Shown here in pieces: positions 1 through 64,000 of a stretch of 64,000 nucleotides of DNA. This DNA is from Candidatus Peribacter sp. (lineage in GTDB: Bacteria > Patescibacteriota > Gracilibacteria > Peribacterales > Peribacteraceae): NCBI GenBank assembly GCA_018652955.1, contig JABIBA010000013.1:232121-296120 (forward strand), read 5' to 3'. The notes below the pieces were generated by a model that was given only the letters and a program-made list of their open reading frames with translations, did not search any database and had not been told where the DNA came from. Positions within the stretch are counted from its first letter, which is position 1, and each line of letters opens with the position of its first letter. The position numbers and the translations under genes are program-made.

Positions 1-219
1 GCGTATCTGCATTACTCATACTTGTGGCCACTAAAGACTGAAAAACTTGAGGCACTTGCAGCGAAGGCAAAGAAAACTATTTTTGTAGAGGCTTCGTATC
101 AAGGACATCTTGCAAAACTTATTAAGATGGAGACAGGCTTAAGCTTTGATCATCAGATATTAAAATACGATGGACGACCATTTTTCTTCGATGAACTTCT
201 TCCGCAACTTGTGTCATGA
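1..219 (+). CDS. 2-oxoacid:ferredoxin oxidoreductase alpha subunit, C-terminal part (5' truncated by window edge)
   Basis: Frame open from base 1; LWPL...FVEASYQGHLAKLI...ILKYDGRPF is the typical alpha-subunit C-terminus; overlaps the beta gene (ATGA). Confidence 0.85.
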   Translation, partial: AYLHYSYLWPLKTEKLEALAAKAKKTIFVEASYQGHLAKLIKMETGLSFDHQILKYDGRPFFFDELLPQLVS

Positions 220-1106
220 GTATCCCTCTAGAAAAAAGCGGCAAGCCAAACGTGCATGACTACTTCTGTAAGACAGAATGTACATGGTGCGATGGTTGTG
301 GTGACTATGGAATCATGGCGGCGACTAAGCGTGCTCTTGTAGAGCTAGAGATTGCACCGCACGAGGTAGCACTGTGTTTTGATATTGGTTGTCACGGAAA
401 CACTTCAGACAAGATGCTTGGATACAGAGTGCACGGTTTGCACGGTCGTATTTTGCCGTTTGCCTCTGGTGCGAAACTTGCAAACCCGAACATGCCAGTT
501 CTTGCGTTTGGTGGAGACGGTGCGAGTTTCTCAGAAGGTGTGAACCACTTAGTACACAGCATTCGCAGTCACTATCCCATTACATTCGTACTGCACAACA
601 ATGCAAACTACGGACTGACAACAGGGCAGGCGAGTAGCCTTACATGGCAGGACCAACCAATGAACACATCACCAAATGGAATTCCAGAAGATACGATTCG
701 CCCGATGGACTTTATCTTCTCCTTGCAGCCGACCTTTGTAGCGCGTACGTGGAGTGGAGATATTCCACAGATGACACGTGTCCTTAAGGCGGCTATACAG
801 CACAGAGGCTTTGCCTTCGTCGATATCCTTCAAGCATGCCCAACGTACAATAAGTTCGCTACGCACGAATGGCTTCTAGAGAAATGCTATGACGCCAATG
901 CAGATGGACATGACCCTTCAGATCTGGTGGCTGCAAAAAAGATCGCGTGTGATACTTCAGAGAAGGTCTCCTGTGGGATTCTGTATCAGAACGAAGACCG
1001 TCCACACTTCTACGAGAAGCTCGTTCCAAGGCAAGGAGTAAAGACTACGGCTGTAGAAGAGGTAGAGATTACGGATGTATCGGGGCTTATGAAGGAGTTT
1101 GTGTAG
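216..1106 (+). CDS. 2-oxoacid:ferredoxin oxidoreductase beta subunit (TPP-binding)
   Basis: WCDGCGDYG, DIGC, HGLHGR, GGDG, NNANYGLTTGQAS, QACPTYN motifs. Confidence 0.93.
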   Translation: MSIPLEKSGKPNVHDYFCKTECTWCDGCGDYGIMAATKRALVELEIAPHEVALCFDIGCHGNTSDKMLGYRVHGLHGRILPFASGAKLANPNMPVLAFGGDGASFSEGVNHLVHSIRSHYPITFVLHNNANYGLTTGQASSLTWQDQPMNTSPNGIPEDTIRPMDFIFSLQPTFVARTWSGDIPQMTRVLKAAIQHRGFAFVDILQACPTYNKFATHEWLLEKCYDANADGHDPSDLVAAKKIACDTSEKVSCGILYQNEDRPHFYEKLVPRQGVKTTAVEEVEITDVSGLMKEFV

Positions 1107-1164
1107 AAATACCTCTTTTATCCTTGATTCAGTGGGGAAGATTTGTAAAATCTCCTCAACATTT

Positions 1165-1482
1165 ATGAGTTGTCCTCAGAAAGAAACATTGGCAGACACT
1201 ACATCAACTGCTGCAAAGCTGGAAGCGGCATGTGATCGATATAATGAAGCTGTTGGTGCTGAAGCTCGAGAGTTGATCCGTAGAGAGCTTTTTGATCTGC
1301 GTGCCCAGTTAAGTGCAGTTACCAGCATAGACAGTGATGAGCATGATGAATTGTTTGCTCGGGCTACCAAAGCCATTGAACCACCAAAGCAACCAAAGCC
1401 TGCTCGAAATGGATTCCCAGGAACGTCGAAGAGGAAAACTGGTTATGACGGAGGACACGTTGCCGCAAAATACAGTAAGTAA
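1165..1482 (+). CDS. hypothetical protein
   Basis: ATG 1165 downstream of TTGATT-N16-TAAAAT; no recognisable motif. Confidence 0.55.
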   Translation: MSCPQKETLADTTSTAAKLEAACDRYNEAVGAEARELIRRELFDLRAQLSAVTSIDSDEHDELFARATKAIEPPKQPKPARNGFPGTSKRKTGYDGGHVAAKYSK

Positions 1483-2433
1483 TTAACGCAGTTTTTTTGC
1501 GAGCGCTTTCACAAATCCAACTCCCACAACTATTGGATGACGGAGAACGAAGTGCACTACCTGCCCACTTCCTTTTTTGGATGTGCCTTTGCCGTGCTTC
1601 ACGCGGTTTAAAAACTTCTCGATCATATCCTGTACAGATCGGTTGCGAGATTTGATGGCGACTTTCTTTAGAGGTCCGTGCAGTGCTTTGATCAACTGTT
1701 CAAATACTGTAAGTCGATCGTATAACCCTTCTCCAGACTCATTGTTCTTTGCACTTGCTGCATCACCGTGTACACGGAAGGCTCCGTGTGATTTCTTTTC
1801 ATAGTACCAATTGGTGTGCTGCAAACAGCGCAGCCAGTATTCGACATCTAAAAACTGTGGCATGTTTTCGTTAAACGGTCCGACTTTTTCCATGAGCTCT
1901 CTGCGAAGGACAACAAACGGTGGTTCTCCAATAATGTTTGGATGCATGTTGCGCTTTAGCCACCACTCTAAGATTTCACTCCCCGGTTGTGCACCTGGCA
2001 TCAGTTCTTTTTGTACTTCTTTAACAAGTTCATATCCTTCTTTGGTCCAGAGGTCATCGTCGTACTGATACTTGTGATGCATGGAGATGAGTCCGACGTC
2101 CTGATGTTCAGAAAAAATCTTAAGAGCAGTCTCTAAATAGTCCGGTTCCCAGAGGTCATCTTGGAAGAGGCAAGCGATAACTTGGCCTGAAGATTTCTGA
2201 AAGCATCGGTTCCAGTTTCCTCCTATTCCGAGGCATTTTTCATTCTTATAAAACTTGAATCTCTCATCGACCATGTAGTCTAAGATCAATGCATGAGTGT
2301 CGGTGTCTGTGGGTTCATCGCAAATTATGCACTCCCAGTCGGTTTCTGTCTGTCCACGCAGGCTCTCAAGAGACTCAGAAAGATGGAGCTCTTTTGGCTT
2401 GTAGGTGGGGACTAAGACGGATACTTTTGGCAT
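1483..2433 (-). CDS. glycosyltransferase family 2
   Basis: PKVSVLVPTY, DWECIICD, GIGGNWN, FQDD, DVEYWLR. Confidence 0.9.
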   Translation of the reverse strand: MPKVSVLVPTYKPKELHLSESLESLRGQTETDWECIICDEPTDTDTHALILDYMVDERFKFYKNEKCLGIGGNWNRCFQKSSGQVIACLFQDDLWEPDYLETALKIFSEHQDVGLISMHHKYQYDDDLWTKEGYELVKEVQKELMPGAQPGSEILEWWLKRNMHPNIIGEPPFVVLRRELMEKVGPFNENMPQFLDVEYWLRCLQHTNWYYEKKSHGAFRVHGDAASAKNNESGEGLYDRLTVFEQLIKALHGPLKKVAIKSRNRSVQDMIEKFLNRVKHGKGTSKKGSGQVVHFVLRHPIVVGVGFVKALAKKLR

Positions 2434-2434
2434 G

Positions 2435-2668
2435 CTACTTAGGATTAATCATTTCTAGTACATCGTTATAAGCTGCTTCCACTGCACGTTCTACAATCTC
2501 CGGTGTCATTGTTTCAGCACTTTCTGATACTCCTTGTTCTATGCAGCGTCTTTGGAGGGCAAACGTGAATTCAGCACCAAGTTCTGAGACACGTTGAATG
2601 TGTTCAGGTGTTGCTTGAATGGAACCATGCGTAGGCTTTTCTTCAGTAGTAGATTCAGGGGCACCCAT
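2435..2668 (-). CDS. small hypothetical protein
   Basis: 77 aa ORF ending 1 nt before the GT2 start. Confidence 0.5.
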   Translation of the reverse strand: MGAPESTTEEKPTHGSIQATPEHIQRVSELGAEFTFALQRRCIEQGVSESAETMTPEIVERAVEAAYNDVLEMINPK

Positions 2669-2736
2669 AGGAAATAGTGGTAAATACTAAGTGTTTCGCT
2701 ACATATAGTACCGCATATTCGGCTAGCATAGTACTA

Positions 2737-3411
2737 ATGCGAATCGATATTCTCACACTTCACCCGGCGATGTTTCAGGGGCCTCTGACAGAGAGCATCT
2801 TGGGACGCGCACAAGAGGCAAGCAAGCTAGAGGTGCATACGCATGACCTTAAAGAATTTGGACTCGGAAACTACAGGCAAGTAGATGACGAGCCGTATGG
2901 AGGAGGAGCGGGAATGGTGATTAGAGTAGACGTTGTTGTACCTGCGATAGAAGCAGTAACGAAAAGTGGAAAACTGAAAGTGGAAAGTGGAAAAAGTCCT
3001 CATCGGATATATTTGTCAGCGAGGGGAGAGACATTAAGACAAGAGAAGGTAGAGTCACTATCTGCAGAGCACGATTGGTTGATTCTTCTTTGTGGACACT
3101 ATGAAGGGATCGATCAACGAATAGTAGAAGGAGGGTGGATCGATGAGGAGATCAGTATTGGAGATTATGTTCTTACTGGAGGAGAGCTTCCTGCGATGGT
3201 ACTTATCGACAGTGTTGCACGTCATATTCCAGGAGTGCTTGGCAAGGAGGCAAGTGCACACGAAGAAAGTTTCTCAGAGGAGCTCGATCGCAAGAAAGAA
3301 TATCCACACTACACACGTCCCGACGAATACGAGGGACTTAAGGTTCCTGATGTGTTGCTTAGTGGGCACCATGCAGAGATAGAGAAGTGGAGAAGAAGTC
3401 AGCTTAGCTAA
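2737..3411 (+). CDS. trmD: tRNA (guanine37-N1)-methyltransferase
   Basis: MRIDILTLHP, VDDEPYGGGAGMV, CGHYEGIDQR, SIGDYVLTGGE, EYPHYTRP. Confidence 0.97.
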   Translation: MRIDILTLHPAMFQGPLTESILGRAQEASKLEVHTHDLKEFGLGNYRQVDDEPYGGGAGMVIRVDVVVPAIEAVTKSGKLKVESGKSPHRIYLSARGETLRQEKVESLSAEHDWLILLCGHYEGIDQRIVEGGWIDEEISIGDYVLTGGELPAMVLIDSVARHIPGVLGKEASAHEESFSEELDRKKEYPHYTRPDEYEGLKVPDVLLSGHHAEIEKWRRSQLS

Positions 3412-3412
3412 T

Positions 3413-3679
3413 ATGTTAGAAACACATCGCAAAGAACTGGCCGCAAAAAATACGGTGCAGTTTTACGTGCGGGTTCGCTCTGGTATGAGCAAGACCGAGG
3501 TACAGAGCATTATGGATGATGGCAGTATTAAGATCCACGTTGGAGCAAAGGCTATTATGGGAAAAGCAAATGCAGAGCTAAAGAGATATTTAGCTGAGGA
3601 GTTTGGGGTATCAAAAGAGAATGTAAAGATGCTTTCTGGTGCAAGCAATAGAGTTAAGTTGATGAGGATTGTTACATAG
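3413..3679 (+). CDS. DUF167/YggU family protein
   Basis: KIHVGAKAIMGKANAELKRYLAEEFGV...LSGASNRVK. Confidence 0.85.
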   Translation: MLETHRKELAAKNTVQFYVRVRSGMSKTEVQSIMDDGSIKIHVGAKAIMGKANAELKRYLAEEFGVSKENVKMLSGASNRVKLMRIVT

Positions 3680-4328
3680 CTTCCTCTATCATCCCCCGCA
3701 AATCTGCGTAGTGCGGCAGTCCTTCAGACTTTTCTCCGTTTAAGAAGAAGGTTGGAACGAGTGTGACATCGAGTGTGCGTGCGAGAGACTTTTGTCGCTC
3801 GATAGTTTTTAAGGTGTCAGGACTTTTAAGACACTGTGCGAATAACTCTTGGTCGAGCTCTAGTGTGGCCGCTTCACTCATGAGTGTATCGTGATCTTTC
3901 GCTCCTAAGGTAAACAGGAGTTCATGCATTGGGATGCCTTTTCCTTGGGTAGCTGCACACAAAAGGCCGAGTGCAGCATTTTGACTGTGTATGTATTTAC
4001 GCAGTGGCAAGATTCCTATCTGCAGTTTTAATGTACCTTGATTGATAAACTCTTCTACAAGAGCGCCGAAGTGTTCGTTGTAAAAATCTTTGCAGTAACG
4101 ACAGTGATGTTCGGTGAACATCAAAAGAACAGTGTCTGCATCGCGGTCACCAATTTCTATGAGGCCAGAGGGGAGCAGCCTCTCTACGATTGTAAGTTTT
4201 TGATCTTCTGTTGCTTCCACCTCTAGCTCTTCTCCAAAATCTTGCTCTGGTACATCTTGTGGTGCATTTTCTACAGGTACGCAGGCCGTGAGAACTGCAA
4301 AGCTACAAAAAAATATAAAGCGCTTCAT
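3672..4328 (-). CDS. DsbA-family thiol-disulfide oxidoreductase, probable lipoprotein
   Basis: Lipobox LTAC, CRYC active site, cis-Pro VPTFFLNG. Confidence 0.85.
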   Translation of the reverse strand: MKRFIFFCSFAVLTACVPVENAPQDVPEQDFGEELEVEATEDQKLTIVERLLPSGLIEIGDRDADTVLLMFTEHHCRYCKDFYNEHFGALVEEFINQGTLKLQIGILPLRKYIHSQNAALGLLCAATQGKGIPMHELLFTLGAKDHDTLMSEAATLELDQELFAQCLKSPDTLKTIERQKSLARTLDVTLVPTFFLNGEKSEGLPHYADLRGMIEEAM

Positions 4329-4350
4329 GCAGTAACTGTAGCGCATTTTA

Positions 4351-4719
4351 TTACTGACAGATAGCGCCGTCGGCGGTTTCTACACACGCAACCGAACAGA
4401 ACAGAAACCGTGCTTTTCCAGATTCTTCGTAGCACCTAAGCACCTGTGGCTGACTACAATCGCAGGTTGGATTTGTAAGCTCTACACACTTGCCAGCTTT
4501 GCCACAGACCGTGGTTGGCAGTGGGCAATCGCTATTGAATTTACATTGCGGAAGTGGCTGCTCAGGCGCAGGAATTTGTTGTACCTGAGCGGTTTCTCCG
4601 TTAATTACTACAGTTGTTGCTTGAGTTGGGCCAAAGGATTCTCCGAGCATGAGCATTGCGACCAGTCCTCCGAAGAAGCCGATAGGAAGCAGAACTCTGA
4701 TGGTAGATTGTTCGAGCAT
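4351..4719 (-). CDS. membrane-anchored Cys-rich protein (10 Cys)
   Basis: N-terminal hydrophobic helix, Pro/Gln linker, C-terminal domain with 10 cysteines. Confidence 0.7.
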   Translation of the reverse strand: MLEQSTIRVLLPIGFFGGLVAMLMLGESFGPTQATTVVINGETAQVQQIPAPEQPLPQCKFNSDCPLPTTVCGKAGKCVELTNPTCDCSQPQVLRCYEESGKARFLFCSVACVETADGAICQ

Positions 4720-4748
4720 GTTACGAGTATATCGTATACTATTTATCT

Positions 4749-5465
4749 ATGCAGCGCGTACGAATTCTCGGCGTTCCTCTAGACCCTGTCACACAGGACG
4801 AAGCTGTGGCACGTATTTCACAAATGCTGAGTGACGGAGGAAAGCACCATGTCATGACTCCGAATAACGAGATGATCGTAAAAGCACAGAGCGTACCCGT
4901 GTTTAAATCGCTACTGCAGACATCCGAATTAAGTCTTCCAGATTCAACGGGACTACTGTGGGCGGCTGCGCGTACGGGTCAGCATCTTCCTGAGAGAGTA
5001 ACCGGCGTAGATACTGTAAAAAGAATACTGCTAACGTGTAGCGACCAGACTCCTGTCTTTTTCTTAGGAGGACGAAAGGGAGTAGGACAAAGAGCATTGG
5101 AGGCAATGCAAAAAGAGAATCCTCGACTGAGAGGTGAGGCATTCGAGGGCACACCGTCTGAAGAAGATGCAGCGGAAATTATCAATAAAATAAATGATTC
5201 AGAGGCAATACTTTTGCTTGTTGCATACGGAGCACCGAAGCAAGACTTGTGGATAAATCAGCATCTTCTCAATCTCACCTCTGTAAAAGTAGCCATGGGA
5301 ATCGGCGGGACATTTGATTTTCTATCGGGTTCTATTAAAAGAGCTCCTCAATGTATGCAGCGTGCTCGACTTGAATGGCTCTGGCGTTTGATACAGCAAC
5401 CATCACGTATTGGAAGAATCTATACAGCGGTTATTCGGTTTCCGCTTCTGGTTCTTCGGGGGTAG
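4749..5465 (+). CDS. WecG/TagA/CpsF family glycosyltransferase
   Basis: TPNNE, PDSTG, ERVTGVD, GAPKQD, GIGGTFDF, RAP, LEWLWRL. Confidence 0.93.
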   Translation: MQRVRILGVPLDPVTQDEAVARISQMLSDGGKHHVMTPNNEMIVKAQSVPVFKSLLQTSELSLPDSTGLLWAAARTGQHLPERVTGVDTVKRILLTCSDQTPVFFLGGRKGVGQRALEAMQKENPRLRGEAFEGTPSEEDAAEIINKINDSEAILLLVAYGAPKQDLWINQHLLNLTSVKVAMGIGGTFDFLSGSIKRAPQCMQRARLEWLWRLIQQPSRIGRIYTAVIRFPLLVLRG

Positions 5466-5784
5466 GTGCGACGTGTAGTTTTTCGATGTGAGACACGTAC
5501 CATTCTGTCTCTCCTTTTTTAAGAATAATAAACTTTGGTCCATCTTTACTCTCTGCCATGTAGTGCCTTTCTGTTTCTTCTTCCTTGAGTACTTCGATAC
5601 TCCTCAGTCCTTCGTCGGGTAGCAAAAGATAGATTGCAATGTCGGGTTTATCGGTAAGGGCAGCACCAAGGTTCATTGTTGCTCTTCCTATTCCTGCAGC
5701 AGCACCGACAACAATTATACTCGCCATTAGCCCCCATCCAACAGTGTGAAGAAATTTGCCTCTGGAGAGTTTGTGGATTTCCAT
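5431..5784 (-). CDS. hypothetical single-pass membrane protein
   Basis: ATG 5784 preceded by TGG-TATACT; one TM segment. Confidence 0.55.
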   Translation of the reverse strand: MEIHKLSRGKFLHTVGWGLMASIIVVGAAAGIGRATMNLGAALTDKPDIAIYLLLPDEGLRSIEVLKEEETERHYMAESKDGPKFIILKKGETEWYVSHIEKLHVAPTPEEPEAETE

Positions 5785-5841
5785 CAGGCGTGAAGTATAC
5801 CAAACGTAGCTTCTAAAGAGAAGCTGTGGTACTTTTTGTCT

Positions 5842-6507
5842 GTGGGAACACTTATTGCAGTTCGGCATGGTCAATCTCAGTGGAATTTGGAGAACAAATT
5901 TACTGGATGGACAGATGTTCCTCTGACAGAACGCGGAAGCAGTGATGCTGCTTTGTGCGGAGAAGTGCTACGCGGTTTTACATTTGATAATGCATTTACC
6001 TCGAAGCTTATGCGAGCAACGGGAACGTTGGATGTGATTTTAGAGACTCTTGGACAGACCCCTCCTGTTATTGGAGATGAAGCGCTCAATGAACGCAGCT
6101 ATGGGGATTTGCAGGGACTCAATAAGGCAGAAACTGTAGAGAAACACGGAAAAGAGCAGGTGCAATTATGGCGCAGAAGCTTTGATACGCGGCCTCCAAA
6201 TGGAGAAAGTATGGCTGATTGCGAAAAGCGCACATGGCCGTATTTCGTGGAGAACATTCTTCCTCTTCTTGCAGAAGGAAAGACAGTGTTGGTTGTCGCT
6301 CATGGCAACAGCTTGCGTCCAATTGTGAAGAATCTTGAGAACTTAACTCCAGAGGTAACTGCTGCGCTAGAGATAGGGCTCTGTACTCCGTACATTTATA
6401 AATTCGAAGGTGAAAACATGGTAGAGCATGAAATTCTGCATGTTGAAGGGATTGTTACAAAAGGAGCTTCCACGAAAGATAAAAGTGTAGAAGAAGGAAG
6501 GGTGTAG
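5842..6507 (+). CDS. gpmA: 2,3-bisphosphoglycerate-dependent phosphoglycerate mutase
   Basis: RHGQSQWN...FTGWTDVPL, LNERSYGDLQGLNK, WRRS, AHGNSLR; GTG start. Confidence 0.93.
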   Translation: MGTLIAVRHGQSQWNLENKFTGWTDVPLTERGSSDAALCGEVLRGFTFDNAFTSKLMRATGTLDVILETLGQTPPVIGDEALNERSYGDLQGLNKAETVEKHGKEQVQLWRRSFDTRPPNGESMADCEKRTWPYFVENILPLLAEGKTVLVVAHGNSLRPIVKNLENLTPEVTAALEIGLCTPYIYKFEGENMVEHEILHVEGIVTKGASTKDKSVEEGRV

Positions 6508-6560
6508 TAATTCGCACTTTTCCGTAGATTACAGCTACTAAGTTCGGCTATGCTTTGTGC

Positions 6561-7883
6561 ATGCAAGAGATTACCTACCGCTCTGACGGCTTTTACGACG
6601 AGGTTGCTGCAAGTGACCAGAAGAACGTGCATCTTATTATGATCGCGACAAAGCCAGATATTATTAAACAGGTTCCTCTCTACAAAGAGTTACAAAACAG
6701 AGGGCACTTGGTTTTGCTCGGTCACACAGGTCAGCACTACGATGAAAACCTTTCTGGAGGAATGCTAAAAGAATTTGGAGTAGAGCCTGATTTCAACTTG
6801 AATGTTCGAGGAGCTGCTCACGAAGTAGTGAGTCAGATTATCGGTCGGCTTGGTCACGTAATTGGAGAACTTAAAGAGCGCGGCAAGATCGTGATCCCGT
6901 ATGTTCACGGAGATACGACAACATGCATGGCTGCTGCAAATGCAGGATACTGTCATCGGTTTGGTGCAGTACACGTCGAGGCAGGTATTCGAACACTGAC
7001 ACCAAAGTTTGCTGACTTTGGACTTTCTGATGAAGGTTTTGATTGCAAAGCTTGGAGAGAGTTCCAGATGGATCGTAGTAACTGGGAGAGTGGTTCACAA
7101 GAGCCATTCCCAGAGCAGTTTAATACGCGCTGTGCAGAGGCTGCGACGGGTATTCACTTGGCACCTGTAGAACTTGATCGTGAATTTATGTTGAACGAAG
7201 GATACTGCGATGATCGTATTTTCGTTGTCGGAAACTCTGTAGCCGATGCAACGCACGAAGCTTTGGGACGAGCAGAGAGCTCGACTGTATTTGAGCGTCA
7301 CCCAGAGCTCGCCGACGGAGACTTTGTACGGTTCTGTATTCACCGTGGAGAAAACTGCACAAACGAAAAGCGCTTCCGTGCAATTTACGATGCAATGAAA
7401 ATGATGATAGAAGATGGTCGAAAGGTTCTTCTTATCTCTCTCTTTAAAACAGAGTCAGCTCTAAAAAACTTTGGACTCAAAGAAGAGGTCGATGCGTTGA
7501 ATGAGAAGCATGATAACTTTATCTACTCACCTGTGTGGGCAGAGTACGTTGATGTTATTGCTGCGATGAACAAGGCTGCAGTAGTTGCAACTGACAGTGG
7601 AAGCATGCAGGAAGAGATGAACGTGATGGGTGTGCCATGTGTAACCCTTCGCTTTGGATCTGATAGATCTGAGTCTGCAATCAACGGAGGAAACCTGATC
7701 GCTCCTCCTATTGATGCAAACCTTATTAAGAGCATTGTGGAGTTTGCATGGGACAATCAAGATATGCGAAACGCTCCAAAGATCTACGGAGAGAACGTCA
7801 GCAGCAAATGTATTGATGCTGTAGAAGAAGTGCTCGAAAAAGGTGATCCATTTAGAGCAGAGGAAGAGAGAATTGGATTGTAG
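6561..7883 (+). CDS. wecB: UDP-N-acetylglucosamine 2-epimerase family protein
   Basis: HTGQHYD, VHGDT, HVEAGIR, HRGEN, TDSGSMQEE. Confidence 0.88.
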   Translation: MQEITYRSDGFYDEVAASDQKNVHLIMIATKPDIIKQVPLYKELQNRGHLVLLGHTGQHYDENLSGGMLKEFGVEPDFNLNVRGAAHEVVSQIIGRLGHVIGELKERGKIVIPYVHGDTTTCMAAANAGYCHRFGAVHVEAGIRTLTPKFADFGLSDEGFDCKAWREFQMDRSNWESGSQEPFPEQFNTRCAEAATGIHLAPVELDREFMLNEGYCDDRIFVVGNSVADATHEALGRAESSTVFERHPELADGDFVRFCIHRGENCTNEKRFRAIYDAMKMMIEDGRKVLLISLFKTESALKNFGLKEEVDALNEKHDNFIYSPVWAEYVDVIAAMNKAAVVATDSGSMQEEMNVMGVPCVTLRFGSDRSESAINGGNLIAPPIDANLIKSIVEFAWDNQDMRNAPKIYGENVSSKCIDAVEEVLEKGDPFRAEEERIGL

Positions 7884-7914
7884 ATTCTAGTACTTAACTT
7901 GTAGGATATCTCTG

Positions 7915-9219
7915 ATGCAAAGATTGAGAGAATTATTAACGATTGTATTACTTGGGCTCCTTCCGCTTCACGCCTTTTTTGTAACGGTTGGGACAAATGT
8001 ACTTGCAGGACCAGGGCATGCACCTCTTACGGTTCTCGCACTCTGGAAAGAGGCAGTGCTTGGGGTAATACTCCTTATAGCACTTATTGAATGGCTTAAA
8101 AAACCACGCTTCTCTCTCGATATCCTCGACTGGATTATCCTAGGGTTACTTGCCCTATCCGTTATCGTCACTGCAAGGACGCATGCAGATTGGAACGTGT
8201 ACCTCATTGGGTTTAAGTATGACTTTGTCCCGCTTATTGCATTCCTTGCTTTGCGAAGAGTGGAGTGGTCGGATCAGTTTAGTAGTCGGTTGCTCAAAAT
8301 ACTCTTGATCGTTGCTGCCGTAGTTTCTGTATATGGAATTTTGAGTATGTATATGCATCAACAGTTTTTTACGTGGCTTGGTTACAGTGATTTGCATTCT
8401 CTTTATCAGCCAGATGCACCACTTGCTGCATTCCAAAAGATTGGCGGCACTGCTATCCGACGTATTCAGTCGACTATGAGCGGGCCGAACCAGTTAGGAC
8501 TGTGGTTACTCATCCCTCTTAGTATTGCCCTTGTCCGCAAAAATGCTGTCGGTGTGTTTATCGTATTTGCAATGATGCTTACACTTTCTCGGTCTGCACT
8601 TCTTGCTGCAGGTGTATTCATTGCAGTGATTCTTTGGCGGCAGCTTCCACGAAAAAAATTCTTTCAGTTTGCAGCCGCGATGTTCTGTCTTTCGTTTGTA
8701 CTATCTATCGTCGCATACTTTTTTGCCGCAGATATTATTGTACGTAAGGCATCGACGAGTGACCACATCAGTAGGCCGCTTGCTGCTATCCAGATCATAA
8801 AAGAAAATCCTTTAGGTCTAGGACTAGGAACTGCAGGACCTGCAAGCAATCGTACGAGTGATACCTGTGTGTTCTTGAGCGAGGGGAGTGATGCTTCGTG
8901 GGCACAGGTGCACACGAACCTGTGTGTGTTTGTCGGAGACGTCCAAGTACAGCCAGAAGACAAAGCCTGTGCGTGCCCTGTCCTTCCAGAAAACTGGTAC
9001 TTACAAATAGGGCTCGAGATGGGAATACTCGGGTTTGCTCTCTTCATCGCACTAGTAATACTGATACTAAAAAAACTTCCAAAGAACAGCCCTGTATTCT
9101 TGGCATTCCTAGGAATATCTATAGCCTCACTTTTCTTACATGCTTGGGAAGATGCTGCAGTCGCGTATACCGTGTGGGTTTTGGCCGCAGTTATGCTGCG
9201 CAAATCTACTAACTATTAA
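7915..9219 (+). CDS. O-antigen ligase/Wzy_C-like polytopic membrane protein
   Basis: About 11-12 TM; RIQSTMSGPNQLG, TLSRSA, PLGLGLG, ENWYLQIGLEMGILG. Confidence 0.8.
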   Translation: MQRLRELLTIVLLGLLPLHAFFVTVGTNVLAGPGHAPLTVLALWKEAVLGVILLIALIEWLKKPRFSLDILDWIILGLLALSVIVTARTHADWNVYLIGFKYDFVPLIAFLALRRVEWSDQFSSRLLKILLIVAAVVSVYGILSMYMHQQFFTWLGYSDLHSLYQPDAPLAAFQKIGGTAIRRIQSTMSGPNQLGLWLLIPLSIALVRKNAVGVFIVFAMMLTLSRSALLAAGVFIAVILWRQLPRKKFFQFAAAMFCLSFVLSIVAYFFAADIIVRKASTSDHISRPLAAIQIIKENPLGLGLGTAGPASNRTSDTCVFLSEGSDASWAQVHTNLCVFVGDVQVQPEDKACACPVLPENWYLQIGLEMGILGFALFIALVILILKKLPKNSPVFLAFLGISIASLFLHAWEDAAVAYTVWVLAAVMLRKSTNY

Positions 9220-9793
9220 ACCGTCTTTTTATTGCACTGTCAGCAGAACTGCTCGCGTCTCCTGATTTTTTTGGTTGCTTTGGAAGTGTCTGCGGTTCTT
9301 GTTTTTTGAGTTCTTCAATGATTTTTGCAGCAGCACTTGTGGACTCTGTTTCTCCTGTGCTTCCAGTATGTTCTACCAGGTCTGCTACAGGGGCTTCAGG
9401 TTCTAGGACATCATCTCCGAGTACTGTTTCGCCAGAGACATCTACTGGAGGAGGGGTGTAATGCGCTTTTTCATTGCCTTCTGAAAGCCATCCCGCGACA
9501 TCATCTTCTGTTACCCCCTGTCCAGATGGCCTCGGTGCAGGATAGATTTGCTCGTCGCCTCTCTTGCAAATAGAAAGTATGAGTGCTGCACTGCGCCTTG
9601 TTACTCTTATTGTAGTAATACCAGTTAGCGTACCCGTAAGTTCTGGGTCATTGTTTACAACAATGTCTACAGGTTGCTTTGGTGTAATATCTTTTGAGTT
9701 GTTGTTTGGTAGTTTTGCTAATCCCTGTTCCAATGTATTGCTTGAAATTATTAATTGTTCACCGACTTTGGAAGTGCGTAGAGACATAGTCAA
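9209..9793 (-). CDS. hypothetical protein
   Basis: 194 aa ORF, last of three co-oriented orphan genes. Confidence 0.55.
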   Translation of the reverse strand: MTMSLRTSKVGEQLIISSNTLEQGLAKLPNNNSKDITPKQPVDIVVNNDPELTGTLTGITTIRVTRRSAALILSICKRGDEQIYPAPRPSGQGVTEDDVAGWLSEGNEKAHYTPPPVDVSGETVLGDDVLEPEAPVADLVEHTGSTGETESTSAAAKIIEELKKQEPQTLPKQPKKSGDASSSADSAIKRRFNS

Positions 9794-9794
9794 A

Positions 9795-10196
9795 TTATAA
9801 CAAAATATTTAGCCCTCCTTCTAAGTCATCATCATTTTTTGCAGAATTCTCAGCAGGAGTATTCGTAGTATCTGATGCCCCCGAGAGAGATAGAATATAT
9901 GCAGCTGATGCAACATGCCTGTCTCGAAGATCTAATACATCTCTAGTAGCAGACTCGAGATGTATGCTGCGATATTCCGTGCCAAGACTATCCATAAGAC
10001 GAGCGATTGCTGACTTATCTCCTTGGCTACATGCAAGAGGCATTAATATTCTATTTGCTGCACTAAGTGTTGTTAGATGTGTTGCAGCTCTGTTGGGTTC
10101 AGCGGCGCAGGCTATAAAATCTGCAATAAGTTGTTCTTTTGATAGGGTTGGTCTTTGGCTTGGAGTTACCTCAGAAAGTTTTGATTGATACACCAT
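9795..10196 (-). CDS. hypothetical protein
   Basis: 133 aa ORF; TTGACA upstream on the minus strand. Confidence 0.55.
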   Translation of the reverse strand: MVYQSKLSEVTPSQRPTLSKEQLIADFIACAAEPNRAATHLTTLSAANRILMPLACSQGDKSAIARLMDSLGTEYRSIHLESATRDVLDLRDRHVASAAYILSLSGASDTTNTPAENSAKNDDDLEGGLNILL

Positions 10197-10240
10197 AGTA
10201 GTCTTTTGTACTCCTAGCGAAGTTCCTTTGTCAACAATTC

Positions 10241-11122
10241 TTAAAGCCCTTGGGCATATGGCAATACTAGGCGCAAGCCTGTATCCGATTTTTGCACACG
10301 TGGCTCTCCCATTGCCGTTGCAGATTCAACTTTTTCTTTTGCAGCTTTTAAGAGTGCTATTGTCTGCGTTACATGATCTTGGTCGAGATATGCAAAACCC
10401 TTTTTAGCTTCTTCTTCCTCCAACATTTGTTCAATAGTGTGTGCAAACAATGTGCGTACTTGTGCGTCAGAAACGTCTGTCAGTAATGCACGAGAGATTC
10501 GATGTGCAAAGCTCAATTGACTCCCAGCGAGAATCAGGCGTCGCTCTTCTTCGTCCATGCTCTCTTCATATACTGGTTGAATTTCAGAATTATTTACGTC
10601 GAGGTCTACAATTTTTTTGCCAATAAGTGCAGATAATTTGAGCCGTAGACCATATGTCATTAAGAAGCTCTCTCCAGGGTGTAAGCCAATATCTTTTACA
10701 GTATTTGGTCTGCTTACTTTCTCTCTAGGAAGAGAAACAGTACTTGTTCTTGATCCCATTTTTACTCCTACATGTTCATTCAGATTTGTAATCATTTGAT
10801 CACGCAATGGCTCAGAAGTACTTTGACGTCTTTCATATGCTGTCATGCGTAGCGAAAATTCTTCACATGCTTGTTCTAAGACTTGTTGTATTTCATCACT
10901 GTTATCACTGTCTACAGAATGATGTACTTCTAAAATATCATGTTTAAACTTATCCTCTGCACCGAACTCAAAACTCCATCTTCCTGCTCCTATCTTCCCT
11001 GTTTGCTTTCGTAGCCAATTTACAGATGCTTCTGCAGATCTGCTGCTTTTCTCGTTTCTATGCTCTGGAATAGGTCCATTATTTTCCCTATCCCATTGTA
11101 TGTATTCTGCTGTGTAACTCAT
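10241..11122 (-). CDS. hypothetical protein
   Basis: 293 aa ORF with a near-consensus promoter. Confidence 0.65.
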   Translation of the reverse strand: MSYTAEYIQWDRENNGPIPEHRNEKSSRSAEASVNWLRKQTGKIGAGRWSFEFGAEDKFKHDILEVHHSVDSDNSDEIQQVLEQACEEFSLRMTAYERRQSTSEPLRDQMITNLNEHVGVKMGSRTSTVSLPREKVSRPNTVKDIGLHPGESFLMTYGLRLKLSALIGKKIVDLDVNNSEIQPVYEESMDEEERRLILAGSQLSFAHRISRALLTDVSDAQVRTLFAHTIEQMLEEEEAKKGFAYLDQDHVTQTIALLKAAKEKVESATAMGEPRVQKSDTGLRLVLPYAQGL

Positions 11123-11128
11123 TGATGT

Positions 11129-11156
11129 ATTTTAAATCATTTTTTATATATGTCAA
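11129..11156 (-). promoter_or_regulatory. sigma70 promoter TTGACA-N16-TAAAAT, 6 nt before ATG (leaderless)
   Basis: Read directly on the minus strand. Confidence 0.75.
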
Positions 11157-11185
11157 ATACAAAAAACGATTCAAACAGCTTTTAT

Positions 11186-11214
11186 TTGCCGAATAGAGGC
11201 AATATTTCTACACT
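11186..11214 (+). promoter_or_regulatory. guaA promoter TTGCCG-N17-TACACT, 6 nt before ATG (leaderless)
   Basis: Read directly. Confidence 0.65.
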
Positions 11215-11220
11215 GCATCT

Positions 11221-13002
11221 ATGGAACACAATAAATCCATCGTTGTCCTCGATTTCGGAGGACAGTACGCGCACCTCATAGCGCGTAGAGTACGTCAATG
11301 CGGCGTATATTCGGAGATTAAGGATGCAGAGACTTCCGCAGAGGAACTCAAAGGCGCTGCAGGAATCATCCTCTCTGGAGGGCCTCAAAGTGTGTATGAC
11401 CCAAAAAGTCCTCAGGGAGATCCTGCACTATTTGATCTTGGCATCCCAGTACTTGGTATTTGCTATGGATTGCATTGGATGACAAAGGCACTAGGAGGAG
11501 AGGTTTCTGAGGGGAAGACGAAAGAGTACGGAAAGACAAAGATACATATAGAAGATAGCGAGTGGAGTGAGGCTGACGGTATTCCACAAGATTTGACAGT
11601 CTGGATGAGTCACGGAGATGAGGTATCTAAACTTCCTGATGGGTTTACGCGCGTAGCTACATCCGATGCGTGTGCAAATGCAGGATTTACTCACAAAGAA
11701 AAAAAATTCTTTGCAGTACAGTTTCATCCAGAGGTAACGCATACGGAATACGGAGAGCAAATGCTCGCAAACTTTGTAAAGCAATGTGATGCTGATCCGT
11801 GGAGTATCAAAAGTTATACAGAACACATTGGAGAGTACCTCAAAAAAGAAGTGGGAGATCGCAAAGTATTTATGCTGGTGTCTGGTGGAGTAGATAGTAC
11901 TGTCGCATTTGTATTGCTCAATAAAGTTCTTGGAGAAGATCGTGTACAGGGGCTGTATGTCGACACAGGAATGATGAGGAAAGATGAGACAGTGCAGATC
12001 AAGAAAGCCTTTGATGCACTAGGAATTAATAATCTTCGTATCGAAGATGCATCAGAATACTTTATTAAAAAACTTACCGAAGTGTATGAGCCAGAAGCAA
12101 AGCGATGGATTATTGGTGATGCATTTTTGTCAGTACAAAAACGAGTGAGTGAAGAGATGAATTTAAAAATGGAAGATGGATGGATGCTCGGACAAGGAAC
12201 AATTTATCCTGATACGATCGAGACAGGGGAGACTAAGAACGCGGATAAAATTAAAACACATCACAACAGAATTCCTGAGATTCAAAAAATGATGGAAGAA
12301 GGATTTGTTGTAGAGCCACTTCGAGAACTCTATAAAGATGAAGTACGTGCACTCGGGGAAGAGCTTGGCTTGCCGCATGATCTTGTATGGAGGCATCCGT
12401 TCCCAGGTCCAGGTCTAGGGGTGCGTATTCTCTGTGCCAAAGAAGCAGAGCACGCCACTGATACATTAGATATTTCTATCGCACATGCACCACTTCCTAT
12501 TAAGTCTGTAGGAGTGCAGGGTGACGGAAGAAGTTACCGGCACGCTGTTGCACTCTTTAACGATCAGAAATTTGCAAATGCGGAGTGTTGGGATCTTTCG
12601 ACATCTATTCCGAATGCATCAGAAGATTTCAATCGCGTACTTATGTGTACTTCGCATACGAGTGCTCCGGAGTTTGTGTTTTCTCCAGGATACATCACTG
12701 CATCTCGAGCAGAAATATTGCGTGATGCCGATGCCATTGCTCACGAAGAGATGGTGAAGGCAGGACTCTATGAATCTATCTGGCAGTTCCCTGTGGTACT
12801 GCTCCCATTTGGAACAACCGAAGGAGGAGTGTCGATTGTACTGCGGCCTGTAGAAAGCCAAGAGGCGATGACGGCGAATGCTGTAGATCTTCCAAAAGAA
12901 GTAGTAGTAAGCATGACGAAGCGATTGCTTTCCCTAGACGGCGTCGACATCGTATTTCAGGATCTTACGCATAAGCCACCAGGGACCATAGAATGGGAGT
13001 AG
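11221..13002 (+). CDS. guaA: GMP synthase (glutamine-hydrolysing)
   Basis: LDFGGQY, GICYG, QFHPEV, SGGVDS, QGTIYPD, IKTHHN, RHPFPGPGLGVR, KPPGTIEWE. Confidence 0.97.
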   Translation: MEHNKSIVVLDFGGQYAHLIARRVRQCGVYSEIKDAETSAEELKGAAGIILSGGPQSVYDPKSPQGDPALFDLGIPVLGICYGLHWMTKALGGEVSEGKTKEYGKTKIHIEDSEWSEADGIPQDLTVWMSHGDEVSKLPDGFTRVATSDACANAGFTHKEKKFFAVQFHPEVTHTEYGEQMLANFVKQCDADPWSIKSYTEHIGEYLKKEVGDRKVFMLVSGGVDSTVAFVLLNKVLGEDRVQGLYVDTGMMRKDETVQIKKAFDALGINNLRIEDASEYFIKKLTEVYEPEAKRWIIGDAFLSVQKRVSEEMNLKMEDGWMLGQGTIYPDTIETGETKNADKIKTHHNRIPEIQKMMEEGFVVEPLRELYKDEVRALGEELGLPHDLVWRHPFPGPGLGVRILCAKEAEHATDTLDISIAHAPLPIKSVGVQGDGRSYRHAVALFNDQKFANAECWDLSTSIPNASEDFNRVLMCTSHTSAPEFVFSPGYITASRAEILRDADAIAHEEMVKAGLYESIWQFPVVLLPFGTTEGGVSIVLRPVESQEAMTANAVDLPKEVVVSMTKRLLSLDGVDIVFQDLTHKPPGTIEWE

Positions 13003-13020
13003 AGTGTCAAGATTAAATGC

Positions 13021-13045
13021 GTAACGCTGGACCTATTTAGTCGTT
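13021..13045 (+). promoter_or_regulatory. putative ECF sigma promoter GTAAC-N16-CGTT upstream of the ECF sigma gene
   Basis: The same motif with identical spacing recurs at 13658-13682. Confidence 0.65.
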
Positions 13046-13069
13046 TGTATGTTAGAATATGGCATCTCT

Positions 13070-13654
13070 ATGAATGATATTGATATTCAGCAAAAGGTTC
13101 TCCCAGAGTACGTACGACGTGCTCAGGAAGGCTGTACGGAGTCTTTTAGTAAGATCTACGATATGTATTTCTTGCAGGTGTACCGCTATACTGCCTTTAG
13201 AGTGCCAAACGAGGTAGCTGAGGACTTGGTAGCAGACATCTTTGTAAAAGCATGGGAAAAGCTCCATACGTACCAAGAACGTAAGAATGTGCCATTTGCG
13301 GCGTGGTTATTCCGTATTGCCCGCCACAAGGTTATCGACTCCTATAGAACACACCGTGGGTTTGAGGAAATCCCAGAAGAGCTGATAGATAGAGATGTCT
13401 TTAATAAAGCTGATACAAAGGTAGGACGTGATGAGATGCTCAAGATGGTTAATGCTTCTATGGAGCATCTACCTGCTAGATACCGTGAAGTACTCCTCTT
13501 GTCGTATATGGCAGATCTTCCTCACAGCGAAATAGCTCGTGTATTGCATATTACAGAGGGTGCTGTGCGCATCCTTAAGCATCGAGCCCTTAAGAAGCTC
13601 GAAGTTCTTTTGCCAGAAAATATCAAAGAATATCGTGCTGTTTATGCCATTTAA
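13070..13654 (+). CDS. ECF RNA polymerase sigma factor
   Basis: AEDLVADIFVKAW, FAAWLFRIARH, region-4 HTH (SEIARVLHITEGAVRILKHRA); alternative start 13049. Confidence 0.93.
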   Translation: MNDIDIQQKVLPEYVRRAQEGCTESFSKIYDMYFLQVYRYTAFRVPNEVAEDLVADIFVKAWEKLHTYQERKNVPFAAWLFRIARHKVIDSYRTHRGFEEIPEELIDRDVFNKADTKVGRDEMLKMVNASMEHLPARYREVLLLSYMADLPHSEIARVLHITEGAVRILKHRALKKLEVLLPENIKEYRAVYAI

Positions 13655-13657
13655 TGT

Positions 13658-13682
13658 GTAACAGAAGCCAATTAACCTCGTT
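13658..13682 (+). promoter_or_regulatory. putative ECF sigma promoter GTAAC-N16-CGTT upstream of the anti-sigma gene
   Basis: Duplicate of the 13021-13045 motif; 11 nt before ATG 13694. Confidence 0.65.
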
Positions 13683-13693
13683 ATAACTATCAC

Positions 13694-15616
13694 ATGACTC
13701 CAGAAAAGTTCCTCAAAGGCCTCCAAAAAGATCTTCACCCGAGTGCAGATCTAAAAGCCAGAATACAGAAGTCTGTGCAGTCACGTATTACATCTGAAAG
13801 TCCGCTGTTTTCAGATCTTCGATCTGCTGTTACACCTAAAAAGGTATTACAGAAAACAGTATGGAGTCGTATCTCTTCTCAGATTGAATTACCTCAAGCA
13901 GATACGTTTACACGTATCAAGATTGCCTTCCAGCCATCTGCAGAACTTAAAGAACAGATCAAGGCACGCGTCCTAGCAAGCCTTGAGCCTGTGCAACAAA
14001 TTGCATACTGGCCACTGACGCTCAAATGGACTGCTGCGTTTGCGCTCTTTGGGATTCTAGTCCGCATTAGCCCAATGCTCTTTATAGCTTCTCCTACTGT
14101 TGCTGACACAGAGGCGTTACTTATCCCTACTACAGGTAATGTATATGTTTCTGTCGAAGGAATGCAGGTAGAGGTTGAAAGACAGATGACACTTTTACCG
14201 GGGATGATGATTCAGACCGGTGAAGGTGAGGTAACGTTTATTTTAAATGACGATGGCGCAGCGCGACTTGCTCCTTATACAACAGTAACAATTAATGATG
14301 TTTCTGACAGACTTGAGGTCGCGTCGGAAATATTACCAAGCATTACATTACATAGTGGTAAATTGTGGATGTATGGCATCACGCCAAAGCCAACACGTCA
14401 GCTTGCAGTAAAGACTCGTAATGGTTTGGTTGCTGTTAACGAAGGAAGTGTATCGATTGCTGTTGAGGATGAGGTTGCGGTAGAAGTATTTGATAGAAGC
14501 GCTACTGTGTATCGCAATGGAGAGCCAACATTTTTAACATCTGGTGAACGTATTGCACTTTCTGATGACAAGGTTCTTCTTGTTAAGAAAATTCCAGCCA
14601 AATGGTATCAGTACACTTGGGCAGATCAGAACCTTAAACGTGATGCGGTACATCGTCATGACATCGCACAGATGCAGCACGAGCGTCGTATTGCACAGGC
14701 GGGCATTCTGCCAAGTTCTCCTATGTACAATGTAAAACGTTTTGCAGAGCTCATGGATTTGTGGATGACATTTGGCCAAGAAGAGAGCTTGAAAAAGCAG
14801 TTACAGGTAGCAGAGAACAGACTTAATGAAGCTGCAGCACTTATCTACAATGGAGATGAGGCAGGTATTGTTCTCGAGGAATACCGTGACACATTGCAGG
14901 CTATTGCTGGTGGTGAACATCACGGAAGCCTCGCAGAGTTCCTCGTTCAACGTGCACTCGTAGAATCTGCAGCGCAGATGTCTGCAGCACTTCCTGGAGA
15001 TGAGTCGTATGTTATTAAAAAGATGGTATTAGAAACAAGTGCAGAACTATCTGACGGTCTTGCAAGGCAAGAAGACGCTCAGGGAACACTACTGATTGAT
15101 GGACTAGCTGTCATGATGCGATCTGCAGATGAAGGACGTATTGATCTTGTACAGTCTGTGTGGTCTGACTTGCACCCGTACGTATTGACGCTAGAAAATG
15201 AAGAGCTCTCACTAGACCCTGCTATCTATAAAGAAGCAAAAATGCTTCTTTCGTTCTTAGCATCGTCTCTGCATATTGCTAACAAGCGTGGAGCTTCAGT
15301 AGATCCAGAACTTCTTGATGATATTGCGATGTATCTTCCTGCACCTAAAGACACTACAGATGTTTCTCTTTCCGAAGAGGAGGTAATGCATATTGTTATG
15401 ACGATCAAAGAAAAGATTTTTGTGTACCACATGACACAGTCTCGTATTAATCAGTTCATTGCAGAGATCAAGGCATTGAATGGTCACCCAGACCAAGGGC
15501 GTATCTTGCGTCGATTGGCACTCAACTTGCCTGATGGACCAGAAAGCTTCCCTCAGAGGGTATACAAAGAGATCGTGAAGCTACGATGGGAATATGCAGC
15601 GGGAGAAGTCATATAA
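13694..15616 (+). CDS. putative anti-sigma factor (TM, FecR-like beta domain, DUF5667-like helical domain)
   Basis: Follows the ECF sigma; one TM; IQTGEGEVTFILNDDGAARLAP (FecR-like); AGILPSSPMYNVKRFAE...AENRLNEA (DUF5667-like). Confidence 0.7.
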   Translation: MTPEKFLKGLQKDLHPSADLKARIQKSVQSRITSESPLFSDLRSAVTPKKVLQKTVWSRISSQIELPQADTFTRIKIAFQPSAELKEQIKARVLASLEPVQQIAYWPLTLKWTAAFALFGILVRISPMLFIASPTVADTEALLIPTTGNVYVSVEGMQVEVERQMTLLPGMMIQTGEGEVTFILNDDGAARLAPYTTVTINDVSDRLEVASEILPSITLHSGKLWMYGITPKPTRQLAVKTRNGLVAVNEGSVSIAVEDEVAVEVFDRSATVYRNGEPTFLTSGERIALSDDKVLLVKKIPAKWYQYTWADQNLKRDAVHRHDIAQMQHERRIAQAGILPSSPMYNVKRFAELMDLWMTFGQEESLKKQLQVAENRLNEAAALIYNGDEAGIVLEEYRDTLQAIAGGEHHGSLAEFLVQRALVESAAQMSAALPGDESYVIKKMVLETSAELSDGLARQEDAQGTLLIDGLAVMMRSADEGRIDLVQSVWSDLHPYVLTLENEELSLDPAIYKEAKMLLSFLASSLHIANKRGASVDPELLDDIAMYLPAPKDTTDVSLSEEEVMHIVMTIKEKIFVYHMTQSRINQFIAEIKALNGHPDQGRILRRLALNLPDGPESFPQRVYKEIVKLRWEYAAGEVI

Positions 15617-15655
15617 TTAGTGGATCATCACCATTAAATAGTGAATACTGTGATT

Positions 15656-16216
15656 ATGTACTCAATCGCAGAACTTAAGAAAGGCCGAGCAATCATAGTA
15701 GATGGAGACCCGTATCTTATTACGTGGAATCAGTTTTCTAAAGCTGCTCGTCAGGGTGGTGTGATGGCGACGAAGATGAAGAACCTTAAGTCAGGTTCTG
15801 TTATTCAAAAAACATTCCAGGGAAACGATAAGCTTGCACCTGCGGATGTTGGGTATCGTAAAGTGCAGTATCTATACGGAGATGGATCGAGTTTTACTTT
15901 TATGGATCTCAGTTCGTATGATCAGTTTGAACTTACAGAGGATATGCTAGGTGATAGTGTAAAATTCCTCTCCGAAGGACAGGAGTTAGATGCAATGGTG
16001 TTCGAAGAAATTCCAATCGGGATAAAATTACCTCCAACAATTGATGTAAAGGTAGTCGAGACTATTCCAGGAGTTAAAGGAGATACAGCAACTGGCGGAA
16101 CAAAGCCTGCAACGCTAGAGTCTGGAATTACGGTAAACGTTCCTTTGTTTATTAACGAAGGAGACAACGTCAAAGTAAACACAGAGAGTGGTGAGTATAT
16201 GAGTCGAGTAGACTAA
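15656..16216 (+). CDS. efp: translation elongation factor P
   Basis: QYLYGDG, FMD, PGVKGDTATGGTKPATLESG, VPLFINEGD, GEYMSRV. Confidence 0.96.
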   Translation: MYSIAELKKGRAIIVDGDPYLITWNQFSKAARQGGVMATKMKNLKSGSVIQKTFQGNDKLAPADVGYRKVQYLYGDGSSFTFMDLSSYDQFELTEDMLGDSVKFLSEGQELDAMVFEEIPIGIKLPPTIDVKVVETIPGVKGDTATGGTKPATLESGITVNVPLFINEGDNVKVNTESGEYMSRVD

Positions 16217-17649
16217 ATCTTCTTCTTTAAGATCTCGTTTACTTTTCCAGGGTTCGCTTGGCCTTTTGATTCTTTCATGACAAAGCCAACAATAGCTCCG
16301 AGGGCTTTCTCGTTACCACCCTTGTAGTCCTCAATGGCTTTAGGATTCGCGTCGATAGCTTGCTGTACAAGATCTTCGATCGCTCCGTCATCAGAGATTT
16401 GCTGCATGCCTTCTGCTTCAATAATCGTAGAGGCATTCTTGCCAGTCTCTACCATCTTCTGAAGCACGTCTTTTCCTGCATTAGAGGAGATAGTTCCATC
16501 ATCGATCTTTCCTACAAGCTCGAGCATTGCATCTGCATCTGGGCCTTCGGCTACTTCTTTTTCTGCAGCATTTAAGAATCCTAGAAGCTGAGTAAGCACC
16601 AAGCTTGATGCACGCTTTGCGTCTGTCTTGCTGCGGATAGCTTCGAACATTGTTTGTAGTGTAGATTGATCTATTAGCTGTAGAGCCTGCTTCTCATCGA
16701 GTCCTAGGCTTATGTATTCATCTTTAAGCTCTCTTGGAAGCTTAGGCAGCGATGCTGCAATCACATCGATTTCTTTTTGATCAAACTCGAGTGGTGGAAT
16801 ATCTGGTTCTGGGAAGTATCGGTAGTCATCTGCGGTTTCTTTATCACGCAGCATCTTTGTTTTACCTTCGTCATCTATCCATCCAACAGTGATATCACCT
16901 GGCAGTGGACCATCTGTATCCCAGTGTTTTCGCAGCCTCTTTTCTTCGTATTGCAGAGCACGCTCGAGAGACTTAAACGAGTTGAGGTTTTTAATTTCAC
17001 TTCGTGGGTTTAGCTTCTCAGTTCCTTTTTCTCTTAAAGAGATCGATGCATCAAAACGCATCATTCCTTTAAACATATCTGCTTCAGAAGCTTTAACTGC
17101 GATTAGTATTCTTCGTAACTCCTGTGCGAAGGCAACAGCCTCATCTGCACTGCGGAGATCTGGCTCAGTCACAATTTCCATAAGCGGTGTTCCTGCACGG
17201 TTGTAGTCACAGAGAGTTGTACTTCCTTTGTGCGTAAGTTTTCCTGCATCGTTTTCCATGTGGAGTCTCGTGATGCCACATTCTTTACTTTCGGTTACGT
17301 TTCCTGATGTATCAAACATGTCATATGTAACAGCTCCCTTACTAGAGAGTGGGAAGTCATACTGAGAAATCTGAAATCCCATTGGAAGATCTGGATAGAA
17401 GTAGTGCTTACGATCAAAGTGATTACTTAAGTTGATACTGCATCCAATCGCGAGTGATGCCTTGATAGCTTTTTCTATAGCAGTAGCATTTGGAACAGGA
17501 AGAGTACCGGGGTGTCCCATGCAAATAGGGCAGACAGTTGTATTCGGTTGCTTTCCGAATGCATCGTTATCACACCCGCAGAACATCTTCGTCTTTGTGC
17601 TCATCTGGGCATGTACTTCTAGGCCAATGATTACTTCCAAGTCAGACAT
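16213..17649 (-). CDS. gatB: Asp/Glu-tRNA amidotransferase subunit B
   Basis: IIGLEVHAQ, RKHYFYPDLP, NRAGTPLMEIVTEPD, EIKNLNSF, DYRYFPEPD. Confidence 0.97.
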   Translation of the reverse strand: MSDLEVIIGLEVHAQMSTKTKMFCGCDNDAFGKQPNTTVCPICMGHPGTLPVPNATAIEKAIKASLAIGCSINLSNHFDRKHYFYPDLPMGFQISQYDFPLSSKGAVTYDMFDTSGNVTESKECGITRLHMENDAGKLTHKGSTTLCDYNRAGTPLMEIVTEPDLRSADEAVAFAQELRRILIAVKASEADMFKGMMRFDASISLREKGTEKLNPRSEIKNLNSFKSLERALQYEEKRLRKHWDTDGPLPGDITVGWIDDEGKTKMLRDKETADDYRYFPEPDIPPLEFDQKEIDVIAASLPKLPRELKDEYISLGLDEKQALQLIDQSTLQTMFEAIRSKTDAKRASSLVLTQLLGFLNAAEKEVAEGPDADAMLELVGKIDDGTISSNAGKDVLQKMVETGKNASTIIEAEGMQQISDDGAIEDLVQQAIDANPKAIEDYKGGNEKALGAIVGFVMKESKGQANPGKVNEILKKKI

Positions 17650-18089
17650 TATTTGTAGTCTACAATTAAAATTCCATTAAGGTGATCAATTTCATGCTGA
17701 ACTACACGAGCATCTAAGTCATGAAGCTTACGTTCTTGTTCTACTCCTTTTTCGTCGATATATCGGACTGTTATCTCAACTGGGCGAGTAACATCCACAT
17801 TGATCTTTGGAAGGCTGAGACACCCTTCCTCCATAGTACTCGTCTCTTCACTCTTCCAGATAACCTTTGGATTTACGAGGGGAGTCATCTTTCCATTAAA
17901 ATTTGCAAGACAGAGACGAATGGATTTGCCAACCTGAGGTGCTGCAAGCCCAAGCCCTTCTGCTTTTTTTACGGCTTGTTGCATGTCTTTAATAAGGTTT
18001 TTAACCTCTTTGGTAACCTGAGGGATCTTAGCGGCAACTGTCCTTAGTACCTCAGTATCCTGGCCTGTGACTATACGAAGTTTAGCCAT
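17649..18089 (-). CDS. def: peptide deformylase
   Basis: GLGLAAPQVG, EGCLS, QHEIDHLNG. Confidence 0.96.
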   Translation of the reverse strand: MAKLRIVTGQDTEVLRTVAAKIPQVTKEVKNLIKDMQQAVKKAEGLGLAAPQVGKSIRLCLANFNGKMTPLVNPKVIWKSEETSTMEEGCLSLPKINVDVTRPVEITVRYIDEKGVEQERKLHDLDARVVQHEIDHLNGILIVDYK

Positions 18090-18670
18090 TACGCCACCAT
18101 TCTCTGTTTTCCAGCGAGTTTTCGCAACTGTTCTGGGGTGTTTATATTATTGTCTTCTATCATCTTTAATAATGCCTGAGCGGTCATAAGGACATCTGGC
18201 ATCGCTCTGTGACGGTCTTTGGGCATAGGAATAGAGAGTCTTGCTGCAAGAGAGTCGAGGTTATGACGGAATTCACTTGGGTAGAGGCAGCGACTAAGGC
18301 GCATTGTGCAGAGACATTCTGGCATTTCGATGTATCCCCAGCAGAGCTCTTTTTCTGTGAGTAAGAAGTTCATATCGAAATCACAGTTATGCGCTACTAA
18401 GATAGAGCCTTTTGCAAATTCTAAAAACTGCGGTAGCACTTGGTCGATTGTTTGCGCTCCCGCAACGTCACTATCTTCAATGTGGTTAACGCGTTTTGCT
18501 TCCCATGGAATGCTCCGCTCGGGGTTTACGTATTTAACAAAAGAAAGATCTTCACGAATAACACCATCTTCGATGCGCACTCCTGCAATCTCAATAATTT
18601 TGTCGCCCTTACGAGGGTCGAGCCCAGTGGTCTCTGTATCGAATACGGTGAACGAAGGTAGTTGTGACAT
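18089..18670 (-). CDS. DEDDh 3'-5' exonuclease (DnaQ/epsilon-like)
   Basis: VFDTETTG, VAHNCDFD, HRAMPD. Confidence 0.92.
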   Translation of the reverse strand: MSQLPSFTVFDTETTGLDPRKGDKIIEIAGVRIEDGVIREDLSFVKYVNPERSIPWEAKRVNHIEDSDVAGAQTIDQVLPQFLEFAKGSILVAHNCDFDMNFLLTEKELCWGYIEMPECLCTMRLSRCLYPSEFRHNLDSLAARLSIPMPKDRHRAMPDVLMTAQALLKMIEDNNINTPEQLRKLAGKQRMVA

Positions 18671-18774
18671 CGGTGATTTACTATATCTGATTTAAGCTGT
18701 GACGCTAGCGAGTTTGGTTGACGTTCGACATGTAATGGTTGGAAGGTTTGGTGCTTTGATGGTTTAATCTTCTC

Positions 18775-19473
18775 ATGTCGCAAGAACCTATCACGACTGT
18801 TTCGATTGTTAGCAAATTGTCGAAACGGTATCCGGCAGCCGAATGCACACTCGATTGGAATACGCCGCTAGAGTTACTGGTGTCTACCATGCTTGCTGCA
18901 CAGTGCACAGACAAGCGTGTGAACCAAGTTGGTAAAACGTTGTACCAGAAATACAAATGCCCAGAGGACTTTTTAAAAGTTTCTCAGGAGGAACTTGAAG
19001 TGGATATTCATTCATGTGGTTCATTTCGCGTTAAAGCGCGAGCCATTCAGGAGACGTGTACTACAATCATAAATGACTTTGACGGAGAAGTTCCGCGTAC
19101 CATGAAACAGATGCTGACATTACGCGGTGTCGGTCGCAAGACTGCTGCGGTCGTGTTGCATACTGCCTTCGGTGTCGTCGAAGGCATTCCTATTGATACA
19201 CATAACATTAGACTTCTTAACCGTCTTGGACTTGCAGATTCTCAAAACCAAGACAAAATTGAGCTGCAAATGATGGAGACAACTCCGAAGAAAGATTGGC
19301 CAAAACTTTCACATTTATTAGTGGCTCATGGACGTGCTGTTTGCAGTGCTAGAAACAGGGATTGTCCAAATTGTCCTTTCCAAGAAAATTGCCCTTCTTC
19401 GCAAACACAAGGTAAAACAGACCTATGGAAAGGTAAAAAAACATCAAAAGTGAGGAAGATTACAACTCGGTAA
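18775..19473 (+). CDS. nth: endonuclease III
   Basis: LAAQCTDKRVN, HhH LRGVGRKTA, IDTH, C-x6-C-x2-C-x5-C 4Fe-4S motif. Confidence 0.95.
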   Translation: MSQEPITTVSIVSKLSKRYPAAECTLDWNTPLELLVSTMLAAQCTDKRVNQVGKTLYQKYKCPEDFLKVSQEELEVDIHSCGSFRVKARAIQETCTTIINDFDGEVPRTMKQMLTLRGVGRKTAAVVLHTAFGVVEGIPIDTHNIRLLNRLGLADSQNQDKIELQMMETTPKKDWPKLSHLLVAHGRAVCSARNRDCPNCPFQENCPSSQTQGKTDLWKGKKTSKVRKITTR

Positions 19474-19482
19474 AAAGCGCAC

Positions 19483-19510
19483 TTGATCTGATCTCAGATC
19501 TCCATACAAT
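19483..19510 (+). promoter_or_regulatory. promoter TTGATC-N16-TACAAT overlapped by the palindrome GATCTGA-TC-TCAGATC
   Basis: Perfect 7-bp inverted repeat at 19485-19500. Confidence 0.55.
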
Positions 19511-19536
19511 GACGATATTCAATACCCCATATTTTT

Positions 19537-20337
19537 ATGAAAAAGTCCGTAGTAGCACTTTCAGTTCTCGCAATAACATTGACCGCTTGTGGCCACACTG
19601 GTGGTACAGGAAAAGAGGAAGCAAAATCTAAATCTCAGAAAGAGCAGCAGATGGCAGCAAACAGTTTTGTCGGAGATTATCAGGCATACGAAGCTTCTGT
19701 CGTTGGAAACGGAGAGAGTAGTGTGCTCTTCTTCTTTGCGGCTTGGTGTCCTACTTGCCAAGACAAAGATTCAAATCTTCATGATTGGTACTCTTCTGCT
19801 GAATTTCCAGTAAAGACATACCGTGCAGACTTTGATACTGAGGATGCTCTTAAAAAGAGATACGGTATCACTATGCAAGATACATTTGTGCTGATTGATG
19901 GAACAGGAAAGATCATTAAGAAAGAGGTCGCTCCTTCACTCTCTGAGCTTAAGAGGTTGTTGTACCAAAATGTAGATGAAGCTCAGGCAAAAGACTCTGT
20001 AAAAGAAGTAGTAGCAGAGATTCCACAGGTTGCATCAGAAGGTTCTTACTCTCAGTACGCACCTGGAGTTATTGGTAACGGAAAGCAATCAGTTCTTTTC
20101 TTTCATGCAACATGGTGTCCTAAGTGCAAAGAGAATGATGGTCGTCTAAAAGACTTCTATGGATCTGCTGATTTCCCTCGCTCTGTGTACAAGATCGATT
20201 ACGATGCAGCGACAGATCTTAAATCTCAGTATGGAATTACAGGACAAGATACCTTTGTTCTTATTGATGAGAATGGAAAAGAGATCAAGCGCGTACGATT
20301 TCCTTCAAAGGATGCACTTCGTGACCTTTTGGGTTAA
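19537..20337 (+). CDS. lipoprotein with two tandem thioredoxin domains
   Basis: Lipobox LTAC; WCPTC and WCPKC; internal duplication. Confidence 0.85.
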   Translation: MKKSVVALSVLAITLTACGHTGGTGKEEAKSKSQKEQQMAANSFVGDYQAYEASVVGNGESSVLFFFAAWCPTCQDKDSNLHDWYSSAEFPVKTYRADFDTEDALKKRYGITMQDTFVLIDGTGKIIKKEVAPSLSELKRLLYQNVDEAQAKDSVKEVVAEIPQVASEGSYSQYAPGVIGNGKQSVLFFHATWCPKCKENDGRLKDFYGSADFPRSVYKIDYDAATDLKSQYGITGQDTFVLIDENGKEIKRVRFPSKDALRDLLG

Positions 20338-20355
20338 AGCCGCTACTCTACTTTT

Positions 20356-21213
20356 ATGACAAGTCTTTATATTACGATGTTTGCAGCGGGAATGCTGACG
20401 ATCTTGCTGCCGTGCATCTTGCCTCTTGTGCCAATAGTACTAGGTGTAAGTATTGCAGGGCGCAGTAAATGGCGACCGCTCTTTACGATTGCAGGAATGC
20501 TCGTGAGCTTTGTAGGATTTACGTTCTTACTGACGCTTGTCTTAAATCAATTTGTAGAACTTGCAGATTACATTCGCATCTCTACCTACTACGTCTTACT
20601 GCTATTTGGATTTGGTTTTATAACACACAACAAGACACTGCAACTTACGGGTGCGGTTCTCGGTGGATTTTTCTACTACGAACACGGATGGATAATAATG
20701 ACTATCGCGCAGACTATCGGAGCTACTCTCATGGAAGTTGGTGGATGGGTCGCTACGCGTATTCAACAGCTCGGTTCTAACGTTCAGCAAAAAGCAGTAG
20801 GGGAGCTTGGACAAGACAATCCCATCACTGCATTTCTTATCGGACTGACTATGGGTCTTGTATGGGTACCTTGTGCAGGTCCGGCACTTGGCTTTGCTCT
20901 TACTCTTGTTCAAGAACAACCAGGTCTCGAGGCAGCTGCATTACTGCTTACGTATGGACTAGGTACTGCAGTCCCGCTGCTTCTTATTGGATACGGAGGA
21001 CAGGCTGCAATGCATTCTTCTCGAGCACTCTCGAAGTATTCAGGACGCATCAAGCAGATCTCTGGAGGTATTCTCATCGTTACAGCACTTGCACTGAATT
21101 ATCACTGGCTCCGTGCCTTAGAGACATATCTTGTCTCTAATACTTCTTTTGGAAATATTGGTGTAGAGCTAGAGGAGAAGTTGTTTGGAGAAGAGATAGT
21201 GGTGCCAGAATAA
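20356..21213 (+). CDS. CcdA/DsbD-family transmembrane electron transporter
   Basis: LLPCILPLVP and WVPCAGP motifs; multiple TMs. Confidence 0.88.
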   Translation: MTSLYITMFAAGMLTILLPCILPLVPIVLGVSIAGRSKWRPLFTIAGMLVSFVGFTFLLTLVLNQFVELADYIRISTYYVLLLFGFGFITHNKTLQLTGAVLGGFFYYEHGWIIMTIAQTIGATLMEVGGWVATRIQQLGSNVQQKAVGELGQDNPITAFLIGLTMGLVWVPCAGPALGFALTLVQEQPGLEAAALLLTYGLGTAVPLLLIGYGGQAAMHSSRALSKYSGRIKQISGGILIVTALALNYHWLRALETYLVSNTSFGNIGVELEEKLFGEEIVVPE

Positions 21214-21232
21214 TCTGCTATAGTGCTCTCCT

Positions 21233-22063
21233 ATGAACACAGCAGACCTCCAGTACCTAAAACTCCTCAAGTCCGTTATGGATGATGGGTCTACAAAAGA
21301 TGATCGTACAGGGACTGGTACTGTTAGTATCTTTGGTGCACAGATGCGGTTTAACTTACAAGAAGGCTTCCCATTACTTACAACCAAGAAGGTGCACATG
21401 CGGTCGATAGTGCATGAGCTTTTGTGGTTTCTTAAAGGCGATACGAACATCAAGTACCTTCAAGACAATGGCGTAAAGATCTGGGACGAATGGGCTACTC
21501 CTGAGGGAGACCTTGGTCCTGTATATGGAAAGCAGTGGAGAGATTTCTCTGGAGTGGATCAGATCTCTTGGGTGATTGATGAGATCAAAAGAAATCCTAC
21601 GTCACGTAGGCTCATTGTCTCTGCATGGAATCCATCTGTATTGCCAGATATTTCTATTGCTCCAGATCAAAACGCAGCAGCAGGAAAGATGGCTTTGCCA
21701 CCGTGTCACTGCCTTTTTCAGTTTTATGTTCTCGACGGTAAGTTAAGCTGCCAATTGTATCAACGCAGTGCAGATATCTTCTTGGGTGTGCCGTTTAACA
21801 TTGCATCGTATGCGTTGCTTACACATATGATGGCACAAGTGTGCGACCTTGAAGTTGGAGACTTTGTACATACGTTCGGAGACCTTCATCTCTACAGTAA
21901 TCACATGCAGCAGGCACTTACACAACTTGAACGAACACCAAAGGCATTACCTACACTTAAGCTTAACCCTGATGTTACAGATCTCTTTGCGTATTCCTAT
22001 GAAGACATCGAAGTGTGTGATTACGACCCGCACCCTGGGATAAAAGCACCAATAGCTGTATAG
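21233..22063 (+). CDS. thyA: thymidylate synthase
   Basis: [35 protein letters not shown]. Confidence 0.98.
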
Positions 22064-22070
22064 TCTGCGC

Positions 22071-22601
22071 ATGCGCATTAGCATTATAGTTGCGGCATCA
22101 GAAAATAATGTAATTGGTCGAGACAATAGTATCCCGTGGCATTTGCCTGATGATTTGAAATATTTCAAAAAAAAGACAGAGCGACATCCAGTTATTATGG
22201 GGCGAAAGAACTTTGAATCGATCGTAGCTGCTCTCGGTAAGCCACTTCCCAATCGTGACAATATTATTGTGACACGTGATGGGGCATATACAGCTGCTGG
22301 CTGTCAGGTGTCATCTTCTTTGGAAGAGGCAATCATGTACGGGCATAAAGATAATGATAAAGAAGAGATATTTATCATTGGAGGAGGAGAAATTTACAAA
22401 CAAGCCATGGACCTTTGTAACTACATTTACCTCACACGGATTCATGCGTGGATAGCAGGGGATATTACTTTTCCAGAAGTAGACCCGCAGGTATGGGAAG
22501 AAGTAGAAAGAGAGGAGCACCCAGCAGATATCAAGCACAAGTTTGGATTCACATATCTGACATATAAGCGCAAAAATAGACTACATTTCGAAGATCAGTA
22601 G
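22071..22601 (+). CDS. folA: dihydrofolate reductase
   Basis: IPWHLPDDLKYFK, IMGRKNFES, PLPNR, IIGGGEIY. Confidence 0.96.
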   Translation: MRISIIVAASENNVIGRDNSIPWHLPDDLKYFKKKTERHPVIMGRKNFESIVAALGKPLPNRDNIIVTRDGAYTAAGCQVSSSLEEAIMYGHKDNDKEEIFIIGGGEIYKQAMDLCNYIYLTRIHAWIAGDITFPEVDPQVWEEVEREEHPADIKHKFGFTYLTYKRKNRLHFEDQ

Positions 22602-22720
22602 CATCGAGATTTTGGCTTAAATAAGCCATTAATTAGTATAGTATCTACTTCGATCCTTGTTTCGGGTGCGCTAGTTTTGTCAGTGCTCTTTACTGTGCAC
22701 AACAACTTCCCCCCAGCATT

Positions 22721-23425
22721 ATGAGCAGCTTAGAAACAGAAGAGATCATTGTAGAAGGAGCGATAGAGGAAACCCAAGAAGCAACGGGTACTGTCACTGC
22801 AACAGAGTTCCAAAATCAGGTTGAGCAACGTGTCGAGGCAACGACTTCTACACTGCAAAATGAATTCGGAGATGCTGCAGATGATCTTATCGGAGATGTC
22901 ACTATTACCATGTCGACATGGAAGCAGAGTATGAATGATTTGGTAGGACCAGACTCGGTAGGCGACACAGAAGAAGAAGGCGCAGCTGCATACGTAGAGA
23001 GAGCCAGTAAAAAGAAGGTAACGAGCAAACAGGCTACAGATTTACACGTAGAAGATCGTCCATACTGGGAGCGAGTAAAAGAGCACGAAGAGGTGCATCA
23101 GTTTGATCAAGCAACGGATTACAGTGCACAGACGGTAACCTACATGGATGACTCAAATCAGATGCAAGAGGTCACAGTTGTAGGAGACCTAACGGAATGG
23201 CAGGCAATAACAGTTCCAGATCAGCCAGATAGCGACTTAACTACTGGGTACATAGAACACAAAGCCAATGGGAATGCGGTAGCGGAAATAGCTGGTGAAG
23301 GCGCTGTGACCAGCACACTTGCTTCTGGAGACGTAGAGTCTTTACAGCGAACGATCATCGAAAAGCAGCATGACCAGATGGTAGAACTTGTGCTTGCTGG
23401 TGAAAGCTTAACCGACGAGTCGTAA
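22721..23425 (+). CDS. acidic hypothetical protein with HExxH motif
   Basis: KEHEEVHQ followed by LTEW; very acidic; no signal peptide. Confidence 0.6.
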
Positions 23426-23947
23426 AAACTCTTCACGCGTCTTCGGGTCCTTCTTTATAAGACCTTTAACAGCAGAGGTAATACAGCTTGAGTGCTGCTT
23501 CTCTACTCCTCGCATCATCATACAGAAGTGTTCTGCCTCTATAATAACGCCGATACCTTTGGGCTTAAGTGTCTCATCTATAGCATCACAGATCTGTTGA
23601 GTAAGCCGCTCTTGTGTCTGGAGCCTGCGGGCGAACATATCAACTATGCGGGCAACCTTAGAGAGTCCTAAGATATGTTGATCTGGGACATAGGCGACGT
23701 GTACTTTTCCTGTAAAAGGGAGGAGGTGATGCTCGCAGAGGCTGTAGCATTCAATATCCTTAACAATCACCATTCCGTCTGTCTCTGCGTCAAATAGTGC
23801 TCCATTTACCAATGTTTCTAGATCTTGGTCATAACCTACTGTTAGGTCTTTCATAGCCTCAGCCCAGCGCTTAGGGGTCTTTATAAGGCCCTCACGCGAA
23901 GGATCTTCGCCGATCTCTTTAAGCACATGAGCAATAGCATCTTCCAT
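23408..23947 (-). CDS. folE: GTP cyclohydrolase I
   Basis: [45 protein letters not shown]. Confidence 0.97.
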
Positions 23948-24002
23948 AGAACCATATTATATGGTCACAAGAAGATGTATTACACTCTATTAAGAGACTT
24001 TC

Positions 24003-24971
24003 TTACGCTAATGCTGGATCTCCTTCTATCAAACGAGCACTTGGATCACTAGATCTAATTGGTGTTTCGAATCGAACTGTACGAATATTACGCTTAGCTA
24101 GTGCTACATTCATAGCATTAACACGATACGTAGGATCTGCAGGAGTTCTTGATTTTGATTGCTTAATATATTTTCTATACTGTGTCATGATCTCTTTTTG
24201 CTGTATTGGATTTAGAACCCCAAAGTCAGGAGGAGTCTCACCCAATTTGTAGGTCATGAGTCGTGCAGTTCCATCGGGTGTGTTAGTAACACGGTACTGT
24301 GATCCCTTTTCAGCAAGCCGCTTATTGTATTTTACAATACGCTCTTGCTTAAAGGCACGTACATTTGCATAGGCTCTTGATGGAATAATATCTGGATTAA
24401 CACTTCTTTTTCGTAGAACTTTTGCTAAACGAGCAAGTCCTGCATTCATCTCTTTTGTATACTCGGTTGTCATGCTACGAATAAGAGCAGTATCTTCTGC
24501 CTCACTTAACCTTGGACCTGATGCTGCCCTTTTTTGTGCAGTTGCGGGTTGTGCTAGATTTACCGTTACATTGTTCTGATTTGTGTTGGTATTCACATTA
24601 ATATTTCCTGCCCCTACTCCGCCTCCTGTTCCACCAGGAGTTCCCATTATTTCTTCATATACTTCGTCTGACTTGCTTTCATCTGTCTTTTTAGATTCTT
24701 CTTCTTTCTTTTCTCGCCCCTCTTTTTTTGCAGCTTTTTCTTTTTCTGTTTTCTTTAGTAATGCTTCTATCCTCTTTTTTTCTTCGATACGACTTTTCGG
24801 AGACTCTTCTGCTCTCCCCCACTTTCTTAAGGTCTGCAACTTATCCAACTCTTTTTGAGAATACTTTTTTCCTCTTGCATTATCCATATTGGATTCCTTC
24901 TTTTCAGAGGCGGCACCCTTTTTGTCTTCTGGCCCTTTAAAGAATTTCATTACTCCTCCGAAATTTCCCAT
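24003..24971 (-). CDS. hypothetical Lys/Glu-rich protein
   Basis: 322 aa; charged N-half, Gly-rich and Asn/Thr-rich linker. Confidence 0.6.
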   Translation of the reverse strand: MGNFGGVMKFFKGPEDKKGAASEKKESNMDNARGKKYSQKELDKLQTLRKWGRAEESPKSRIEEKKRIEALLKKTEKEKAAKKEGREKKEEESKKTDESKSDEVYEEIMGTPGGTGGGVGAGNINVNTNTNQNNVTVNLAQPATAQKRAASGPRLSEAEDTALIRSMTTEYTKEMNAGLARLAKVLRKRSVNPDIIPSRAYANVRAFKQERIVKYNKRLAEKGSQYRVTNTPDGTARLMTYKLGETPPDFGVLNPIQQKEIMTQYRKYIKQSKSRTPADPTYRVNAMNVALAKRNIRTVRFETPIRSSDPSARLIEGDPALA

Positions 24972-25035
24972 AATAATTTGTGTGTAGTATGTATTTATAT
25001 TTATTGTACCACATTTTCATAATAATAGCAATTCC

Positions 25036-25485
25036 CTACATATGCATCTCTATAGTTTCACAGTGTTGATCTAGAGTTTTTTGGAGCTGCTCTTTCCAAG
25101 AATTATCAAGCTCACAGAGGGGTTCAAGGACAAATCTGCGTTCTTGCATTCTTGGGTGGGGGATGGTCAGGTTTGGGGTATCAATCTCGATGTCATCGTA
25201 AAGCAAGATGTCTAGATCTATGGTTCTAGGGCCTTTTTCGTAAGGAGGGTTTTTCTTCTGATCTTCCTCTATAGATTTTAATGCGTAGTGTACTTCTTCT
25301 GGAGATTCATCAGTTTCGATCTTTGCGACTGCATTATAAAAATCATCTTGGTCTACAGCATCGCGTGCTGCGGTCTTGTAGACAGAAGAGAAAGTAATAT
25401 ACGGGAAGTCATCACGTAAAGCTCTTGCGCACATCTGCATGTTTTCTACTGCGTTTATATTGCTGCCAATACCGATATAACACAT
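25036..25485 (-). CDS. folK: 2-amino-4-hydroxy-6-hydroxymethyldihydropteridine diphosphokinase
   Basis: YIGIGSN, FYNAV, GPRTIDLDILLY, IPHPRMQERRFVLEPL. Confidence 0.95.
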   Translation of the reverse strand: MCYIGIGSNINAVENMQMCARALRDDFPYITFSSVYKTAARDAVDQDDFYNAVAKIETDESPEEVHYALKSIEEDQKKNPPYEKGPRTIDLDILLYDDIEIDTPNLTIPHPRMQERRFVLEPLCELDNSWKEQLQKTLDQHCETIEMHM

Positions 25486-25487
25486 TG

Positions 25488-25829
25488 CTATGGCCGCATG
25501 ATGGTAACGGATACTCCTTCTGTATCTGGGAGGATAAATTTCCATACTGTGACAATTACACGATCTGGTTGAAAGTCTTTTAGCACCATCTGAGCAGTAT
25601 CTTCTGCAAACTTCTCAATGGTATTGCGTTCCGTGCCCCCTAAGGCTTTTACAGACTCAGCAACTGCTGCGTAGTCTATGGTGTCTTGTACGTCGTCACT
25701 TTTACAGACTGCAGAAAGATCTGTTTCTATATCGATAGAAACTTTAAGTGTCTGCACAGAAGAACGCTCCTCTTCTGTTATTCCGATAGAGGTTGGGACT
25801 TCGAGGTTATGTATAAAAATGCTAGCCAT
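25488..25829 (-). CDS. folB: dihydroneopterin aldolase
   Basis: IGITEEER, SDDVQDTIDY, TIEKFAE; adjacent to folK. Confidence 0.92.
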   Translation of the reverse strand: MASIFIHNLEVPTSIGITEEERSSVQTLKVSIDIETDLSAVCKSDDVQDTIDYAAVAESVKALGGTERNTIEKFAEDTAQMVLKDFQPDRVIVTVWKFILPDTEGVSVTIMRP

Positions 25830-25841
25830 AGGTGCAGTGTA

Positions 25842-27677
25842 TCAATTTGTCTTAAAGAATGGCTCCATAATCTTTCGTTTCGCAGGACTACCATCAAGAG
25901 GTATTTTTAGTTGTTGCTTGTTGATATGCCTAAAAGAGGTAGTGCGTACAGATGTAGGTTGTGCATCTAATACATATTCTTGGTTTACTACTCTTTGTTC
26001 AATTTTCATGCGTCTCTCTTTATGTGCCATTTCCTTACCGTCGTTATCGAGAAACTGAATAGCAATATCATCGGCCATTCCATACGTAAATGTATCTGAA
26101 GCATGAGGAGTTGCAGGCCACGGTAATGCACGTTCATATGCTCCGATACGTACGTTTGCAATAACCTTTTTGGTCTTTGGATCTTCGGTAAGTGTAATAG
26201 CGAAATCATGAGGACCATTATCATTAAAATGTGCCATTCCATCCTTTACCTTTATCTGTTGCGTTAACGGAAACTGCGCTATCCAGGCTTCGATAGTTAG
26301 GTTTCCTGCATCTTTTGGATCTGGTGCTTTCGCCATTTGGGATCTTTTAGCAGGGACTCCACTGGAGTGTTTAAACTTCCATTTTGGCTTTTGCCCAATT
26401 GCTACATTTGCCTCTTTTGTATTTAGTCCTGTGCCAGTAGCGGAATCGAGTTGGACAAAGGTGTAACTAGGATCTGGCAGTAGCTCTATGGTATCTGCCC
26501 CCTCTTTGCTTGGAGTAACGACGGCGATCATTCCATCAAGCGGGAGTATCGTCTTTCTGTGTTCTTTATCCTGATAATTTAGGACTACTCTATGCGGATG
26601 ACCATCCATTGCAGGATACGTATTTGTCTTGTGGCATATTTGGGCAATGATATCTGTATAGCTTCTGGAACCACGAGTAAGATCGATAGATACTTTTCCA
26701 AGTGAGCCTGCAAACATAGGGCTCAATCGAATATTTGCTCCCATTAATCTGTGCATATCTCCCATGACACTATCAGCAGATGCTTTTATTGGGGGTAATA
26801 CATACGGTTGCGTTCCAGGAGAGTTAGCAATTTTGTAAATAGTTTCAAGACGTGTGTATGTTTCATAGTCTGCTTTCCTCTTTTCTGGATCTGGTTTGAA
26901 GACTTCGAGGATCACAGGTGGCAAAGGGTTTACATAGCCTCGTAGCTCTGTAATAAGAGTAATTAAGCGTGTGGTGGCCGCTTCTCGTTTGAAGAAATCA
27001 TCATCTTGAAATCCTAGGATTTCACGGCGTATATTTGTTAATAAACTTTTTACCCCTTTATGCTCTTCCCATTTCTGTAGAGATTGTACAGAACCAATGT
27101 CATTGAGAGGTTCGGTAATGTTACTGACATCTGGTGGTCTGTATCTTGGATCTTCTGCTCTGTTGCCTTTGAAGTGTTCGTCTAAGATTCGCCGAGCTCT
27201 TTCTCGGATATGGAAGTTTTTATCCTGTAACCATTTTTCATGGAGTTCTGTAGCTGCTTTTTCAGAAGCAGTATGATTTTTACCCGCAAGCTTTTTTTGC
27301 AGAGCGGTTACCGTTAATTCTCCAATAAGCTTTATGCGTGTGGTATTTATCATCTCGCAATTTGGTCTTTCCTTTTTAAGTCTAGCCTCTAATGCTTCGA
27401 GTGCCTTAAAGCGCACGGCATCATCCTTAGATGATGTCTTTTCTAAAATAGGCATTAAGCTCCTCAGGAAATCATCTTTGATATTACTATAAGGATCATT
27501 CTCTGGCAGTGGCGGTGGTGGCGGAACGGATGGATCTTCTTTAGCTGTGGCAGGTTTTTGTTCTGGCAAAGGCGGCATAAGAGGGTCACCCATAGCTGCT
27601 TCTGCTATAACGAAGCTCCCTAGTGCTACTGCACTTCTTCCGGCTTTACCTAGCCAAGAATCGTTCATACGCTGCAT
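25842..27677 (-). CDS. secreted hypothetical protein with HEAT-like helical repeats
   Basis: Signal-like N-terminus, Pro-rich linker, three repeats of the type DDDFFKREAATTRL. Confidence 0.65.
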   Translation of the reverse strand: MQRMNDSWLGKAGRSAVALGSFVIAEAAMGDPLMPPLPEQKPATAKEDPSVPPPPPLPENDPYSNIKDDFLRSLMPILEKTSSKDDAVRFKALEALEARLKKERPNCEMINTTRIKLIGELTVTALQKKLAGKNHTASEKAATELHEKWLQDKNFHIRERARRILDEHFKGNRAEDPRYRPPDVSNITEPLNDIGSVQSLQKWEEHKGVKSLLTNIRREILGFQDDDFFKREAATTRLITLITELRGYVNPLPPVILEVFKPDPEKRKADYETYTRLETIYKIANSPGTQPYVLPPIKASADSVMGDMHRLMGANIRLSPMFAGSLGKVSIDLTRGSRSYTDIIAQICHKTNTYPAMDGHPHRVVLNYQDKEHRKTILPLDGMIAVVTPSKEGADTIELLPDPSYTFVQLDSATGTGLNTKEANVAIGQKPKWKFKHSSGVPAKRSQMAKAPDPKDAGNLTIEAWIAQFPLTQQIKVKDGMAHFNDNGPHDFAITLTEDPKTKKVIANVRIGAYERALPWPATPHASDTFTYGMADDIAIQFLDNDGKEMAHKERRMKIEQRVVNQEYVLDAQPTSVRTTSFRHINKQQLKIPLDGSPAKRKIMEPFFKTN

Positions 27678-27717
27678 ACTCCATAATTACTCTTTTTGCC
27701 CCCAAACATCAAGGACT

Positions 27718-30126
27718 TTAATAAAAGAGCTTAGTCTTCTCGGCTATTGGCATTGTACTTACTTTGCGTAACAACCATCTGGTAATAACAATCGCTGAGA
27801 ACATCGACATCAAGACTCCCATTCCAAGAGTGATGGCGAATCCACGGACGATAGATGTTCCAATTACGAAGAGAATAGTACAAGTGATAAGCGTAGAGAT
27901 GTTTCCATCACGGATACTTGGCCAAGCTCTAGTAAATCCTGTTTCTGTTGCAGTCTTGAGCATCTTTCCTTTGCGGAGCTCTTCTTTCATACGCTCAAAG
28001 ATCAGCACATTCGCATCTACAGCCATACCAATACTTAGAATGATACCAGCCATACCTGCAAGAGTAAGAACGATGTAGCTACTACTAAAGAGGAAGAGTG
28101 GAAGCTTTAAGATAGCGAAGAATAAAATAGCGTATGCACTAAGGGCAATATCTGCAATGAGTCCTAGCATGCGGTACATCAGTATCATGTACGCCATAAG
28201 GATAAGCATTCCAATAAGGGCTGCCTTTATAGAAGTCCGCAGTGCCTGCGCACCGAGAGTCGCTTCTACTGTGCGTTGTCCTGCGAGGTAAATAGGAGCA
28301 GGGATAGCACCAGTATTAAGGTCTTGTGCGAGGGTGTTTGCCTCATCAAAGTTCTGACTTCCAGTAATCACTGCAGTACCTCCAGAGATCTCTGCTTGTA
28401 CGGTAGGTGCTGAGACCAGTTGTCCACCAACGAAAATAGCGAGTCTCTTACCAATGTTTTCTTTCGTGAGTTCTTGGAAGAGCTTTGCGCCTTCGTCATC
28501 GAATGCAATTTGAACAATAGGAATATTCGTCGTTGGATCTAAAGTAACTGTTGCAGAGCGGAAGTGCTTACCGTCTAAGTATGTGTCTTTCCATCCTGTA
28601 GGAAGGAGAGAGAAGAAGACAGTTCGCAAGAAGACCATGCCTTCGATTGATTCAATTTCTCCACGTTGCAACTTACCAATGAGTTCAATAGAACGGTCTG
28701 TTGCGTCCTCTCCAGAGATAGCAAGAACTTCGTAGCTTGCTGTGTCTTTGTTGAGTGTTGGTACGCGATCTGTTCGGATAATGTGGTATCCGAATTGTGT
28801 TTCTGTTGGAGTAGAAATCGATCCCCTTGTTTGGCTTGCAGCCACTTGTTCAAATACAGGAACCATTGTTCCAATACCGAAAGCACCAAGGCTACCACCA
28901 TCTTTACCAGATGGACCGTCGCTGTATTGACGTGCGAGAGTTTCAAATCGGCTTCCTCCATCGAGCTTTGTCTTAAGTTCGTTTGCGAGAGTTAGAGCTT
29001 CTTCTTTGGATCGCGTTACATCGTCTCCTGCAGAGGATGCTCCTTTGTAAGACACTAGGATGTGACTCGCTTCCATGTCTGTCTGTCCAGGGATGTATTT
29101 TCGAAGGAAGAGAATACCAGAAGTACTATCTTCAAAGTTTACTGCTCTCAACTCTCCAGGCTGCATGCTGCCAAGTGCGTTACGCACAACCTGTGGAACG
29201 CTATCAGCAAGTGTGCGTTCGTCCCATGTGACGTGGTTAATGTTACGGTCACCTGTTTCTAGGATCTCAAATGCCTTAGAAGCTTCGTTCACAAGTCTTC
29301 CAGTCTGCGTACGCGGACGAAGAACTTCTACAAGGAATACACCAGGCACTTCGGTTGTTGTTGGTTGTCCAGCGCTATCTTGTGAGCTTACTTCGATCGA
29401 TGCATCGTATTGCATGATGCCGTTGTTTGGAGTCTTGTTCCATATTCCGTCTAGTCCTTCAGGGAGTTGGTCGCGGAACATACGACGTTCAAAGTTATAA
29501 TGAACACCGATATCAGATCCTAGATCTTCACCGATCTTTTCGAGTGAAACTTCTGGGTCCTTAAGCTGTGCTCGTACTTCTTTTACGTGAGCTCGTACTT
29601 CTGATTCGTATTCATCAGTAGGCTCTGTAAATTCTTCTTTAAATTCTAGCTGGATAGTCTTTCCAACAGTGTTGATACATTCTTGAGTATCTACAACACC
29701 AGGACATTCTACGAGAAGGTGCTTTTCGTTTCCAAAGTATGACGGAGTGATTACCGCTTCACTTACACCCAAAGCGTTAATACGCCTTTCGAGAACAGTG
29801 CGAATAGCTTCGACAACATTTTCATTCTGCTGCTCTACACTTAAAAGCTGGTTTTGTAGTGCGATGATCTTATCACTGCTTGCTCCACGTGCTTCCATTT
29901 GTGCGATCTCTGTTTTAAGAGTTGTGATTTGTTCTAGGATTTCTTTTTCTGAAATACGGAAATCCAACTGTGTACCTCCTGCAAGGTCGAGACCAAAGTG
30001 CAGTGAAGGATTTTTAATAAAACCTGGTGCCCATTGCTTAGCGCTTTGAGGCAGAGCTGTTAGCCCTGCGAACACAGCAATAAGTATTGTAAATGTGGGC
30101 CAAGTGAGAGCGCGATTTCTTTTCAT
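27718..30126 (-). CDS. secD: protein translocase subunit SecD with inserted parvulin-type PPIase
   Basis: GLDLAGG, ERRINALGVSE, LTLAGMAGIILSIGMAVDANVLIFER, IRDGN, VRGFAITL; parvulin motifs at about 28770-29075. Confidence 0.95.
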   Translation of the reverse strand: MKRNRALTWPTFTILIAVFAGLTALPQSAKQWAPGFIKNPSLHFGLDLAGGTQLDFRISEKEILEQITTLKTEIAQMEARGASSDKIIALQNQLLSVEQQNENVVEAIRTVLERRINALGVSEAVITPSYFGNEKHLLVECPGVVDTQECINTVGKTIQLEFKEEFTEPTDEYESEVRAHVKEVRAQLKDPEVSLEKIGEDLGSDIGVHYNFERRMFRDQLPEGLDGIWNKTPNNGIMQYDASIEVSSQDSAGQPTTTEVPGVFLVEVLRPRTQTGRLVNEASKAFEILETGDRNINHVTWDERTLADSVPQVVRNALGSMQPGELRAVNFEDSTSGILFLRKYIPGQTDMEASHILVSYKGASSAGDDVTRSKEEALTLANELKTKLDGGSRFETLARQYSDGPSGKDGGSLGAFGIGTMVPVFEQVAASQTRGSISTPTETQFGYHIIRTDRVPTLNKDTASYEVLAISGEDATDRSIELIGKLQRGEIESIEGMVFLRTVFFSLLPTGWKDTYLDGKHFRSATVTLDPTTNIPIVQIAFDDEGAKLFQELTKENIGKRLAIFVGGQLVSAPTVQAEISGGTAVITGSQNFDEANTLAQDLNTGAIPAPIYLAGQRTVEATLGAQALRTSIKAALIGMLILMAYMILMYRMLGLIADIALSAYAILFFAILKLPLFLFSSSYIVLTLAGMAGIILSIGMAVDANVLIFERMKEELRKGKMLKTATETGFTRAWPSIRDGNISTLITCTILFVIGTSIVRGFAITLGMGVLMSMFSAIVITRWLLRKVSTMPIAEKTKLFY

Positions 30127-30128
30127 AA

Positions 30129-30800
30129 TTAGGGGTTTGTGAAAATCATATGTATTCCGACATTCATGTCATCTGCAAAGATCTTAGCAATTTCTCCTGA
30201 TGGAAGCCCCTCTATTACAAGGACTTTTTCAAACTCGCCATCTATTTGGACAGCTGCGGTAAGACGACCTCGTACAAAGAGACCAATGGTGTTACCAGCT
30301 TGCTCTGTAAAGAGTGTCTGAACTTGTTCTGCAGAGTCATCGGTAAATCCAATAAGTACTCTTCCACGATTGAGTGGTGGCTCTGTTGTTTGTCCTACTA
30401 CCCAGTCCACATAGCTTTTATCGATTCCTGTGGCACGGAAACTACCAGCGCCTTCTACAGTAATATCTCCCTCCTCCGCTTCTTCTACAAGGTAGCGTAC
30501 TTCAAAGGTGAATGGAGTGATCATTTCTTCATTTAAAACTGCTGCTGCTTTTGCATTATCTACTTCCACTTCGATTGTTGTTGCTTTTGACTCTTCATCG
30601 TAATCAATATCGTAGTCGATAAGGTTACCCTCTAAACGACTGAGTCGACGCTCTACTACGTGACGGGTAGCCAAAGAGAGGTCTGTCATACGGCCACTAT
30701 CCTCTGTAGTAAAGGTGACGTTGTAGGTAAGAGTCGTTGGAATGTCACCGCAAGCAGCGAGAAACAGCGCGAAAAGTGCCGGAGCAATAAGTTTTTTCAT
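30129..30800 (-). CDS. lipoprotein resembling the SecD periplasmic (P1) domain
   Basis: Lipobox LAAC; VVERRLSRL; IGFTDDSAEQVQTLFTEQAGNTIGLFVRGRL...AKIFADDMNVG parallels the SecD P1 head of the next gene. Confidence 0.7.
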   Translation of the reverse strand: MKKLIAPALFALFLAACGDIPTTLTYNVTFTTEDSGRMTDLSLATRHVVERRLSRLEGNLIDYDIDYDEESKATTIEVEVDNAKAAAVLNEEMITPFTFEVRYLVEEAEEGDITVEGAGSFRATGIDKSYVDWVVGQTTEPPLNRGRVLIGFTDDSAEQVQTLFTEQAGNTIGLFVRGRLTAAVQIDGEFEKVLVIEGLPSGEIAKIFADDMNVGIHMIFTNP

Positions 30801-30811
30801 AGGCTGCCAGT

Positions 30812-31762
30812 CTAGGGGAGAATAGTACCTTCTCGTAGCATTTTTCCTGATAAATCTATTCCTCTTATCTTACACCCTTTATCGAGGACACAATTGCTTA
30901 AAACACAGTCTTCTATGACACAGTCCTCGAATATTACGACATCAGTCAATTCACTGTCGCTCACTGAAGACCTTTCTCCTATAACCACAGATCCATTACA
31001 CTCAGTCTTCTCTATAGAAGATCCTTCCTCTTCTATTACTCTACCTCCTACCAACTCTTTGGTCGCCTCTATGTATGCATCGAATGATCCAATATCAAAC
31101 CATGCTTCGGTGAAGCTAAAGCACTCGATAGGTTTTCCTCTATTAAGTAGCTCCTCAAATACTCCGCCAACATTATCCGGATGCTCTTTGGCATGGTCGA
31201 TGACAATTGGAAGAACGGATTTTGGTAGTAACGAACACCCTGTATTTACCAAGGTAGTCTTTGGTTCTTTTGGTTTCTCTTCAAATCCTACGACATGAGA
31301 GGAGTTATCTTTTGTTAGTACTGTTCCAAATGCTTTTGCAAGTTCTAAATCTTTAATGTCATGTACGGCAATCAATGTTGTGTCTGGACTTGCTGCAGCC
31401 AAAAAGGCATCAAAAGAAAATCCACAGTAGTTGTCTCCAGTAAGGAGTAAGACATCGTCATTAATCTTTGCTTCAGAAATCCATTGTGCAGTTGCTCCAA
31501 GAGCTCCGAGTTTTTGGTCGTCACTTTTTACATCTTCTATAAGGATTTCTACGTTAGATCTGTTCAGGCTATTTGCCCAGTCTTCGAATGCTTCTTTAAA
31601 GTTTGCGTTTGTACTGATGGTGACAGGAACATCTTCTGGAATATCCCGTACGAGATATTCAATAAGTGGAATACCCGCAAGTGGAAGCAGTGGCTTAGCG
31701 CGCTTTTCTGTAAGAGGCCAAAGCCTTGTTGCAAATCCGCCGGCGAGAATAAATGCGTGCAT
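30812..31762 (-). CDS. NDP-sugar pyrophosphorylase / nucleotidyltransferase
   Basis: ILAGGFATRLWPLT...KPLLP, GDN, FEEKP, WFDIG, C-terminal hexapeptide repeats. Confidence 0.9.
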   Translation of the reverse strand: MHAFILAGGFATRLWPLTEKRAKPLLPLAGIPLIEYLVRDIPEDVPVTISTNANFKEAFEDWANSLNRSNVEILIEDVKSDDQKLGALGATAQWISEAKINDDVLLLTGDNYCGFSFDAFLAAASPDTTLIAVHDIKDLELAKAFGTVLTKDNSSHVVGFEEKPKEPKTTLVNTGCSLLPKSVLPIVIDHAKEHPDNVGGVFEELLNRGKPIECFSFTEAWFDIGSFDAYIEATKELVGGRVIEEEGSSIEKTECNGSVVIGERSSVSDSELTDVVIFEDCVIEDCVLSNCVLDKGCKIRGIDLSGKMLREGTILP

Positions 31763-31763
31763 A

Positions 31764-32564
31764 CTATTTAAAGAACCACATTAATGCGTTCTCTTTTGGT
31801 CCTACCATTGTGACGGGTTGTCCTTCGAGAGATTCTACTTTCTCATCACGCTCTACAATACCGAGTACAGAGGGAAGCAGCATGTAGGTAATCTTGTTTT
31901 GCCTACAGGCACTAAGAAGATTGAGAGATTGCTCTAGGTCACTACACTGAATGAGATGTGTAACACCTTCGCTAAGTACGTCTTCTAGCTTGTTAAGTTT
32001 TCCGCGAACGGGGACTCCATCTATCTCAGCATCTTTGCATCCCTTGCCATCAAGTATGGCTACAGGCTTTAAAGGATTAGATCCCTTATTTAATTTAGTG
32101 ATTAGCGCTCTTGATTCTCTGGTTACTCCGACGATTAATGTAGGAAAGACTGGAGGGTTTGCTCGCAGCATTTTTCTTTGAAACATGGAATACAACAGGT
32201 GCCATATCCAAATTACTACTGTAGAAATAACAAGTGAATACAGAAGCAACATGCGACTAAAGAAGAGTCCGTAGAGGAAGTAATACCCAAGCGCGAAGAG
32301 TGCAGTTCCAACGAGAGAGGAGTAGATGATGTACGCGAGGTTGCGTACGCTACTTTGAGATCTTGTCAGTGCAAATGTACGTGTTGTTATTAGGACGATA
32401 AGCCAGAGCGGTGCAGTAATAGCAACGACTGTGATGTATGGCTTAAAGGGGAAGTCTGTAGAAAGGATCCACCCAACTCGTAAGAAGTATGCGGCAGCAT
32501 ATGATCCAATAAAGACTGCGAGGTCTGTAAGGAGCCAGAGAAGAAGTAAACCTTTGTAACGCAT
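31764..32564 (-). CDS. WcaJ/WbaP-like N-terminal module (4 TM + CoA-binding-like domain) without the catalytic phosphoglycosyl transferase domain
   Basis: DLAVF...AYFLR, FSRMLL, TLIVG, DGVPVRGKLNKL; ends where the catalytic domain normally begins. Confidence 0.7.
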   Translation of the reverse strand: MRYKGLLLLWLLTDLAVFIGSYAAAYFLRVGWILSTDFPFKPYITVVAITAPLWLIVLITTRTFALTRSQSSVRNLAYIIYSSLVGTALFALGYYFLYGLFFSRMLLLYSLVISTVVIWIWHLLYSMFQRKMLRANPPVFPTLIVGVTRESRALITKLNKGSNPLKPVAILDGKGCKDAEIDGVPVRGKLNKLEDVLSEGVTHLIQCSDLEQSLNLLSACRQNKITYMLLPSVLGIVERDEKVESLEGQPVTMVGPKENALMWFFK

Positions 32565-32615
32565 TGGAGGTAGTGTACTAGGGAATACTGTTTTCTGACT
32601 AGTGATTGAGTTTGC

Positions 32616-33578
32616 TTATTTCTGAACGACTGTCTGTATTGGATGCCAAGCGTATTTAAGCTTAGTGGTATCCCAAGGAGCTTTTCCTTTGTAGACAGAT
32701 TTTCCAGAGGCAATGTGTGGAACCTGACCATTAAACAATGTGTCACGGAACCAAATGTACTTAGCGGCAATTGCTGCATTGTCTTGAGCACGTTCTGCGA
32801 ATACCGCATTTTGTAGTACGAAGTACGCAAAGCTTTCTGCGAAGTCTTCGAAGATGTCGTAGCTAGCGTATCCAGATACGAAGTCTTCCGGGTTTGAATT
32901 ACTACGCTGTACAGAGCTTGTGATCCAAGAGATGTTATAGAAGCCAAGGCTTGGGTCATTCTTGTAGATAGCAGCATCTCCATCTGAGAAGTTACTCTTT
33001 CCAGCGTCTTTAGTACCCTGCAGGCAACCAAGGTCCCAGTTGTGCCCACTCTCGTGAACGAATAGAGCACGGAACTCTTCGTCTGGAACGGTTCCATCAA
33101 GGATAAGAACACTCTTTCCAGCAAGACCACGGTGCTTCTGCTTCTCATATTTTACGTAGAAGTTCTTGAGTGTATCGCGACACTTAGAAGGAAGCGCCAA
33201 AAGTACTTCGTTAGCGATCTCCTTATGCTTAGTCTGGATATCTGCTGCAGCAATTGCAGCAACCATTCTCGGCTTAGGAGCAACGGCTACCTTAGAGGTA
33301 GGTGCAGCAGCAGCCTTGGTTACGACACGGCGTAGTGGCTGACGACGCATTCTCTCAATCTTTCTCTTCGCTACATTCTCGAATGCAGCATGTTCAGCAA
33401 GATCAATATCATTGTGGCTATGGTCGTGGGCAACTCCCATACTTAGAAGGGAAGCACTCTCTATACCCATATGGCTTGCAGGACTCTCAGAACCTGCTAG
33501 ACTTTGCTTCTGCACATTGAGTGAGAGCATTCCGAGGACAGACATAAGGCCGATGAAGAGGATGGTTGGACTTCTCAT
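32616..33578 (-). CDS. secreted putative zinc metallopeptidase
   Basis: Signal/anchor; FVHESGH; FVSGYASYDIFEDFAESFAYFV. Confidence 0.75.
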   Translation of the reverse strand: MRSPTILFIGLMSVLGMLSLNVQKQSLAGSESPASHMGIESASLLSMGVAHDHSHNDIDLAEHAAFENVAKRKIERMRRQPLRRVVTKAAAAPTSKVAVAPKPRMVAAIAAADIQTKHKEIANEVLLALPSKCRDTLKNFYVKYEKQKHRGLAGKSVLILDGTVPDEEFRALFVHESGHNWDLGCLQGTKDAGKSNFSDGDAAIYKNDPSLGFYNISWITSSVQRSNSNPEDFVSGYASYDIFEDFAESFAYFVLQNAVFAERAQDNAAIAAKYIWFRDTLFNGQVPHIASGKSVYKGKAPWDTTKLKYAWHPIQTVVQK

Positions 33579-33623
33579 ATTGTGTCGGAAAAAGGAGAGT
33601 ATTTATACTATATTTATTGATAT

Positions 33624-35093
33624 ATGTCAACAGTTCAAAATGAGCCTGAGAAGGTTCCAGATGGCATAAAACCGGGCCAGGAGCACACTGTGTCCATAGA
33701 GAAGCTCACCTTTGGTGGAGCTGGACTTGCTCGTATTGATGGCCAGACCGTCTTTGTGCCAGGGGCTATTCCTGGGCAAACGGTGCAGATTTGTATTACA
33801 AAGAATAAAGGGAGATACCTAGAGAGTAGGCTAGTGAAGGTGATAAAGAGGGCAATGGAGGAGATTCAGCCTCGATGTGAGCATTTCCATGACTGTGGAG
33901 GTTGTACGTGGCAGAACCTGCCGTATGACAAGCAGATTGATTACAAGGAGCAGATTATCCGTGAAACATTAGAACATTTGACCCCTGTAGATGAGGAGCT
34001 CCGTAAGCAGCTAGGAGGCAGAGTGCTTAAGATCATTCCTAGTCCTCAGGTATTCCACTATAGGAATAAGCTAGAAATGAGCTTTGGATACGAGACTATG
34101 AGGGCGCAGGAGCGTAATGGAAAGCGTATATACCTCGATGAAAACCCTACTATTGGGTTCCATCAGCCAGGAAACTGGGAAACAGTGCTTCCTGTGTCTG
34201 AATGTCACCTCTATGACGAGCAAATAGGGCTATTATTGCAGGATGTGAAGCGGTTCATGCAGGAGACTAATCTGCCTGTCTATAACCCAAAGACCCACAA
34301 AGGAATGCTTCGATCCCTACTGCTTCGTCGTGGGGTCCAAACAGGGGAACAGATGATCGCCTTTGTCGTAAAGGCACGGAAGAAGGAATTAGAACCTCTA
34401 TTTCAGCACTTTATGCGCTTTGGAGGTCGTAGCGGACTAGCTTCCCTTATGGTGATAGAGAACCATGGTCAGGGTGAGAGGCCAGAGCAGCCGAAAGTAC
34501 ATACGCTTGTAGGACAGCCTTCTATTAAAGAGAGGCTTTTCGATCTTGAGTTTGAGATCTCTCCGTTCTCGTTCTTTCAGACAAATACGCTGGGGGCAGA
34601 AAAGCTCTACCAGGCAATTGCTACAGCAGCAGATCTTTCTCAGAGTGACATCGTGCTTGATGCCTATTGTGGCATGGGAACAATAGGACAATATCTTGCT
34701 CGCTACTGTGACAAGGTTGTCGGAATAGAAAGCCACCCAACAGCTATAGAAGATGCATTGAAGAGTGCAGGTAAAAACCGCATTGCGAACATTACCTTCT
34801 ATAAAGGACGAACAGAGCAGGTGCTCAGCAACCAAGTGAAAGCAGGAGGGAAGTATAAGTTCTCCGTTATTGTTGTAGACCCTCCTCGTGCAGGTCTGCA
34901 CCCTAAGGCACGAGAGGCAATGCTTGCGCACGCTCCAGAGAAGATCGTCTACGTATCATGTAACATGGCTACTTGTGCGAGAGACATGGGAGACTTCTTA
35001 AAAGCTGGTTACGAGCTGAGGTCTGTACAGCCTGTAGATCTCTTCCCGCACACAGCACACATCGAGACTGTATCGGTCTTACAGAAGAAGTAA
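33624..35093 (+). CDS. rlmD: 23S rRNA (uracil-5)-methyltransferase, RlmD/RumA family
   Basis: TRAM domain, CEHFHDCGGC, YRNK, SFFQTN, DAYCGMG, VDPPRAG, YVSCN, DLFPHTAHIE. Confidence 0.95.
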   Translation: MSTVQNEPEKVPDGIKPGQEHTVSIEKLTFGGAGLARIDGQTVFVPGAIPGQTVQICITKNKGRYLESRLVKVIKRAMEEIQPRCEHFHDCGGCTWQNLPYDKQIDYKEQIIRETLEHLTPVDEELRKQLGGRVLKIIPSPQVFHYRNKLEMSFGYETMRAQERNGKRIYLDENPTIGFHQPGNWETVLPVSECHLYDEQIGLLLQDVKRFMQETNLPVYNPKTHKGMLRSLLLRRGVQTGEQMIAFVVKARKKELEPLFQHFMRFGGRSGLASLMVIENHGQGERPEQPKVHTLVGQPSIKERLFDLEFEISPFSFFQTNTLGAEKLYQAIATAADLSQSDIVLDAYCGMGTIGQYLARYCDKVVGIESHPTAIEDALKSAGKNRIANITFYKGRTEQVLSNQVKAGGKYKFSVIVVDPPRAGLHPKAREAMLAHAPEKIVYVSCNMATCARDMGDFLKAGYELRSVQPVDLFPHTAHIETVSVLQKK

Positions 35094-35542
35094 TGAAGAT
35101 AACGCTCATTGCCGTTGGTTCCCTAAAGACCCCTTGGGCAAAAGCAGGGTGCCAGCAATACCTTGATCGTCTTTCGATAGACCTTATAGAAGTGTCAGCT
35201 TCTAAGCAGAAAGACCCTACAAAACAACAAGAGGAAGAATCAGCTTCTCTTATAAAGAGGCTAGAGAAGATAGAGGGAAAGATATGGGTACTTGATGAAC
35301 GAGGGGAGGCGCTGACTTCAGATACTCTCTCAAAGGACCTAGAGAAGGTTGGTGATATTGGAGATTCAGTCGTCTTTGTATTGGGTGGTGCCTATGGCTT
35401 AAGTGATCTAGTTCGCAAAAAAGCAGATCGTATTATACGGCTTAGTGATATGGTATTACCGCATGAGCTATGCAGAGTAGTGCTTTTAGAGCAAATTTAC
35501 AGATCTGAGCAGATAACAAAAGGGACAGGATATCATCATTAA
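35093..35542 (+). CDS. rlmH: 23S rRNA (pseudouridine1915-N3)-methyltransferase
   Basis: MKITLIAVG, LDERG, FVLGGAYG, LPHELCRVVLLEQIYR, YHH. Confidence 0.95.
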   Translation: MKITLIAVGSLKTPWAKAGCQQYLDRLSIDLIEVSASKQKDPTKQQEEESASLIKRLEKIEGKIWVLDERGEALTSDTLSKDLEKVGDIGDSVVFVLGGAYGLSDLVRKKADRIIRLSDMVLPHELCRVVLLEQIYRSEQITKGTGYHH

Positions 35543-35659
35543 ATCTATTGACCTTGGTGCTAAAACGCCTATTCTTTGCCCATCCTTCGAGAGGAAGACT
35601 CGATTTACTAAAGAGACACGCTTTGAGAAGGATTTGTACTTATTTTCCTTCTCATATCC

Positions 35660-35941
35660 ATGGCTGATCAGGATATCACATGCCGCGATTGCGGTGCTAC
35701 ATTCGTCTTCACAGAAGGCGAGCAGGAGTTCTATAACTCCAAGGATCTCAGCGCTCCTCAGCGTTGTAAGGATTGCCGTGCTGCGAAAAAGAACGCACGC
35801 ATGGGTGGTCCACGAGAAATGCACGATGCCGTTTGCGCAAAGTGTGGTTCAGACTGTCAAGTTCCATTCAAGCCTCGTCCAGAGGAAGAAGGTGGAAAGC
35901 CAGTTCTATGCCGCGAGTGCTTCTCTGCTGAGCGCGGGTAA
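35660..35941 (+). CDS. zinc-ribbon protein with CxxC-x17-CxxC domain
   Basis: CRDCGATFVFTEGEQEFY...PQRCKDCR; AVCAKCG...VPFKP...VLCRECF. Confidence 0.9.
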   Translation: MADQDITCRDCGATFVFTEGEQEFYNSKDLSAPQRCKDCRAAKKNARMGGPREMHDAVCAKCGSDCQVPFKPRPEEEGGKPVLCRECFSAERG

Positions 35942-35961
35942 TTTAACTCGATCTCTAAATC

Positions 35962-35990
35962 AGCCGATCGCATCTGTGGTCGGCTTTTTT
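35962..35990 (+). terminator. intrinsic terminator
   Basis: AGCCGATCGCA-TC-TGTGGTCGGCT hairpin followed by a T run. Confidence 0.75.
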
Positions 35991-36006
35991 GTGTTATTCT
36001 AGATTT

Positions 36007-36372
36007 ATGAAACTTAAAGAAATCCTCAAGCTTACATGGCTTCCAGTTGTCGGAGCATCACTGTGTTGTCTTAGTCCTGTCATCATCGTATTACTCGGTT
36101 TAGGAACAGTGTCGTTTGGTACGTCTCTTGCGGATTCATTTTATGGAGATTATAAGTGGGCGTTCCGCGCCTTTGGTGCAGTACTTCTTTTGCTCAGTAT
36201 TATCTTTTATTATCGTGGCAAAGGAGTGTGTTCGTTAGATCAGGCAAAGAAGCATCGTAATGAAATTATCAATACCGTACTCATTTCACTTCTTGTTGGA
36301 GTACTTGGATACGTGTTCTTCTTGTATGTCGTCGTCCACTACATTGGAGTGTGGATGGGGCTTTGGGTGTAG
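36007..36372 (+). CDS. MerT/MerF-like small metal-transport membrane protein
   Basis: ASLCCLSP in TM1; three TMs; loop Cys. Confidence 0.65.
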   Translation: MKLKEILKLTWLPVVGASLCCLSPVIIVLLGLGTVSFGTSLADSFYGDYKWAFRAFGAVLLLLSIIFYYRGKGVCSLDQAKKHRNEIINTVLISLLVGVLGYVFFLYVVVHYIGVWMGLWV

Positions 36373-36404
36373 ATGATTTGAATCTATTCTGCTAATCTGA
36401 ATTA

Positions 36405-36740
36405 ATGAGTTCTATAGAGAAAGGAAACGCAGCAAATGCAGAGGATTTTGGAGGGTGGTTTATGGGTCACTTCTTACCAGAAGATTCTTTGATGAGTACG
36501 TCTGGCTTAGAGGTAAAATGGAGTCAGTTAAAAAAAGGAGAGACACGTGATGAGTGGGCACCTGTTATTGATAGAAAAACAGTAGCTGTATTAATCAGAG
36601 GACATTTGATTGTTGAATTTCCAAATGAGGAAGTTGAGTTACGTTCAGAAGGTGACTATGTTATTTGGAAAGATGTCTCTCATAATTTTAGGACAATAGA
36701 AGATAGCGTTGTTCTCACAATTCGTTGGCCATCGATATAA
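36405..36740 (+). CDS. cupin-fold hypothetical protein
   Basis: GWFMGHF, EVKW, GDYVIW...HNF, VLTIRWPS. Confidence 0.7.
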   Translation: MSSIEKGNAANAEDFGGWFMGHFLPEDSLMSTSGLEVKWSQLKKGETRDEWAPVIDRKTVAVLIRGHLIVEFPNEEVELRSEGDYVIWKDVSHNFRTIEDSVVLTIRWPSI

Positions 36741-36748
36741 AATATGTT

Positions 36749-36761
36749 TGGTAGCCCGTAG
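36749..36761. repeat. 13-bp direct repeat of the tRNA-Glu 3' end (att-like site)
   Basis: TGGTAGCCCGTAG identical to 38271-38283. Confidence 0.75.
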
Positions 36762-36899
36762 TAGTCTTATTACGAACTCTATTATAGAGGAGATGATCAA
36801 CTGGTATAAGGTGCTGAAAGACCTCCCTATGATGCAAGAAGTGCAGCTACAGAGCGAAAAGGCTTTTGCTATTGTTTAGTAGAACTATATGTATAAAGT

Positions 36900-36930
36900 A
36901 GTCGCTGCCTCCAGAATGGAGACAGCGACT
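36900..36930. terminator. GC-rich hairpin, possible terminator
   Basis: AGTCGCTG-C-CTCC-AGAAT-GGAG-A-CAGCGACT; weak U tract. Confidence 0.45.
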
Positions 36931-37000
36931 GTGCGCTTGTTCTTTATTGCTATGGATCGGAGCTGAACTCAGATGAAGACTGAGCTTCAACTAAACCAAA

Positions 37001-37261
37001 CTAATCTCTCCATACAGATGATCCAGTTGTCGATTCAAATTTGGAGATAATCTTTATTACAGATTCAAACATGATATCTCCCCATCTTTTACGCAGCCTT
37101 CTCTCCAACTCCTCATCCTTACCCTTGCAGTCGGTAAGAACAATCATGACCTGAGCATACAGAGCAGGTTTAATTTTAGTTCGAAGTCCTTGAATGTTTT
37201 TGATGATCTCCGTTTCTGTTGTCACAACCTGACTAAGATCGACATTGACATGATTTATCAT
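37001..37261 (-). CDS. small hypothetical protein
   Basis: ATG 37261 preceded by GGGAG, an SD-like site that is rare elsewhere in the window. Confidence 0.5.
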   Translation of the reverse strand: MINHVNVDLSQVVTTETEIIKNIQGLRTKIKPALYAQVMIVLTDCKGKDEELERRLRKRWGDIMFESVIKIISKFESTTGSSVWRD

Positions 37262-37431
37262 CTGATTTTCTCCCGATAGTGGCAAAGAACAAACTACTAG
37301 CAACAAGCTAGGTTGTTCTCAACCTATAGTTGACTAGATTTAAATATCCTATTGTAGTAAACATATATATTCAACATATCAGATAAAGTATGGTATGATA
37401 TTATCCGAAGTAGATAATTACCAATTTGGAT

Positions 37432-38265
37432 ATGGCTACCTTCAATCCGCTCCACCCACTAGAAAGTTCAATAATAGAACTTATAGCATCTCACAAAGGT
37501 ATTACCATTAGAGATGTACACGAGAAAATCAATTCAGAAGGTGTTTCTGTATCTTTAAATGGAATCTATAAGCCTATCAATCGCATGCTGGATTGTCAGA
37601 TGCTTGTTAAGGCAGAAGGTGAACTATTTATAAATAGTGTTTGGCTTCAACATATTTCGCAGTTCAATTTGACTGCTGGGCAAAATCATTTGCCCACTCG
37701 TTCAGACGATATTTCATTGCCACTTAAAGAAGGTCAAAGGCATGATTTTCATGCAGATTCATTACAGTCATTGGATAGCATTTGGAATCATTTAGTGACA
37801 AAGCTCACTCCAATTCTCAAAGATGATAGTTGGTATGTTTATAACTCACACCCATGGCACTCGCTTGGAATGAGGGATACTGAGCAGAGATTATATGAAA
37901 GTATTATTAGTCATGGAAAAGAAGTATTTATGGTATTTGGAAATGAAACTTTTTTGGATACATATGGACAAAAGCTCGTTACTGCAAATGGCTATCACAC
38001 AACAATAGTTTCTGATTCACCTTTTTTGCAAGATGGGTATGCATTATGGGTTTGCGATGATCACATAGTAGAGTGTATTTTTCCTGAAATAATTTCTCGT
38101 AACTTTTTATTTTTCTTTCAATCGGTACAGAACATATCTAATTTTAATCAGACCTTATTTTCTGATGTATTCAAAATGAAATGTAACTGTAAAATTACAG
38201 TCCGCTGTGATACCAAAGAAGCTAACAGAATCAAATCATTGTTTAAAGGTATTTTGGCTTCATAG
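37432..38265 (+). CDS. hypothetical protein with N-terminal winged-HTH-like domain
   Basis: ITIRDVHEKI...VSLNGIYKPINRMLDCQMLVK. Confidence 0.65.
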   Translation: MATFNPLHPLESSIIELIASHKGITIRDVHEKINSEGVSVSLNGIYKPINRMLDCQMLVKAEGELFINSVWLQHISQFNLTAGQNHLPTRSDDISLPLKEGQRHDFHADSLQSLDSIWNHLVTKLTPILKDDSWYVYNSHPWHSLGMRDTEQRLYESIISHGKEVFMVFGNETFLDTYGQKLVTANGYHTTIVSDSPFLQDGYALWVCDDHIVECIFPEIISRNFLFFFQSVQNISNFNQTLFSDVFKMKCNCKITVRCDTKEANRIKSLFKGILAS

Positions 38266-38270
38266 AGCCA

Positions 38271-38345
38271 TGGTAGCCCGTAGGGGAATCGAACCCCTGT
38301 TTCCAGGATGAGAACCTGGTATCCTAACCACTAGATGAACGGGCC
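38271..38345 (-). tRNA. tRNA-Glu (anticodon CTC), CCA encoded
   Basis: GGCCCGTTCATCTAGTGGTTAGGATACCAGGTTCTCATCCTGGAAACAGGGGTTCGATTCCCCTACGGGCTACCA folds into a cloverleaf. Confidence 0.96.
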
Positions 38346-38410
38346 ACGAAGGCCAGTATAAGCACAGTAACGCTTTGTGCAATGAAAATAGTTCCTCTAT
38401 CATAAGATAC

Positions 38411-39004
38411 ATGCGTATCCTTGCTCTAGAGACCGATGCAGAGAAGATTAAGCAGCAGTGCTTATCTGAAGGGGAAAAGGAGGTACTTATGACGTATTAC
38501 CATGCTCTCAGCTTCTTCTTTGCTTCTTTGCGAGAGATCCTCTTTACGATCATTATCTTTATTGTAGGAATTTCTCTTTGGTACATCGGAGCACCGGTTT
38601 TGTGGGTATTAGGTGGTTTAACTGCAGTATGGTTCTTCTTCATCTTCTTTAATATCCTTAAGGCGTGGATCGATTGGCGATACGACTTTATCTTGGTGAC
38701 AACAGATAAATTAGTACTTGTAGATCAGACTTCTATTATTCACCAGAAGGTTAATCCGATTCATCTAGAAAACATCGGAAGCATTGCCGCAGAAACGCAG
38801 TATTGGAATATCTTTGGATTTGGAAAAATTGTTATTAATCTCAAAGAAGGAGAGGGGGGTCAGGCGATTACATTACATTTTGTACCAGATGCATCGGCTG
38901 TCGCATCAAAAATATCCCAGACTGTTACATACTATCAACGCTATGTGGATGGATCACAAGTTCCCCCTCAAGGCGGCGAGTTGAGCGGCGGACAGAATTT
39001 GTAG
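38411..39004 (+). CDS. membrane protein with bacterial PH-like domain
   Basis: 2 TM, then WRYDFILVTTDKLV, IFGFGKIVI. Confidence 0.7.
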   Translation: MRILALETDAEKIKQQCLSEGEKEVLMTYYHALSFFFASLREILFTIIIFIVGISLWYIGAPVLWVLGGLTAVWFFFIFFNILKAWIDWRYDFILVTTDKLVLVDQTSIIHQKVNPIHLENIGSIAAETQYWNIFGFGKIVINLKEGEGGQAITLHFVPDASAVASKISQTVTYYQRYVDGSQVPPQGGELSGGQNL

Positions 39005-41191
39005 TAGTTGCTCATCGGACGCATCTGTAATTACGTCGACTGATCCAAACTTCTGTAGGAGTTCTTTTTTGGTTTTCTCGCCGATACCATCGACTTCATC
39101 GAGTGCAGAACCGACCATTGTTTTTGCGATGCGTTTTTCTCTGTGGGCATTGGCAAACCTGTGCGCTTCGTTACGTAGTCTTTGGAGTAAGAAACTTGCT
39201 TGAGAATTGCTTGGAAGATCTACTGGGAAACTTTCCCCTGGCAAAAACACTTCTTCTTCACGTTTTGCGAGACCTATAACAGGGATATCAAGCTTTAGAT
39301 CTTTAAGCACTTCTACCACTGTGCTGAGTTGCCCCTTACCTCCATCAATAACTAGAAGATCCGGTCTTGATTTGAGAGAAAAGTCTTCTGTTGTTGACCT
39401 TCTGTGTAACACTGCTTTTTTACCTGGTTTAAAGTCATCAGGGATTGGCTTTGCAGACTTCGAAAGCCCATGGATAAAAGCAAGATCTTCAGAAATATCG
39501 CACTGTACATACCATTCAAGTTTTCCAGCTTTGTCTTCTAGCATGTCGAGAGCTGCATGTTGCAAATCACGATCTGTTGCGTGAAGAGTGAGCGTTCCGT
39601 AGATCATTTTTCCTTTTGAGGATTTCCTCGCGTCGAGTGTGAGGAGGTCTGCTTCTCCTTTAGAGATAACGATCACTTCTTCTCTCCAATCTTTTGGAAT
39701 TTCGAGGCGATCTTTTTGCGTCTTCGCCCAGAGGTCTCGTTCTTTCTTTTTAAGCCGAGATATACTGATAGATTCATCACGCTTTTCTAGATACTTCAGT
39801 CTTCTGCCTAGTACTTCTTTGAGTGCTTTATAGTCATCGACCTCTCCTTCTTTTACGGTGCGAACCGTAAAGGATCGATACTCTTTATTGGCAGGCTTTC
39901 CGTTTTTGATGACGACCATAGAGCCGACAGTTTCTGTTCCTCCGAGGTGTGAGATGTCGTACCCTTCGATACGTTTAAAGGTATTATCAGATCCTAGTAC
40001 TTCCTGAAGCTCTTTGAGGGCAGTGTCTATGTTTTTGGCAGCAGCTTCCCACTTTGCAAACTGCTGCGATACCTTTTGCTTCGCATTACTTTCTGCGAGG
40101 GCGAGTAGCTTAGATTTCTTTCCACGTTCTGGTGCGCGAATCTCCACTTGCCTCTCCTTGATCTGCGCGAGCCATGCTTCGAGCAACTCTTGGTCTTCAA
40201 TCTCTTCTTGAATCAATATCAAATCAGGAATATCTGTTTCGACTGAATAATATTGCGGCATGAGTTCTGCGAGTACAGCACCGATGTTGTCTGCCTCTCC
40301 AGCAAGTGCGATGCTACGCTCTTCTACAAGTCGTCCGTTACGTTCTCGCAGCACAACAACCTGTGCTTTTCCGCTTTGCAATGCGATTCCTATTGCGTCA
40401 GTGTTTTCTCGTGACGTATCAGAAACAACCTGTGGTACATCGAGTGATTCTATATACAAAAGAGTGTCACGGAGCTTTGCTGCTCTTTCGAATTTATTAT
40501 GCTTCGCTGCTGACTCCATCATGTCCTTAAGTGCAACAACTGCGTCAGTGTGATCTCCTTTTAAAAATCTCATTACTGCTTCTACCGATTCGTTGTATTG
40601 TTTTTCGGTAACATCTCCGACACACAGTCCGTTGCATTGTCCGATCTGATACTCGAGACATGCACGTTCTGGTTTTTTGTCGCGATTGAGTGCATCAGTA
40701 GAAAGAGCGCAGGCCCTAAAGCGAAATACGTCGTGCAATGTATTAAGTGTGCGCTTGATATTGTACGCACTGAGGTACGGTCCGAAGTATCTTGCATCAT
40801 CATCTTCCATTTGCCGTACAACACTTAAGACAGGGTAGGCATCTTTTGTGATACGCACATACACATAGTTTTTATCATCTTTCATCAGTACGTTGTATTT
40901 TGGCTTTACCTCTTTGATCATGTTTGTCTCGAGAATAAGAGCCTCCAGTTCGTTCTGGGTTATCGTGACGTCGTAGTCTGTAATGTGTTTTATAAGAGAG
41001 AGCTTCCATGGACCTAGTGCTTTGTCGGGTTCTTTTTGTACGTAACTCTTTAGTCTATTTTTTAAGTTCTTTGCTTTACCAATATAGAGCACATCGCCTT
41101 TGGCATTGAGCCAACGATAGATACCAGAGCTGGTTGGAGCTTTGGCGATCCGCTTACGAAGTTCTTCTAGATGTGTAGAGTTCTCAGGCAT
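38954..41191 (-). CDS. uvrC: excinuclease ABC subunit C with internal insertion
   Basis: GIY-YIG, FERAAKLRD, IEGYDISH, PDLLVIDGGKGQL, RNEAHRFA, HhH. Confidence 0.95.
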   Translation of the reverse strand: MPENSTHLEELRKRIAKAPTSSGIYRWLNAKGDVLYIGKAKNLKNRLKSYVQKEPDKALGPWKLSLIKHITDYDVTITQNELEALILETNMIKEVKPKYNVLMKDDKNYVYVRITKDAYPVLSVVRQMEDDDARYFGPYLSAYNIKRTLNTLHDVFRFRACALSTDALNRDKKPERACLEYQIGQCNGLCVGDVTEKQYNESVEAVMRFLKGDHTDAVVALKDMMESAAKHNKFERAAKLRDTLLYIESLDVPQVVSDTSRENTDAIGIALQSGKAQVVVLRERNGRLVEERSIALAGEADNIGAVLAELMPQYYSVETDIPDLILIQEEIEDQELLEAWLAQIKERQVEIRAPERGKKSKLLALAESNAKQKVSQQFAKWEAAAKNIDTALKELQEVLGSDNTFKRIEGYDISHLGGTETVGSMVVIKNGKPANKEYRSFTVRTVKEGEVDDYKALKEVLGRRLKYLEKRDESISISRLKKKERDLWAKTQKDRLEIPKDWREEVIVISKGEADLLTLDARKSSKGKMIYGTLTLHATDRDLQHAALDMLEDKAGKLEWYVQCDISEDLAFIHGLSKSAKPIPDDFKPGKKAVLHRRSTTEDFSLKSRPDLLVIDGGKGQLSTVVEVLKDLKLDIPVIGLAKREEEVFLPGESFPVDLPSNSQASFLLQRLRNEAHRFANAHREKRIAKTMVGSALDEVDGIGEKTKKELLQKFGSVDVITDASDEQLLQILSAAQLAALRGNL

Positions 41192-41211
41192 TGCACTGGT
41201 ATAGTACCTGC

Positions 41212-42012
41212 ATGTCTCAACCTCTGGTATCCGTACTTATCTTAAACTACAGAAACCCCAATGCGGCGGTTGCTTGCGTCCGTACGTTCCTTGAGCAGAC
41301 TATTGTAGAAAGAATAGAGATTCTGGTTATTGATAATCATTCTGATGATGAGTCTGTCGGAGTGCTTCGTAATCAGATAGGGGACCACCCTCAAGTACGT
41401 ATTATAGAAACACCGGGCAATCACGGGTTTGGTTATGGATATAACAGTGGATCAAAATATGCATCTGGAGAGTATCTGCTTATTAACAATCCGGATAAAA
41501 CCATGCCTCCAGACGGGGTAGAGAAGCTGGTTGAAAGCTTTGAGTCAGATCCTTCTACTGGAATTATCGCGCCAAAGCTTACACATCCCGACGGTTCTTA
41601 CCGCCTCTCTATCAGGCGTTTTCCGCATATTATAGACATAATCTCTCGGAGGAGCATTCTAGGAAAACTCTGTCCAAAATGCCTCAAGCGGTACTTGATG
41701 ATGGATAAGGACATGGATAAGAAGCAGGAGGTAGATTGGGTTGTTGGTGGCTGTTTTATGATCCGTAGAGATGTATTTACCCAGCTTGGCGGGTTTGATG
41801 AGCGGTTCTTCCTCTTTTTTGAGGATACAGATCTCTGCAGGAGGGTCGGTTTGGCTGGGAAAAAAGTGCTGTATGACCCACGTATCGTCGCTGGAGACAA
41901 AAAACGTCGCCTTTCTGGGCAGAGCTTCTTGGATCTATTCTTTAAGAAAACTGGAAGAATCCACATATCGAGCGCCCTAAAGTACTTCTGGAAATGGAGG
42001 GCTAGTACTTGA
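41212..42012 (+). CDS. glycosyltransferase family 2 (WbbL-like)
   Basis: VSVLILNY, DNHSDD, NHGFG, NNPD, GGFDERFFLFFEDTDLC. Confidence 0.9.
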   Translation: MSQPLVSVLILNYRNPNAAVACVRTFLEQTIVERIEILVIDNHSDDESVGVLRNQIGDHPQVRIIETPGNHGFGYGYNSGSKYASGEYLLINNPDKTMPPDGVEKLVESFESDPSTGIIAPKLTHPDGSYRLSIRRFPHIIDIISRRSILGKLCPKCLKRYLMMDKDMDKKQEVDWVVGGCFMIRRDVFTQLGGFDERFFLFFEDTDLCRRVGLAGKKVLYDPRIVAGDKKRRLSGQSFLDLFFKKTGRIHISSALKYFWKWRAST

Positions 42013-42052
42013 CCTCTAATGCACCATACCGTAGCCTTCTCCAGCAAATTCC

Positions 42053-42724
42053 ATGAAAATGCTATCCCTACAAACAGAGGCACGTCCAGAGGCTACCGCT
42101 AAGACTATTCGAGCGGATGGCAAGGTTCCATGTGTTCTCTATGGAAACGATGTAGAGCACACGCAGGTTGCTTGTGACTACAGTGAATTGTACCGAACAT
42201 ACGCAAAGGCTGGTGAGAGCGTACTTGTAGAGCTTGATATTGCTGGAAAGAAAGTCCCTGTGCTCTTCCATGAATTACAGTTTGAGCCCGTTAGTGATGC
42301 GATTGTTCACGTGGATTTCTTTGCTGTAGACATGAAGAAAGAAATCGAAGCTCGTGTTCCATTGCACTTCCTTGGTGAGGCGCCTGCTGTAAAAGAACTT
42401 GGAGGTGTACTTGTTTCTGTTATGGATCACGTATCAGTGAAGTGTCTCCCTACAGCTCTTCCTTCACACCTTGAAGTAAGTATTGAAAAACTAGAAACAT
42501 TTGCAGATTCAGTAATTGTTTCTGACGTTACTACTGCAGATGGAGTAGTTATTACTGATGATCCAGACTCTATGATCGCAACTGTTCAGGAGCCACGTAA
42601 GGATGCAGAGCCAGAGCCTACTGAGGCTGCAGAAGGAGAAGAGACTCCAGCAGGTGAAGATGGTGAAAAGAAAGAAGAAGGTGGCGAAGCTGCTGCTGAA
42701 GGCGGTGAAGACAAGAAGGAATAA
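42053..42724 (+). CDS. rplY: 50S ribosomal protein L25/Ctc
   Basis: GKVPCVLYG, IVHVDFF, VPLHFLGEAPAVK; acidic tail. Confidence 0.95.
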   Translation: MKMLSLQTEARPEATAKTIRADGKVPCVLYGNDVEHTQVACDYSELYRTYAKAGESVLVELDIAGKKVPVLFHELQFEPVSDAIVHVDFFAVDMKKEIEARVPLHFLGEAPAVKELGGVLVSVMDHVSVKCLPTALPSHLEVSIEKLETFADSVIVSDVTTADGVVITDDPDSMIATVQEPRKDAEPEPTEAAEGEETPAGEDGEKKEEGGEAAAEGGEDKKE

Positions 42725-42735
42725 TACATAATCTT

Positions 42736-43776
42736 ATGCTCTCGAAAACACTTTCTGGGCTTATCCTCGTACTCACAATCCTTAGTGGAGTGGTGATCCT
42801 TTCTTCGGTACCGAAGTTTGAAGGAGAGGAAGCCCCTCGTCCTTCTCAGAAAGTTGCAGAGGAACGTCGCCGTCTTACATCTCTTCCTTCAGGGATTCTT
42901 TCTCGGTTTAGCTTGTTTCCGAACTCGCTCAAGAAGCCTATTCCACTTGCGGTCATGATTGAAAATCATGAGCACGCTCGTCCGTATCACATTGGAATCG
43001 ATCAGGCGTTAGTTATTCAGGAGTTCCTGGTTGAAGGATTTATTTCTCGGTTTGTTGCTATCATTGATGCTCGCAATCTTCCAAAGGAAATTGGCCCTGT
43101 TCGCAGCTTGCGTCCATATTTTCTCGACGCGATAAAGCCATGGTCACGCACCGTGTTTCATGCAGGTGGAAGCCCAGAAGCTCTTAAGCGTGTACAAGAA
43201 GGATCAGAGTTTTATGCACTGAACTTACTCTACTTTGATGATAAAAATGGTGAGTATGGTTCATTCCGTAAAGATGGTCCTCCTGCTCCTCATGATTTAT
43301 TTTTGAAGAAGAAAGTCTTTAAGAGTTTTCTTGAAGAAGTCCCAGAGCGATTACTCCAGCAGGTTTCATGGCCTCCATATACAATTGGGATCCCAGATGG
43401 CGGAGAGAATGCGAGTGACATCCGCGTAAACTTCTTTAATGCACTGCACAATGTCTCTTTTGAATACCTTCCCCTCGCACAAAAGTATCAACGAACAAAT
43501 GGAGGTGAGGTAAGCCCTGCACGACCGAACACTATTGCTATCATGGAAGTTCCTATCGATTACATTGGTGAATATGGACGACTATTTATGACGCTAGAGG
43601 GTTCTGGAAATGTGCAGATATTCCACTCTGGAAAAGTATGGGAAGGGCGATGGAGCAGAGGTGTAGATACGCAGAAATTTACGTTTACGAATGCCGATGG
43701 AGAAGAGATTCCATTTAAAGCAGGTCAATTGTGGATGATGGTGTTGCCGACACTAGAGCGAGTCTCGTACGAGTAA
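42736..43776 (+). CDS. DUF3048 (YerB-like) membrane-anchored protein
   Basis: PLAVMIENHEHARP, VEGFISRF, IGPVRSLR, HAGGSP. Confidence 0.85.
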   Translation: MLSKTLSGLILVLTILSGVVILSSVPKFEGEEAPRPSQKVAEERRRLTSLPSGILSRFSLFPNSLKKPIPLAVMIENHEHARPYHIGIDQALVIQEFLVEGFISRFVAIIDARNLPKEIGPVRSLRPYFLDAIKPWSRTVFHAGGSPEALKRVQEGSEFYALNLLYFDDKNGEYGSFRKDGPPAPHDLFLKKKVFKSFLEEVPERLLQQVSWPPYTIGIPDGGENASDIRVNFFNALHNVSFEYLPLAQKYQRTNGGEVSPARPNTIAIMEVPIDYIGEYGRLFMTLEGSGNVQIFHSGKVWEGRWSRGVDTQKFTFTNADGEEIPFKAGQLWMMVLPTLERVSYE

Positions 43777-46149
43777 TTATTCTCGTAGAAAGTTCGGGAG
43801 GATGAGTGGCTCTTTAAGGTCAGGAAGTTTTTCGATGGTCTCTAAATCTTCTAAGGCAACTTTTCCAATGTAGAGTCTCTGCAATGCGTTTCCGTCATCT
43901 ACAAACTTTTGTATAGCGAGCAGTCCTCGAAGATAGACGACGCTTTTGGTAAACCCACCAGCATCAGACGTATCTCCAAGTCCGCGTTTCATGGCAACGC
44001 TTTGTTGTACGGCTTTCTCTGGGGTGCATCCAAGTTCTGTTTCTAGATAGGTCCTTGTTTGCGCTAGGGAATGCTGCAAACTGTACTCTAGTCCAAGAAT
44101 ATTTTTATAGGGGTTGAAGTGTTTTTCGGAGTGAGGACTGAGTACTTCTTGTTCATTGTAGATGGCTAGTCCCTCTTGGGTATCAAGATAATCTGCACAT
44201 CCGCGTCGCAGAATTTGGTAGGATTGGTGACTTCCATTTTCTGATGTAAGCACGTGTGTTTCTATCTCATGTGCAATCAGAGAGGCTATATCACTTTCAC
44301 TAAATATGGCATCTTCACGAATGTATACTTTCTTTCCTCCAACAGTGATGCGAGCAATAAGCTTTGAGCGAACGCTCACCTGCCAATCATGTAACCCGTA
44401 TGCTTCTAGAGCTTTTTCAAAACGTTCTACTGCAGTAGCAGCAGTAAGTACTTCTTTTCCTTGGGGTTTTAGGTCACATGCAGCTCTAGTGGCTAATTTC
44501 TTTTGTGCGACTGTGATGAGTTTGTTTGTCGGCTTTCCAAAGAGTGCAACAGATGCTGCAGTGAACTGCTCGTTATGACCACGGGATTGCAGGAGGGTGA
44601 TACGTTTTAAGAGTTCCTTCCTCTTTTTTTCGAGAAGAGTTCCAAGAGCGGAGTCATCGGTAATCTTTTCGTGGAGTCGTTCTTTTGCATCATCTAAATC
44701 TGAACCAATCTCTGAGTAAGTAAATGTTGGATTGTAGAGCTCATCTTCGAGTAGTCGTTCCATTTCTTCCTCGAGGTTTAGTGGCTTGATGTGCTTAAGA
44801 AGTAGTAGGTCTTTATCAATTTTACTGAGCAGGCGATCGAGTGCTCGTACATCAGTCTTTTTTACCATACTTTTCTTTTCTGTTACCTTCATCTTCTTTG
44901 TTGGATCGATGAGGAATCCATTCAGATCCCTAGAACCAATTATCACTCTATGAGATCCCGTCTCTCCTGACTTCACCAGTGTTTGAATCTTCTTACCTCC
45001 CAGAGAGAATTTTACGCGATATAACCCCTCTGTTTCATCGGGTTCTGCTCCGTGCTTTTCTTGCAGCTCATCGATAAGCTTTTTGCTAAATGTCGTACGC
45101 TCTTCACCGCTATCGATTGTTGCTACAAGTTCAAAGGTAGAACCCTCTCCTAATGTAACTTGGATAGATTCCTCTAGTCCGAGTGTTGGCTTTCCATTTT
45201 CGAGGTCTGCGTCTTTCTTCTTTGTCTTGCTTCCAAATAAGTCCTGTCCGATACGTACTCCTTTTTCGGGTGACTCTACTGTAATTCCTTGCACACGATC
45301 TAGACGTGCCCTTAGAGGAGCAAGGTTTGCTATTTGTACCTGCAAACCAGCTCTTGCATTTACTTCGAGTAGCGCAGGTCCCATCTGTTCATCGATAGCG
45401 ATATCTACTGCGAGATATCCGATATTGGTAATTTGTTGTATCCGAGAACAAATTAACAAGATTTCATCCCAGTAGGGGATGCGGTGGCCTGCTATCTCAC
45501 CTCCGTGTGGTAGCTCTTCTATGATGTTGCGGTATTGCACACCATAGGTTGTTTCTCCTTTGGCAATGTCCAAACCTACTCCTATTCCTCCTAGGTGAAT
45601 ATTAGCCTTTCCGTCACTGTCTGCAGTTGGGATACGCACCATTGCCATCACAGGTACTAGGTTAAAGACAATGATACGAATGTCAGGCAGTCCTACAGGG
45701 CGAAACCGTGCAAAACAGCTATGTGGCTTTAGGATCTGTTCAAAGAAAGCAGTGTCCATCATTCCTTTTAGAGAAAACTTTCCATCGAGGATATCTTCGA
45801 TGTGCTCTCTTAACTCTTGGTCTGTAATTGGAGTTTTTCCATTGCGGAGGAACTCTCCTTTTTTATTACGACCACGCAATACAATAATTCCTTCACCACC
45901 AAATCCATGGTTTGGCTTAAGAACACATTCGTTGGGGAGCTGTGCAAAATCAAATTCCCACACTTGATCACGGTTTTCTATACGCCCGTAGAGCTTGGCT
46001 ACAGGTATGCCACGTGCAGCGAGATAGGCTTTTGTTCGTAGTTTGCTATCGGCTAGAGCTGTAGCTTTTTTCGGATTAAACGGCCTGATGTATAGCAGCG
46101 TGCGCGCATTTAACCCAAGTACGCCGCGATTGGAGAAAAAAGGAAACAT
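43777..46149 (-). CDS. fusion protein: alpha-L-glutamate-ligase-like ATP-grasp + RimB-like retropepsin + DUF1704/MATCAP-like metallocarboxypeptidase
   Basis: LGLNAR, KPNHGFGGEGI, DIRIIV, GKANIHLGG, LEVNARAGL; ATIDSG...IIGSRDLNGFLIDP; HEIETH, QEGLA, KRGL, GGFTK, LYIGKV. Confidence 0.85.
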   Translation of the reverse strand: MFPFFSNRGVLGLNARTLLYIRPFNPKKATALADSKLRTKAYLAARGIPVAKLYGRIENRDQVWEFDFAQLPNECVLKPNHGFGGEGIIVLRGRNKKGEFLRNGKTPITDQELREHIEDILDGKFSLKGMMDTAFFEQILKPHSCFARFRPVGLPDIRIIVFNLVPVMAMVRIPTADSDGKANIHLGGIGVGLDIAKGETTYGVQYRNIIEELPHGGEIAGHRIPYWDEILLICSRIQQITNIGYLAVDIAIDEQMGPALLEVNARAGLQVQIANLAPLRARLDRVQGITVESPEKGVRIGQDLFGSKTKKKDADLENGKPTLGLEESIQVTLGEGSTFELVATIDSGEERTTFSKKLIDELQEKHGAEPDETEGLYRVKFSLGGKKIQTLVKSGETGSHRVIIGSRDLNGFLIDPTKKMKVTEKKSMVKKTDVRALDRLLSKIDKDLLLLKHIKPLNLEEEMERLLEDELYNPTFTYSEIGSDLDDAKERLHEKITDDSALGTLLEKKRKELLKRITLLQSRGHNEQFTAASVALFGKPTNKLITVAQKKLATRAACDLKPQGKEVLTAATAVERFEKALEAYGLHDWQVSVRSKLIARITVGGKKVYIREDAIFSESDIASLIAHEIETHVLTSENGSHQSYQILRRGCADYLDTQEGLAIYNEQEVLSPHSEKHFNPYKNILGLEYSLQHSLAQTRTYLETELGCTPEKAVQQSVAMKRGLGDTSDAGGFTKSVVYLRGLLAIQKFVDDGNALQRLYIGKVALEDLETIEKLPDLKEPLILPNFLRE

Positions 46150-46155
46150 GAGATT

Positions 46156-47661
46156 CTATTCTTCTTGCAGGTGCTTAAAGACTTCTTGGAATCTAAAGTA
46201 TTCCACGAGCCGAAGACCTGTCCATTTACCAAGGAAGACATTGATGACTATCGTAATTAAAATCAGTTCAGGGTACGCAAGGATAAGGGATTGCAAGAAT
46301 GAAAGTTGAACGATGTAGACACAGAAGAGTGCAGCCATCACTGTTTCACCAATACCAAAGAGCGCTGCTTTCCAACCTTCCTCTGTTTTTACATTGAGGA
46401 AGCTCTCTGCAAGGGTAGACATAATAAGGAGTACAAAGATAGTGTCTCCAGAAAGTGTAATATCCTGATACGCTCCAATGCCAAGCAATACGAGTAGCGT
46501 TAAGCTCACTACCGTAAGAATAATGGCAACCTTTGGAATATACAGTAGGCGCCAGCGCTTCATTATTTGTCTGGTCGCATATCCTGTAACAAGGATAAAG
46601 ACGAGGAACAGAAGTCCTAGCCCCCACCCCAAAGCCAAGAAGCTTAGAGCAAGGATAGATGGCGTATACAAGCCAAAAGTAGTGATTCCAATGACCTGCT
46701 TAAAGAAGGCCAAGATGGTCGCAATAAGCGGCAACATCAGAAGAAGAATAACTGTCTGAGAAGACACTCCATGTGTCAGCATTGAGTTTACCAGTGACGA
46801 TAGAATGTTCCACGGTCGAATACCTGTTGTGGATTTATCAACAACAAGAAAATCGATATCGCGTTGTGTAAGTTCTACGATAAAGCTGTCGATATCTTCT
46901 GCAGACATGAGCGGGTTCACTGCTTCTTTACGTGTTACTAAAATTTGATGTGGTTGGATAACAGTAAACGGACCACCAGCAGTACGCGCCAATGTGCCGA
47001 GTCCACGGTCTGTAATAAGGACGATCGTTTGGTTGTGAATCGCTTCGAACCTATCAGGGTTTCCTTCGACTGCACGCATGAGTGCTTGTAATCCTTTGAC
47101 TCCTTCGGTCCAAAGCACAACAGCTTCTGCACCGTTGAGTGTCCCACTCTCTTCGCTAAGCATAGCAAAGATAGACTCCTCGACGCCTAAGGGAATTGTA
47201 GATTCTTCTGGTTGTAACAATCGCAAATAGACTCCCGCTTCTGCGGCAGCTACAAGGTGCAGGTTGAGCTTGTCGAGTGGAATAGAGCTATCTGCAATCA
47301 GTACGATTTTCCGATCGTAAACGGTAATAGATCTCGTCGTTTCTGTTACCTCTCTTACTCCATCAATAATTGTAGAAATACTGAGTCGCATAGTTACGAC
47401 ACCTGGTTTGTCGGGAGTGAATACCGCTTCTACAGATCTACTGATTGGCACAGTGCTTTCTCCTCTATACCAAATGTATTGGGTACTGTTCCCGAGTCCG
47501 TGACTTGCAGATGCATCGAGTACGATGGTTCGCCCTACTGGTACTTCGTCGGGTCCTGTAATAATTGCACTGAGCGGTTCTGCAGTTGGAGCCTCCTGTG
47601 CAAATGAGGAGAGGGGAAGTACAAGGAGAAGTGCTGCTATGGTTAACGTTCTAAATTGCAT
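46156..47661 (-). CDS. signal peptide + PKD/Ig-like domain + 7TM (7TM_transglut-like) membrane protein
   Basis: VGRTIVLDASAS...YIW; QVIGITTFGLYTP, LLYIPK, PELIL, GKWTGLRLVEYFRF. Confidence 0.8.
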   Translation of the reverse strand: MQFRTLTIAALLLVLPLSSFAQEAPTAEPLSAIITGPDEVPVGRTIVLDASASHGLGNSTQYIWYRGESTVPISRSVEAVFTPDKPGVVTMRLSISTIIDGVREVTETTRSITVYDRKIVLIADSSIPLDKLNLHLVAAAEAGVYLRLLQPEESTIPLGVEESIFAMLSEESGTLNGAEAVVLWTEGVKGLQALMRAVEGNPDRFEAIHNQTIVLITDRGLGTLARTAGGPFTVIQPHQILVTRKEAVNPLMSAEDIDSFIVELTQRDIDFLVVDKSTTGIRPWNILSSLVNSMLTHGVSSQTVILLLMLPLIATILAFFKQVIGITTFGLYTPSILALSFLALGWGLGLLFLVFILVTGYATRQIMKRWRLLYIPKVAIILTVVSLTLLVLLGIGAYQDITLSGDTIFVLLIMSTLAESFLNVKTEEGWKAALFGIGETVMAALFCVYIVQLSFLQSLILAYPELILITIVINVFLGKWTGLRLVEYFRFQEVFKHLQEE

Positions 47662-47681
47662 AGAGGTGGAGTGTAGGAGAA

Positions 47682-48029
47682 CTACTTTTTGTGCTTTCGC
47701 ATCATCTGAACGCGACCTTTTGCTTGGTGTAGTTCCTTATATTTCTTTAGCTGACCAGTAAGTTTTTCGACACACCGATCAATACCTTCAACGGCATCAG
47801 GCTTTCTGGATTCAGCTCTCAGTACTTTTTTTGGCAATGTTATCGTGACGGATACCTTCATGGCATCACGCTTTTTTTCCGTTTTCCTATTTTCTGCATC
47901 GATGCGTATAAGACTACTTTCATCTTTGATTCTTTTGCAGTACGTAGCCAATTTCCCAACTTTACGTGCTACGACAAGCAGCTCTTTATCGTTGTAGTGG
48001 AATCCTTTCTCGAAATGTTGAATATTCAT
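47682..48029 (-). CDS. hpf: ribosome hibernation factor / ribosome-associated inhibitor (HPF/RaiA)
   Basis: MNIQ..., VTITLPKKVLRAES..., IDRCVEKLTGQLKKYKE. Confidence 0.8.
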   Translation of the reverse strand: MNIQHFEKGFHYNDKELLVVARKVGKLATYCKRIKDESSLIRIDAENRKTEKKRDAMKVSVTITLPKKVLRAESRKPDAVEGIDRCVEKLTGQLKKYKELHQAKGRVQMMRKHKK

Positions 48030-48115
48030 TACAATTAGGGGGAATGAAGCAGAAATACACTCATATCATAGCATGTCTTAGGGGATAGGTAGCAAATTGG
48101 AAATTTAGGCTCAAA

Positions 48116-48126
48116 TCTGCTATAAT
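48116..48126 (+). promoter_or_regulatory. extended -10 promoter TCTGCTATAAT
   Basis: Identical 11-mer at 53243-53253; both followed by N3-TAGA. Confidence 0.65.
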
Positions 48127-48151
48127 AGTTAGAATTTTCAAAAACAAACAT

Positions 48152-49471
48152 ATGCCTCCTCCAGTATCTCCAAGTGGTGCTCCACTTACGCCAGACCAAA
48201 AAGCACAAGAGCTTAAAAACCTCTTAGTAAAATTGCGTACAGCACCTGCTGCACCAATTAATCCTGCGAGTGCTGAAATTAAGGAGCTGAAGAAAAAGAT
48301 CGAAGATACTAACCGAGTAGACATTCTTAAGGCATCTCAAGTTGAACTAGATTCATTGAAAGTTGAGGTTGAGGCGGCAAAGAATAATAAGGATATTATG
48401 GATGCTCTCGGTACAGAGAAGGTAAATCTTGAAAAGATGAATCTTGATATTACGACCCAAATTAATAAGACTAGATCTGCTGCCAGTACTGTTTTACTAA
48501 CAGACATCAAAGATGATGTTCTACAACTTGGTAAAGATTCCATTCCAGAAGAGAAAGGAGATGTGATCAGTATGGTTCAAGGACTAATGCTTAAGTTTAA
48601 TAAGCTTAAGTTGATGTTTGAGAAAATGACTACCTTTTCTGCCGCAGGAAAAGCAGAGATTGCTAAGAAAGAGAAACAGCTAGCTGTAGATGAATTCGGC
48701 ATGCTCGGACCACGTGGATTGCGTGATAAGTTTAAAAAGAAAGGAGCAGACTATGGTGTGAGTATCCGAAATGGTATTCGTGATAAGACTGCATTTAATA
48801 AGTATGTAGAGAAGTTTAAGAAAGGCGACATTCTGAATATCGATGAGTTTGTTGATCAAGAACTTGCTATTGCATCTCCTCAACTTAATGCTTCTACTGG
48901 CGCTCCAAAAGAAACTACCATGTATGGACTGTTGGCTCTTAAAGGACAAGAGACAAAGCTTGCATCAGCAATGGGTAAAGAAAGAGAATTGATGTATGAA
49001 GATGGTCTTGAGAAGTATGGTGTGAAGTTTGAGAATAATATTCTCACTGTACGAAACCTTGTTGATAGTAAGACGTATAACTACACACTGTCGACAGGTG
49101 CAGACGTACCTGCAGCAGCACTAGCGGCTGCTAAAAAGGCAGGTGCACCGGGAATATCTCCGGATGTCATGGGATTACTTGGTGCTTCTAAAGGAGTGAA
49201 ATTTACATCCGCAGACATAGAAGACCAAGGAGATGGTAAAAACGATAAGGTGATGGGATTTGCGTTCCAAGGTACTGCAGGCCCTATGGGCCTTTCGAAG
49301 CATCGTGGAAATGTCTCTCTCGATAACGCTACTCTTCGAAGCGTTCTTAAGGAGCTTGGTGCAGGAGATGCAACAGGACTAAAGAAACTCGTTGATCGTA
49401 AAATTGTTTCTAAAGGCATATTTGCCAAAATAAAAGGAGATATTGAATTCAAAATCGAAAAATCTAGCTAA
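48152..49471 (+). CDS. hypothetical coiled-coil protein (439 aa)
   Basis: Long ORF with its own promoter; no recognisable family. Confidence 0.8.
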   Translation: MPPPVSPSGAPLTPDQKAQELKNLLVKLRTAPAAPINPASAEIKELKKKIEDTNRVDILKASQVELDSLKVEVEAAKNNKDIMDALGTEKVNLEKMNLDITTQINKTRSAASTVLLTDIKDDVLQLGKDSIPEEKGDVISMVQGLMLKFNKLKLMFEKMTTFSAAGKAEIAKKEKQLAVDEFGMLGPRGLRDKFKKKGADYGVSIRNGIRDKTAFNKYVEKFKKGDILNIDEFVDQELAIASPQLNASTGAPKETTMYGLLALKGQETKLASAMGKERELMYEDGLEKYGVKFENNILTVRNLVDSKTYNYTLSTGADVPAAALAAAKKAGAPGISPDVMGLLGASKGVKFTSADIEDQGDGKNDKVMGFAFQGTAGPMGLSKHRGNVSLDNATLRSVLKELGAGDATGLKKLVDRKIVSKGIFAKIKGDIEFKIEKSS

Positions 49472-49483
49472 CCCTCTTTTACT

Positions 49484-52400
49484 ATGGCCCCTTCAGCAAT
49501 TGATCTTCTCAAGAGTAAACTCAAGATAGGGCTCGCAGTACCTGATGCCACTTTGAAGCATCAGAAATTACTAGATGCTATCAAAGAAGGGACACCAGGA
49601 TTTGATACACCTGTTCATCGTCAATCTCGAGTAGATCGTGCTCGGCTTGCTATTCAATTCATGAAACATGATGAGATTCGAACTGCAGGTATCCAAGTTA
49701 TCGATGAAGCGATTGCTAAAGTGGCAGCGGATAAGGCCAAAGCAAATAAAGAGAAATTAACTCCAGGAAAGACAGCTGCAGAGAAAACAGTGATAGATAA
49801 TAATATTGCGGCACTCGAAGCAGAGAAGCTTGAATATATTGGAGCACGTAAAGAAGCAGAGGCAGCAGTGCAGGCTGCAAAAGCTGCTGCAGCAAAACCA
49901 ACGCCAAAAAAACCAGTAACAAAGCCAGGTATTGTTGGTACTCTCGCAGGCGTTACTGATGCAGTATTACCGAAAGAGATGTCAGAGAAAATGAGCAAAG
50001 AAGCTAAAGCTCTAGCTGCAGTTGTTACAGGGGCTGCTCTTGTTGCAGGACTTGTGTGGTTGTTTAATCGTGGTAAGGATAAGGCAAAGTCTGCTGGTAA
50101 GACATTGTTGATTGCTGGAGGAGTGGTGCTTGCAAGTATTTTTGGTTTAAAGCTTTTTGCTGATCTTAGGAAATTCGGAAGTATCAATAAAATGATTGAT
50201 GCTAAATTGAAAGAGCGACAGGCAAAAAAGGAGCCATGGATAAAGTTCGGACTTACAGAAGATGATTACAAGAAAGCAGACGATATTTATCATGAAGAAG
50301 GCGAAGCTGGTAACGATAAAATTCGTGCATTCTTTGGATTAGCTCCGGGGGCAACCAATATAAAATACGAAGCGTACATGGAATTTATTCGAGGAAAGTA
50401 CGAAACTGTTGAAAAAAATGGCATTACATATGCTCGTGCGGAAGTGGCATTACAAAACTACGAAGATAATATTGGCACTGCTGTAAAAGAGTTGGCACGT
50501 TGGGTAAAAGATAACTATGTAAAGGTAGCCGTGGGTACGTACATCGCTTCGCGATTAGGTATTCTTCGTGCAATTCTTTCTGGTGCGGGTACTATTGCAT
50601 CTAAAGCTGGTCAACTAGCAAATGCCATGCGTAAGTTTGGATGGAAACATCCTATTATTGCTATTTTTGCTTTGGGAGGAGCTGTTATTGGTATTCGTAA
50701 GGCTATTTCAGCCGGAAAAGATGTCATGCTACCGGAGAACTTACCAATGTTTTCTACTGCTGTTGCAGCAAAGAAACCTGTATCACATGGCCCGTTGGAT
50801 GTTTCATTGGCAGGCCCTCTGGATACACTGAGTAAAAGTGTAGAGGAACTTGGTGTGATAACTGGGGACTTTGCAACATGGGTAGGTACTGAATTTATGG
50901 ATTTTGTGAATTACATTGATAAAAAGGCACCAGAATCATTCCGTAATAGTGACCCGGAGATTATCATTAGCAGAAACATGGCATGTATAGATGCTCTTCG
51001 TGATTATTTGGATCGCAGAAAAGGGAATGCACCCACAGCGAGAAAAAAAGTGAATGCAGGTAAAGGTGCTGACTATACAACTGCTATAGCACTTCTCGAT
51101 GCATACGAAAGCTCATTTATTTTGCATAGGTGTGAAAATGTTACTACCAATAAAGAGCCACAAGAAGCATATAAGAAGCTAGAGGGCGCTTTAGCAAAAG
51201 TGCAATTACTCGTAACGACAGAAGGGGATGTTGTGTATTGGCAGCCTGCTGATAAAAGCGAAGTGCGTCGTGCACTCTGCGTACATCCTTCTGTAACGGA
51301 TAAGGATAAGCTCCTAGAGCTTTCTAAACGGTTATTTCATGGAGAGGGTGATGATGTATATGTAGTAAATCGTGTTAAAGAAGAATTAGGAAAACAGCTA
51401 GGTAAGAATATGGATAAGCTCGAAGGTTTCCCTTTGGGCAGTAAGGGGTTTGCCATGATAATTGGAAATTTCTTGTACTTTATAGAGTTTGATCTCAGTA
51501 AAGGATTTATAGACTGGGAAAATATGAATAACTGGGCAAGAGCCCCGTTGAGTATCATGTTCTCAGAAGATGGTAAAGATCGTGATTGGCGAGAGTGGTC
51601 GGCAGATGTAGGGATTGGCGTTATGCATACGGCACTATTTGCATTGAGCGCAGGGACTCTTGGATTGCTAAAGCAGGCAGCTATTGGTGGTGGACCACTT
51701 CCAGGAAGAGGTAAGTTTAAAACTCTAAAGAAGATAGCAGTAAACATCACACCTGGTGTCTCTCATGCGAATGTTATAAAAAATACGTATCGTACATACT
51801 TTGATTTTAAGATGATGTATCACTTTCCTATACGAGGAAGGGGGTTCAACAATGTTTTCCAAGAAAGTGGATTGCGTCCTGAGTGGATACGTAGCATCGA
51901 AAATTCTGGTAACGGGTATTTGGCTAGATGGAAACTAAGACGCATTGCAAAGAAAGCCAATATTAGAGTAAAAGCTGCACGAACTGCACAGCAATTACGT
52001 ACTACGTTGCGTAATGGATTTGTTACTCGTTTAAACTTGTCAAATGCCAATGGACAAATAGGAGCTGATGGGGATTCTATGTACGATAATGTTCGTGATG
52101 CTTTTGCGCCAGGTGCGGATGCAGAAACGGATACAGTAGCAGAAGGATTGGAAACAGAAGAAGATAACGCACGCGTTGAAACATATAAACAAATGCTCGA
52201 TCAAGGAAGGTCTGTGACTGAAATGGTAAAGAACGGAGCACACGTAGGAGACTTACTCAAGGCAGATGCAGATCCTGATGAGACACTAAAGGCTGTACAG
52301 GGACTTGCTGACGAGGATCTCCGTGCTGAAGGACTAGATGCCTTGAAAGCTGCTGGAGTAGATACAACACCAAAACCAGTTGCACCAAAGCCAGCTGCAA

Positions 52401-53221
52401 AACCAACATTTACCGAGCAGCAAATTAAAGACACGGTGAAGGCAACAGAGTCAGGAAAACTTAGCCTCGATAAAAAAACACAGATCTATTCTGACTTGAT
52501 TAACAAGAACAAAATTCCTTATCAAAGCCTTATCAAGGCTGGTGCAGATCCAAAAGCTCTCATAAAAGCTGGAGTTAGTCCGGCAGAGGTAGCGCTTCAT
52601 ACGCCGAAGCCAGCACCTGCTAAACCTGCTGCATCAAAACCTGCAGCTACTAAACCTGCTGCGAAGCCACCAGCTCCTACTAAGCCTATTCCTGCTAAAC
52701 CTGCTGCACCAAAACCAGCTTCAACTGCTGCACCAAAGATTACTATTGCGCAATTGCAGAAGGAGCGAGGTGCGATAGAGAAGTCTATTACTGAAACAGT
52801 AGCAGAAGTGCGCCCTGCTAAAGGGCAAGCTCGAGCGAAGCTCCTTGCGAAGCTAGAGGCGGATTTCGAGGCACAGGCTAAGAACTTGGAGTCGCAAGTA
52901 GCACTGGATCCGAAATTGGATGCTAAGTTAGCTCCTCGTATCGCAGAGGCACGAGCCATGTCTGGAAAAATGGGTAAGCAATTAGCTTCACTTAAGAGCA
53001 GAATGTCTAAAAATGCTGCTTCTCAAAGTCCAAAAGGCCGTAAAGATAAGGTTTCGTCAAGGCAAAAAGGTACTGGTGATACAAGTGTTTCACCAGGTAC
53101 GCCTGGAGCTGTGCATGAAAACAGGTCAGGAACGGATACTGTGGTAGATCTACAAAACCCAAAAAATCAGGTCGGAAAACGTAAAAAAGGAGGCGGTGCT
53201 AACGTAAAGGTGGTTAAGTAA
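49484..53221 (+). CDS. large hypothetical protein (1245 aa) with several hydrophobic helices and Pro/Ala/Lys repeats
   Basis: TM-like segments around aa 175-225, 345-405 and 710-730; no signal peptide. Confidence 0.85.
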   Translation: MAPSAIDLLKSKLKIGLAVPDATLKHQKLLDAIKEGTPGFDTPVHRQSRVDRARLAIQFMKHDEIRTAGIQVIDEAIAKVAADKAKANKEKLTPGKTAAEKTVIDNNIAALEAEKLEYIGARKEAEAAVQAAKAAAAKPTPKKPVTKPGIVGTLAGVTDAVLPKEMSEKMSKEAKALAAVVTGAALVAGLVWLFNRGKDKAKSAGKTLLIAGGVVLASIFGLKLFADLRKFGSINKMIDAKLKERQAKKEPWIKFGLTEDDYKKADDIYHEEGEAGNDKIRAFFGLAPGATNIKYEAYMEFIRGKYETVEKNGITYARAEVALQNYEDNIGTAVKELARWVKDNYVKVAVGTYIASRLGILRAILSGAGTIASKAGQLANAMRKFGWKHPIIAIFALGGAVIGIRKAISAGKDVMLPENLPMFSTAVAAKKPVSHGPLDVSLAGPLDTLSKSVEELGVITGDFATWVGTEFMDFVNYIDKKAPESFRNSDPEIIISRNMACIDALRDYLDRRKGNAPTARKKVNAGKGADYTTAIALLDAYESSFILHRCENVTTNKEPQEAYKKLEGALAKVQLLVTTEGDVVYWQPADKSEVRRALCVHPSVTDKDKLLELSKRLFHGEGDDVYVVNRVKEELGKQLGKNMDKLEGFPLGSKGFAMIIGNFLYFIEFDLSKGFIDWENMNNWARAPLSIMFSEDGKDRDWREWSADVGIGVMHTALFALSAGTLGLLKQAAIGGGPLPGRGKFKTLKKIAVNITPGVSHANVIKNTYRTYFDFKMMYHFPIRGRGFNNVFQESGLRPEWIRSIENSGNGYLARWKLRRIAKKANIRVKAARTAQQLRTTLRNGFVTRLNLSNANGQIGADGDSMYDNVRDAFAPGADAETDTVAEGLETEEDNARVETYKQMLDQGRSVTEMVKNGAHVGDLLKADADPDETLKAVQGLADEDLRAEGLDALKAAGVDTTPKPVAPKPAAKPTFTEQQIKDTVKATESGKLSLDKKTQIYSDLINKNKIPYQSLIKAGADPKALIKAGVSPAEVALHTPKPAPAKPAASKPAATKPAAKPPAPTKPIPAKPAAPKPASTAAPKITIAQLQKERGAIEKSITETVAEVRPAKGQARAKLLAKLEADFEAQAKNLESQVALDPKLDAKLAPRIAEARAMSGKMGKQLASLKSRMSKNAASQSPKGRKDKVSSRQKGTGDTSVSPGTPGAVHENRSGTDTVVDLQNPKNQVGKRKKGGGANVKVVK
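52601..52738 (+). repeat. low-complexity (K)PA(A) peptide repeats
   Basis: TPKPAPAKPAASKPAATKPAAKPPAPTKPIPAKPAAPKPASTAAPK; recurring AAACCTGC at DNA level. Confidence 0.75.
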
Positions 53222-53242
53222 TACTGTCTTGAAACGGCTATT

Positions 53243-53253
53243 TCTGCTATAAT
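53243..53253 (+). promoter_or_regulatory. extended -10 promoter TCTGCTATAAT
   Basis: Duplicate of 48116-48126. Confidence 0.65.
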
Positions 53254-53277
53254 TACTAGATTTAAACGTATCTAATT

Positions 53278-56145
53278 ATGGCAGAAAATACATCTAATAA
53301 TCGGGATTCCTCCCAAGCTTCTCCAGAGAAGGTGAAGATGGATAAACTGTATGACGAGTACATAGACAATCTTGCTGAATTTGCTAAATCGACAGATAAA
53401 AAAGAGGAGTTGCTGATAGGTATTCTTGCAGGATTTGAAAATAAGCCAGTGGATCTAGACTCGACATCTGGAAAGGGGAAAAGCTTTTTATCTGCTCAAC
53501 GCAAGCTACTTGAGGAAGAGCAGAACAACTTTAATGACGCAGTGGGTAATCTTACACTTGGGCTGACGGCTAATGAAAAAAAGAACCTGTTGAGCATCGT
53601 TCAGTTTCCGAAGAAGGCACATGCATTTAACAAGATGGTATCGTTCTTCAGCGAGTTTGATTTAAAGGGAACAAGTGCGACTCCTCTTTCGAAACATGCA
53701 CCGGCATCATTACTGGAAGCACAGGCGAGACATAATACTGACTATTCAAAGATTACAAGAATGTTTGAGAGCAGTAAGAATGGAGCTTCTTTTAGTAAAG
53801 AAGAGTGGGAAAAGGTAACTATAATGGCTGCTGAATTCAAAGCATTCGATGAGCCTTTCCAGGCACACATAAAAGACGTGATGCGTTATGATGATGAGCA
53901 GACAAAGAAGTACGTTCTAAAGAACCCCCCTTTATTTGATCTGAAAACAAAGGAGGCAAATATGGATTTACTTGAAGTAATTGGATTTGAAGATGTATTA
54001 AAACCAGAGCAGTTTCAGAAGATGATGGAGGACATTTCTTCTCCACTTCCTCAGATTGCTAACCTCTCAAAGAAATCGAGTGCTCAAAAAAATGCGATCG
54101 AAGCCTATCGCGTTCGTGTGATGAATGATCTTGCTGACCATAAGTCAGCTTATGATTATCAGATATATCTAGCCAATGCTAATGGGAAAAATTCTTTAAG
54201 TGCAGAGGATAGAGAAAACTTTAGAACAGCTACAGTGCGAGCGCTCATGCAGCGTGCTCAGTATGAGCAGTATCTTCAAGCTCCAGATGACAAGAAGTTG
54301 GGTATCCATTGGCTTAAGTCCACATTAAACATGATGCTCATTGAAGGAGTAGAAGAATTTGTAGAGGGAATACATGATACAAAAATGCTCCACATTTCTA
54401 ATGCAAGACTTCTGGAGTCATTTGGCAGAATGTCACCTGTTATGCAGCAGACAGTTCTTAAGACTCTAGGGTCACACTTAGCTAAAGATGGAGTGGTCTT
54501 TGTAGAAGGATTAAATGCTCTTTCAGAGAAGCAGCTTGGGTCACTTCTTAAGACATTAAATAAAAACCTTCCCCCAGAGGGGCGGTATACGATTAGTGAA
54601 AAGTTGAATAAAGTGCAGATGCGTCAGCTTGCTCAGAAAATGCTAAAGGTGCCGAGAGGTAGCTCAAAGTTTGTTAAAGAAATTGCGGATTTCTCCGAGC
54701 TTTCACCTGAGGTGCGTAAGCAACTGTTGAACGGGTGGAAAAGCATCGAAAAAGAATTGATTAGAAACAAGGTGCCGCCAGCACGTATTGCAGAAATCCG
54801 TAAAAATCTTAAAGCACTACAGAAAAAAGGATTCTTCAGAGATACATTAGAAATGGCACGCAACCCAGTGACTGTCATGATCTTCGCGATCTATATCTCT
54901 GAACATCCAAACAACATTCAGGCAGCACTTAACTGGGCTGGGTTTATTGGAATTAGTAAAACAATAAGTGGCGGTTCAGGTCTTCTTACCAAGTCAAAAT
55001 TTCTCAATAAGAGATTTCCACGGATTAAAGGAATAAATCATCCTATTATACAGTTTCTTGTTGTAATGGGAGTACTAATGGGACTTGGGAAAAAAATAAA
55101 TGAAACAACAAGTTATATAGATGAACGCTTCCCTGATAGTCAGTTTAAGGAAGGGGTATATGCAACGTTTGGAGCCTTGGAAATGCCGGGGCGTATGATT
55201 GGAGATATTGGTAGAACTATCGGCTGGAACAGGAGTGATAATTTTAAGAGCTGGTCAGAGTACTTAACAGAAGAGAAGACAGCGGATGGATGGACACCGG
55301 AACGTGCTTTTTATAGAGGACGCAAAGATTGGAATACTGCTCTCGATGGTCAAGTTAAGCTGCATCCACACAACAAAGAAGGAGTAGCTAGGCTTGAGGC
55401 AGATAGAATTAATAAAGATTGGGGATTGCGTCAGAATGTGGATCTCGTTGGAAAGATAGCTACGCTAGATATCTATCGTGAAGATTTTCTTCAGCTCTAT
55501 TCAGAAATGAAGGCAGAAGATGACAATCTTCCACTTACTGTAGAACAGTTTCGTGCATCCCTAGAAGCAGGAGAAGAGGCAGCAATAGCGGATACTAAAG
55601 ATATAGGAGGACAGGATAGAAATGATCAGTATATTGCTAGGCTCTTCGATGGCACAGTTACACTCACGGGGTATGAAGAGGACAAGCAGGAAACATTAGG
55701 CAACCTTCACACTGCTTTTACGTTTATGGAGAGGGGTAATATGAAAAGTCCTTCCGAAGAAGCATTACAAAAGATAGCCAGTGGGAAGCAAAAACCTACC
55801 TCTTTACGAGATACAGAGAGGTTGCGTATGTTTTGGGATACGTACACAGGTCAACTCAAACATGTTGCGACTATGGTGAGCTTGTTTAAGCACCTTACAC
55901 TTCCAGATAGCAAAGGAGTGGAGCACCAAATGTACGACCGTCACACATGGCTTGGCAATGGAACAAAGGAGCAAAACAAAGTGTTTACAAAACGTATAGT
56001 TGATGGACAGATGAGCCACATCTTACTGATGCTGAAACTCGAAAGGCTTGCTCCATATTCACTCAATACTAAAGCCACAGAAGAGCTAACTCGGTTAGGG
56101 GGTAAAAAACCAAAGCCTTCTATTCCTATTCAAGAACTTCCTTAG
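53278..56145 (+). CDS. large hypothetical helical protein (955 aa) with central hydrophobic segments
   Basis: PVTVMIFAIYI, AALNWAGFIGI, PIIQFLVVMGVLMGLG; no signal peptide. Confidence 0.85.
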   Translation: MAENTSNNRDSSQASPEKVKMDKLYDEYIDNLAEFAKSTDKKEELLIGILAGFENKPVDLDSTSGKGKSFLSAQRKLLEEEQNNFNDAVGNLTLGLTANEKKNLLSIVQFPKKAHAFNKMVSFFSEFDLKGTSATPLSKHAPASLLEAQARHNTDYSKITRMFESSKNGASFSKEEWEKVTIMAAEFKAFDEPFQAHIKDVMRYDDEQTKKYVLKNPPLFDLKTKEANMDLLEVIGFEDVLKPEQFQKMMEDISSPLPQIANLSKKSSAQKNAIEAYRVRVMNDLADHKSAYDYQIYLANANGKNSLSAEDRENFRTATVRALMQRAQYEQYLQAPDDKKLGIHWLKSTLNMMLIEGVEEFVEGIHDTKMLHISNARLLESFGRMSPVMQQTVLKTLGSHLAKDGVVFVEGLNALSEKQLGSLLKTLNKNLPPEGRYTISEKLNKVQMRQLAQKMLKVPRGSSKFVKEIADFSELSPEVRKQLLNGWKSIEKELIRNKVPPARIAEIRKNLKALQKKGFFRDTLEMARNPVTVMIFAIYISEHPNNIQAALNWAGFIGISKTISGGSGLLTKSKFLNKRFPRIKGINHPIIQFLVVMGVLMGLGKKINETTSYIDERFPDSQFKEGVYATFGALEMPGRMIGDIGRTIGWNRSDNFKSWSEYLTEEKTADGWTPERAFYRGRKDWNTALDGQVKLHPHNKEGVARLEADRINKDWGLRQNVDLVGKIATLDIYREDFLQLYSEMKAEDDNLPLTVEQFRASLEAGEEAAIADTKDIGGQDRNDQYIARLFDGTVTLTGYEEDKQETLGNLHTAFTFMERGNMKSPSEEALQKIASGKQKPTSLRDTERLRMFWDTYTGQLKHVATMVSLFKHLTLPDSKGVEHQMYDRHTWLGNGTKEQNKVFTKRIVDGQMSHILLMLKLERLAPYSLNTKATEELTRLGGKKPKPSIPIQELP

Positions 56146-56147
56146 TC

Positions 56148-59100
56148 ATGGCCGAAAAACAATCCAGTAACGGCGGATCAAATAATACAGATAACCTGAG
56201 AAAGAATCCTTCTGCATCTGAAATTACGAATAAAGATATCTCTACTGCACGTCTACGTATTGGAACATTCGAGGAAGATAAGGGTCCTACTAGCGTATCG
56301 AAATTAGAAGGCCAGACTAGTACCGCAAAGCATAATGTAACGGTCATCGGTACATATAATCATTTAATGGGTAATGAAGATCGTTTGGATGCACTCAAGC
56401 TTATAAAGGAATCAGGACAGGAGACTAAGGTGATATACCTTCAGGAGAGTGCTTCTATGAGAGAAATGATGGCAAGGGATATGCATTCGTACATGAAGGT
56501 TATTGAGCTCTATCATGAGGTAAATGCTCTTGCTACTAGTGAAGGCGTGCCACTCTCAAAAGATCAGGAAAAGCTGAGAGGTCAGACTCGTAATCATTTT
56601 GCAGCGGTAAATAGTGCAAGTGAGGAGTTTACGTCAGCACAAAAAAGAATCATCGCTATTCTCAAAGAGAATACCAAGCTTAAAAAAAGCACAGATGCCG
56701 GAGCGCCCGCAAGACGAGAGCAGCTTAAGGATGCTTACAAAATAGCTCAGCAAAATCGCATAGAAGCAGATAAAAAACTCGATGCACTTCTCAGTTGCAG
56801 GTCAGATGTACCCGGAGGTAGCCCAGAAGGAATAATGCCTGCAGGAAAACTGACACTTTCTCTTCTTACAAGTTTGAATGAGTTGTACAAGCGTAAGATG
56901 GACACTCTCAGTAAGACAGGGGACCGGTTGCGCAAACTGTCTCAGGAAAACCAGAATGACATTGCCAATAAAGATCCTCTAAATCGTCGAGATGCATTCA
57001 GAGAATTACAGGAGAAGATGCAGGTGAGCCTCCAGAAGTATTTACGTTTGAGCGGCCTGATGGGACGTCACCATGCAGATCGTGCGAAGCTAGGAACAAT
57101 TAAGAAAATATTTGGAGAGCAAATGGATACTAGAGATATAGATGGAGTAGCAAAAACAACAGTCGACCCTGAGCGTAAGGAGCAAATGGAGGCTATGCTA
57201 AACGAACGTGCAGATGCATCGTTGCAGAATATCTCTACGCATCTAAGTATTACAAAAAAAGAAGCTGTTACTAGGGCAAGTGCCGAAGATCAGTTTGTAG
57301 CAAACCTTGCTGAGAGACTTGCACATTTACATTCGGCACAGTTTCCGCCAAACCTTGCTGGGATGAAGTTAATACGTAGTGCGATAAAAGGAAGGTATCG
57401 CGACAACGTGTATGCTGTTATCGGATGGCCTATTATTGGCGGCGAGCCTGCTCCATTTACTTCGCTTCATCCAGATCTACAGCGAGATATCTCTAGAAAG
57501 CTTCAAAGCATTCGTTTGAAATATGAGAACTTTGTCGCAGCAGACGAAATGGGCAACTTGGAAGAGTCTCTTGCTGCTACCAGAGAAATTTTGTTTAGAA
57601 TAAAAGGAAAACGAGCAGGTTGGAGCAATAGAGAATTGTATGCTGTTGGGTCAGTACGCTCAAGTGGAAAACGCATTACCCTTGCGGACGTAGAGGCATC
57701 GGGGGAAGACCCAAGACACACACGCATTTTGGTACAAACTGCTTTTGAACAATTGCGAAATGACTGGGATGGATATCACACATTACGATCGCAGCTTCTG
57801 GCTGAAGTACATGAAGTGATTGGTTTGCACTTTGAATTAAAGGGAGAAGAGAATATGCATGACTTTGAAATGAAAGAGGCAGGCGACTTGATGGATAATG
57901 CTATTCAGTTTGGAATTGCGGGATACTTCATTAAACGAGGTCTTTCTCCAAAAACTCAAGAAAGTCAGCAGCTAGCAAAGGTTATGCGTGGCAAGTGGAG
58001 AACTGCTATGAGAGCAGAGCGTAATTTAGCATCTACATCGAAGTTTGCGAGAATTAAAGGTCTCTTCCAGTGGATTCGCTCTGGTAGAAATGCAAAATAT
58101 ATTTCAGAATTACTGAAGAGATCTGGATTTAATCCAGCTCAAGTTTCTCAGCTAAAAGGGGCTAAGTCTGCGACAGAATTTATGAAGAATTTGAAAAATG
58201 TTGCGAAGCAAGGAGGAAAAAGTGGAGATGAAGCTACTGCAATAATGCGCGCTGTAATGAAAGGAGATGCAGCCGGTGCAAAGGCTGGACTAAATACAAC
58301 AAAAGCTGCTGCTAAAAGCAGTTCTCGACTTGGAAAATTTACGGGTCGTGCAGTTCCTTTGCTTATTGCTGCGTACTACCTATACGAGATAACACAGAAA
58401 TTTGGTGAGGCAACAGAAGAAAATGATCGTGGCAAAGATGTCATGGAAGCTATGGGAAAAGATATGGAAAAGGCCGGATTCGTAAAAGTAGAAGGCTCGG
58501 ATTATGTCTATAAACACAAGGAAACCAATACAAAGGTAAGCCTAAAAACCATACAAGAAGGTTTTGACCATAATGTGAATACTAAATACCTTGAGGCTGC
58601 AGGTCTTGGAGTAGGTCTTGCTATTTTAGGGTTGTCTTTTGCTGTTGGAGGTCCGTTGGGAGTAGTGATTGCTATTGGAGGAGTTATTATTGAGGTAGTT
58701 ATCGAATGGGCTATTGGTGAGTGGCAAGATGTAGATACCCGTGACCTTCTTGCAGATATTCCACCATGGCTAATCGTCCCCTTTGATGTTCTTGCTTCAG
58801 TGAACAAAGATCGCGATGCCTTTGCGGCGTTACATGAAATATCTTCTGGGATTAATTTAACTGATGGTATTGAACGTGCCACCTTTAGCAAAAGGTCTCC
58901 AGAAGAATTTGATAAAATTCGAGATAAGGCACTCTTTAGTGTCGCGATGAGTGACTTGCGTACACAGGCACCCACTGTATTAAGAGAACTTTTTGCCGCA
59001 GGCAAAAAGAATGATGTGGAGTTTGTAAATCAGTTCTTTGAAGCAGACTTCCGCAAAGTCATTGTGCCTGCATTCTACAAAGCACTGCGTCATGAAATGA

Positions 59101-62100
59101 TAGAAACTAATCTTGAGGGATTTAACACAAGCAATCTGCATAGCAGGATAAAAGCTAGAGACCTCCTAACAAAGAAAACACCAAAAACTCTTATTACACG
59201 TTCCATGCGTAATGTTATGGTTCTCTATCTTGCCAACCTTAAAGAGCAGCGGTTTGTTGGTGCCTACCAAATGAAAAAGGATGCAGAGAGGATCCTTGCT
59301 TTGCAAGCAAGGCCCATGGAGCAGTTGAGAATAGATCTATATACGAAACAAGATCAAATAGCTGCCTTACATAAGGACGAAGCTTCAAAAGATGATATAG
59401 GAAAAGCAAATGCCGAATTAGAGGTTATTTCTACGAAGATAAATATATTAGATAGAGAACTTACTACGTATCGTGAAGCTGTAGTAGCTGCGAATAGTCT
59501 TCTTACGCGCATGGGAGAAGATAAATTATTTGGTGTAAAACTTTCTGAACTCGACCCAGAAAAATTGAGCACTCATAATTCAAGAGCAATGACGATACTC
59601 TTAAAGCTTGGTGATAATGAACGATCAAAAATTCGAACACCTGGTCGAACAAAAAGCATTGCAACGGACTACCTCAGCGATGTTGATAGGGCTCTGTGGA
59701 AGAAGATGGATATCGTCAATCCTACAAAAGATGGACCAGTAAAAGGATCATTCTCCTTTACCTCCGCTGCTGAGCGTAAAAATGCGTATGGGTATCTAAC
59801 CGGAGACCCTGTACTTGGATGGGAGGTTGGGAAGCTGTATGCCATGGATCCTAAAACACCAGGATATAAAAAAGTATCTTCTGGTACAGAGTACGCTGTT
59901 GCCAGTTTGGCATTTGCATCTGCTGGTGTTGGTGAGAAGAAGCATAGGCAAGAGCTCTTCTCTCGTGCGTATGGAAATCTTACGTCAGCTGAAAGGAGCG
60001 CAAACCCTACGAGAGCTGAGCAGATTGAAAAGTGGTACGTGAAGGGTCTTCCTGCGGGGTACTCTAGAGAGCGTGTTACCCAAGCTGCTGAAAACTTCTT
60101 CCGTATACGTGGGGATGAATCCTTTAGACGAAACACAGACTGGGAGAAAATGCTCTTTGAAGATGGTGAGTATCCTCCAACAGTGATTACTTCTGTAAGT
60201 AATTACGGTGCTGATAAGGCGCTTGAACAAGAAGACCCAGACAAGTACGAAGAGCAACTGCGCATTGCGAAGCATCGCAACAAAAGAGTCAAAGACGCAT
60301 CTGAAGGATTGTACAAAAGCTTGCCTGCAAACCATCCAATCTTTACTAAGAAGAACCTTAAGTCCATCGTTTTCCAAGAAGATCATCATGTACGTGAAAA
60401 AATGGTACGAAATGATGGGGAATTATTCGCAACGCAGGATTCACAGGAGTTGGACCACGTAGTTGTTGCAACAGCATTCTTTGTTGATGAGCAGGGGCGT
60501 TCGTTTGTGTTACGCAATGCAGCGGTGATTTACAAGAATCCATATATTGTTAATGCAGATGAACGTAATGCACATACATTGGAGCATATTGAATATGGTA
60601 ACTGGTTGCTGAATGCAGGAATCGATTATCCAACAGATCGCAATAAAGCAGCAGTGCTCAGCTCTGTTGAACGTATCAGTTCTCGTCGCATTACAGAGGA
60701 ATCTGTAGAGCTTTCTCAGATACATAATGAGCAAACTCCGGAGAGCGCACTGCCGGGATACGAAAGAGATCCTTCTATAGAAATGGCTCTGTATCATGGC
60801 AAAGAACAGTCTCCTCTGTTGTACCTTTCTGTAATGAAGAACAAGGATGGTTCTCCTGCTTTGAAATTTGAATCAAACTCTCCTGAATTTGAGATGCTAC
60901 AAGGCCTGGCTATTCCTGCACATCGTGACCCTGGTATGCCATACGAAAGGAACCCCGATGCAGTATTTGTAGAGTTTGCAACAGCACAAGACGGAAACAT
61001 TACTGCTATTGCTTCCTACGTCACTACGAGTGGAGGCAAGACACGTAGACTTTCTACTGTTCGTAGAAATGCATCAGTGGCAACAAGAACAGAGAAGAAT
61101 GAAGATGGAAGCTGGAAACAGTGGACATATATAACTGGTGAAACAGTGCACGGTGCTCGGCTGAAAGACGTTGCTAGTCTGCGAAAGCAATTTGGTGACC
61201 CAGAAAAAATCGGTACAGAAATCTCCACTACATTGAAGCAGCGCAACCAAGAAGACATCGCTGATGTCGTGCAGCAGCTTGATCGCAGAGGTAGTTCAAA
61301 TCAGTTGTCACCATACAAATTTGTAAACGCAGGTCTTGAATATGATGGTGTCGGAGAGCCAAAGATTGTTCACGCTCTTACACTCAATGATGAAGCGACA
61401 GGGAAGAAGGCAACGGTTCTTTACACTGCACGAAGAAGAGAGAATTTGTTTACGCCACAAACATCGAAGCGCACTATGAACGTTAAAGGAGAGAAAAAGG
61501 ATGTGCATATGGTGATGCCAAGTGACCGTACCAATGGTATCGAATCCTATCGTATTCACTTTGATGCGTCTGGTGGAGAAGATGTACCTGCAGATGAGTT
61601 TGTTACTTTTGGTAGTGTGCACGAAATATTCCAAAGTGCTCGATACACCTTTGCACAACGTGAGAGGATATTAGCGATAATGACAACACCACTTGGTAGT
61701 CCAGAAGTGTCTATCGAAAGAATACTCCAACTCTTCCCATACGAAATAAACGCTAAGGGAGAAAGTACTTCTAAGCTTCTTATGGATAAGCTACTACCGT
61801 TTTATAATGCAGCAGCTGATAAGCAGGTTTTCCTAAGAGAGCTACTTGAAAGTCTTATGCAGCGTGGTGGAATCTATGAGTCAGAAATAAATTCCATATT
61901 TATGGAAGAGCGCATCACTCTTAATCCTGATGGAGAGACAGAATACCTAATTTGGGGTGGGCATTTGGTGATTAATATTGATGCAGAAGAACGTGTACAT
62001 CTTTCGGTAAAACAAAAAGGCAAAATTCTTCAGCCACCAGAGGGAACAGTATCACTGAGTGGTGTCCCACAAAGAACGGACGGCACGTATAGCCTTGGAG

Positions 62101-64000
62101 ATATTGTCTCTAGACAAAAAGGTGCCAGCAATAGCGTTATCCTTCACGTAGAAGTTCCTGGCATGGCAAAGTCTCATCGTCCAGTAAAGCTGCTGACATA
62201 CGAAAGAGATACAGAGAAGAGAGAGAAGGTTCTTGGTACTACAGAATTACGGTCTAAGACTGTTCGGGTTGATTACGCTAATAGTATGCGAAAGACCACA
62301 ATGCACAATGAAAATGGTGTAAAACAAGATGCGTACATACAAATGACTGAAGGTGCTAATTTTGGAAGTAAAGGTGCCACTGGGTCATATGAACTCCCTG
62401 ATGGAACCAAGAGGAAATACACTAAGTTTGGCCCAAGAGCTAACTTTATAAGAGTGACGAATAAGGATGGAGATGAACTCTCTTCAATGTACTTCGCGAA
62501 TGGAAAAATGCTTCGCTATAGACTCTCAAGCGCATTTGGCGGTGACAGAAGTAAGTTAGCTGAAGCATGTAATAATGATCCAGAGATCATGCGAATGTAC
62601 AGTAAGCTTTCTAGGAATCTGCATACTCATCTTACACAGCCTTCCACAGAAACAGATCCTTCTAATGAAAAAGCATACTTTGCTCCTTTGATGAGCGTAT
62701 TGAATCTTTATGGTGTAGATACAGAGATGGTACATAAGCGTAAGCGATTTATGGGTGCTATTCGATTGCAGTACGAAAAAGCGATTGATAAATCTATGTT
62801 CCTTACGCATCTTATTAGAAAACTAGAAGCACACTCAACATATGATGGGCAGCTTACTCTTAAGCAAGGAGAGAAGAAGGGTACATATGGAGCTGGTTCG
62901 ACGTTTGGTAGCATAGAAAAGTACCTGAGAGATGCTGTGATAAGCGATCATCTAGAAGTCGCTGCCATCAGTCCAGAAATGCCACTCGCTGAGTGTCAGA
63001 AACTTATAGATCTTCACTTTGATTTGCGTCAATACGATGACGCATTTAGACATTCTCCGGTTATAGAGTGTCAGAAAAAGTGCATCGCACTCATGCTTCA
63101 AGATCATATAAAAAAGAACAACATTACCTCATGGAATAACGCCATACTGCATGACTTCTTTGGGACTATCGACAGCGTCTTAGACAGGGCTCAGGAGATT
63201 GGACAAGGACGTATCGCTGGAAGTTATAAAATGGAAAGCACTGTGGATCCTTATGCAGACAAAGTTGCTCGAAAGGATTGGAAACGTGCTGAAGGACTGA
63301 ATACTCGTGCGCTCTATATGGGATCAAACTATACGATGCACTCTGTAATGGATTTGATGATTCACACCTATGGTGTGTCAGATAGTTCTAGGAAACAGTT
63401 TGAGTCCTTCCGAGTATCAACAGATAAAGATATGGAAAAGAAGGGGATTTACTCATTTGCCAATCTTATGAACAAGAAAGACACGAGCGTAGCTCTCCGT
63501 TCTTGGTATGGAGTCACTGATGCTAAAACAGGGCTATATTACACATTTCACATATCACCCGTGGAATTTAAGAACAAAGAAAATGTCATTACGCAGCATG
63601 GGGGAGTTATGCGTCTAATGCGATCGGATGCAGATCTTTCAGAAGATTGGGATATCGCAGGTCCATCGCTAACTCACGGTATCAATACACCGAAAGAGGA
63701 TCATCACATTCCATTGCGTGACCTTAAAAAAGAAAAAGCAAATTCATGGATTTTTAAAGACAATAAGAAATCCATTCAGCATATTCGTGGGTATAAAAGA
63801 AGTCTTGATCGAACAGGTTTCCGCAGCCTTACTGTCCCTTATGGTAAGGAGGCGGGTAATGCTTATAGCCTTCAGGCTGTAAAAGAGATCTTAGATCTCT
63901 GTGATCACGAAGTTAATTTGCAACCAGACGATAAAGAAGCAAAGAAAGAATATTGGAAGGTAGAACTCTTCTTGGGGATAAAAGAGCAGTTCTTACAGGC
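56148..64000 (+). CDS. giant hypothetical protein, at least 2617 aa, 3' truncated by window edge
   Basis: ATG 2 nt after the preceding stop (MAEKQSSNGG...). Open wherever I translated it (about 56.1-60.8 kb and the window end, ...VELFLGIKEQFLQ). The track lists no ORF in this frame, which fits a frame with no stop. Confidence 0.85.
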   Translation, partial: MAEKQSSNGGSNNTDNLRKNPSASEITNKDISTARLRIGTFEEDKGPTSVSKLEGQTSTAKHNVTVIGTYNHLMGNEDRLDALKLIKESGQETKVIYLQESASMREMMARDMHSYMKVIELYHEVNALATSEGVPLSKDQEKLRGQTRNHFAAVNSASEEFTSAQKRIIAILKENTKLKKSTDAGAPARREQLKDAYKIAQQNRIEADKKLDALLSCRSDVPGGSPEGIMPAGKLTLSLLTSLNELYKRKMDTLSKTGDRLRKLSQENQNDIANKDPLNRRDAFRELQEKMQVSLQKYLRLSGLMGRHHADRAKLGTIKKIFGEQMDTRDIDGVAKTTVDPERKEQMEAMLNERADASLQNISTHLSITKKEAVTRASAEDQFVANLAERLAHLHSAQFPPNLAGMKLIRSAIKGRYRDNVYAVIGWPIIGGEPAPFTSLHPDLQRDISRKLQSIRLKYENFVAADEMGNLEESLAATREILFRIKGKRAGWSNRELYAVGSVRSSGKRITLADVEASGEDPRHTRILVQTAFEQLRNDWDGYHTLRSQLLAEVHEVIGLHFELKGEENMHDFEMKEAGDLMDNAIQFGIAGYFIKRGLSPKTQESQQLAKVMRGKWRTAMRAERNLASTSKFARIKGLFQWIRSGRNAKYISELLKRSGFNPAQVSQLKGAKSATEFMKNLKNVAKQGGKSGDEATAIMRAVMKGDAAGAKAGLNTTKAAAKSSSRLGKFTGRAVPLLIAAYYLYEITQKFGEATEENDRGKDVMEAMGKDMEKAGFVKVEGSDYVYKHKETNTKVSLKTIQEGFDHNVNTKYLEAAGLGVGLAILGLSFAVGGPLGVVIAIGGVIIEVVIEWAIGEWQDVDTRDLLADIPPWLIVPFDVLASVNKDRDAFAALHEISSGINLTDGIERATFSKRSPEEFDKIRDKALFSVAMSDLRTQAPTVLRELFAAGKKNDVEFVNQFFEADFRKVIVPAFYKALRHEMIETNLEGFNTSNLHSRIKARDLLTKKTPKTLITRSMRNVMVLYLANLKEQRFVGAYQMKKDAERILALQARPMEQLRIDLYTKQDQIAALHKDEASKDDIGKANAELEVISTKINILDRELTTYREAVVAANSLLTRMGEDKLFGVKLSELDPEKLSTHNSRAMTILLKLGDNERSKIRTPGRTKSIATDYLSDVDRALWKKMDIVNPTKDGPVKGSFSFTSAAERKNAYGYLTGDPVLGWEVGKLYAMDPKTPGYKKVSSGTEYAVASLAFASAGVGEKKHRQELFSRAYGNLTSAERSANPTRAEQIEKWYVKGLPAGYSRERVTQAAENFFRIRGDESFRRNTDWEKMLFEDGEYPPTVITSVSNYGADKALEQEDPDKYEEQLRIAKHRNKRVKDASEGLYKSLPANHPIFTKKNLKSIVFQEDHHVREKMVRNDGELFATQDSQELDHVVVATAFFVDEQGRSFVLRNAAVIYKNPYIVNADERNAHTLEHIEYGNWLLNAGIDYPTDRNKAAVLSSVERISSRRITEESVELSQIHNEQTPESALPGYERDPSIEMALYHGKEQSPLLYLSVMKNKDGSPALKFESNSPEFEMLQGLAIPAHRDPGMPYERNPDAVFVEFATAQDGNITAIASYVTTSGGKTRRLSTVRRNASVATRTEKNEDGSWKQWTYITGETVHGARLKDVASLRKQFGDPEKIGTEISTTLKQRNQEDIADVVQQLDRRGSSNQLSPYKFVNAGLEYDGVGEPKIVHALTLNDEATGKKATVLYTARRRENLFTPQTSKRTMNVKGEKKDVHMVMPSDRTNGIESYRIHFDASGGEDVPADEFVTFGSVHEIFQSARYTFAQRERILAIMTTPLGSPEVSIERILQLFPYEINAKGESTSKLLMDKLLPFYNAAADKQVFLRELLESLMQRGGIYESEINSIFMEERITLNPDGETEYLIWGGHLVINIDAEERVHLSVKQKGKILQPPEGTVSLSGVPQRTDGTYSLGDIVSRQKGASNSVILHVEVPGMAKSHRPVKLLTYERDTEKREKVLGTTELRSKTVRVDYANSMRKTTMHNENGVKQDAYIQMTEGANFGSKGATGSYELPDGTKRKYTKFGPRANFIRVTNKDGDELSSMYFANGKMLRYRLSSAFGGDRSKLAEACNNDPEIMRMYSKLSRNLHTHLTQPSTETDPSNEKAYFAPLMSVLNLYGVDTEMVHKRKRFMGAIRLQYEKAIDKSMFLTHLIRKLEAHSTYDGQLTLKQGEKKGTYGAGSTFGSIEKYLRDAVISDHLEVAAISPEMPLAECQKLIDLHFDLRQYDDAFRHSPVIECQKKCIALMLQDHIKKNNITSWNNAILHDFFGTIDSVLDRAQEIGQGRIAGSYKMESTVDPYADKVARKDWKRAEGLNTRALYMGSNYTMHSVMDLMIHTYGVSDSSRKQFESFRVSTDKDMEKKGIYSFANLMNKKDTSVALRSWYGVTDAKTGLYYTFHISPVEFKNKENVITQHGGVMRLMRSDADLSEDWDIAGPSLTHGINTPKEDHHIPLRDLKKEKANSWIFKDNKKSIQHIRGYKRSLDRTGFRSLTVPYGKEAGNAYSLQAVKEILDLCDHEVNLQPDDKEAKKEYWKVELFLGIKEQFLQ

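Follow-up and report, generated by a model that had tools for sequence, protein, structure and literature searches.

A fused ATP-grasp ligase, retropepsin-fold and MATCAP-type carboxypeptidase protein with a Glu-ended 7TM partner: a candidate reversible tail-marking system in a Peribacteria-type bacterium

Organisation of the locus

The window analysed here is a 64,000-nucleotide stretch of DNA from Candidatus Peribacter sp. (GCA_018652955.1, JABIBA010000013.1:232121-296120). It carries three consecutive genes that probably form one operon of this marine Peribacteria-type (Patescibacteria) bacterium:

47682..48029 (-): HPF/YfiA ribosome hibernation factor gene (PF02482, 1e-09; TIGR00741, 4.4e-09)
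46156..47661 (-): 7TM membrane partner ORF, 501 aa, with signal peptide, PKD domain, alpha/beta domain, 7TM_transglut domain and a tail with an EE end
43777..46149 (-): fused enzyme ORF, 790 aa, with ligase, retropepsin-fold domain and carboxypeptidase

The HPF/YfiA gene, probably the first of the operon, precedes the 7TM gene at a distance of 20 nt, and the 7TM gene lies upstream of the fused-enzyme ORF across a gap of 6 nt. In 77/80 related loci the 7TM gene immediately precedes the fusion and shares its strand, the three misses being contig ends; a same-strand upstream HPF homolog is present in 50 of the 67 loci with room for one, a 4-nt overlap being common. Phylum-wide, a 7TM gene stands directly before a ligase gene in 27/27 loci with room.

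A preliminary description of this stretch, made from the sequence alone, had delineated both ORFs and quoted their motifs, all of which are present in the translation. Its reservation that the fusion might be an assembly chimera is excluded by matching contigs from four runs, none of them flagged as the source. These contigs show 0 differences to the window sequence. Contigs of three of the runs (one contig each) bridge both internal domain junctions, and contigs of three of them (again one each) bridge the junction between the 7TM gene and the fusion; since every junction is spanned, the fusion is no assembly artefact. The fused enzyme occurs as one copy in a genome that is 99% complete. Literature searches found no paper on the fused ligase/retropepsin/MATCAP architecture.

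Domains of the fused enzyme

The three-domain anatomy of the 790-aa protein is borne out by Pfam, AF2 and Foldseek:

45226..46149 (-): RloC-type ATP-grasp ligase domain, aa 1-308 (PF14397, TIGR02291)
44890..45198 (-): retropepsin-fold middle domain, aa 318-420 (AF2 and Foldseek)
45106-45114 (-): D346-S-G motif (translation)
43780..44841 (-): MATCAP/QEGLA-type Zn carboxypeptidase domain, aa 437-790 (PF08014, TIGR02421)
44254-44271 (-): HEIETH, aa 627-632 (translation)
44164-44178 (-): QEGLA, aa 658-662 (translation)

The first third is an ATPgrasp_ST domain, as anticipated: PF14397 matches aa 18-287 (2e-58, 198.3 bits), exceeding the gathering threshold of 31.4. Its motifs are GLNAR (aa 12-16), KPNHGFGGEGI (aa 78-88), DIRII (aa 156-160), KANIHLGG (aa 181-188) and LEVNAR (aa 261-266). 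At least 189 distinct homologs, mostly named Peregrinibacteria/Peribacteria, were collected, and K78, E137, D156, R158, K181, N183, H185, D249, E262, N264 and R266, which we take by analogy with the ATP-grasp family to have catalytic (nucleotide/Mg) roles, are kept in 188-189 of 189. Judged by family profiles, the ligase is of the RloC type and not RimK proper: TIGR00768, the RimK profile, gives 39.8 bits vs a cut-off of 143.4, and identity is 40.9% to the TIGR02291 protein of the canonical Legionella operon and 35-41% to canonical RloC-type proteins. The TIGR02291 score of 249.5 bits lies below the curated cut-off of 314.2, the canonical Legionella protein scoring 436.1. RloC itself is not known to ligate glutamate in an ATP-dependent manner.

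The C-terminal third had been proposed to be a relative of MATCAP (DUF1704), and it carries the HExxxH and QEGLA motifs together with a PF08014 match at aa 472-777 (9.8e-53, 179.8 bits; gathering threshold of 27 exceeded). The human MATCAP chain 7z5g matches the fused enzyme with E=0.0017, and the proteobacterial equivalog TIGR02421 scores 194.8 bits, below its curated cut-off of 338.65. H627, E628, H632, Q658, E659 and G660 are kept in 188/189 homologs. Within the MATCAP family, carboxypeptidase activity on acidic tails is known for the human members TMCP1/2 only, which are described as removing C-terminal Glu and polyglutamylation (PMC10499314). With both sets of catalytic residues so conserved, the earlier view of a ligase plus carboxypeptidase as "writer/eraser" gains support and would be the most economical reading of the sequence.

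The middle domain has the retropepsin-like fold that had been suggested for it. Its AF2 model (pLDDT 89.6) gives 121 Foldseek matches at E<=0.001, including Ddi1 RVP (3s8i, 1.5e-5), RloA2/RloA (9g59/9g58, about 3e-5, TMq 0.58-0.61) and the DUF785 structure 2pma (TMq 0.57). The block has no Pfam match even at E<=10, PF05618 has none anywhere in the genome, and a profile search of PDB sequences gave no retropepsin. Relatives that keep DTGA do reach PF05618 (cut-off 27; P0262, 37.3 bits; P0321, 31.1; P0313, 29.7), and the middle domain is homologous to these domains. It contains ATIDSG (aa 343-348, nt 45106-45123) and IIGSRDLNGFLIDP (aa 403-416).

D346-S-G stands at the structurally expected place and is followed by an xxRTxF-helix pattern. 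G405, R407 and D408 are invariant across the clade of 189 homologs, and relatives of family f45 retain IDTG. Together with the fold matches to RloA and Ddi1, and with the RimBK hybrid as a precedent for an active ligase-fused retropepsin (PMC11957791), these features would fit an active endopeptidase, with tags erased both endo- and exo-proteolytically as first proposed. We nevertheless consider this two-eraser version improbable and find it unsupported by the phylogeny. The catalytic Asp is present in only 10/189 clade members and D-S-G in only 7/189. On the tree, at least 11 successive sister groups that lack the Asp enclose the clade with the window's D-S-G, which makes an endo-proteolytic role doubtful. 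Its nearest tree neighbour (L005) reads N-S-G, and D-S-G is derivable from "ASD" via two single-base changes. Two residues before the Asp, where RloA has K46, a Lys that coordinates poly-Glu (PMC12239564), the window protein has Thr; the residue after the Gly is Glu instead of the usual Ala, and Pfam finds no aspartic-peptidase match. The window's D-S-G is a derived, secondary and unconstrained state. The middle domain is most likely a non-catalytic module that probably serves binding or dimerisation.

The 7TM partner

The following features were assigned to the membrane protein:

47599..47661 (-): signal peptide, aa 1-21, ...LPLSSFA/QE (direct reading; hydrophobic segment aa 3-21)
47302..47580 (-): PKD-type beta-sandwich ectodomain, aa ~28-120 (AF2, Foldseek, PKD_4)
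46786..47301 (-): second ectodomain, alpha/beta fold, aa ~121-292 (alternating strand/helix in the AF2 model)
46213..46785 (-): 7TM_transglut domain, aa 293-483 (PF14402)
46159..46212 (-): predicted cytoplasmic tail RLVEYFRFQEVFKHLQEE, with conserved Glu end (side from topology)
46159-46164 (-): last two codons, Glu-Glu

Read directly, the N-terminus looks like a Sec signal peptide. The AF2 model of the PKD ectodomain (pLDDT 88.3) superimposes on the PKD domains of ColG and ColH (TMt 0.68-0.78; for ColG, 0.78 with an rmsd of 2.8 A), and PKD_4 matches the window protein at E=0.052 only, vs 1e-7 to 1e-21 in 8/8 tested relatives. The membrane part matches PF14402 at aa 293-494 (4.9e-25, 88.9 bits vs a cut-off of 25); it shows seven hydrophobic segments, and residues 360-377 form a K/R-rich loop. 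NF052267 (RloB) covers the C-terminal part only, at 47.1 bits vs a full-length cut-off of 900. The inactive transglutaminase PF14400, which the Legionella RloB-type protein carries, has no Pfam match in the window partner. The preliminary description was therefore right that another domain replaces the transglutaminase, but its "Ig-like" domain is incomplete: the ectodomain consists of the PKD domain plus an alpha/beta domain of ~170 aa that had been overlooked. For this second domain, Foldseek gave no clean PDB match, and there was no Pfam or Atlas match. This ectodomain is the standard form of the cassette phylum-wide (8/8 relatives tested) and no local oddity.

PKD-type ectodomains are common in surface proteins, and the Pfam name of PF14397 is "sugar-transfer associated". 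One may thus imagine that the ATP-grasp domain joins an amino acid through an amide bond to a carboxylate of the cell wall or of a surface glycan, that the MATCAP domain trims stem peptides as a carboxypeptidase, and that the 7TM/PKD protein handles the envelope substrate. The cell-shape, osmotic and beta-lactam phenotypes of rlo mutants (PMC12239564) and a GT2 glycosyltransferase syntenic in 48/80 loci agree with such a role. We regard it as very unlikely, however: among curated families, those nearest to the ligase are alpha-L-glutamate ligases whose targets are peptide C-termini, the known RloA and RimB substrates are poly-Glu peptides, the GT2 gene is encoded on the opposite strand with two unrelated genes in between and within general synteny, and the EE tail is left unexplained.

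The Glu-Glu tail

The tail of the 7TM partner is predicted from topology to be cytoplasmic. A final Glu is found in 78/78 orthologs, with 1-4 Glu encoded and at least two in 71/78, compared with at least two in 10/860 background ORFs. EE is also kept in all 11 further members sampled from the window's class, although the preceding residues diverge. Phylum-wide, EE tails occur in 13/19 genomes with the fused enzyme vs 0/33 without it; the sampled kin are not independent, the EE tail representing about three lineages. The 7TM family itself is present in 56/59 MATCAP-positive genomes vs 99/301 overall.

Six fused enzymes of other lineages stand beside tails without terminal Glu (KSA, KSS, HRA, KSH); their ligase and MATCAP residues are intact in all six, and five, from family f45, keep IDTG. 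An enzyme can therefore be intact without an EE tail beside it, and these six pairings leave the tail a candidate acceptor, not a proven one. A non-Glu C-terminus was also seen in 26 of the first 30 7TM proteins sampled phylum-wide, and canonical RloB-type proteins end in Glu in 0/2 cases (Legionella, ...AKARS; Aeromonas, ...GKDK). As the 7TM protein and the ligase are paired in lineages without Glu tails, their link predates the tail and must rest on something else.

Relation to Rlo and Rim systems

By its sequence families, the window system belongs with the Rlo/Rim ligase-peptidase systems, as a fused variant. The kinship with Pseudomonas-type operons of separate ligase, 7TM and retropepsin genes, already recognised in the preliminary description, is supported by the rloABC operon of Pseudomonas aeruginosa and P. 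fluorescens (Lormand et al., mBio 2025, PMC12239564), canonical copies of which were seen on a plasmid of Legionella adelaidensis and in a record from Aeromonas caviae. Shared are the PF05618 retropepsin, PF14402 7TM and PF14397/TIGR02291-type ATP-grasp families and the gene order 7TM then ligase. In rloABC, however, the retropepsin is separate and secreted, whereas in the window clade it is internal, cytoplasmic, placed after the ligase and catalytically decayed; the window protein has an added MATCAP domain; its partner bears the PKD plus alpha/beta ectodomain instead of PF14400 and ends in EE, unlike the canonical RloB-type proteins; and both window proteins fall under the curated cut-offs of TIGR02291 and NF052267.

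In the RimK/RimB system, RimK lengthens the C-terminal Glu of S6 and RimB trims the tail, and a natural RimBK hybrid occurs in Desulfotalea psychrophila (Little et al., JBC 2025, PMC11957791). Here too an ATP-grasp relative of alpha-L-glutamate ligases is associated with a retropepsin-type peptidase, in RimBK within a single polypeptide, and the acceptor paradigm is a protein C-terminus with a Glu-Glu end. Relative to RimBK, the window order is reversed (ligase then retropepsin) and the ligase is RloC type; a MATCAP domain and a membrane partner are present, and S6 in the window's genome ends ...SDDDLDI, with no terminal Glu.

A proposed reversible mark on the tail

What is observed here is which domains the proteins contain, how far their catalytic residues are conserved, how the genes are linked, and how the tail is conserved and distributed; the activities, amino acid, acceptor and output are inferred as follows. 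The fused enzyme and its Glu-ended partner suggest an add-and-trim mark on a protein tail. The ligase would extend a C-terminal carboxylate by further residues (Glu, by family analogy), which the carboxypeptidase would take off singly, so that the length of an acidic tail would be a reversible mark set at the membrane. In this clade the partner's own -EE end, predicted to lie in the cytoplasm, is the best candidate acceptor, the models being S6 -EE for RimK and tubulin -GEE(Y) for TTL/MATCAP. Published behaviour of the families agrees with this: besides the actions of RimK/RimB and TMCP1/2 given above, in Pseudomonas the loss of the RloA proteases is suppressed when rloB or rloC is also lost (PMC12239564). 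The explanation we tentatively prefer, at somewhat less than an even chance, is a fused cytoplasmic variant of the Rlo/Rim systems that makes a reversible mark, with the partner's tail as best candidate acceptor.

A possible but less probable account follows Rlo more closely: the ligase produces poly-alpha-glutamate, or some other short peptide, in free form, export or regulation of this polymer falls to the 7TM protein, MATCAP, plus the retropepsin where active, limits its length or recycles it, and the EE tail is only a docking or priming motif gained in this clade. The 7TM-ligase pair kept in lineages without Glu tails and the intact fused enzymes beside non-Glu tails both accord with a free polymer. 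RimK also yields free poly-Glu, stimulated by RimB (PMC11957791). In Pseudomonas, the genetics place RloB and RloC upstream of periplasmic proteases (PMC12239564), a location that favours an exported product over a cytoplasmic tail. Yet a free polymer leaves unexplained the Glu-ended tail and the confinement of EE to genomes with the fused MATCAP enzyme, the genome has no PF05618 match to an Rlo-type secreted peptidase, and both degrading domains are cytoplasmic.

If the tail-mark reading is true, the system would be a bacterial add-and-trim counterpart of tubulin-tail marking in one polypeptide. Detyrosinated alpha-tubulin ends in ...GEE, and the candidate window tail in ...QEE. In the tubulin cycle (TTL/TTLL vs MATCAP/TMCP, PMC10499314), an ATP-grasp ligase is likewise opposed by a PF08014 carboxypeptidase on an acidic C-terminal tail, but in the window system both activities would sit in one polypeptide, the ligase is RimK/RloC-like and not of the TTL family, and a 7TM membrane protein is the candidate substrate. 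The likeness is one of mechanism, the carboxypeptidase domain alone being a family member.

A QEGLA/MATCAP peptidase is also genetically linked to an ATP-grasp ligase in proteobacterial FGase - QEGLA - GshB-like operons seen in annotated records. There peptidase and ligase are encoded by separate genes, the ligase being of the glutathione-synthetase type (PF02955), the place of a retropepsin is taken by an N-formylglutamate amidohydrolase domain, and no 7TM partner was seen in the two loci inspected. In Photobacterium damselae, the GshB-annotated glutathione synthase and QEGLA genes have consecutive locus tags and are both described as low-salt-induced (PMC10308900).

Results

A fused enzyme and its seven-helix partner

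The cassette lies on the minus strand, with the following genes:

43777-46149 (-): fused enzyme, 790 aa (RloC-type ATP-grasp ligase, middle domain, MATCAP/QEGLA carboxypeptidase)
46156-47661 (-): 7TM partner, 501 aa
47682-48029 (-): HPF/YfiA ribosome hibernation factor, a short gene heading the probable operon

The two long open reading frames (ORFs), separated by a gap of 6 nt, are as claimed in the preliminary description, and each motif that it quoted is found at its claimed position. The ends of the enzyme are also what it expected, Pfam returning PF14397 (ATPgrasp_ST) at aa 18-287 (2e-58) and PF08014 (MATCAP) at aa 472-777 (9.8e-53). The NCBIfam models TIGR02291 (alpha-L-glutamate ligase-like, 3.9e-74) and TIGR02421 (QEGLA, 2.5e-57) match as well, both below their curated cut-offs. 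Among 189 distinct family sequences, 188-189 keep the ATP-grasp residues K78, E137, D156, R158, K181, N183, H185, D249, E262, N264 and R266, and the MATCAP residues H627, E628, H632, Q658, E659 and G660. With catalytic roles assigned by family analogy, both terminal domains look active.

An assembly chimera, which had been named as a possible source of the fusion, was rejected, since independent contigs cross every junction and relatives share the architecture. Contigs from four runs not flagged as source show zero differences and span both internal domain boundaries as well as the 7TM/enzyme junction; among the matches listed, at least 20 runs of marine or seawater origin, belonging to 13 studies, hold a near-identical stretch. 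A word-index search with the fused enzyme gave 980 proteins at E<=0.001 (8000 candidates scored), and all of the 120 matches listed (57-100% identity, 698-840 aa) contain both PF14397 and PF08014; the names given among them are Peregrinibacteria or Peribacteria. The fusion is thus real and clade-wide. A genome scan confirmed 212 relatives, with 80 loci kept, and the host genome (1.2 Mb, 99.1% complete) carries the fused enzyme in single copy. Of 301 Patescibacteria genomes sampled, 99 have the 7TM family and 59 have MATCAP; among these 59, both families co-occur in 56 and the fused form is present in about 20. In one close relative, from a genome named Peribacter sp. UBA6535 (L069 3654-6342), the fused protein is matched by tblastn over 2689 nt and the longest ORF reaches only 618 aa, which suggests a frameshift or assembly error in that record.

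The middle domain has a retropepsin fold and an eroded catalytic site

Pfam gave no match to the middle domain even at E<=10, and its profile, run against PDB sequences, gave no retropepsin and nothing above noise (a spermidine acetyltransferase came first, at E 0.13), so that a fold search and bridging relatives were needed to place it. The AlphaFold2 model (pLDDT 89.6, from a 57-sequence domain alignment) led Foldseek to aspartic-protease folds, with 121 matches at E<=0.001. The best were the Ddi1 RVP domain (1.5e-5) and Pseudomonas RloA2 and RloA (about 3e-5; TMq 0.58-0.61), followed by the DUF785 protein 2pma and HIV protease. For the bridging, an exhaustive search of 50%-identity representatives returned 3418 matches at E<=0.001. 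Three domain HMMs of our own divided the best 150 of them into 47 three-domain proteins, 38 with ligase and middle domain, 5 with middle domain and MATCAP, 36 with ligase and MATCAP around an unrecognised spacer of about 115 aa, 18 with the ligase only and 6 with MATCAP only. The textbook site K[IV]DTGAxR[ST]SI is found in 12 of the 22 two-domain forms whose motif column aligned, and the PF05618 threshold (27 bits) is passed by the three-domain relative P0262 (37.3) and the relatives P0321 (31.1) and P0313 (29.7). Since relatives with a textbook DTGA site reach PF05618, the retropepsin fold first proposed from the motifs was correctly called.

Conservation does not extend to the catalytic motif. 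At column D346, Asp is present in 10 of the 189 sequences (Ala in 89, Ser in 47), and the D-S-G triplet in 7, all of them close relatives of the window protein. In a midpoint-rooted FastTree of 247 proteins, this group is nested within at least 11 successive Asp-less sister groups (IASD, IAGD, IAPE/D); L005, which stands closest to it in the tree, has INSG, and two single-base changes suffice to turn ASD into DSG. Being rare and nested among Asp-less sisters, the D-S-G of the window is read as a derived, weakly constrained state. The proposal of a second, endoproteolytic eraser therefore fails for this clade, and the middle domain is most likely a non-catalytic module. Its invariant residues G405, R407, D408 and D415, together with conserved basic residues, would leave room for binding of an acidic peptide.

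The 7TM partner and its neighbourhood

By direct reading of the sequence, the N-terminus of the partner reads as a Sec signal peptide. PF14402 (7TM_transglut) covers aa 293-494 (4.9e-25), and the RloB model NF052267 matches in the C-terminal part only (1.4e-12). The AlphaFold2 model of aa 24-292 (pLDDT 88.3) contains a beta-sandwich that matches PKD domains (ColG 2y72, TMt 0.78, rmsd 2.8 A, 25% identity) and a second, alpha/beta domain, for which no clean structural match, no Pfam match and no usable ESM Atlas match were obtained. As PKD_4, about 170 aa and the 7TM region follow one another in 8 of 8 phylum-wide relatives tested, this ectodomain is the standard form in the phylum. Family f24 of the Patescibacteria genomes (G237, G191, G174, G070, G017 and others) has short 7TM_transglut proteins, in open frames of about 223-236 aa and hence with no ectodomain; in 14 of 14 genomes sampled there, the contig with the 7TM gene also has, some 6 kb off, a stand-alone MATCAP gene of about 390 aa.

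The 7TM gene is immediately 5' of the enzyme in 77 of the 80 loci, the three misses being contig ends, and in all 27 phylum-wide loci with room. On the same strand, an HPF gene lies ahead of the 7TM gene in 50 of the 67 loci that have room for it, frequently with a 4-nt overlap. General synteny around the cassette is also high (L25 in 55/80, GT2 in 48/80, UvrC in 41/80), and the position of HPF could reflect either functional coupling to translation or mere synteny of the clade. A tblastn search of the 7TM region against plasmids gave no match. The promoter scan of 43500-48400 yielded 11 promoter-like sites (7.2 +/- 2.8 expected), none informatively placed for the minus-strand operon, and terminator-like sites in this interval fall inside genes.

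Some neighbouring genes deserve mention. A DUF3048 gene (42736-43776, +) runs towards the fused gene and directly abuts it, the DUF3048 stop ending at 43776 and the fused stop starting at 43777; 35 of the 80 loci have a homolog downstream. Two large ORFs, 48152-49471 (+, 439 aa) and 49484-53221 (+, 1245 aa), are divergently transcribed. They are Ala/Lys/Pro-rich, contain hydrophobic segments and AKP-type low-complexity stretches, and show poor conservation (1/80 and 4/80 related loci, respectively). The UvrC-like ORF at 38954-41191 (-) encodes 745 aa and may contain an insertion mid-protein, a typical UvrC having about 600 aa.

A clade-specific glutamate tail

All 78 partner proteins (77 loci and the window) end in Glu, in runs of one (7 proteins), two (53), three (16) or four (2); as background, two or more terminal Glu are present in 10 of 860 further ORFs (200 aa or longer) of those loci. 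The tail is predicted to be cytoplasmic from hydropathy and the positive-inside rule. Of the further members of the window's class that were sampled, all 11 keep the EE ending, also where the residues before it differ (...EDNTEE, ...LRHIEE, ...LQKEEEE).

The phylum-wide survey comprised 52 genomes (30 best 7TM matches, 12 picked for the fused enzyme, 10 picked for a stand-alone MATCAP), the enzyme being counted as fused where MATCAP matched within an open frame of 670 aa or more. An EE tail occurs in 13 of 19 genomes with the fused enzyme versus none of 33 without it, one of the latter having a tail that ends in a single Glu. The six non-Glu tails beside a fused enzyme belong to five f45 members (KSA, KSS, HRA) and to genome G024 (KSH); in all six enzymes the ligase and MATCAP residues are intact, and the five f45 proteins also keep IDTG. 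Neither the canonical RloB-type proteins of Legionella adelaidensis and Aeromonas caviae nor any of 10 tails from lineages with stand-alone MATCAP (f24, f57) end in Glu. A universal Glu tail on 7TM partners is thus weakened as a proposal, holding in the clade and neither phylum-wide nor in canonical operons. Given these exceptions, the 7TM-ligase partnership is older than the Glu tail and not dependent on it.

D[ST]G is absent from each of the roughly three lineages with EE tails (the window's class, f25 and f48) and present in f45. On this comparison (f45 loci L139-L141, L145 and L146 versus L143, L144 and the window's class), an active endopeptidase and an encoded Glu tail may be alternatives to each other, a hint drawn from very few independent events.

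Complex prediction between the ATP-grasp domain (aa 1-312) and the 7TM region with its tail (aa 293-501) scored 0.25 and 0.22 for a mark of 0.32, and is neutral on binding. Ribosomal protein S6 was rejected as acceptor, the host S6 ending in ...SDDDLDI. As acceptor, the EE tail of the partner is the best candidate, and a testable one. The host S6 (L083 1240-1812 (-), equivalent to G000:C9) has 190 aa, including a long Lys/Glu-rich C-terminal extension, and exceeds typical bacterial S6 by far in length.

Discussion

The closest characterised system to the fused enzyme and its partner is rloABC. RloA is described as a secreted retropepsin cleaving runs of at least eight Glu, RloB as an inactive-transglutaminase 7TM protein and RloC as a cytoplasmic ATP-grasp; defects of a triple protease mutant are reported to be suppressed by loss of rloB or rloC, and Rlo in Pseudomonas to influence osmotic tolerance, biofilm formation and antibiotic sensitivity (PMC12239564). 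A Legionella plasmid carries the canonical order, PF05618 (76.8 bits), PF14400 with PF14402, then TIGR02291 (436 bits, above cut-off), and this ligase is 40.9% identical to the ligase domain of the window. To our knowledge, the RloC ligase has no known substrate. RimK/RimB is the cytoplasmic cousin of Rlo, and a natural RimB-RimK hybrid is reported to be proteolytically active (PMC11957791). MATCAP-family enzymes are reported to strip C-terminal Tyr and Glu, as well as polyglutamylation (PMC10499314).

What the preliminary description observed (ORFs, motifs, domains and fusion) is therefore upheld, and its interpretation is upheld in part: the idea of a writer and an eraser in one protein stands, on domain identity and conservation, without the second eraser. 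We regard as new the fusion of three domains in one chain, the decay of the internal retropepsin, the PKD ectodomain and a clade-specific EE tail. The fusion was not found in the literature searched on Peregrinibacteria ATP-grasp and carboxypeptidase or on MATCAP and ATP-grasp; figures on the phylogenetic distribution of Rlo and RimB might list fused forms. For QEGLA, TIGR02421, DUF1704 or flavohemoglobin expression-modulating protein, the literature found merely lists the term. The amidoligase survey of Iyer et al. (2009) may already cover ATP-grasp/DUF1704 or 7TM contexts.

A rather doubtful extension of the writer/eraser idea is a bacterial 'tail code'. Here a surface receptor with seven helices and a PKD domain would carry a cytoplasmic -EE tail, which the RimK/RloC-type ligase would lengthen and the fused MATCAP-type carboxypeptidase would shorten, with the dead retropepsin domain gripping the acidic chain. 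A signal from the envelope might then be held in, or passed on by, the length of the tail, possibly as far as translation, as a ribosome hibernation factor heads the operon. If true, the TTL/TTLL-MATCAP tubulin cycle would have here a prokaryotic counterpart, and possibly also an evolutionary source. On this reading, the occurrence of EE tails where the endopeptidase site has decayed hints that an encoded Glu primer and exo-trimming took over from endo-cleavage. The fused variant puts opposing activities, as judged by domain identity, into one soluble protein, and offers one concrete candidate substrate, the partner's tail of 18 residues with its EE end; as this can be synthesised, the chemistry is directly testable in vitro. 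MATCAP-type carboxypeptidases wired to ATP-grasp ligases, as genes or fusions, are found in about one fifth of the sampled Patescibacteria (59/301), and such bacterial wiring bears on the origin of the tubulin-tail enzymes.

Proteobacteria also link a QEGLA peptidase with an ATP-grasp, in FGase-QEGLA-GshB-like operons. In Photobacterium damselae, an annotated GshB glutathione synthase and a QEGLA gene are reported with consecutive locus tags, both induced at low salt (PMC10308900). The proteobacterial QEGLA proteins have 617-663 aa (L081 5005-6996; L082 4217-7914). That of Vibrio sp. HDW18 has an N-terminal N-formylglutamate amidohydrolase domain fused to MATCAP, and in Mesorhizobium FGase has a gene of its own, after which come QEGLA and a GshB-like ATP-grasp.

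Follow-up and report, generated by a model that had tools for sequence, protein, structure and literature searches.

The window, a 64,000-nucleotide stretch of DNA, corresponds to positions 232121–296120 of contig C9 in a genome of 1.2 Mb and 17 contigs (G000), and its right-hand end is occupied by four co-oriented genes, ORF1 to ORF4, whose frames are all intact across 16 kb (Table 1). The four reading frames of 439, 1245, 955 and at least 2617 aa, arranged with gaps of 12 nt (ORF1–ORF2) and 2 nt (ORF3–ORF4), were confirmed as originally described, with a further gap of 56 nt between ORF2 and ORF3; the downstream contig sequence places the stop of ORF4 at the window-equivalent position 64175, i.e., 175 nt beyond the window, which completes a protein of 2675 aa. 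At 16,024 bp the four-gene cluster makes up 1.3% of the genome, a share that does not bear out its earlier description as costly for a streamlined genome. The gene directly after ORF4 encodes a 260-aa protein that is, from its sequence, probably a PD-(D/E)XK-type nuclease. Farther to the left, on the minus strand (43777–47661), lie a gene for a 7TM inactive-transglutaminase protein and then a gene for a protein in which ATP-grasp_ST and a MATCAP-family peptidase domain are fused; the latter protein, a peptide ligase and a peptidase in one chain, is conserved beside hpf.

Table 1. Genes and sequence features of the cluster and its left border, in window positions
Feature	Position	Strand	Description
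hpf / S30AE ribosome-hibernation gene	47682–48029	−	Divergent left border of the hypervariable slot; Pfam PF02482, E 1e-9
Extended −10 element TCTGCTATAAT before ORF1	48116–48126	+	Generic in this genome
ORF1	48152–49471	+	439 aa; no hydrophobic segment; one of the 300–560 aa proteins opening the hpf slot
ORF2	49484–53221	+	1245 aa; N-half (~residues 45–857) of hpf-slot giants, core-less, then Pro/Ala/Lys linker and helical tail
ORF2 hydrophobic hairpin, residues 176–226	50009–50161	+	N-terminal module common to ~50 giants
ORF2 C-terminal tail	52727–53218	+	Common with the core-less 886-aa giant before lepA (C2:147086)
ORF3–ORF4 promoter region	53225–53260	+	Matches the C9:39925 promoter, which serves a small-partner/leader-protein pair, at 33/36 nt (blastn E 6e-5)
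ORF3	53278–56145	+	955 aa; single hydrophobic helix (583–601) following a basic amphipathic stretch and His-Pro motif
ORF4	56148–64000 (window end)	+	2617 aa in the window, frame open (2675 aa complete); helical N-half, family core, alpha/beta C-half with 3 copies of a helical repeat
ORF4 family core, residues 674–1135	58167–59552	+	Alignment A1; 153 clusters; 84/199 family genomes; model pLDDT 80.6
ORF4 C-half, residues 1200–2260	59745–62927	+	Variable in the family; 14/199 family genomes; model pLDDT 67.5

Each of the two gene pairs had been placed behind the same promoter motif, and indeed TCTGCTATAAT is found 36 nt upstream of ORF1 and 35 nt upstream of ORF3. The element is a property of the genome rather than of the cluster: there are 8 exact copies of TCTGCTATAAT genome-wide and 33 copies of the shorter TGCTATAAT, 32 of them directly before an ORF, mostly that of an ordinary gene, and a consensus scan for the motif gave 19 sites vs. 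31.9 in shuffles. Because the motif is generic, representing the ordinary extended −10 of this genome, the shared promoter is no evidence of co-regulation, and the motif was rejected as a sign of it. Three RNA runs were searched as well; they gave only chance matches of 19–33 nt and do not contain the organism.

None of the four proteins reaches the cut-off of a Pfam or NCBIfam family, in line with the expectation that they match neither housekeeping nor phage structural families. Their best PHROGs rows have E values of 0.048–0.093, with none better than 0.048 and none describing a tape measure, and tape-measure rows in BFVD appear only at E values of at least 0.085; together with neighbours that are host genes and form no tail-gene neighbourhood, this leaves the suggested likeness to tape-measure proteins unsupported. 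In agreement with the noted lack of a Sec signal peptide, no Sec-type signal is visible, as none of the four proteins has a Kyte-Doolittle window of 19 residues above 1.3 in its N-terminal 175 residues. By the same scale, ORF2 contains five hydrophobic windows and ORF4 a central hairpin, so that the layout ascribed to all three large proteins is common to them only loosely: the hairpins of ORF2 and ORF4 stand, and the single helix of ORF3 forms none. No mutual matches among the four proteins were detected by BLASTP or phmmer, and the best profile-profile pair, ORF2–ORF3, has an E value of 0.009 and a probability of 4.5%; direct paralogy of ORF2, ORF3 and ORF4, raised in the original prediction, was rejected accordingly. 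A basic amphipathic helix, a His-Pro motif and a hydrophobic helix do recur in ORF2 (386–404), in ORF3 (583–601) and in the partner protein sC described below, with the same weak profile E value between ORF2 and ORF3.

The family core of ORF4, a helical region of ~400 aa, begins with a basic amphipathic helix and continues through a weakly hydrophobic helix, a short beta hairpin and a Gly-Pro hydrophobic hairpin (~810–866) into a helical domain. Alignment A1 comprises 40 core rows at ~20% identity within one family; the clusters matched by the core come from 1.84 billion representatives, and among the matches listed 132 of 150 are at least 1000 aa long (a word-indexed homologue search with A1, which is insensitive, returned 1 protein). 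In a class-wide sample the core is present in 19/40 genomes of the family vs. 0/260 other genomes of the class, the family label of the genome searches being taken as Peribacteraceae, a family of uncultured and probably host-dependent bacteria. Apparently full-length core proteins (117 in all) have a median length of 1852 aa (range 1044–4540 aa) with the core in a central position; a hydrophobic segment falls inside the core in 102 of them and within the first 25 residues in 1. These giants are charged and helical in make-up and contain 0.4% Cys. Their N-halves form a single BLAST similarity component (120/121), and the 129 C-halves fall into 18 components; none of 36 giants scanned reaches a Pfam cut-off, with no enzyme or toxin domain among them. 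All four proteins, once regarded as orphans, have relatives inside the family, and the anticipated homologous clusters exist family-wide. The giants form a real and modular system that is restricted to the family among the genomes searched and has no known homologue, and they are members of none of the known families tested.

The remaining large proteins of the cluster relate to this architecture in parts. Residues 45–857 of ORF2 are common to 13 proteins by profile iteration, and in three of these (P0106, P0109 and P0121) the ORF4-type core is present as well. Among the 12 complete proteins sharing this N-half, 10 continue into hydrophobic segments and 2 do not, these being ORF2 itself and a 1307-aa gene product at another locus (L109); the same two are the only ones of 8446 ORFs compared to end in NVKV(V)K (NVKVVK in ORF2 and in its core-less L109 relative), and in both an ORF3-type gene comes next. 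Beyond these last residues the two tails have no similarity, as 484 of 500 shuffles scored as high. The ORF2 tail (last 160 residues) is shared with C2:147086 at 36% identity across 132 aa (E 3e-19). This protein is likewise an N-half lacking the core, and its relatives P0134 and L066 continue into one; elsewhere the ORF2 tail gave one weak match (E 1.6e-4) across 199 family genomes. Relatives of ORF3 were found in P0005 (63% identity over the full length), G008, G003, G222, G091 and L109; their genes lie ahead of lepA or gyrA or, in the case of G091, immediately precede a giant of the ORF4 type, and two of the relatives contain the C-terminal repeat of ORF4 (E 1.6e-6 and 0.009). By this comparison, ORF2 is the N-terminal half of a giant, cut before the core, and ORF3 is a third module; because of this pattern of module sharing, the cluster as a whole is a mosaic of one modular family.

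The cluster fills a slot between hpf and the 260-aa nuclease-labelled gene that is highly variable among relatives. Among the slots of 80 hpf relatives, 54 are readable without a break as far as the nuclease, the next small gene or ProRS; the other 26 are truncated or rearranged. One or more orphans of at least 230 aa are present in 53 of the 54 fully read slots, 27 hold one of at least 1000 aa, and 1 is empty. Content varies even within one genus: the slot of G003 contains orthologues of ORF1 (62% identity) and of the start of ORF2, that of G007 a single 1517-aa gene, and that of G002 genes of 137, 418 and 704 aa. The ORF1 group has 24 members by single linkage (6 by profile iteration), and the dN/dS of ORF1 against its G003 orthologue is 0.22, compared with values of 0.047 and 0.076 in two genes from the flanks, which makes ORF1 fast-changing though subject to purifying selection. 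The corresponding value for the ORF2 N-terminus is 0.13, and GC3 in the cluster is near average. An order of ORF1-like, core-less ORF2-like and ORF3-like genes recurs in L109, and because two queries detected no ORF4-type gene in the L109 genome, the complete order of four genes was encountered nowhere else. In a tree built from the 40 cores (with no rows dropped, no one-clade test and ORF4 on a long branch), ORF4 lies outside a supported 29-row clade that contains all 8 hpf-slot cores; since, in addition, its best matches precede lepA, ORF4 has probably moved into the hpf slot. A record titled Kiritimatiellales (L164) has a Peribacter hpf slot with a leader-bearing giant and is probably a mislabelled or mis-binned contig.

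Small genes accompany the giants of relatives. A gene for a protein of ~135 aa (sA) lies within 5.5 kb upstream of 30 of the 43 core-bearing giants examined and occurs in 32/40 family genomes vs. 0/260 others, with no Pfam family common to the 16 sA members scanned. It is usually found alongside sC, whose product of 180–300 aa carries both an amphipathic and a membrane helix together with His-Pro and a tail rich in Pro. The predicted complex of an sA–sC pair (from genome G143) scored 0.84 vs. 0.01 for the best control, a mark reached by 116/157 solved complexes and 2/215 mismatched pairs; contacts agree between runs to at least 79%, at a partner pLDDT of at least 82, with the firmest contacts on the conserved stretch 108–120 of sC and an interface that includes its amphipathic (153–164) and membrane (170–183) helices. 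Thus, sA is predicted to bind sC so as to cover both of these helices. A second small gene (sB, ~115 aa) is present in 22/22 family genomes at 1–5 copies and in 0/178 others. A third gene, whose 60–170 aa finish with a Gly/Ala/Val amphipathic helix, lies ahead of many giants of the hpf slot (16 training matches plus 7 more, none of them in G000).

The second recurrent feature is a leader (an aromatic residue or His followed by Ser, E-x-R-L, a hydrophobic residue and F/Y/H), with which 30 of 149 large proteins examined begin. A matrix of this leader, trained after one likely false row had been dropped, places three unrelated large orphans, each coupled to a small gene, at the top of 1051 N-termini of G000. 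Scores of at least 8 bits were obtained for 19 of 29 distinct genes behind sB (20/31 rows, two loci being duplicated) vs. 12/1051 in the background; kin are not independent of one another, but the genes behind sB match neither the G000 orphans (BLASTP) nor the giant profiles. Among ORF2-type proteins, the leader starts 6 of 13 and is missing from 7, which is odd for an essential signal. None of the window's ORF1–ORF4 has it (matrix scores −6.6 to −2.9), and the window contains no small partner gene, the sA and sC of G000 being on contig C2. There, before lepA (C2:145995–149746, L082), they form a cassette with the 886-aa gene, a core-less N-half with the tail of ORF2. Four sB copies in G000 (C9:36892–41652, C10:44996–49992 and C13:10853–12434; L083–L085) each lie 1–2 nt from, or overlap, a large orphan with the E-x-R-L leader; further pairs of a large orphan with another small gene are located at C10:2185–5377 and C9:153345–159361 (the latter without a visible leader), and leader-like starts were recognised by eye at C11:2456 and C2:122055. 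Among titles and abstract openings in the openly accessible literature, no description of the giant family or of the leader was found.

Structure prediction gave a nearly all-helical model of the core and an alpha/beta model of the C-half (pLDDT in Table 1). At E values of up to 0.001, fold searches returned 0 matches for the core in PDB and BFVD and 0 for the C-half in PDB; the best scores of a wide search with the undivided models were Z 11.6 for the core (a generic hairpin) and Z 4.6 for the C-half. The absence of fold matches does not establish that the folds are new, nor that they differ from known ones. The best E value of a PDB sequence search was 0.69, and ESM Atlas gave a top score of 0.85, to unnamed clusters and of no use for annotation. 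No pore-former match of the core was obtained by sequence or among the fold-search rows, and no adhesin fold was found for the C-half in the PDB fold searches. On an approximate insertion scale, the family medians of core helices 1–3 are ~+3.7, +2.2 and +1.5 kcal/mol. Most helices in three resident membrane proteins fall between −4 and +0.7, and the best windows in five soluble proteins between +1.8 and +4.2. At the centre of the third core helix, the most frequent residue is Glu (53/141). Marginal helices are the pattern of conditionally inserting pore-formers. The core helices fit such conditional insertion, yet, because their medians overlap the best windows of soluble proteins, they could also be buried helices of a soluble bundle.

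Secretion ATPases linked to the cluster had been anticipated, but none is near it: VirB4-, VirD4- and pilus-type ATPases all lie elsewhere in the genome, as a VirB4-like ATPase at C2:74715 (PF19044 over the cut-off), three TrwB/VirD4-like ATPases at C13:4080, C10:28808 and C2:1310 (PF10412 over the cut-off) and three pilus-type ATPases. The TrwB/VirD4-like gene on C13 carries the same exact TCTGCTATAAT promoter element. Since VirB6 homologues are reported absent from Gracilibacteria (PMC12102498), a type IV channel in this genome may be incomplete. The type III export gate SctV/FlhA (FHIPEP, PF00771) has 0 matches in the genome, which is rated 99% complete (the control was positive in 4/14), WXG100 has 0 matches, and FtsK is represented by two partial matches at contig ends only, i.e., by one ordinary FtsK that is split, with no multi-domain EssC/EccC seen. 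Membership of the giants among type III translocators with their chaperones was rejected on the missing gate, and membership among type VII substrates on the missing WXG100 and multi-domain ATPase.

Several known systems are nonetheless reminiscent of these genes. Eag chaperones of type VI secretion (Tse6 and Rhs effectors) serve effectors with transmembrane helices, and the likeness lies in a small soluble gene beside a large one, in its predicted covering of membrane helices and in a conserved N-part with a variable C-part; the difference is that the sA members have no common Pfam family and that Pfam scans of 16 sA members and 36 giants revealed no Eag (DUF1795), PAAR, Rhs or toxin domain. 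With type III translocators (IpaB/YopB and YopD with class II chaperones) and chlamydial Inc proteins, the giants have in common the lack of a Sec signal, disordered N-termini, coiled coils, a central hydrophobic hairpin, and amphipathic partners of small and medium size within the same operon. They differ from them in being two to seven times longer, besides the missing gate, and the match of the core to IpaB (Z 10.5, rmsd 4.4, 135 aligned) is that of a generic coiled coil, with equal unrelated rows alongside. The pore region of the large clostridial toxins TcdA/TcdB is a similar series, in which a weak helix and a soluble linker lead to a Gly-Pro hydrophobic hairpin midway along a giant protein; the giants, in contrast, have no PF12920, protease or glucosyltransferase domain (PF12920 has no match in the genome at E values up to 1, nor in 40 cores), and the TcdA/TcdB delivery domain is absent from the fold-search lists of the core, which were filled by generic coiled-coil matches. 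The TcdB-type translocase was dropped for want of sequence support. Type VII pairs (PE/PPE, LXG with Lap) resemble the present ones in the translational coupling of a small helical gene to a large variable one and differ from them by the WXG100 and FtsK results given above; a PPE chain (2g38_B) aligned to residues 63–194 of the core model with Z 9.5 (rmsd 4.2, 107 aligned), which is within noise for helical models. Finally, PMC4736985 describes large Cys-rich (~7% Cys) exported proteins with signal peptides in Ca. Peribacter riflensis and links strain variation in very large Peribacter proteins to host adaptation. These proteins and the giants belong to the same bacterial family and are both large and strain-variable; the giants have neither an N-terminal signal peptide nor a high Cys content (0.4%), and their assignment to this Sec-exported surface class was rejected. 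The seven very large variable proteins of PMC4736985 may include members of the giant family.

Overall, the giants would act most like chaperone-escorted membrane-inserting effectors, a comparison with about even chances of being right, in which export, target and function are all inferred. Under this interpretation, the cluster would be one copy, in rearranged form, of a cassette that is specific to the Peribacteraceae and encodes large helical proteins lacking Sec signals; small partner proteins likely keep these giants soluble, and a Sec-independent route likely exports them, so that the weakly hydrophobic helices would insert into the membrane of a host cell. The leader may serve as the export address, VirB4/VirD4-type or pilus machinery as the route, and the core as a pore or anchor in the target membrane, with ORF2 and ORF3/ORF4 possibly replacing together one full-length giant. 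That the giants are escorted by chaperones and exported to insert into a host membrane is a proposition on which we would place an even bet. It draws on the near-absence of hydrophobic segments from the N-termini of core proteins, the marginal core helices, the sA genes upstream of giants with the predicted sA–sC complex, the leader, the uniform N-halves with diverse C-halves and slot contents, and the VirB4-, VirD4- and pilus-type ATPases encoded. Family-wide clusters, purifying selection on ORF1 and predicted partner binding in relatives speak in favour of the original prediction of a possible host-contact or translocation apparatus, in which the tape measure, the linked ATPase and promoter co-regulation find no support. 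Counting against the present interpretation, the leader is absent from all four window proteins and from 7 of 13 ORF2-type proteins, small partner genes are absent from the window, the sA–sC complex was modelled from genes outside the window, of genome G143, the core helices overlap soluble windows, no enzyme, toxin or pore-former match was obtained, and the type IV channel may be incomplete.

The main alternative, unlikely but serious, is that the giants are resident scaffolds, their hairpins wedged into the cell's own membrane and their large domains cytoplasmic, shaping the cell or its contact pole with the partners as permanent subunits. A central hairpin requires no signal peptide, and the helices of ORF4 (−0.4 and −0.7) and ORF2 (−1.25 and −1.06) are within the range of resident helices; the giants scanned contain no enzyme domain, and sC resembles a single-pass protein with a Pro-rich tail. 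Against this, ~20% core identity in one family, slot turnover within a genus and swapped C-halves would be unusual for an internal scaffold, the model puts sA over the membrane helix of sC, and a leader common to unrelated proteins is left unexplained. Rather less probable is an exported but surface-retained stalk for host-specific attachment or bridging, whose C-halves would read the host surface with nothing delivered. The variable, repeat-containing alpha/beta C-halves and the wide range of lengths agree with such a role, as does the variation tied to host adaptation in PMC4736985, but the surface proteins described there are Cys-rich with signal peptides, as opposed to the Cys-poor, charged and helical giants, and no adhesin fold was found. 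We regard as improbable a membrane-disrupting system directed at phages or competitors, silenced by its small partners and varying through an arms race with viruses: hypervariable slots, tight coupling of small and large genes and the predicted complex would also fit toxin-antitoxin logic, but slots fixed family-wide (53/54 closed loci), restriction to one family and near-average GC3 set the cassette apart from mobile defence islands. That the cluster is a mosaic in decay or formed by accident, with ORF2 as a truncated relic, as the stops of ORF2 and C2:147086 ahead of the core and the probable arrival of ORF4 might suggest, is highly improbable in view of the intact frames, the dN/dS values of ORF1 and the ORF2 N-terminus, the full-length conservation of ORF3 in P0005 and the gene orders that recur in L109 and G091.

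Returning to chaperone-escorted, membrane-inserting effectors, a bolder version, which we advance tentatively and think rather unlikely in its full extent, would posit an export pathway of the Peribacteraceae's own, in which the E-x-R-L leader and three unrelated families of small chaperones route changing giants into the host envelope, where the core opens a channel for feeding or delivery; the window would then hold a split form, ORF2 and ORF3/ORF4 replacing one giant. The findings bear on how Patescibacteria draw on their hosts, for whom a 2024 review (PMC11665869) states that what the type IV system does is completely unknown and that delivery of effectors is speculation. The family described here puts names to candidate substrates, namely the giants, to a candidate signal in the form of the leader, to putative chaperones (sA, sB and the gene for the small amphipathic protein) and to a membrane module that is conserved. 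Three features of relatives have no earlier description in the literature covered: the E-x-R-L leader, which unrelated orphans share, the small partner genes coupled to large ones, and the predicted covering of a membrane helix by one partner. Applied to any Peribacteraceae genome, the leader matrix would predict additional substrates, and host specificity could reside in the variable C-halves. In another genome (G126, contig C23, L055), a tandem array of at least three giants (2765 and 2476 aa and more) was observed, with six core matches genome-wide. Other very long ORFs of G000, at C16:19970–31699 (3909 aa), C2:171970–183627 (3885 aa) and C1:38836–46758 (2640 aa), are unrelated to ORF1–ORF4 by BLASTP and phmmer.
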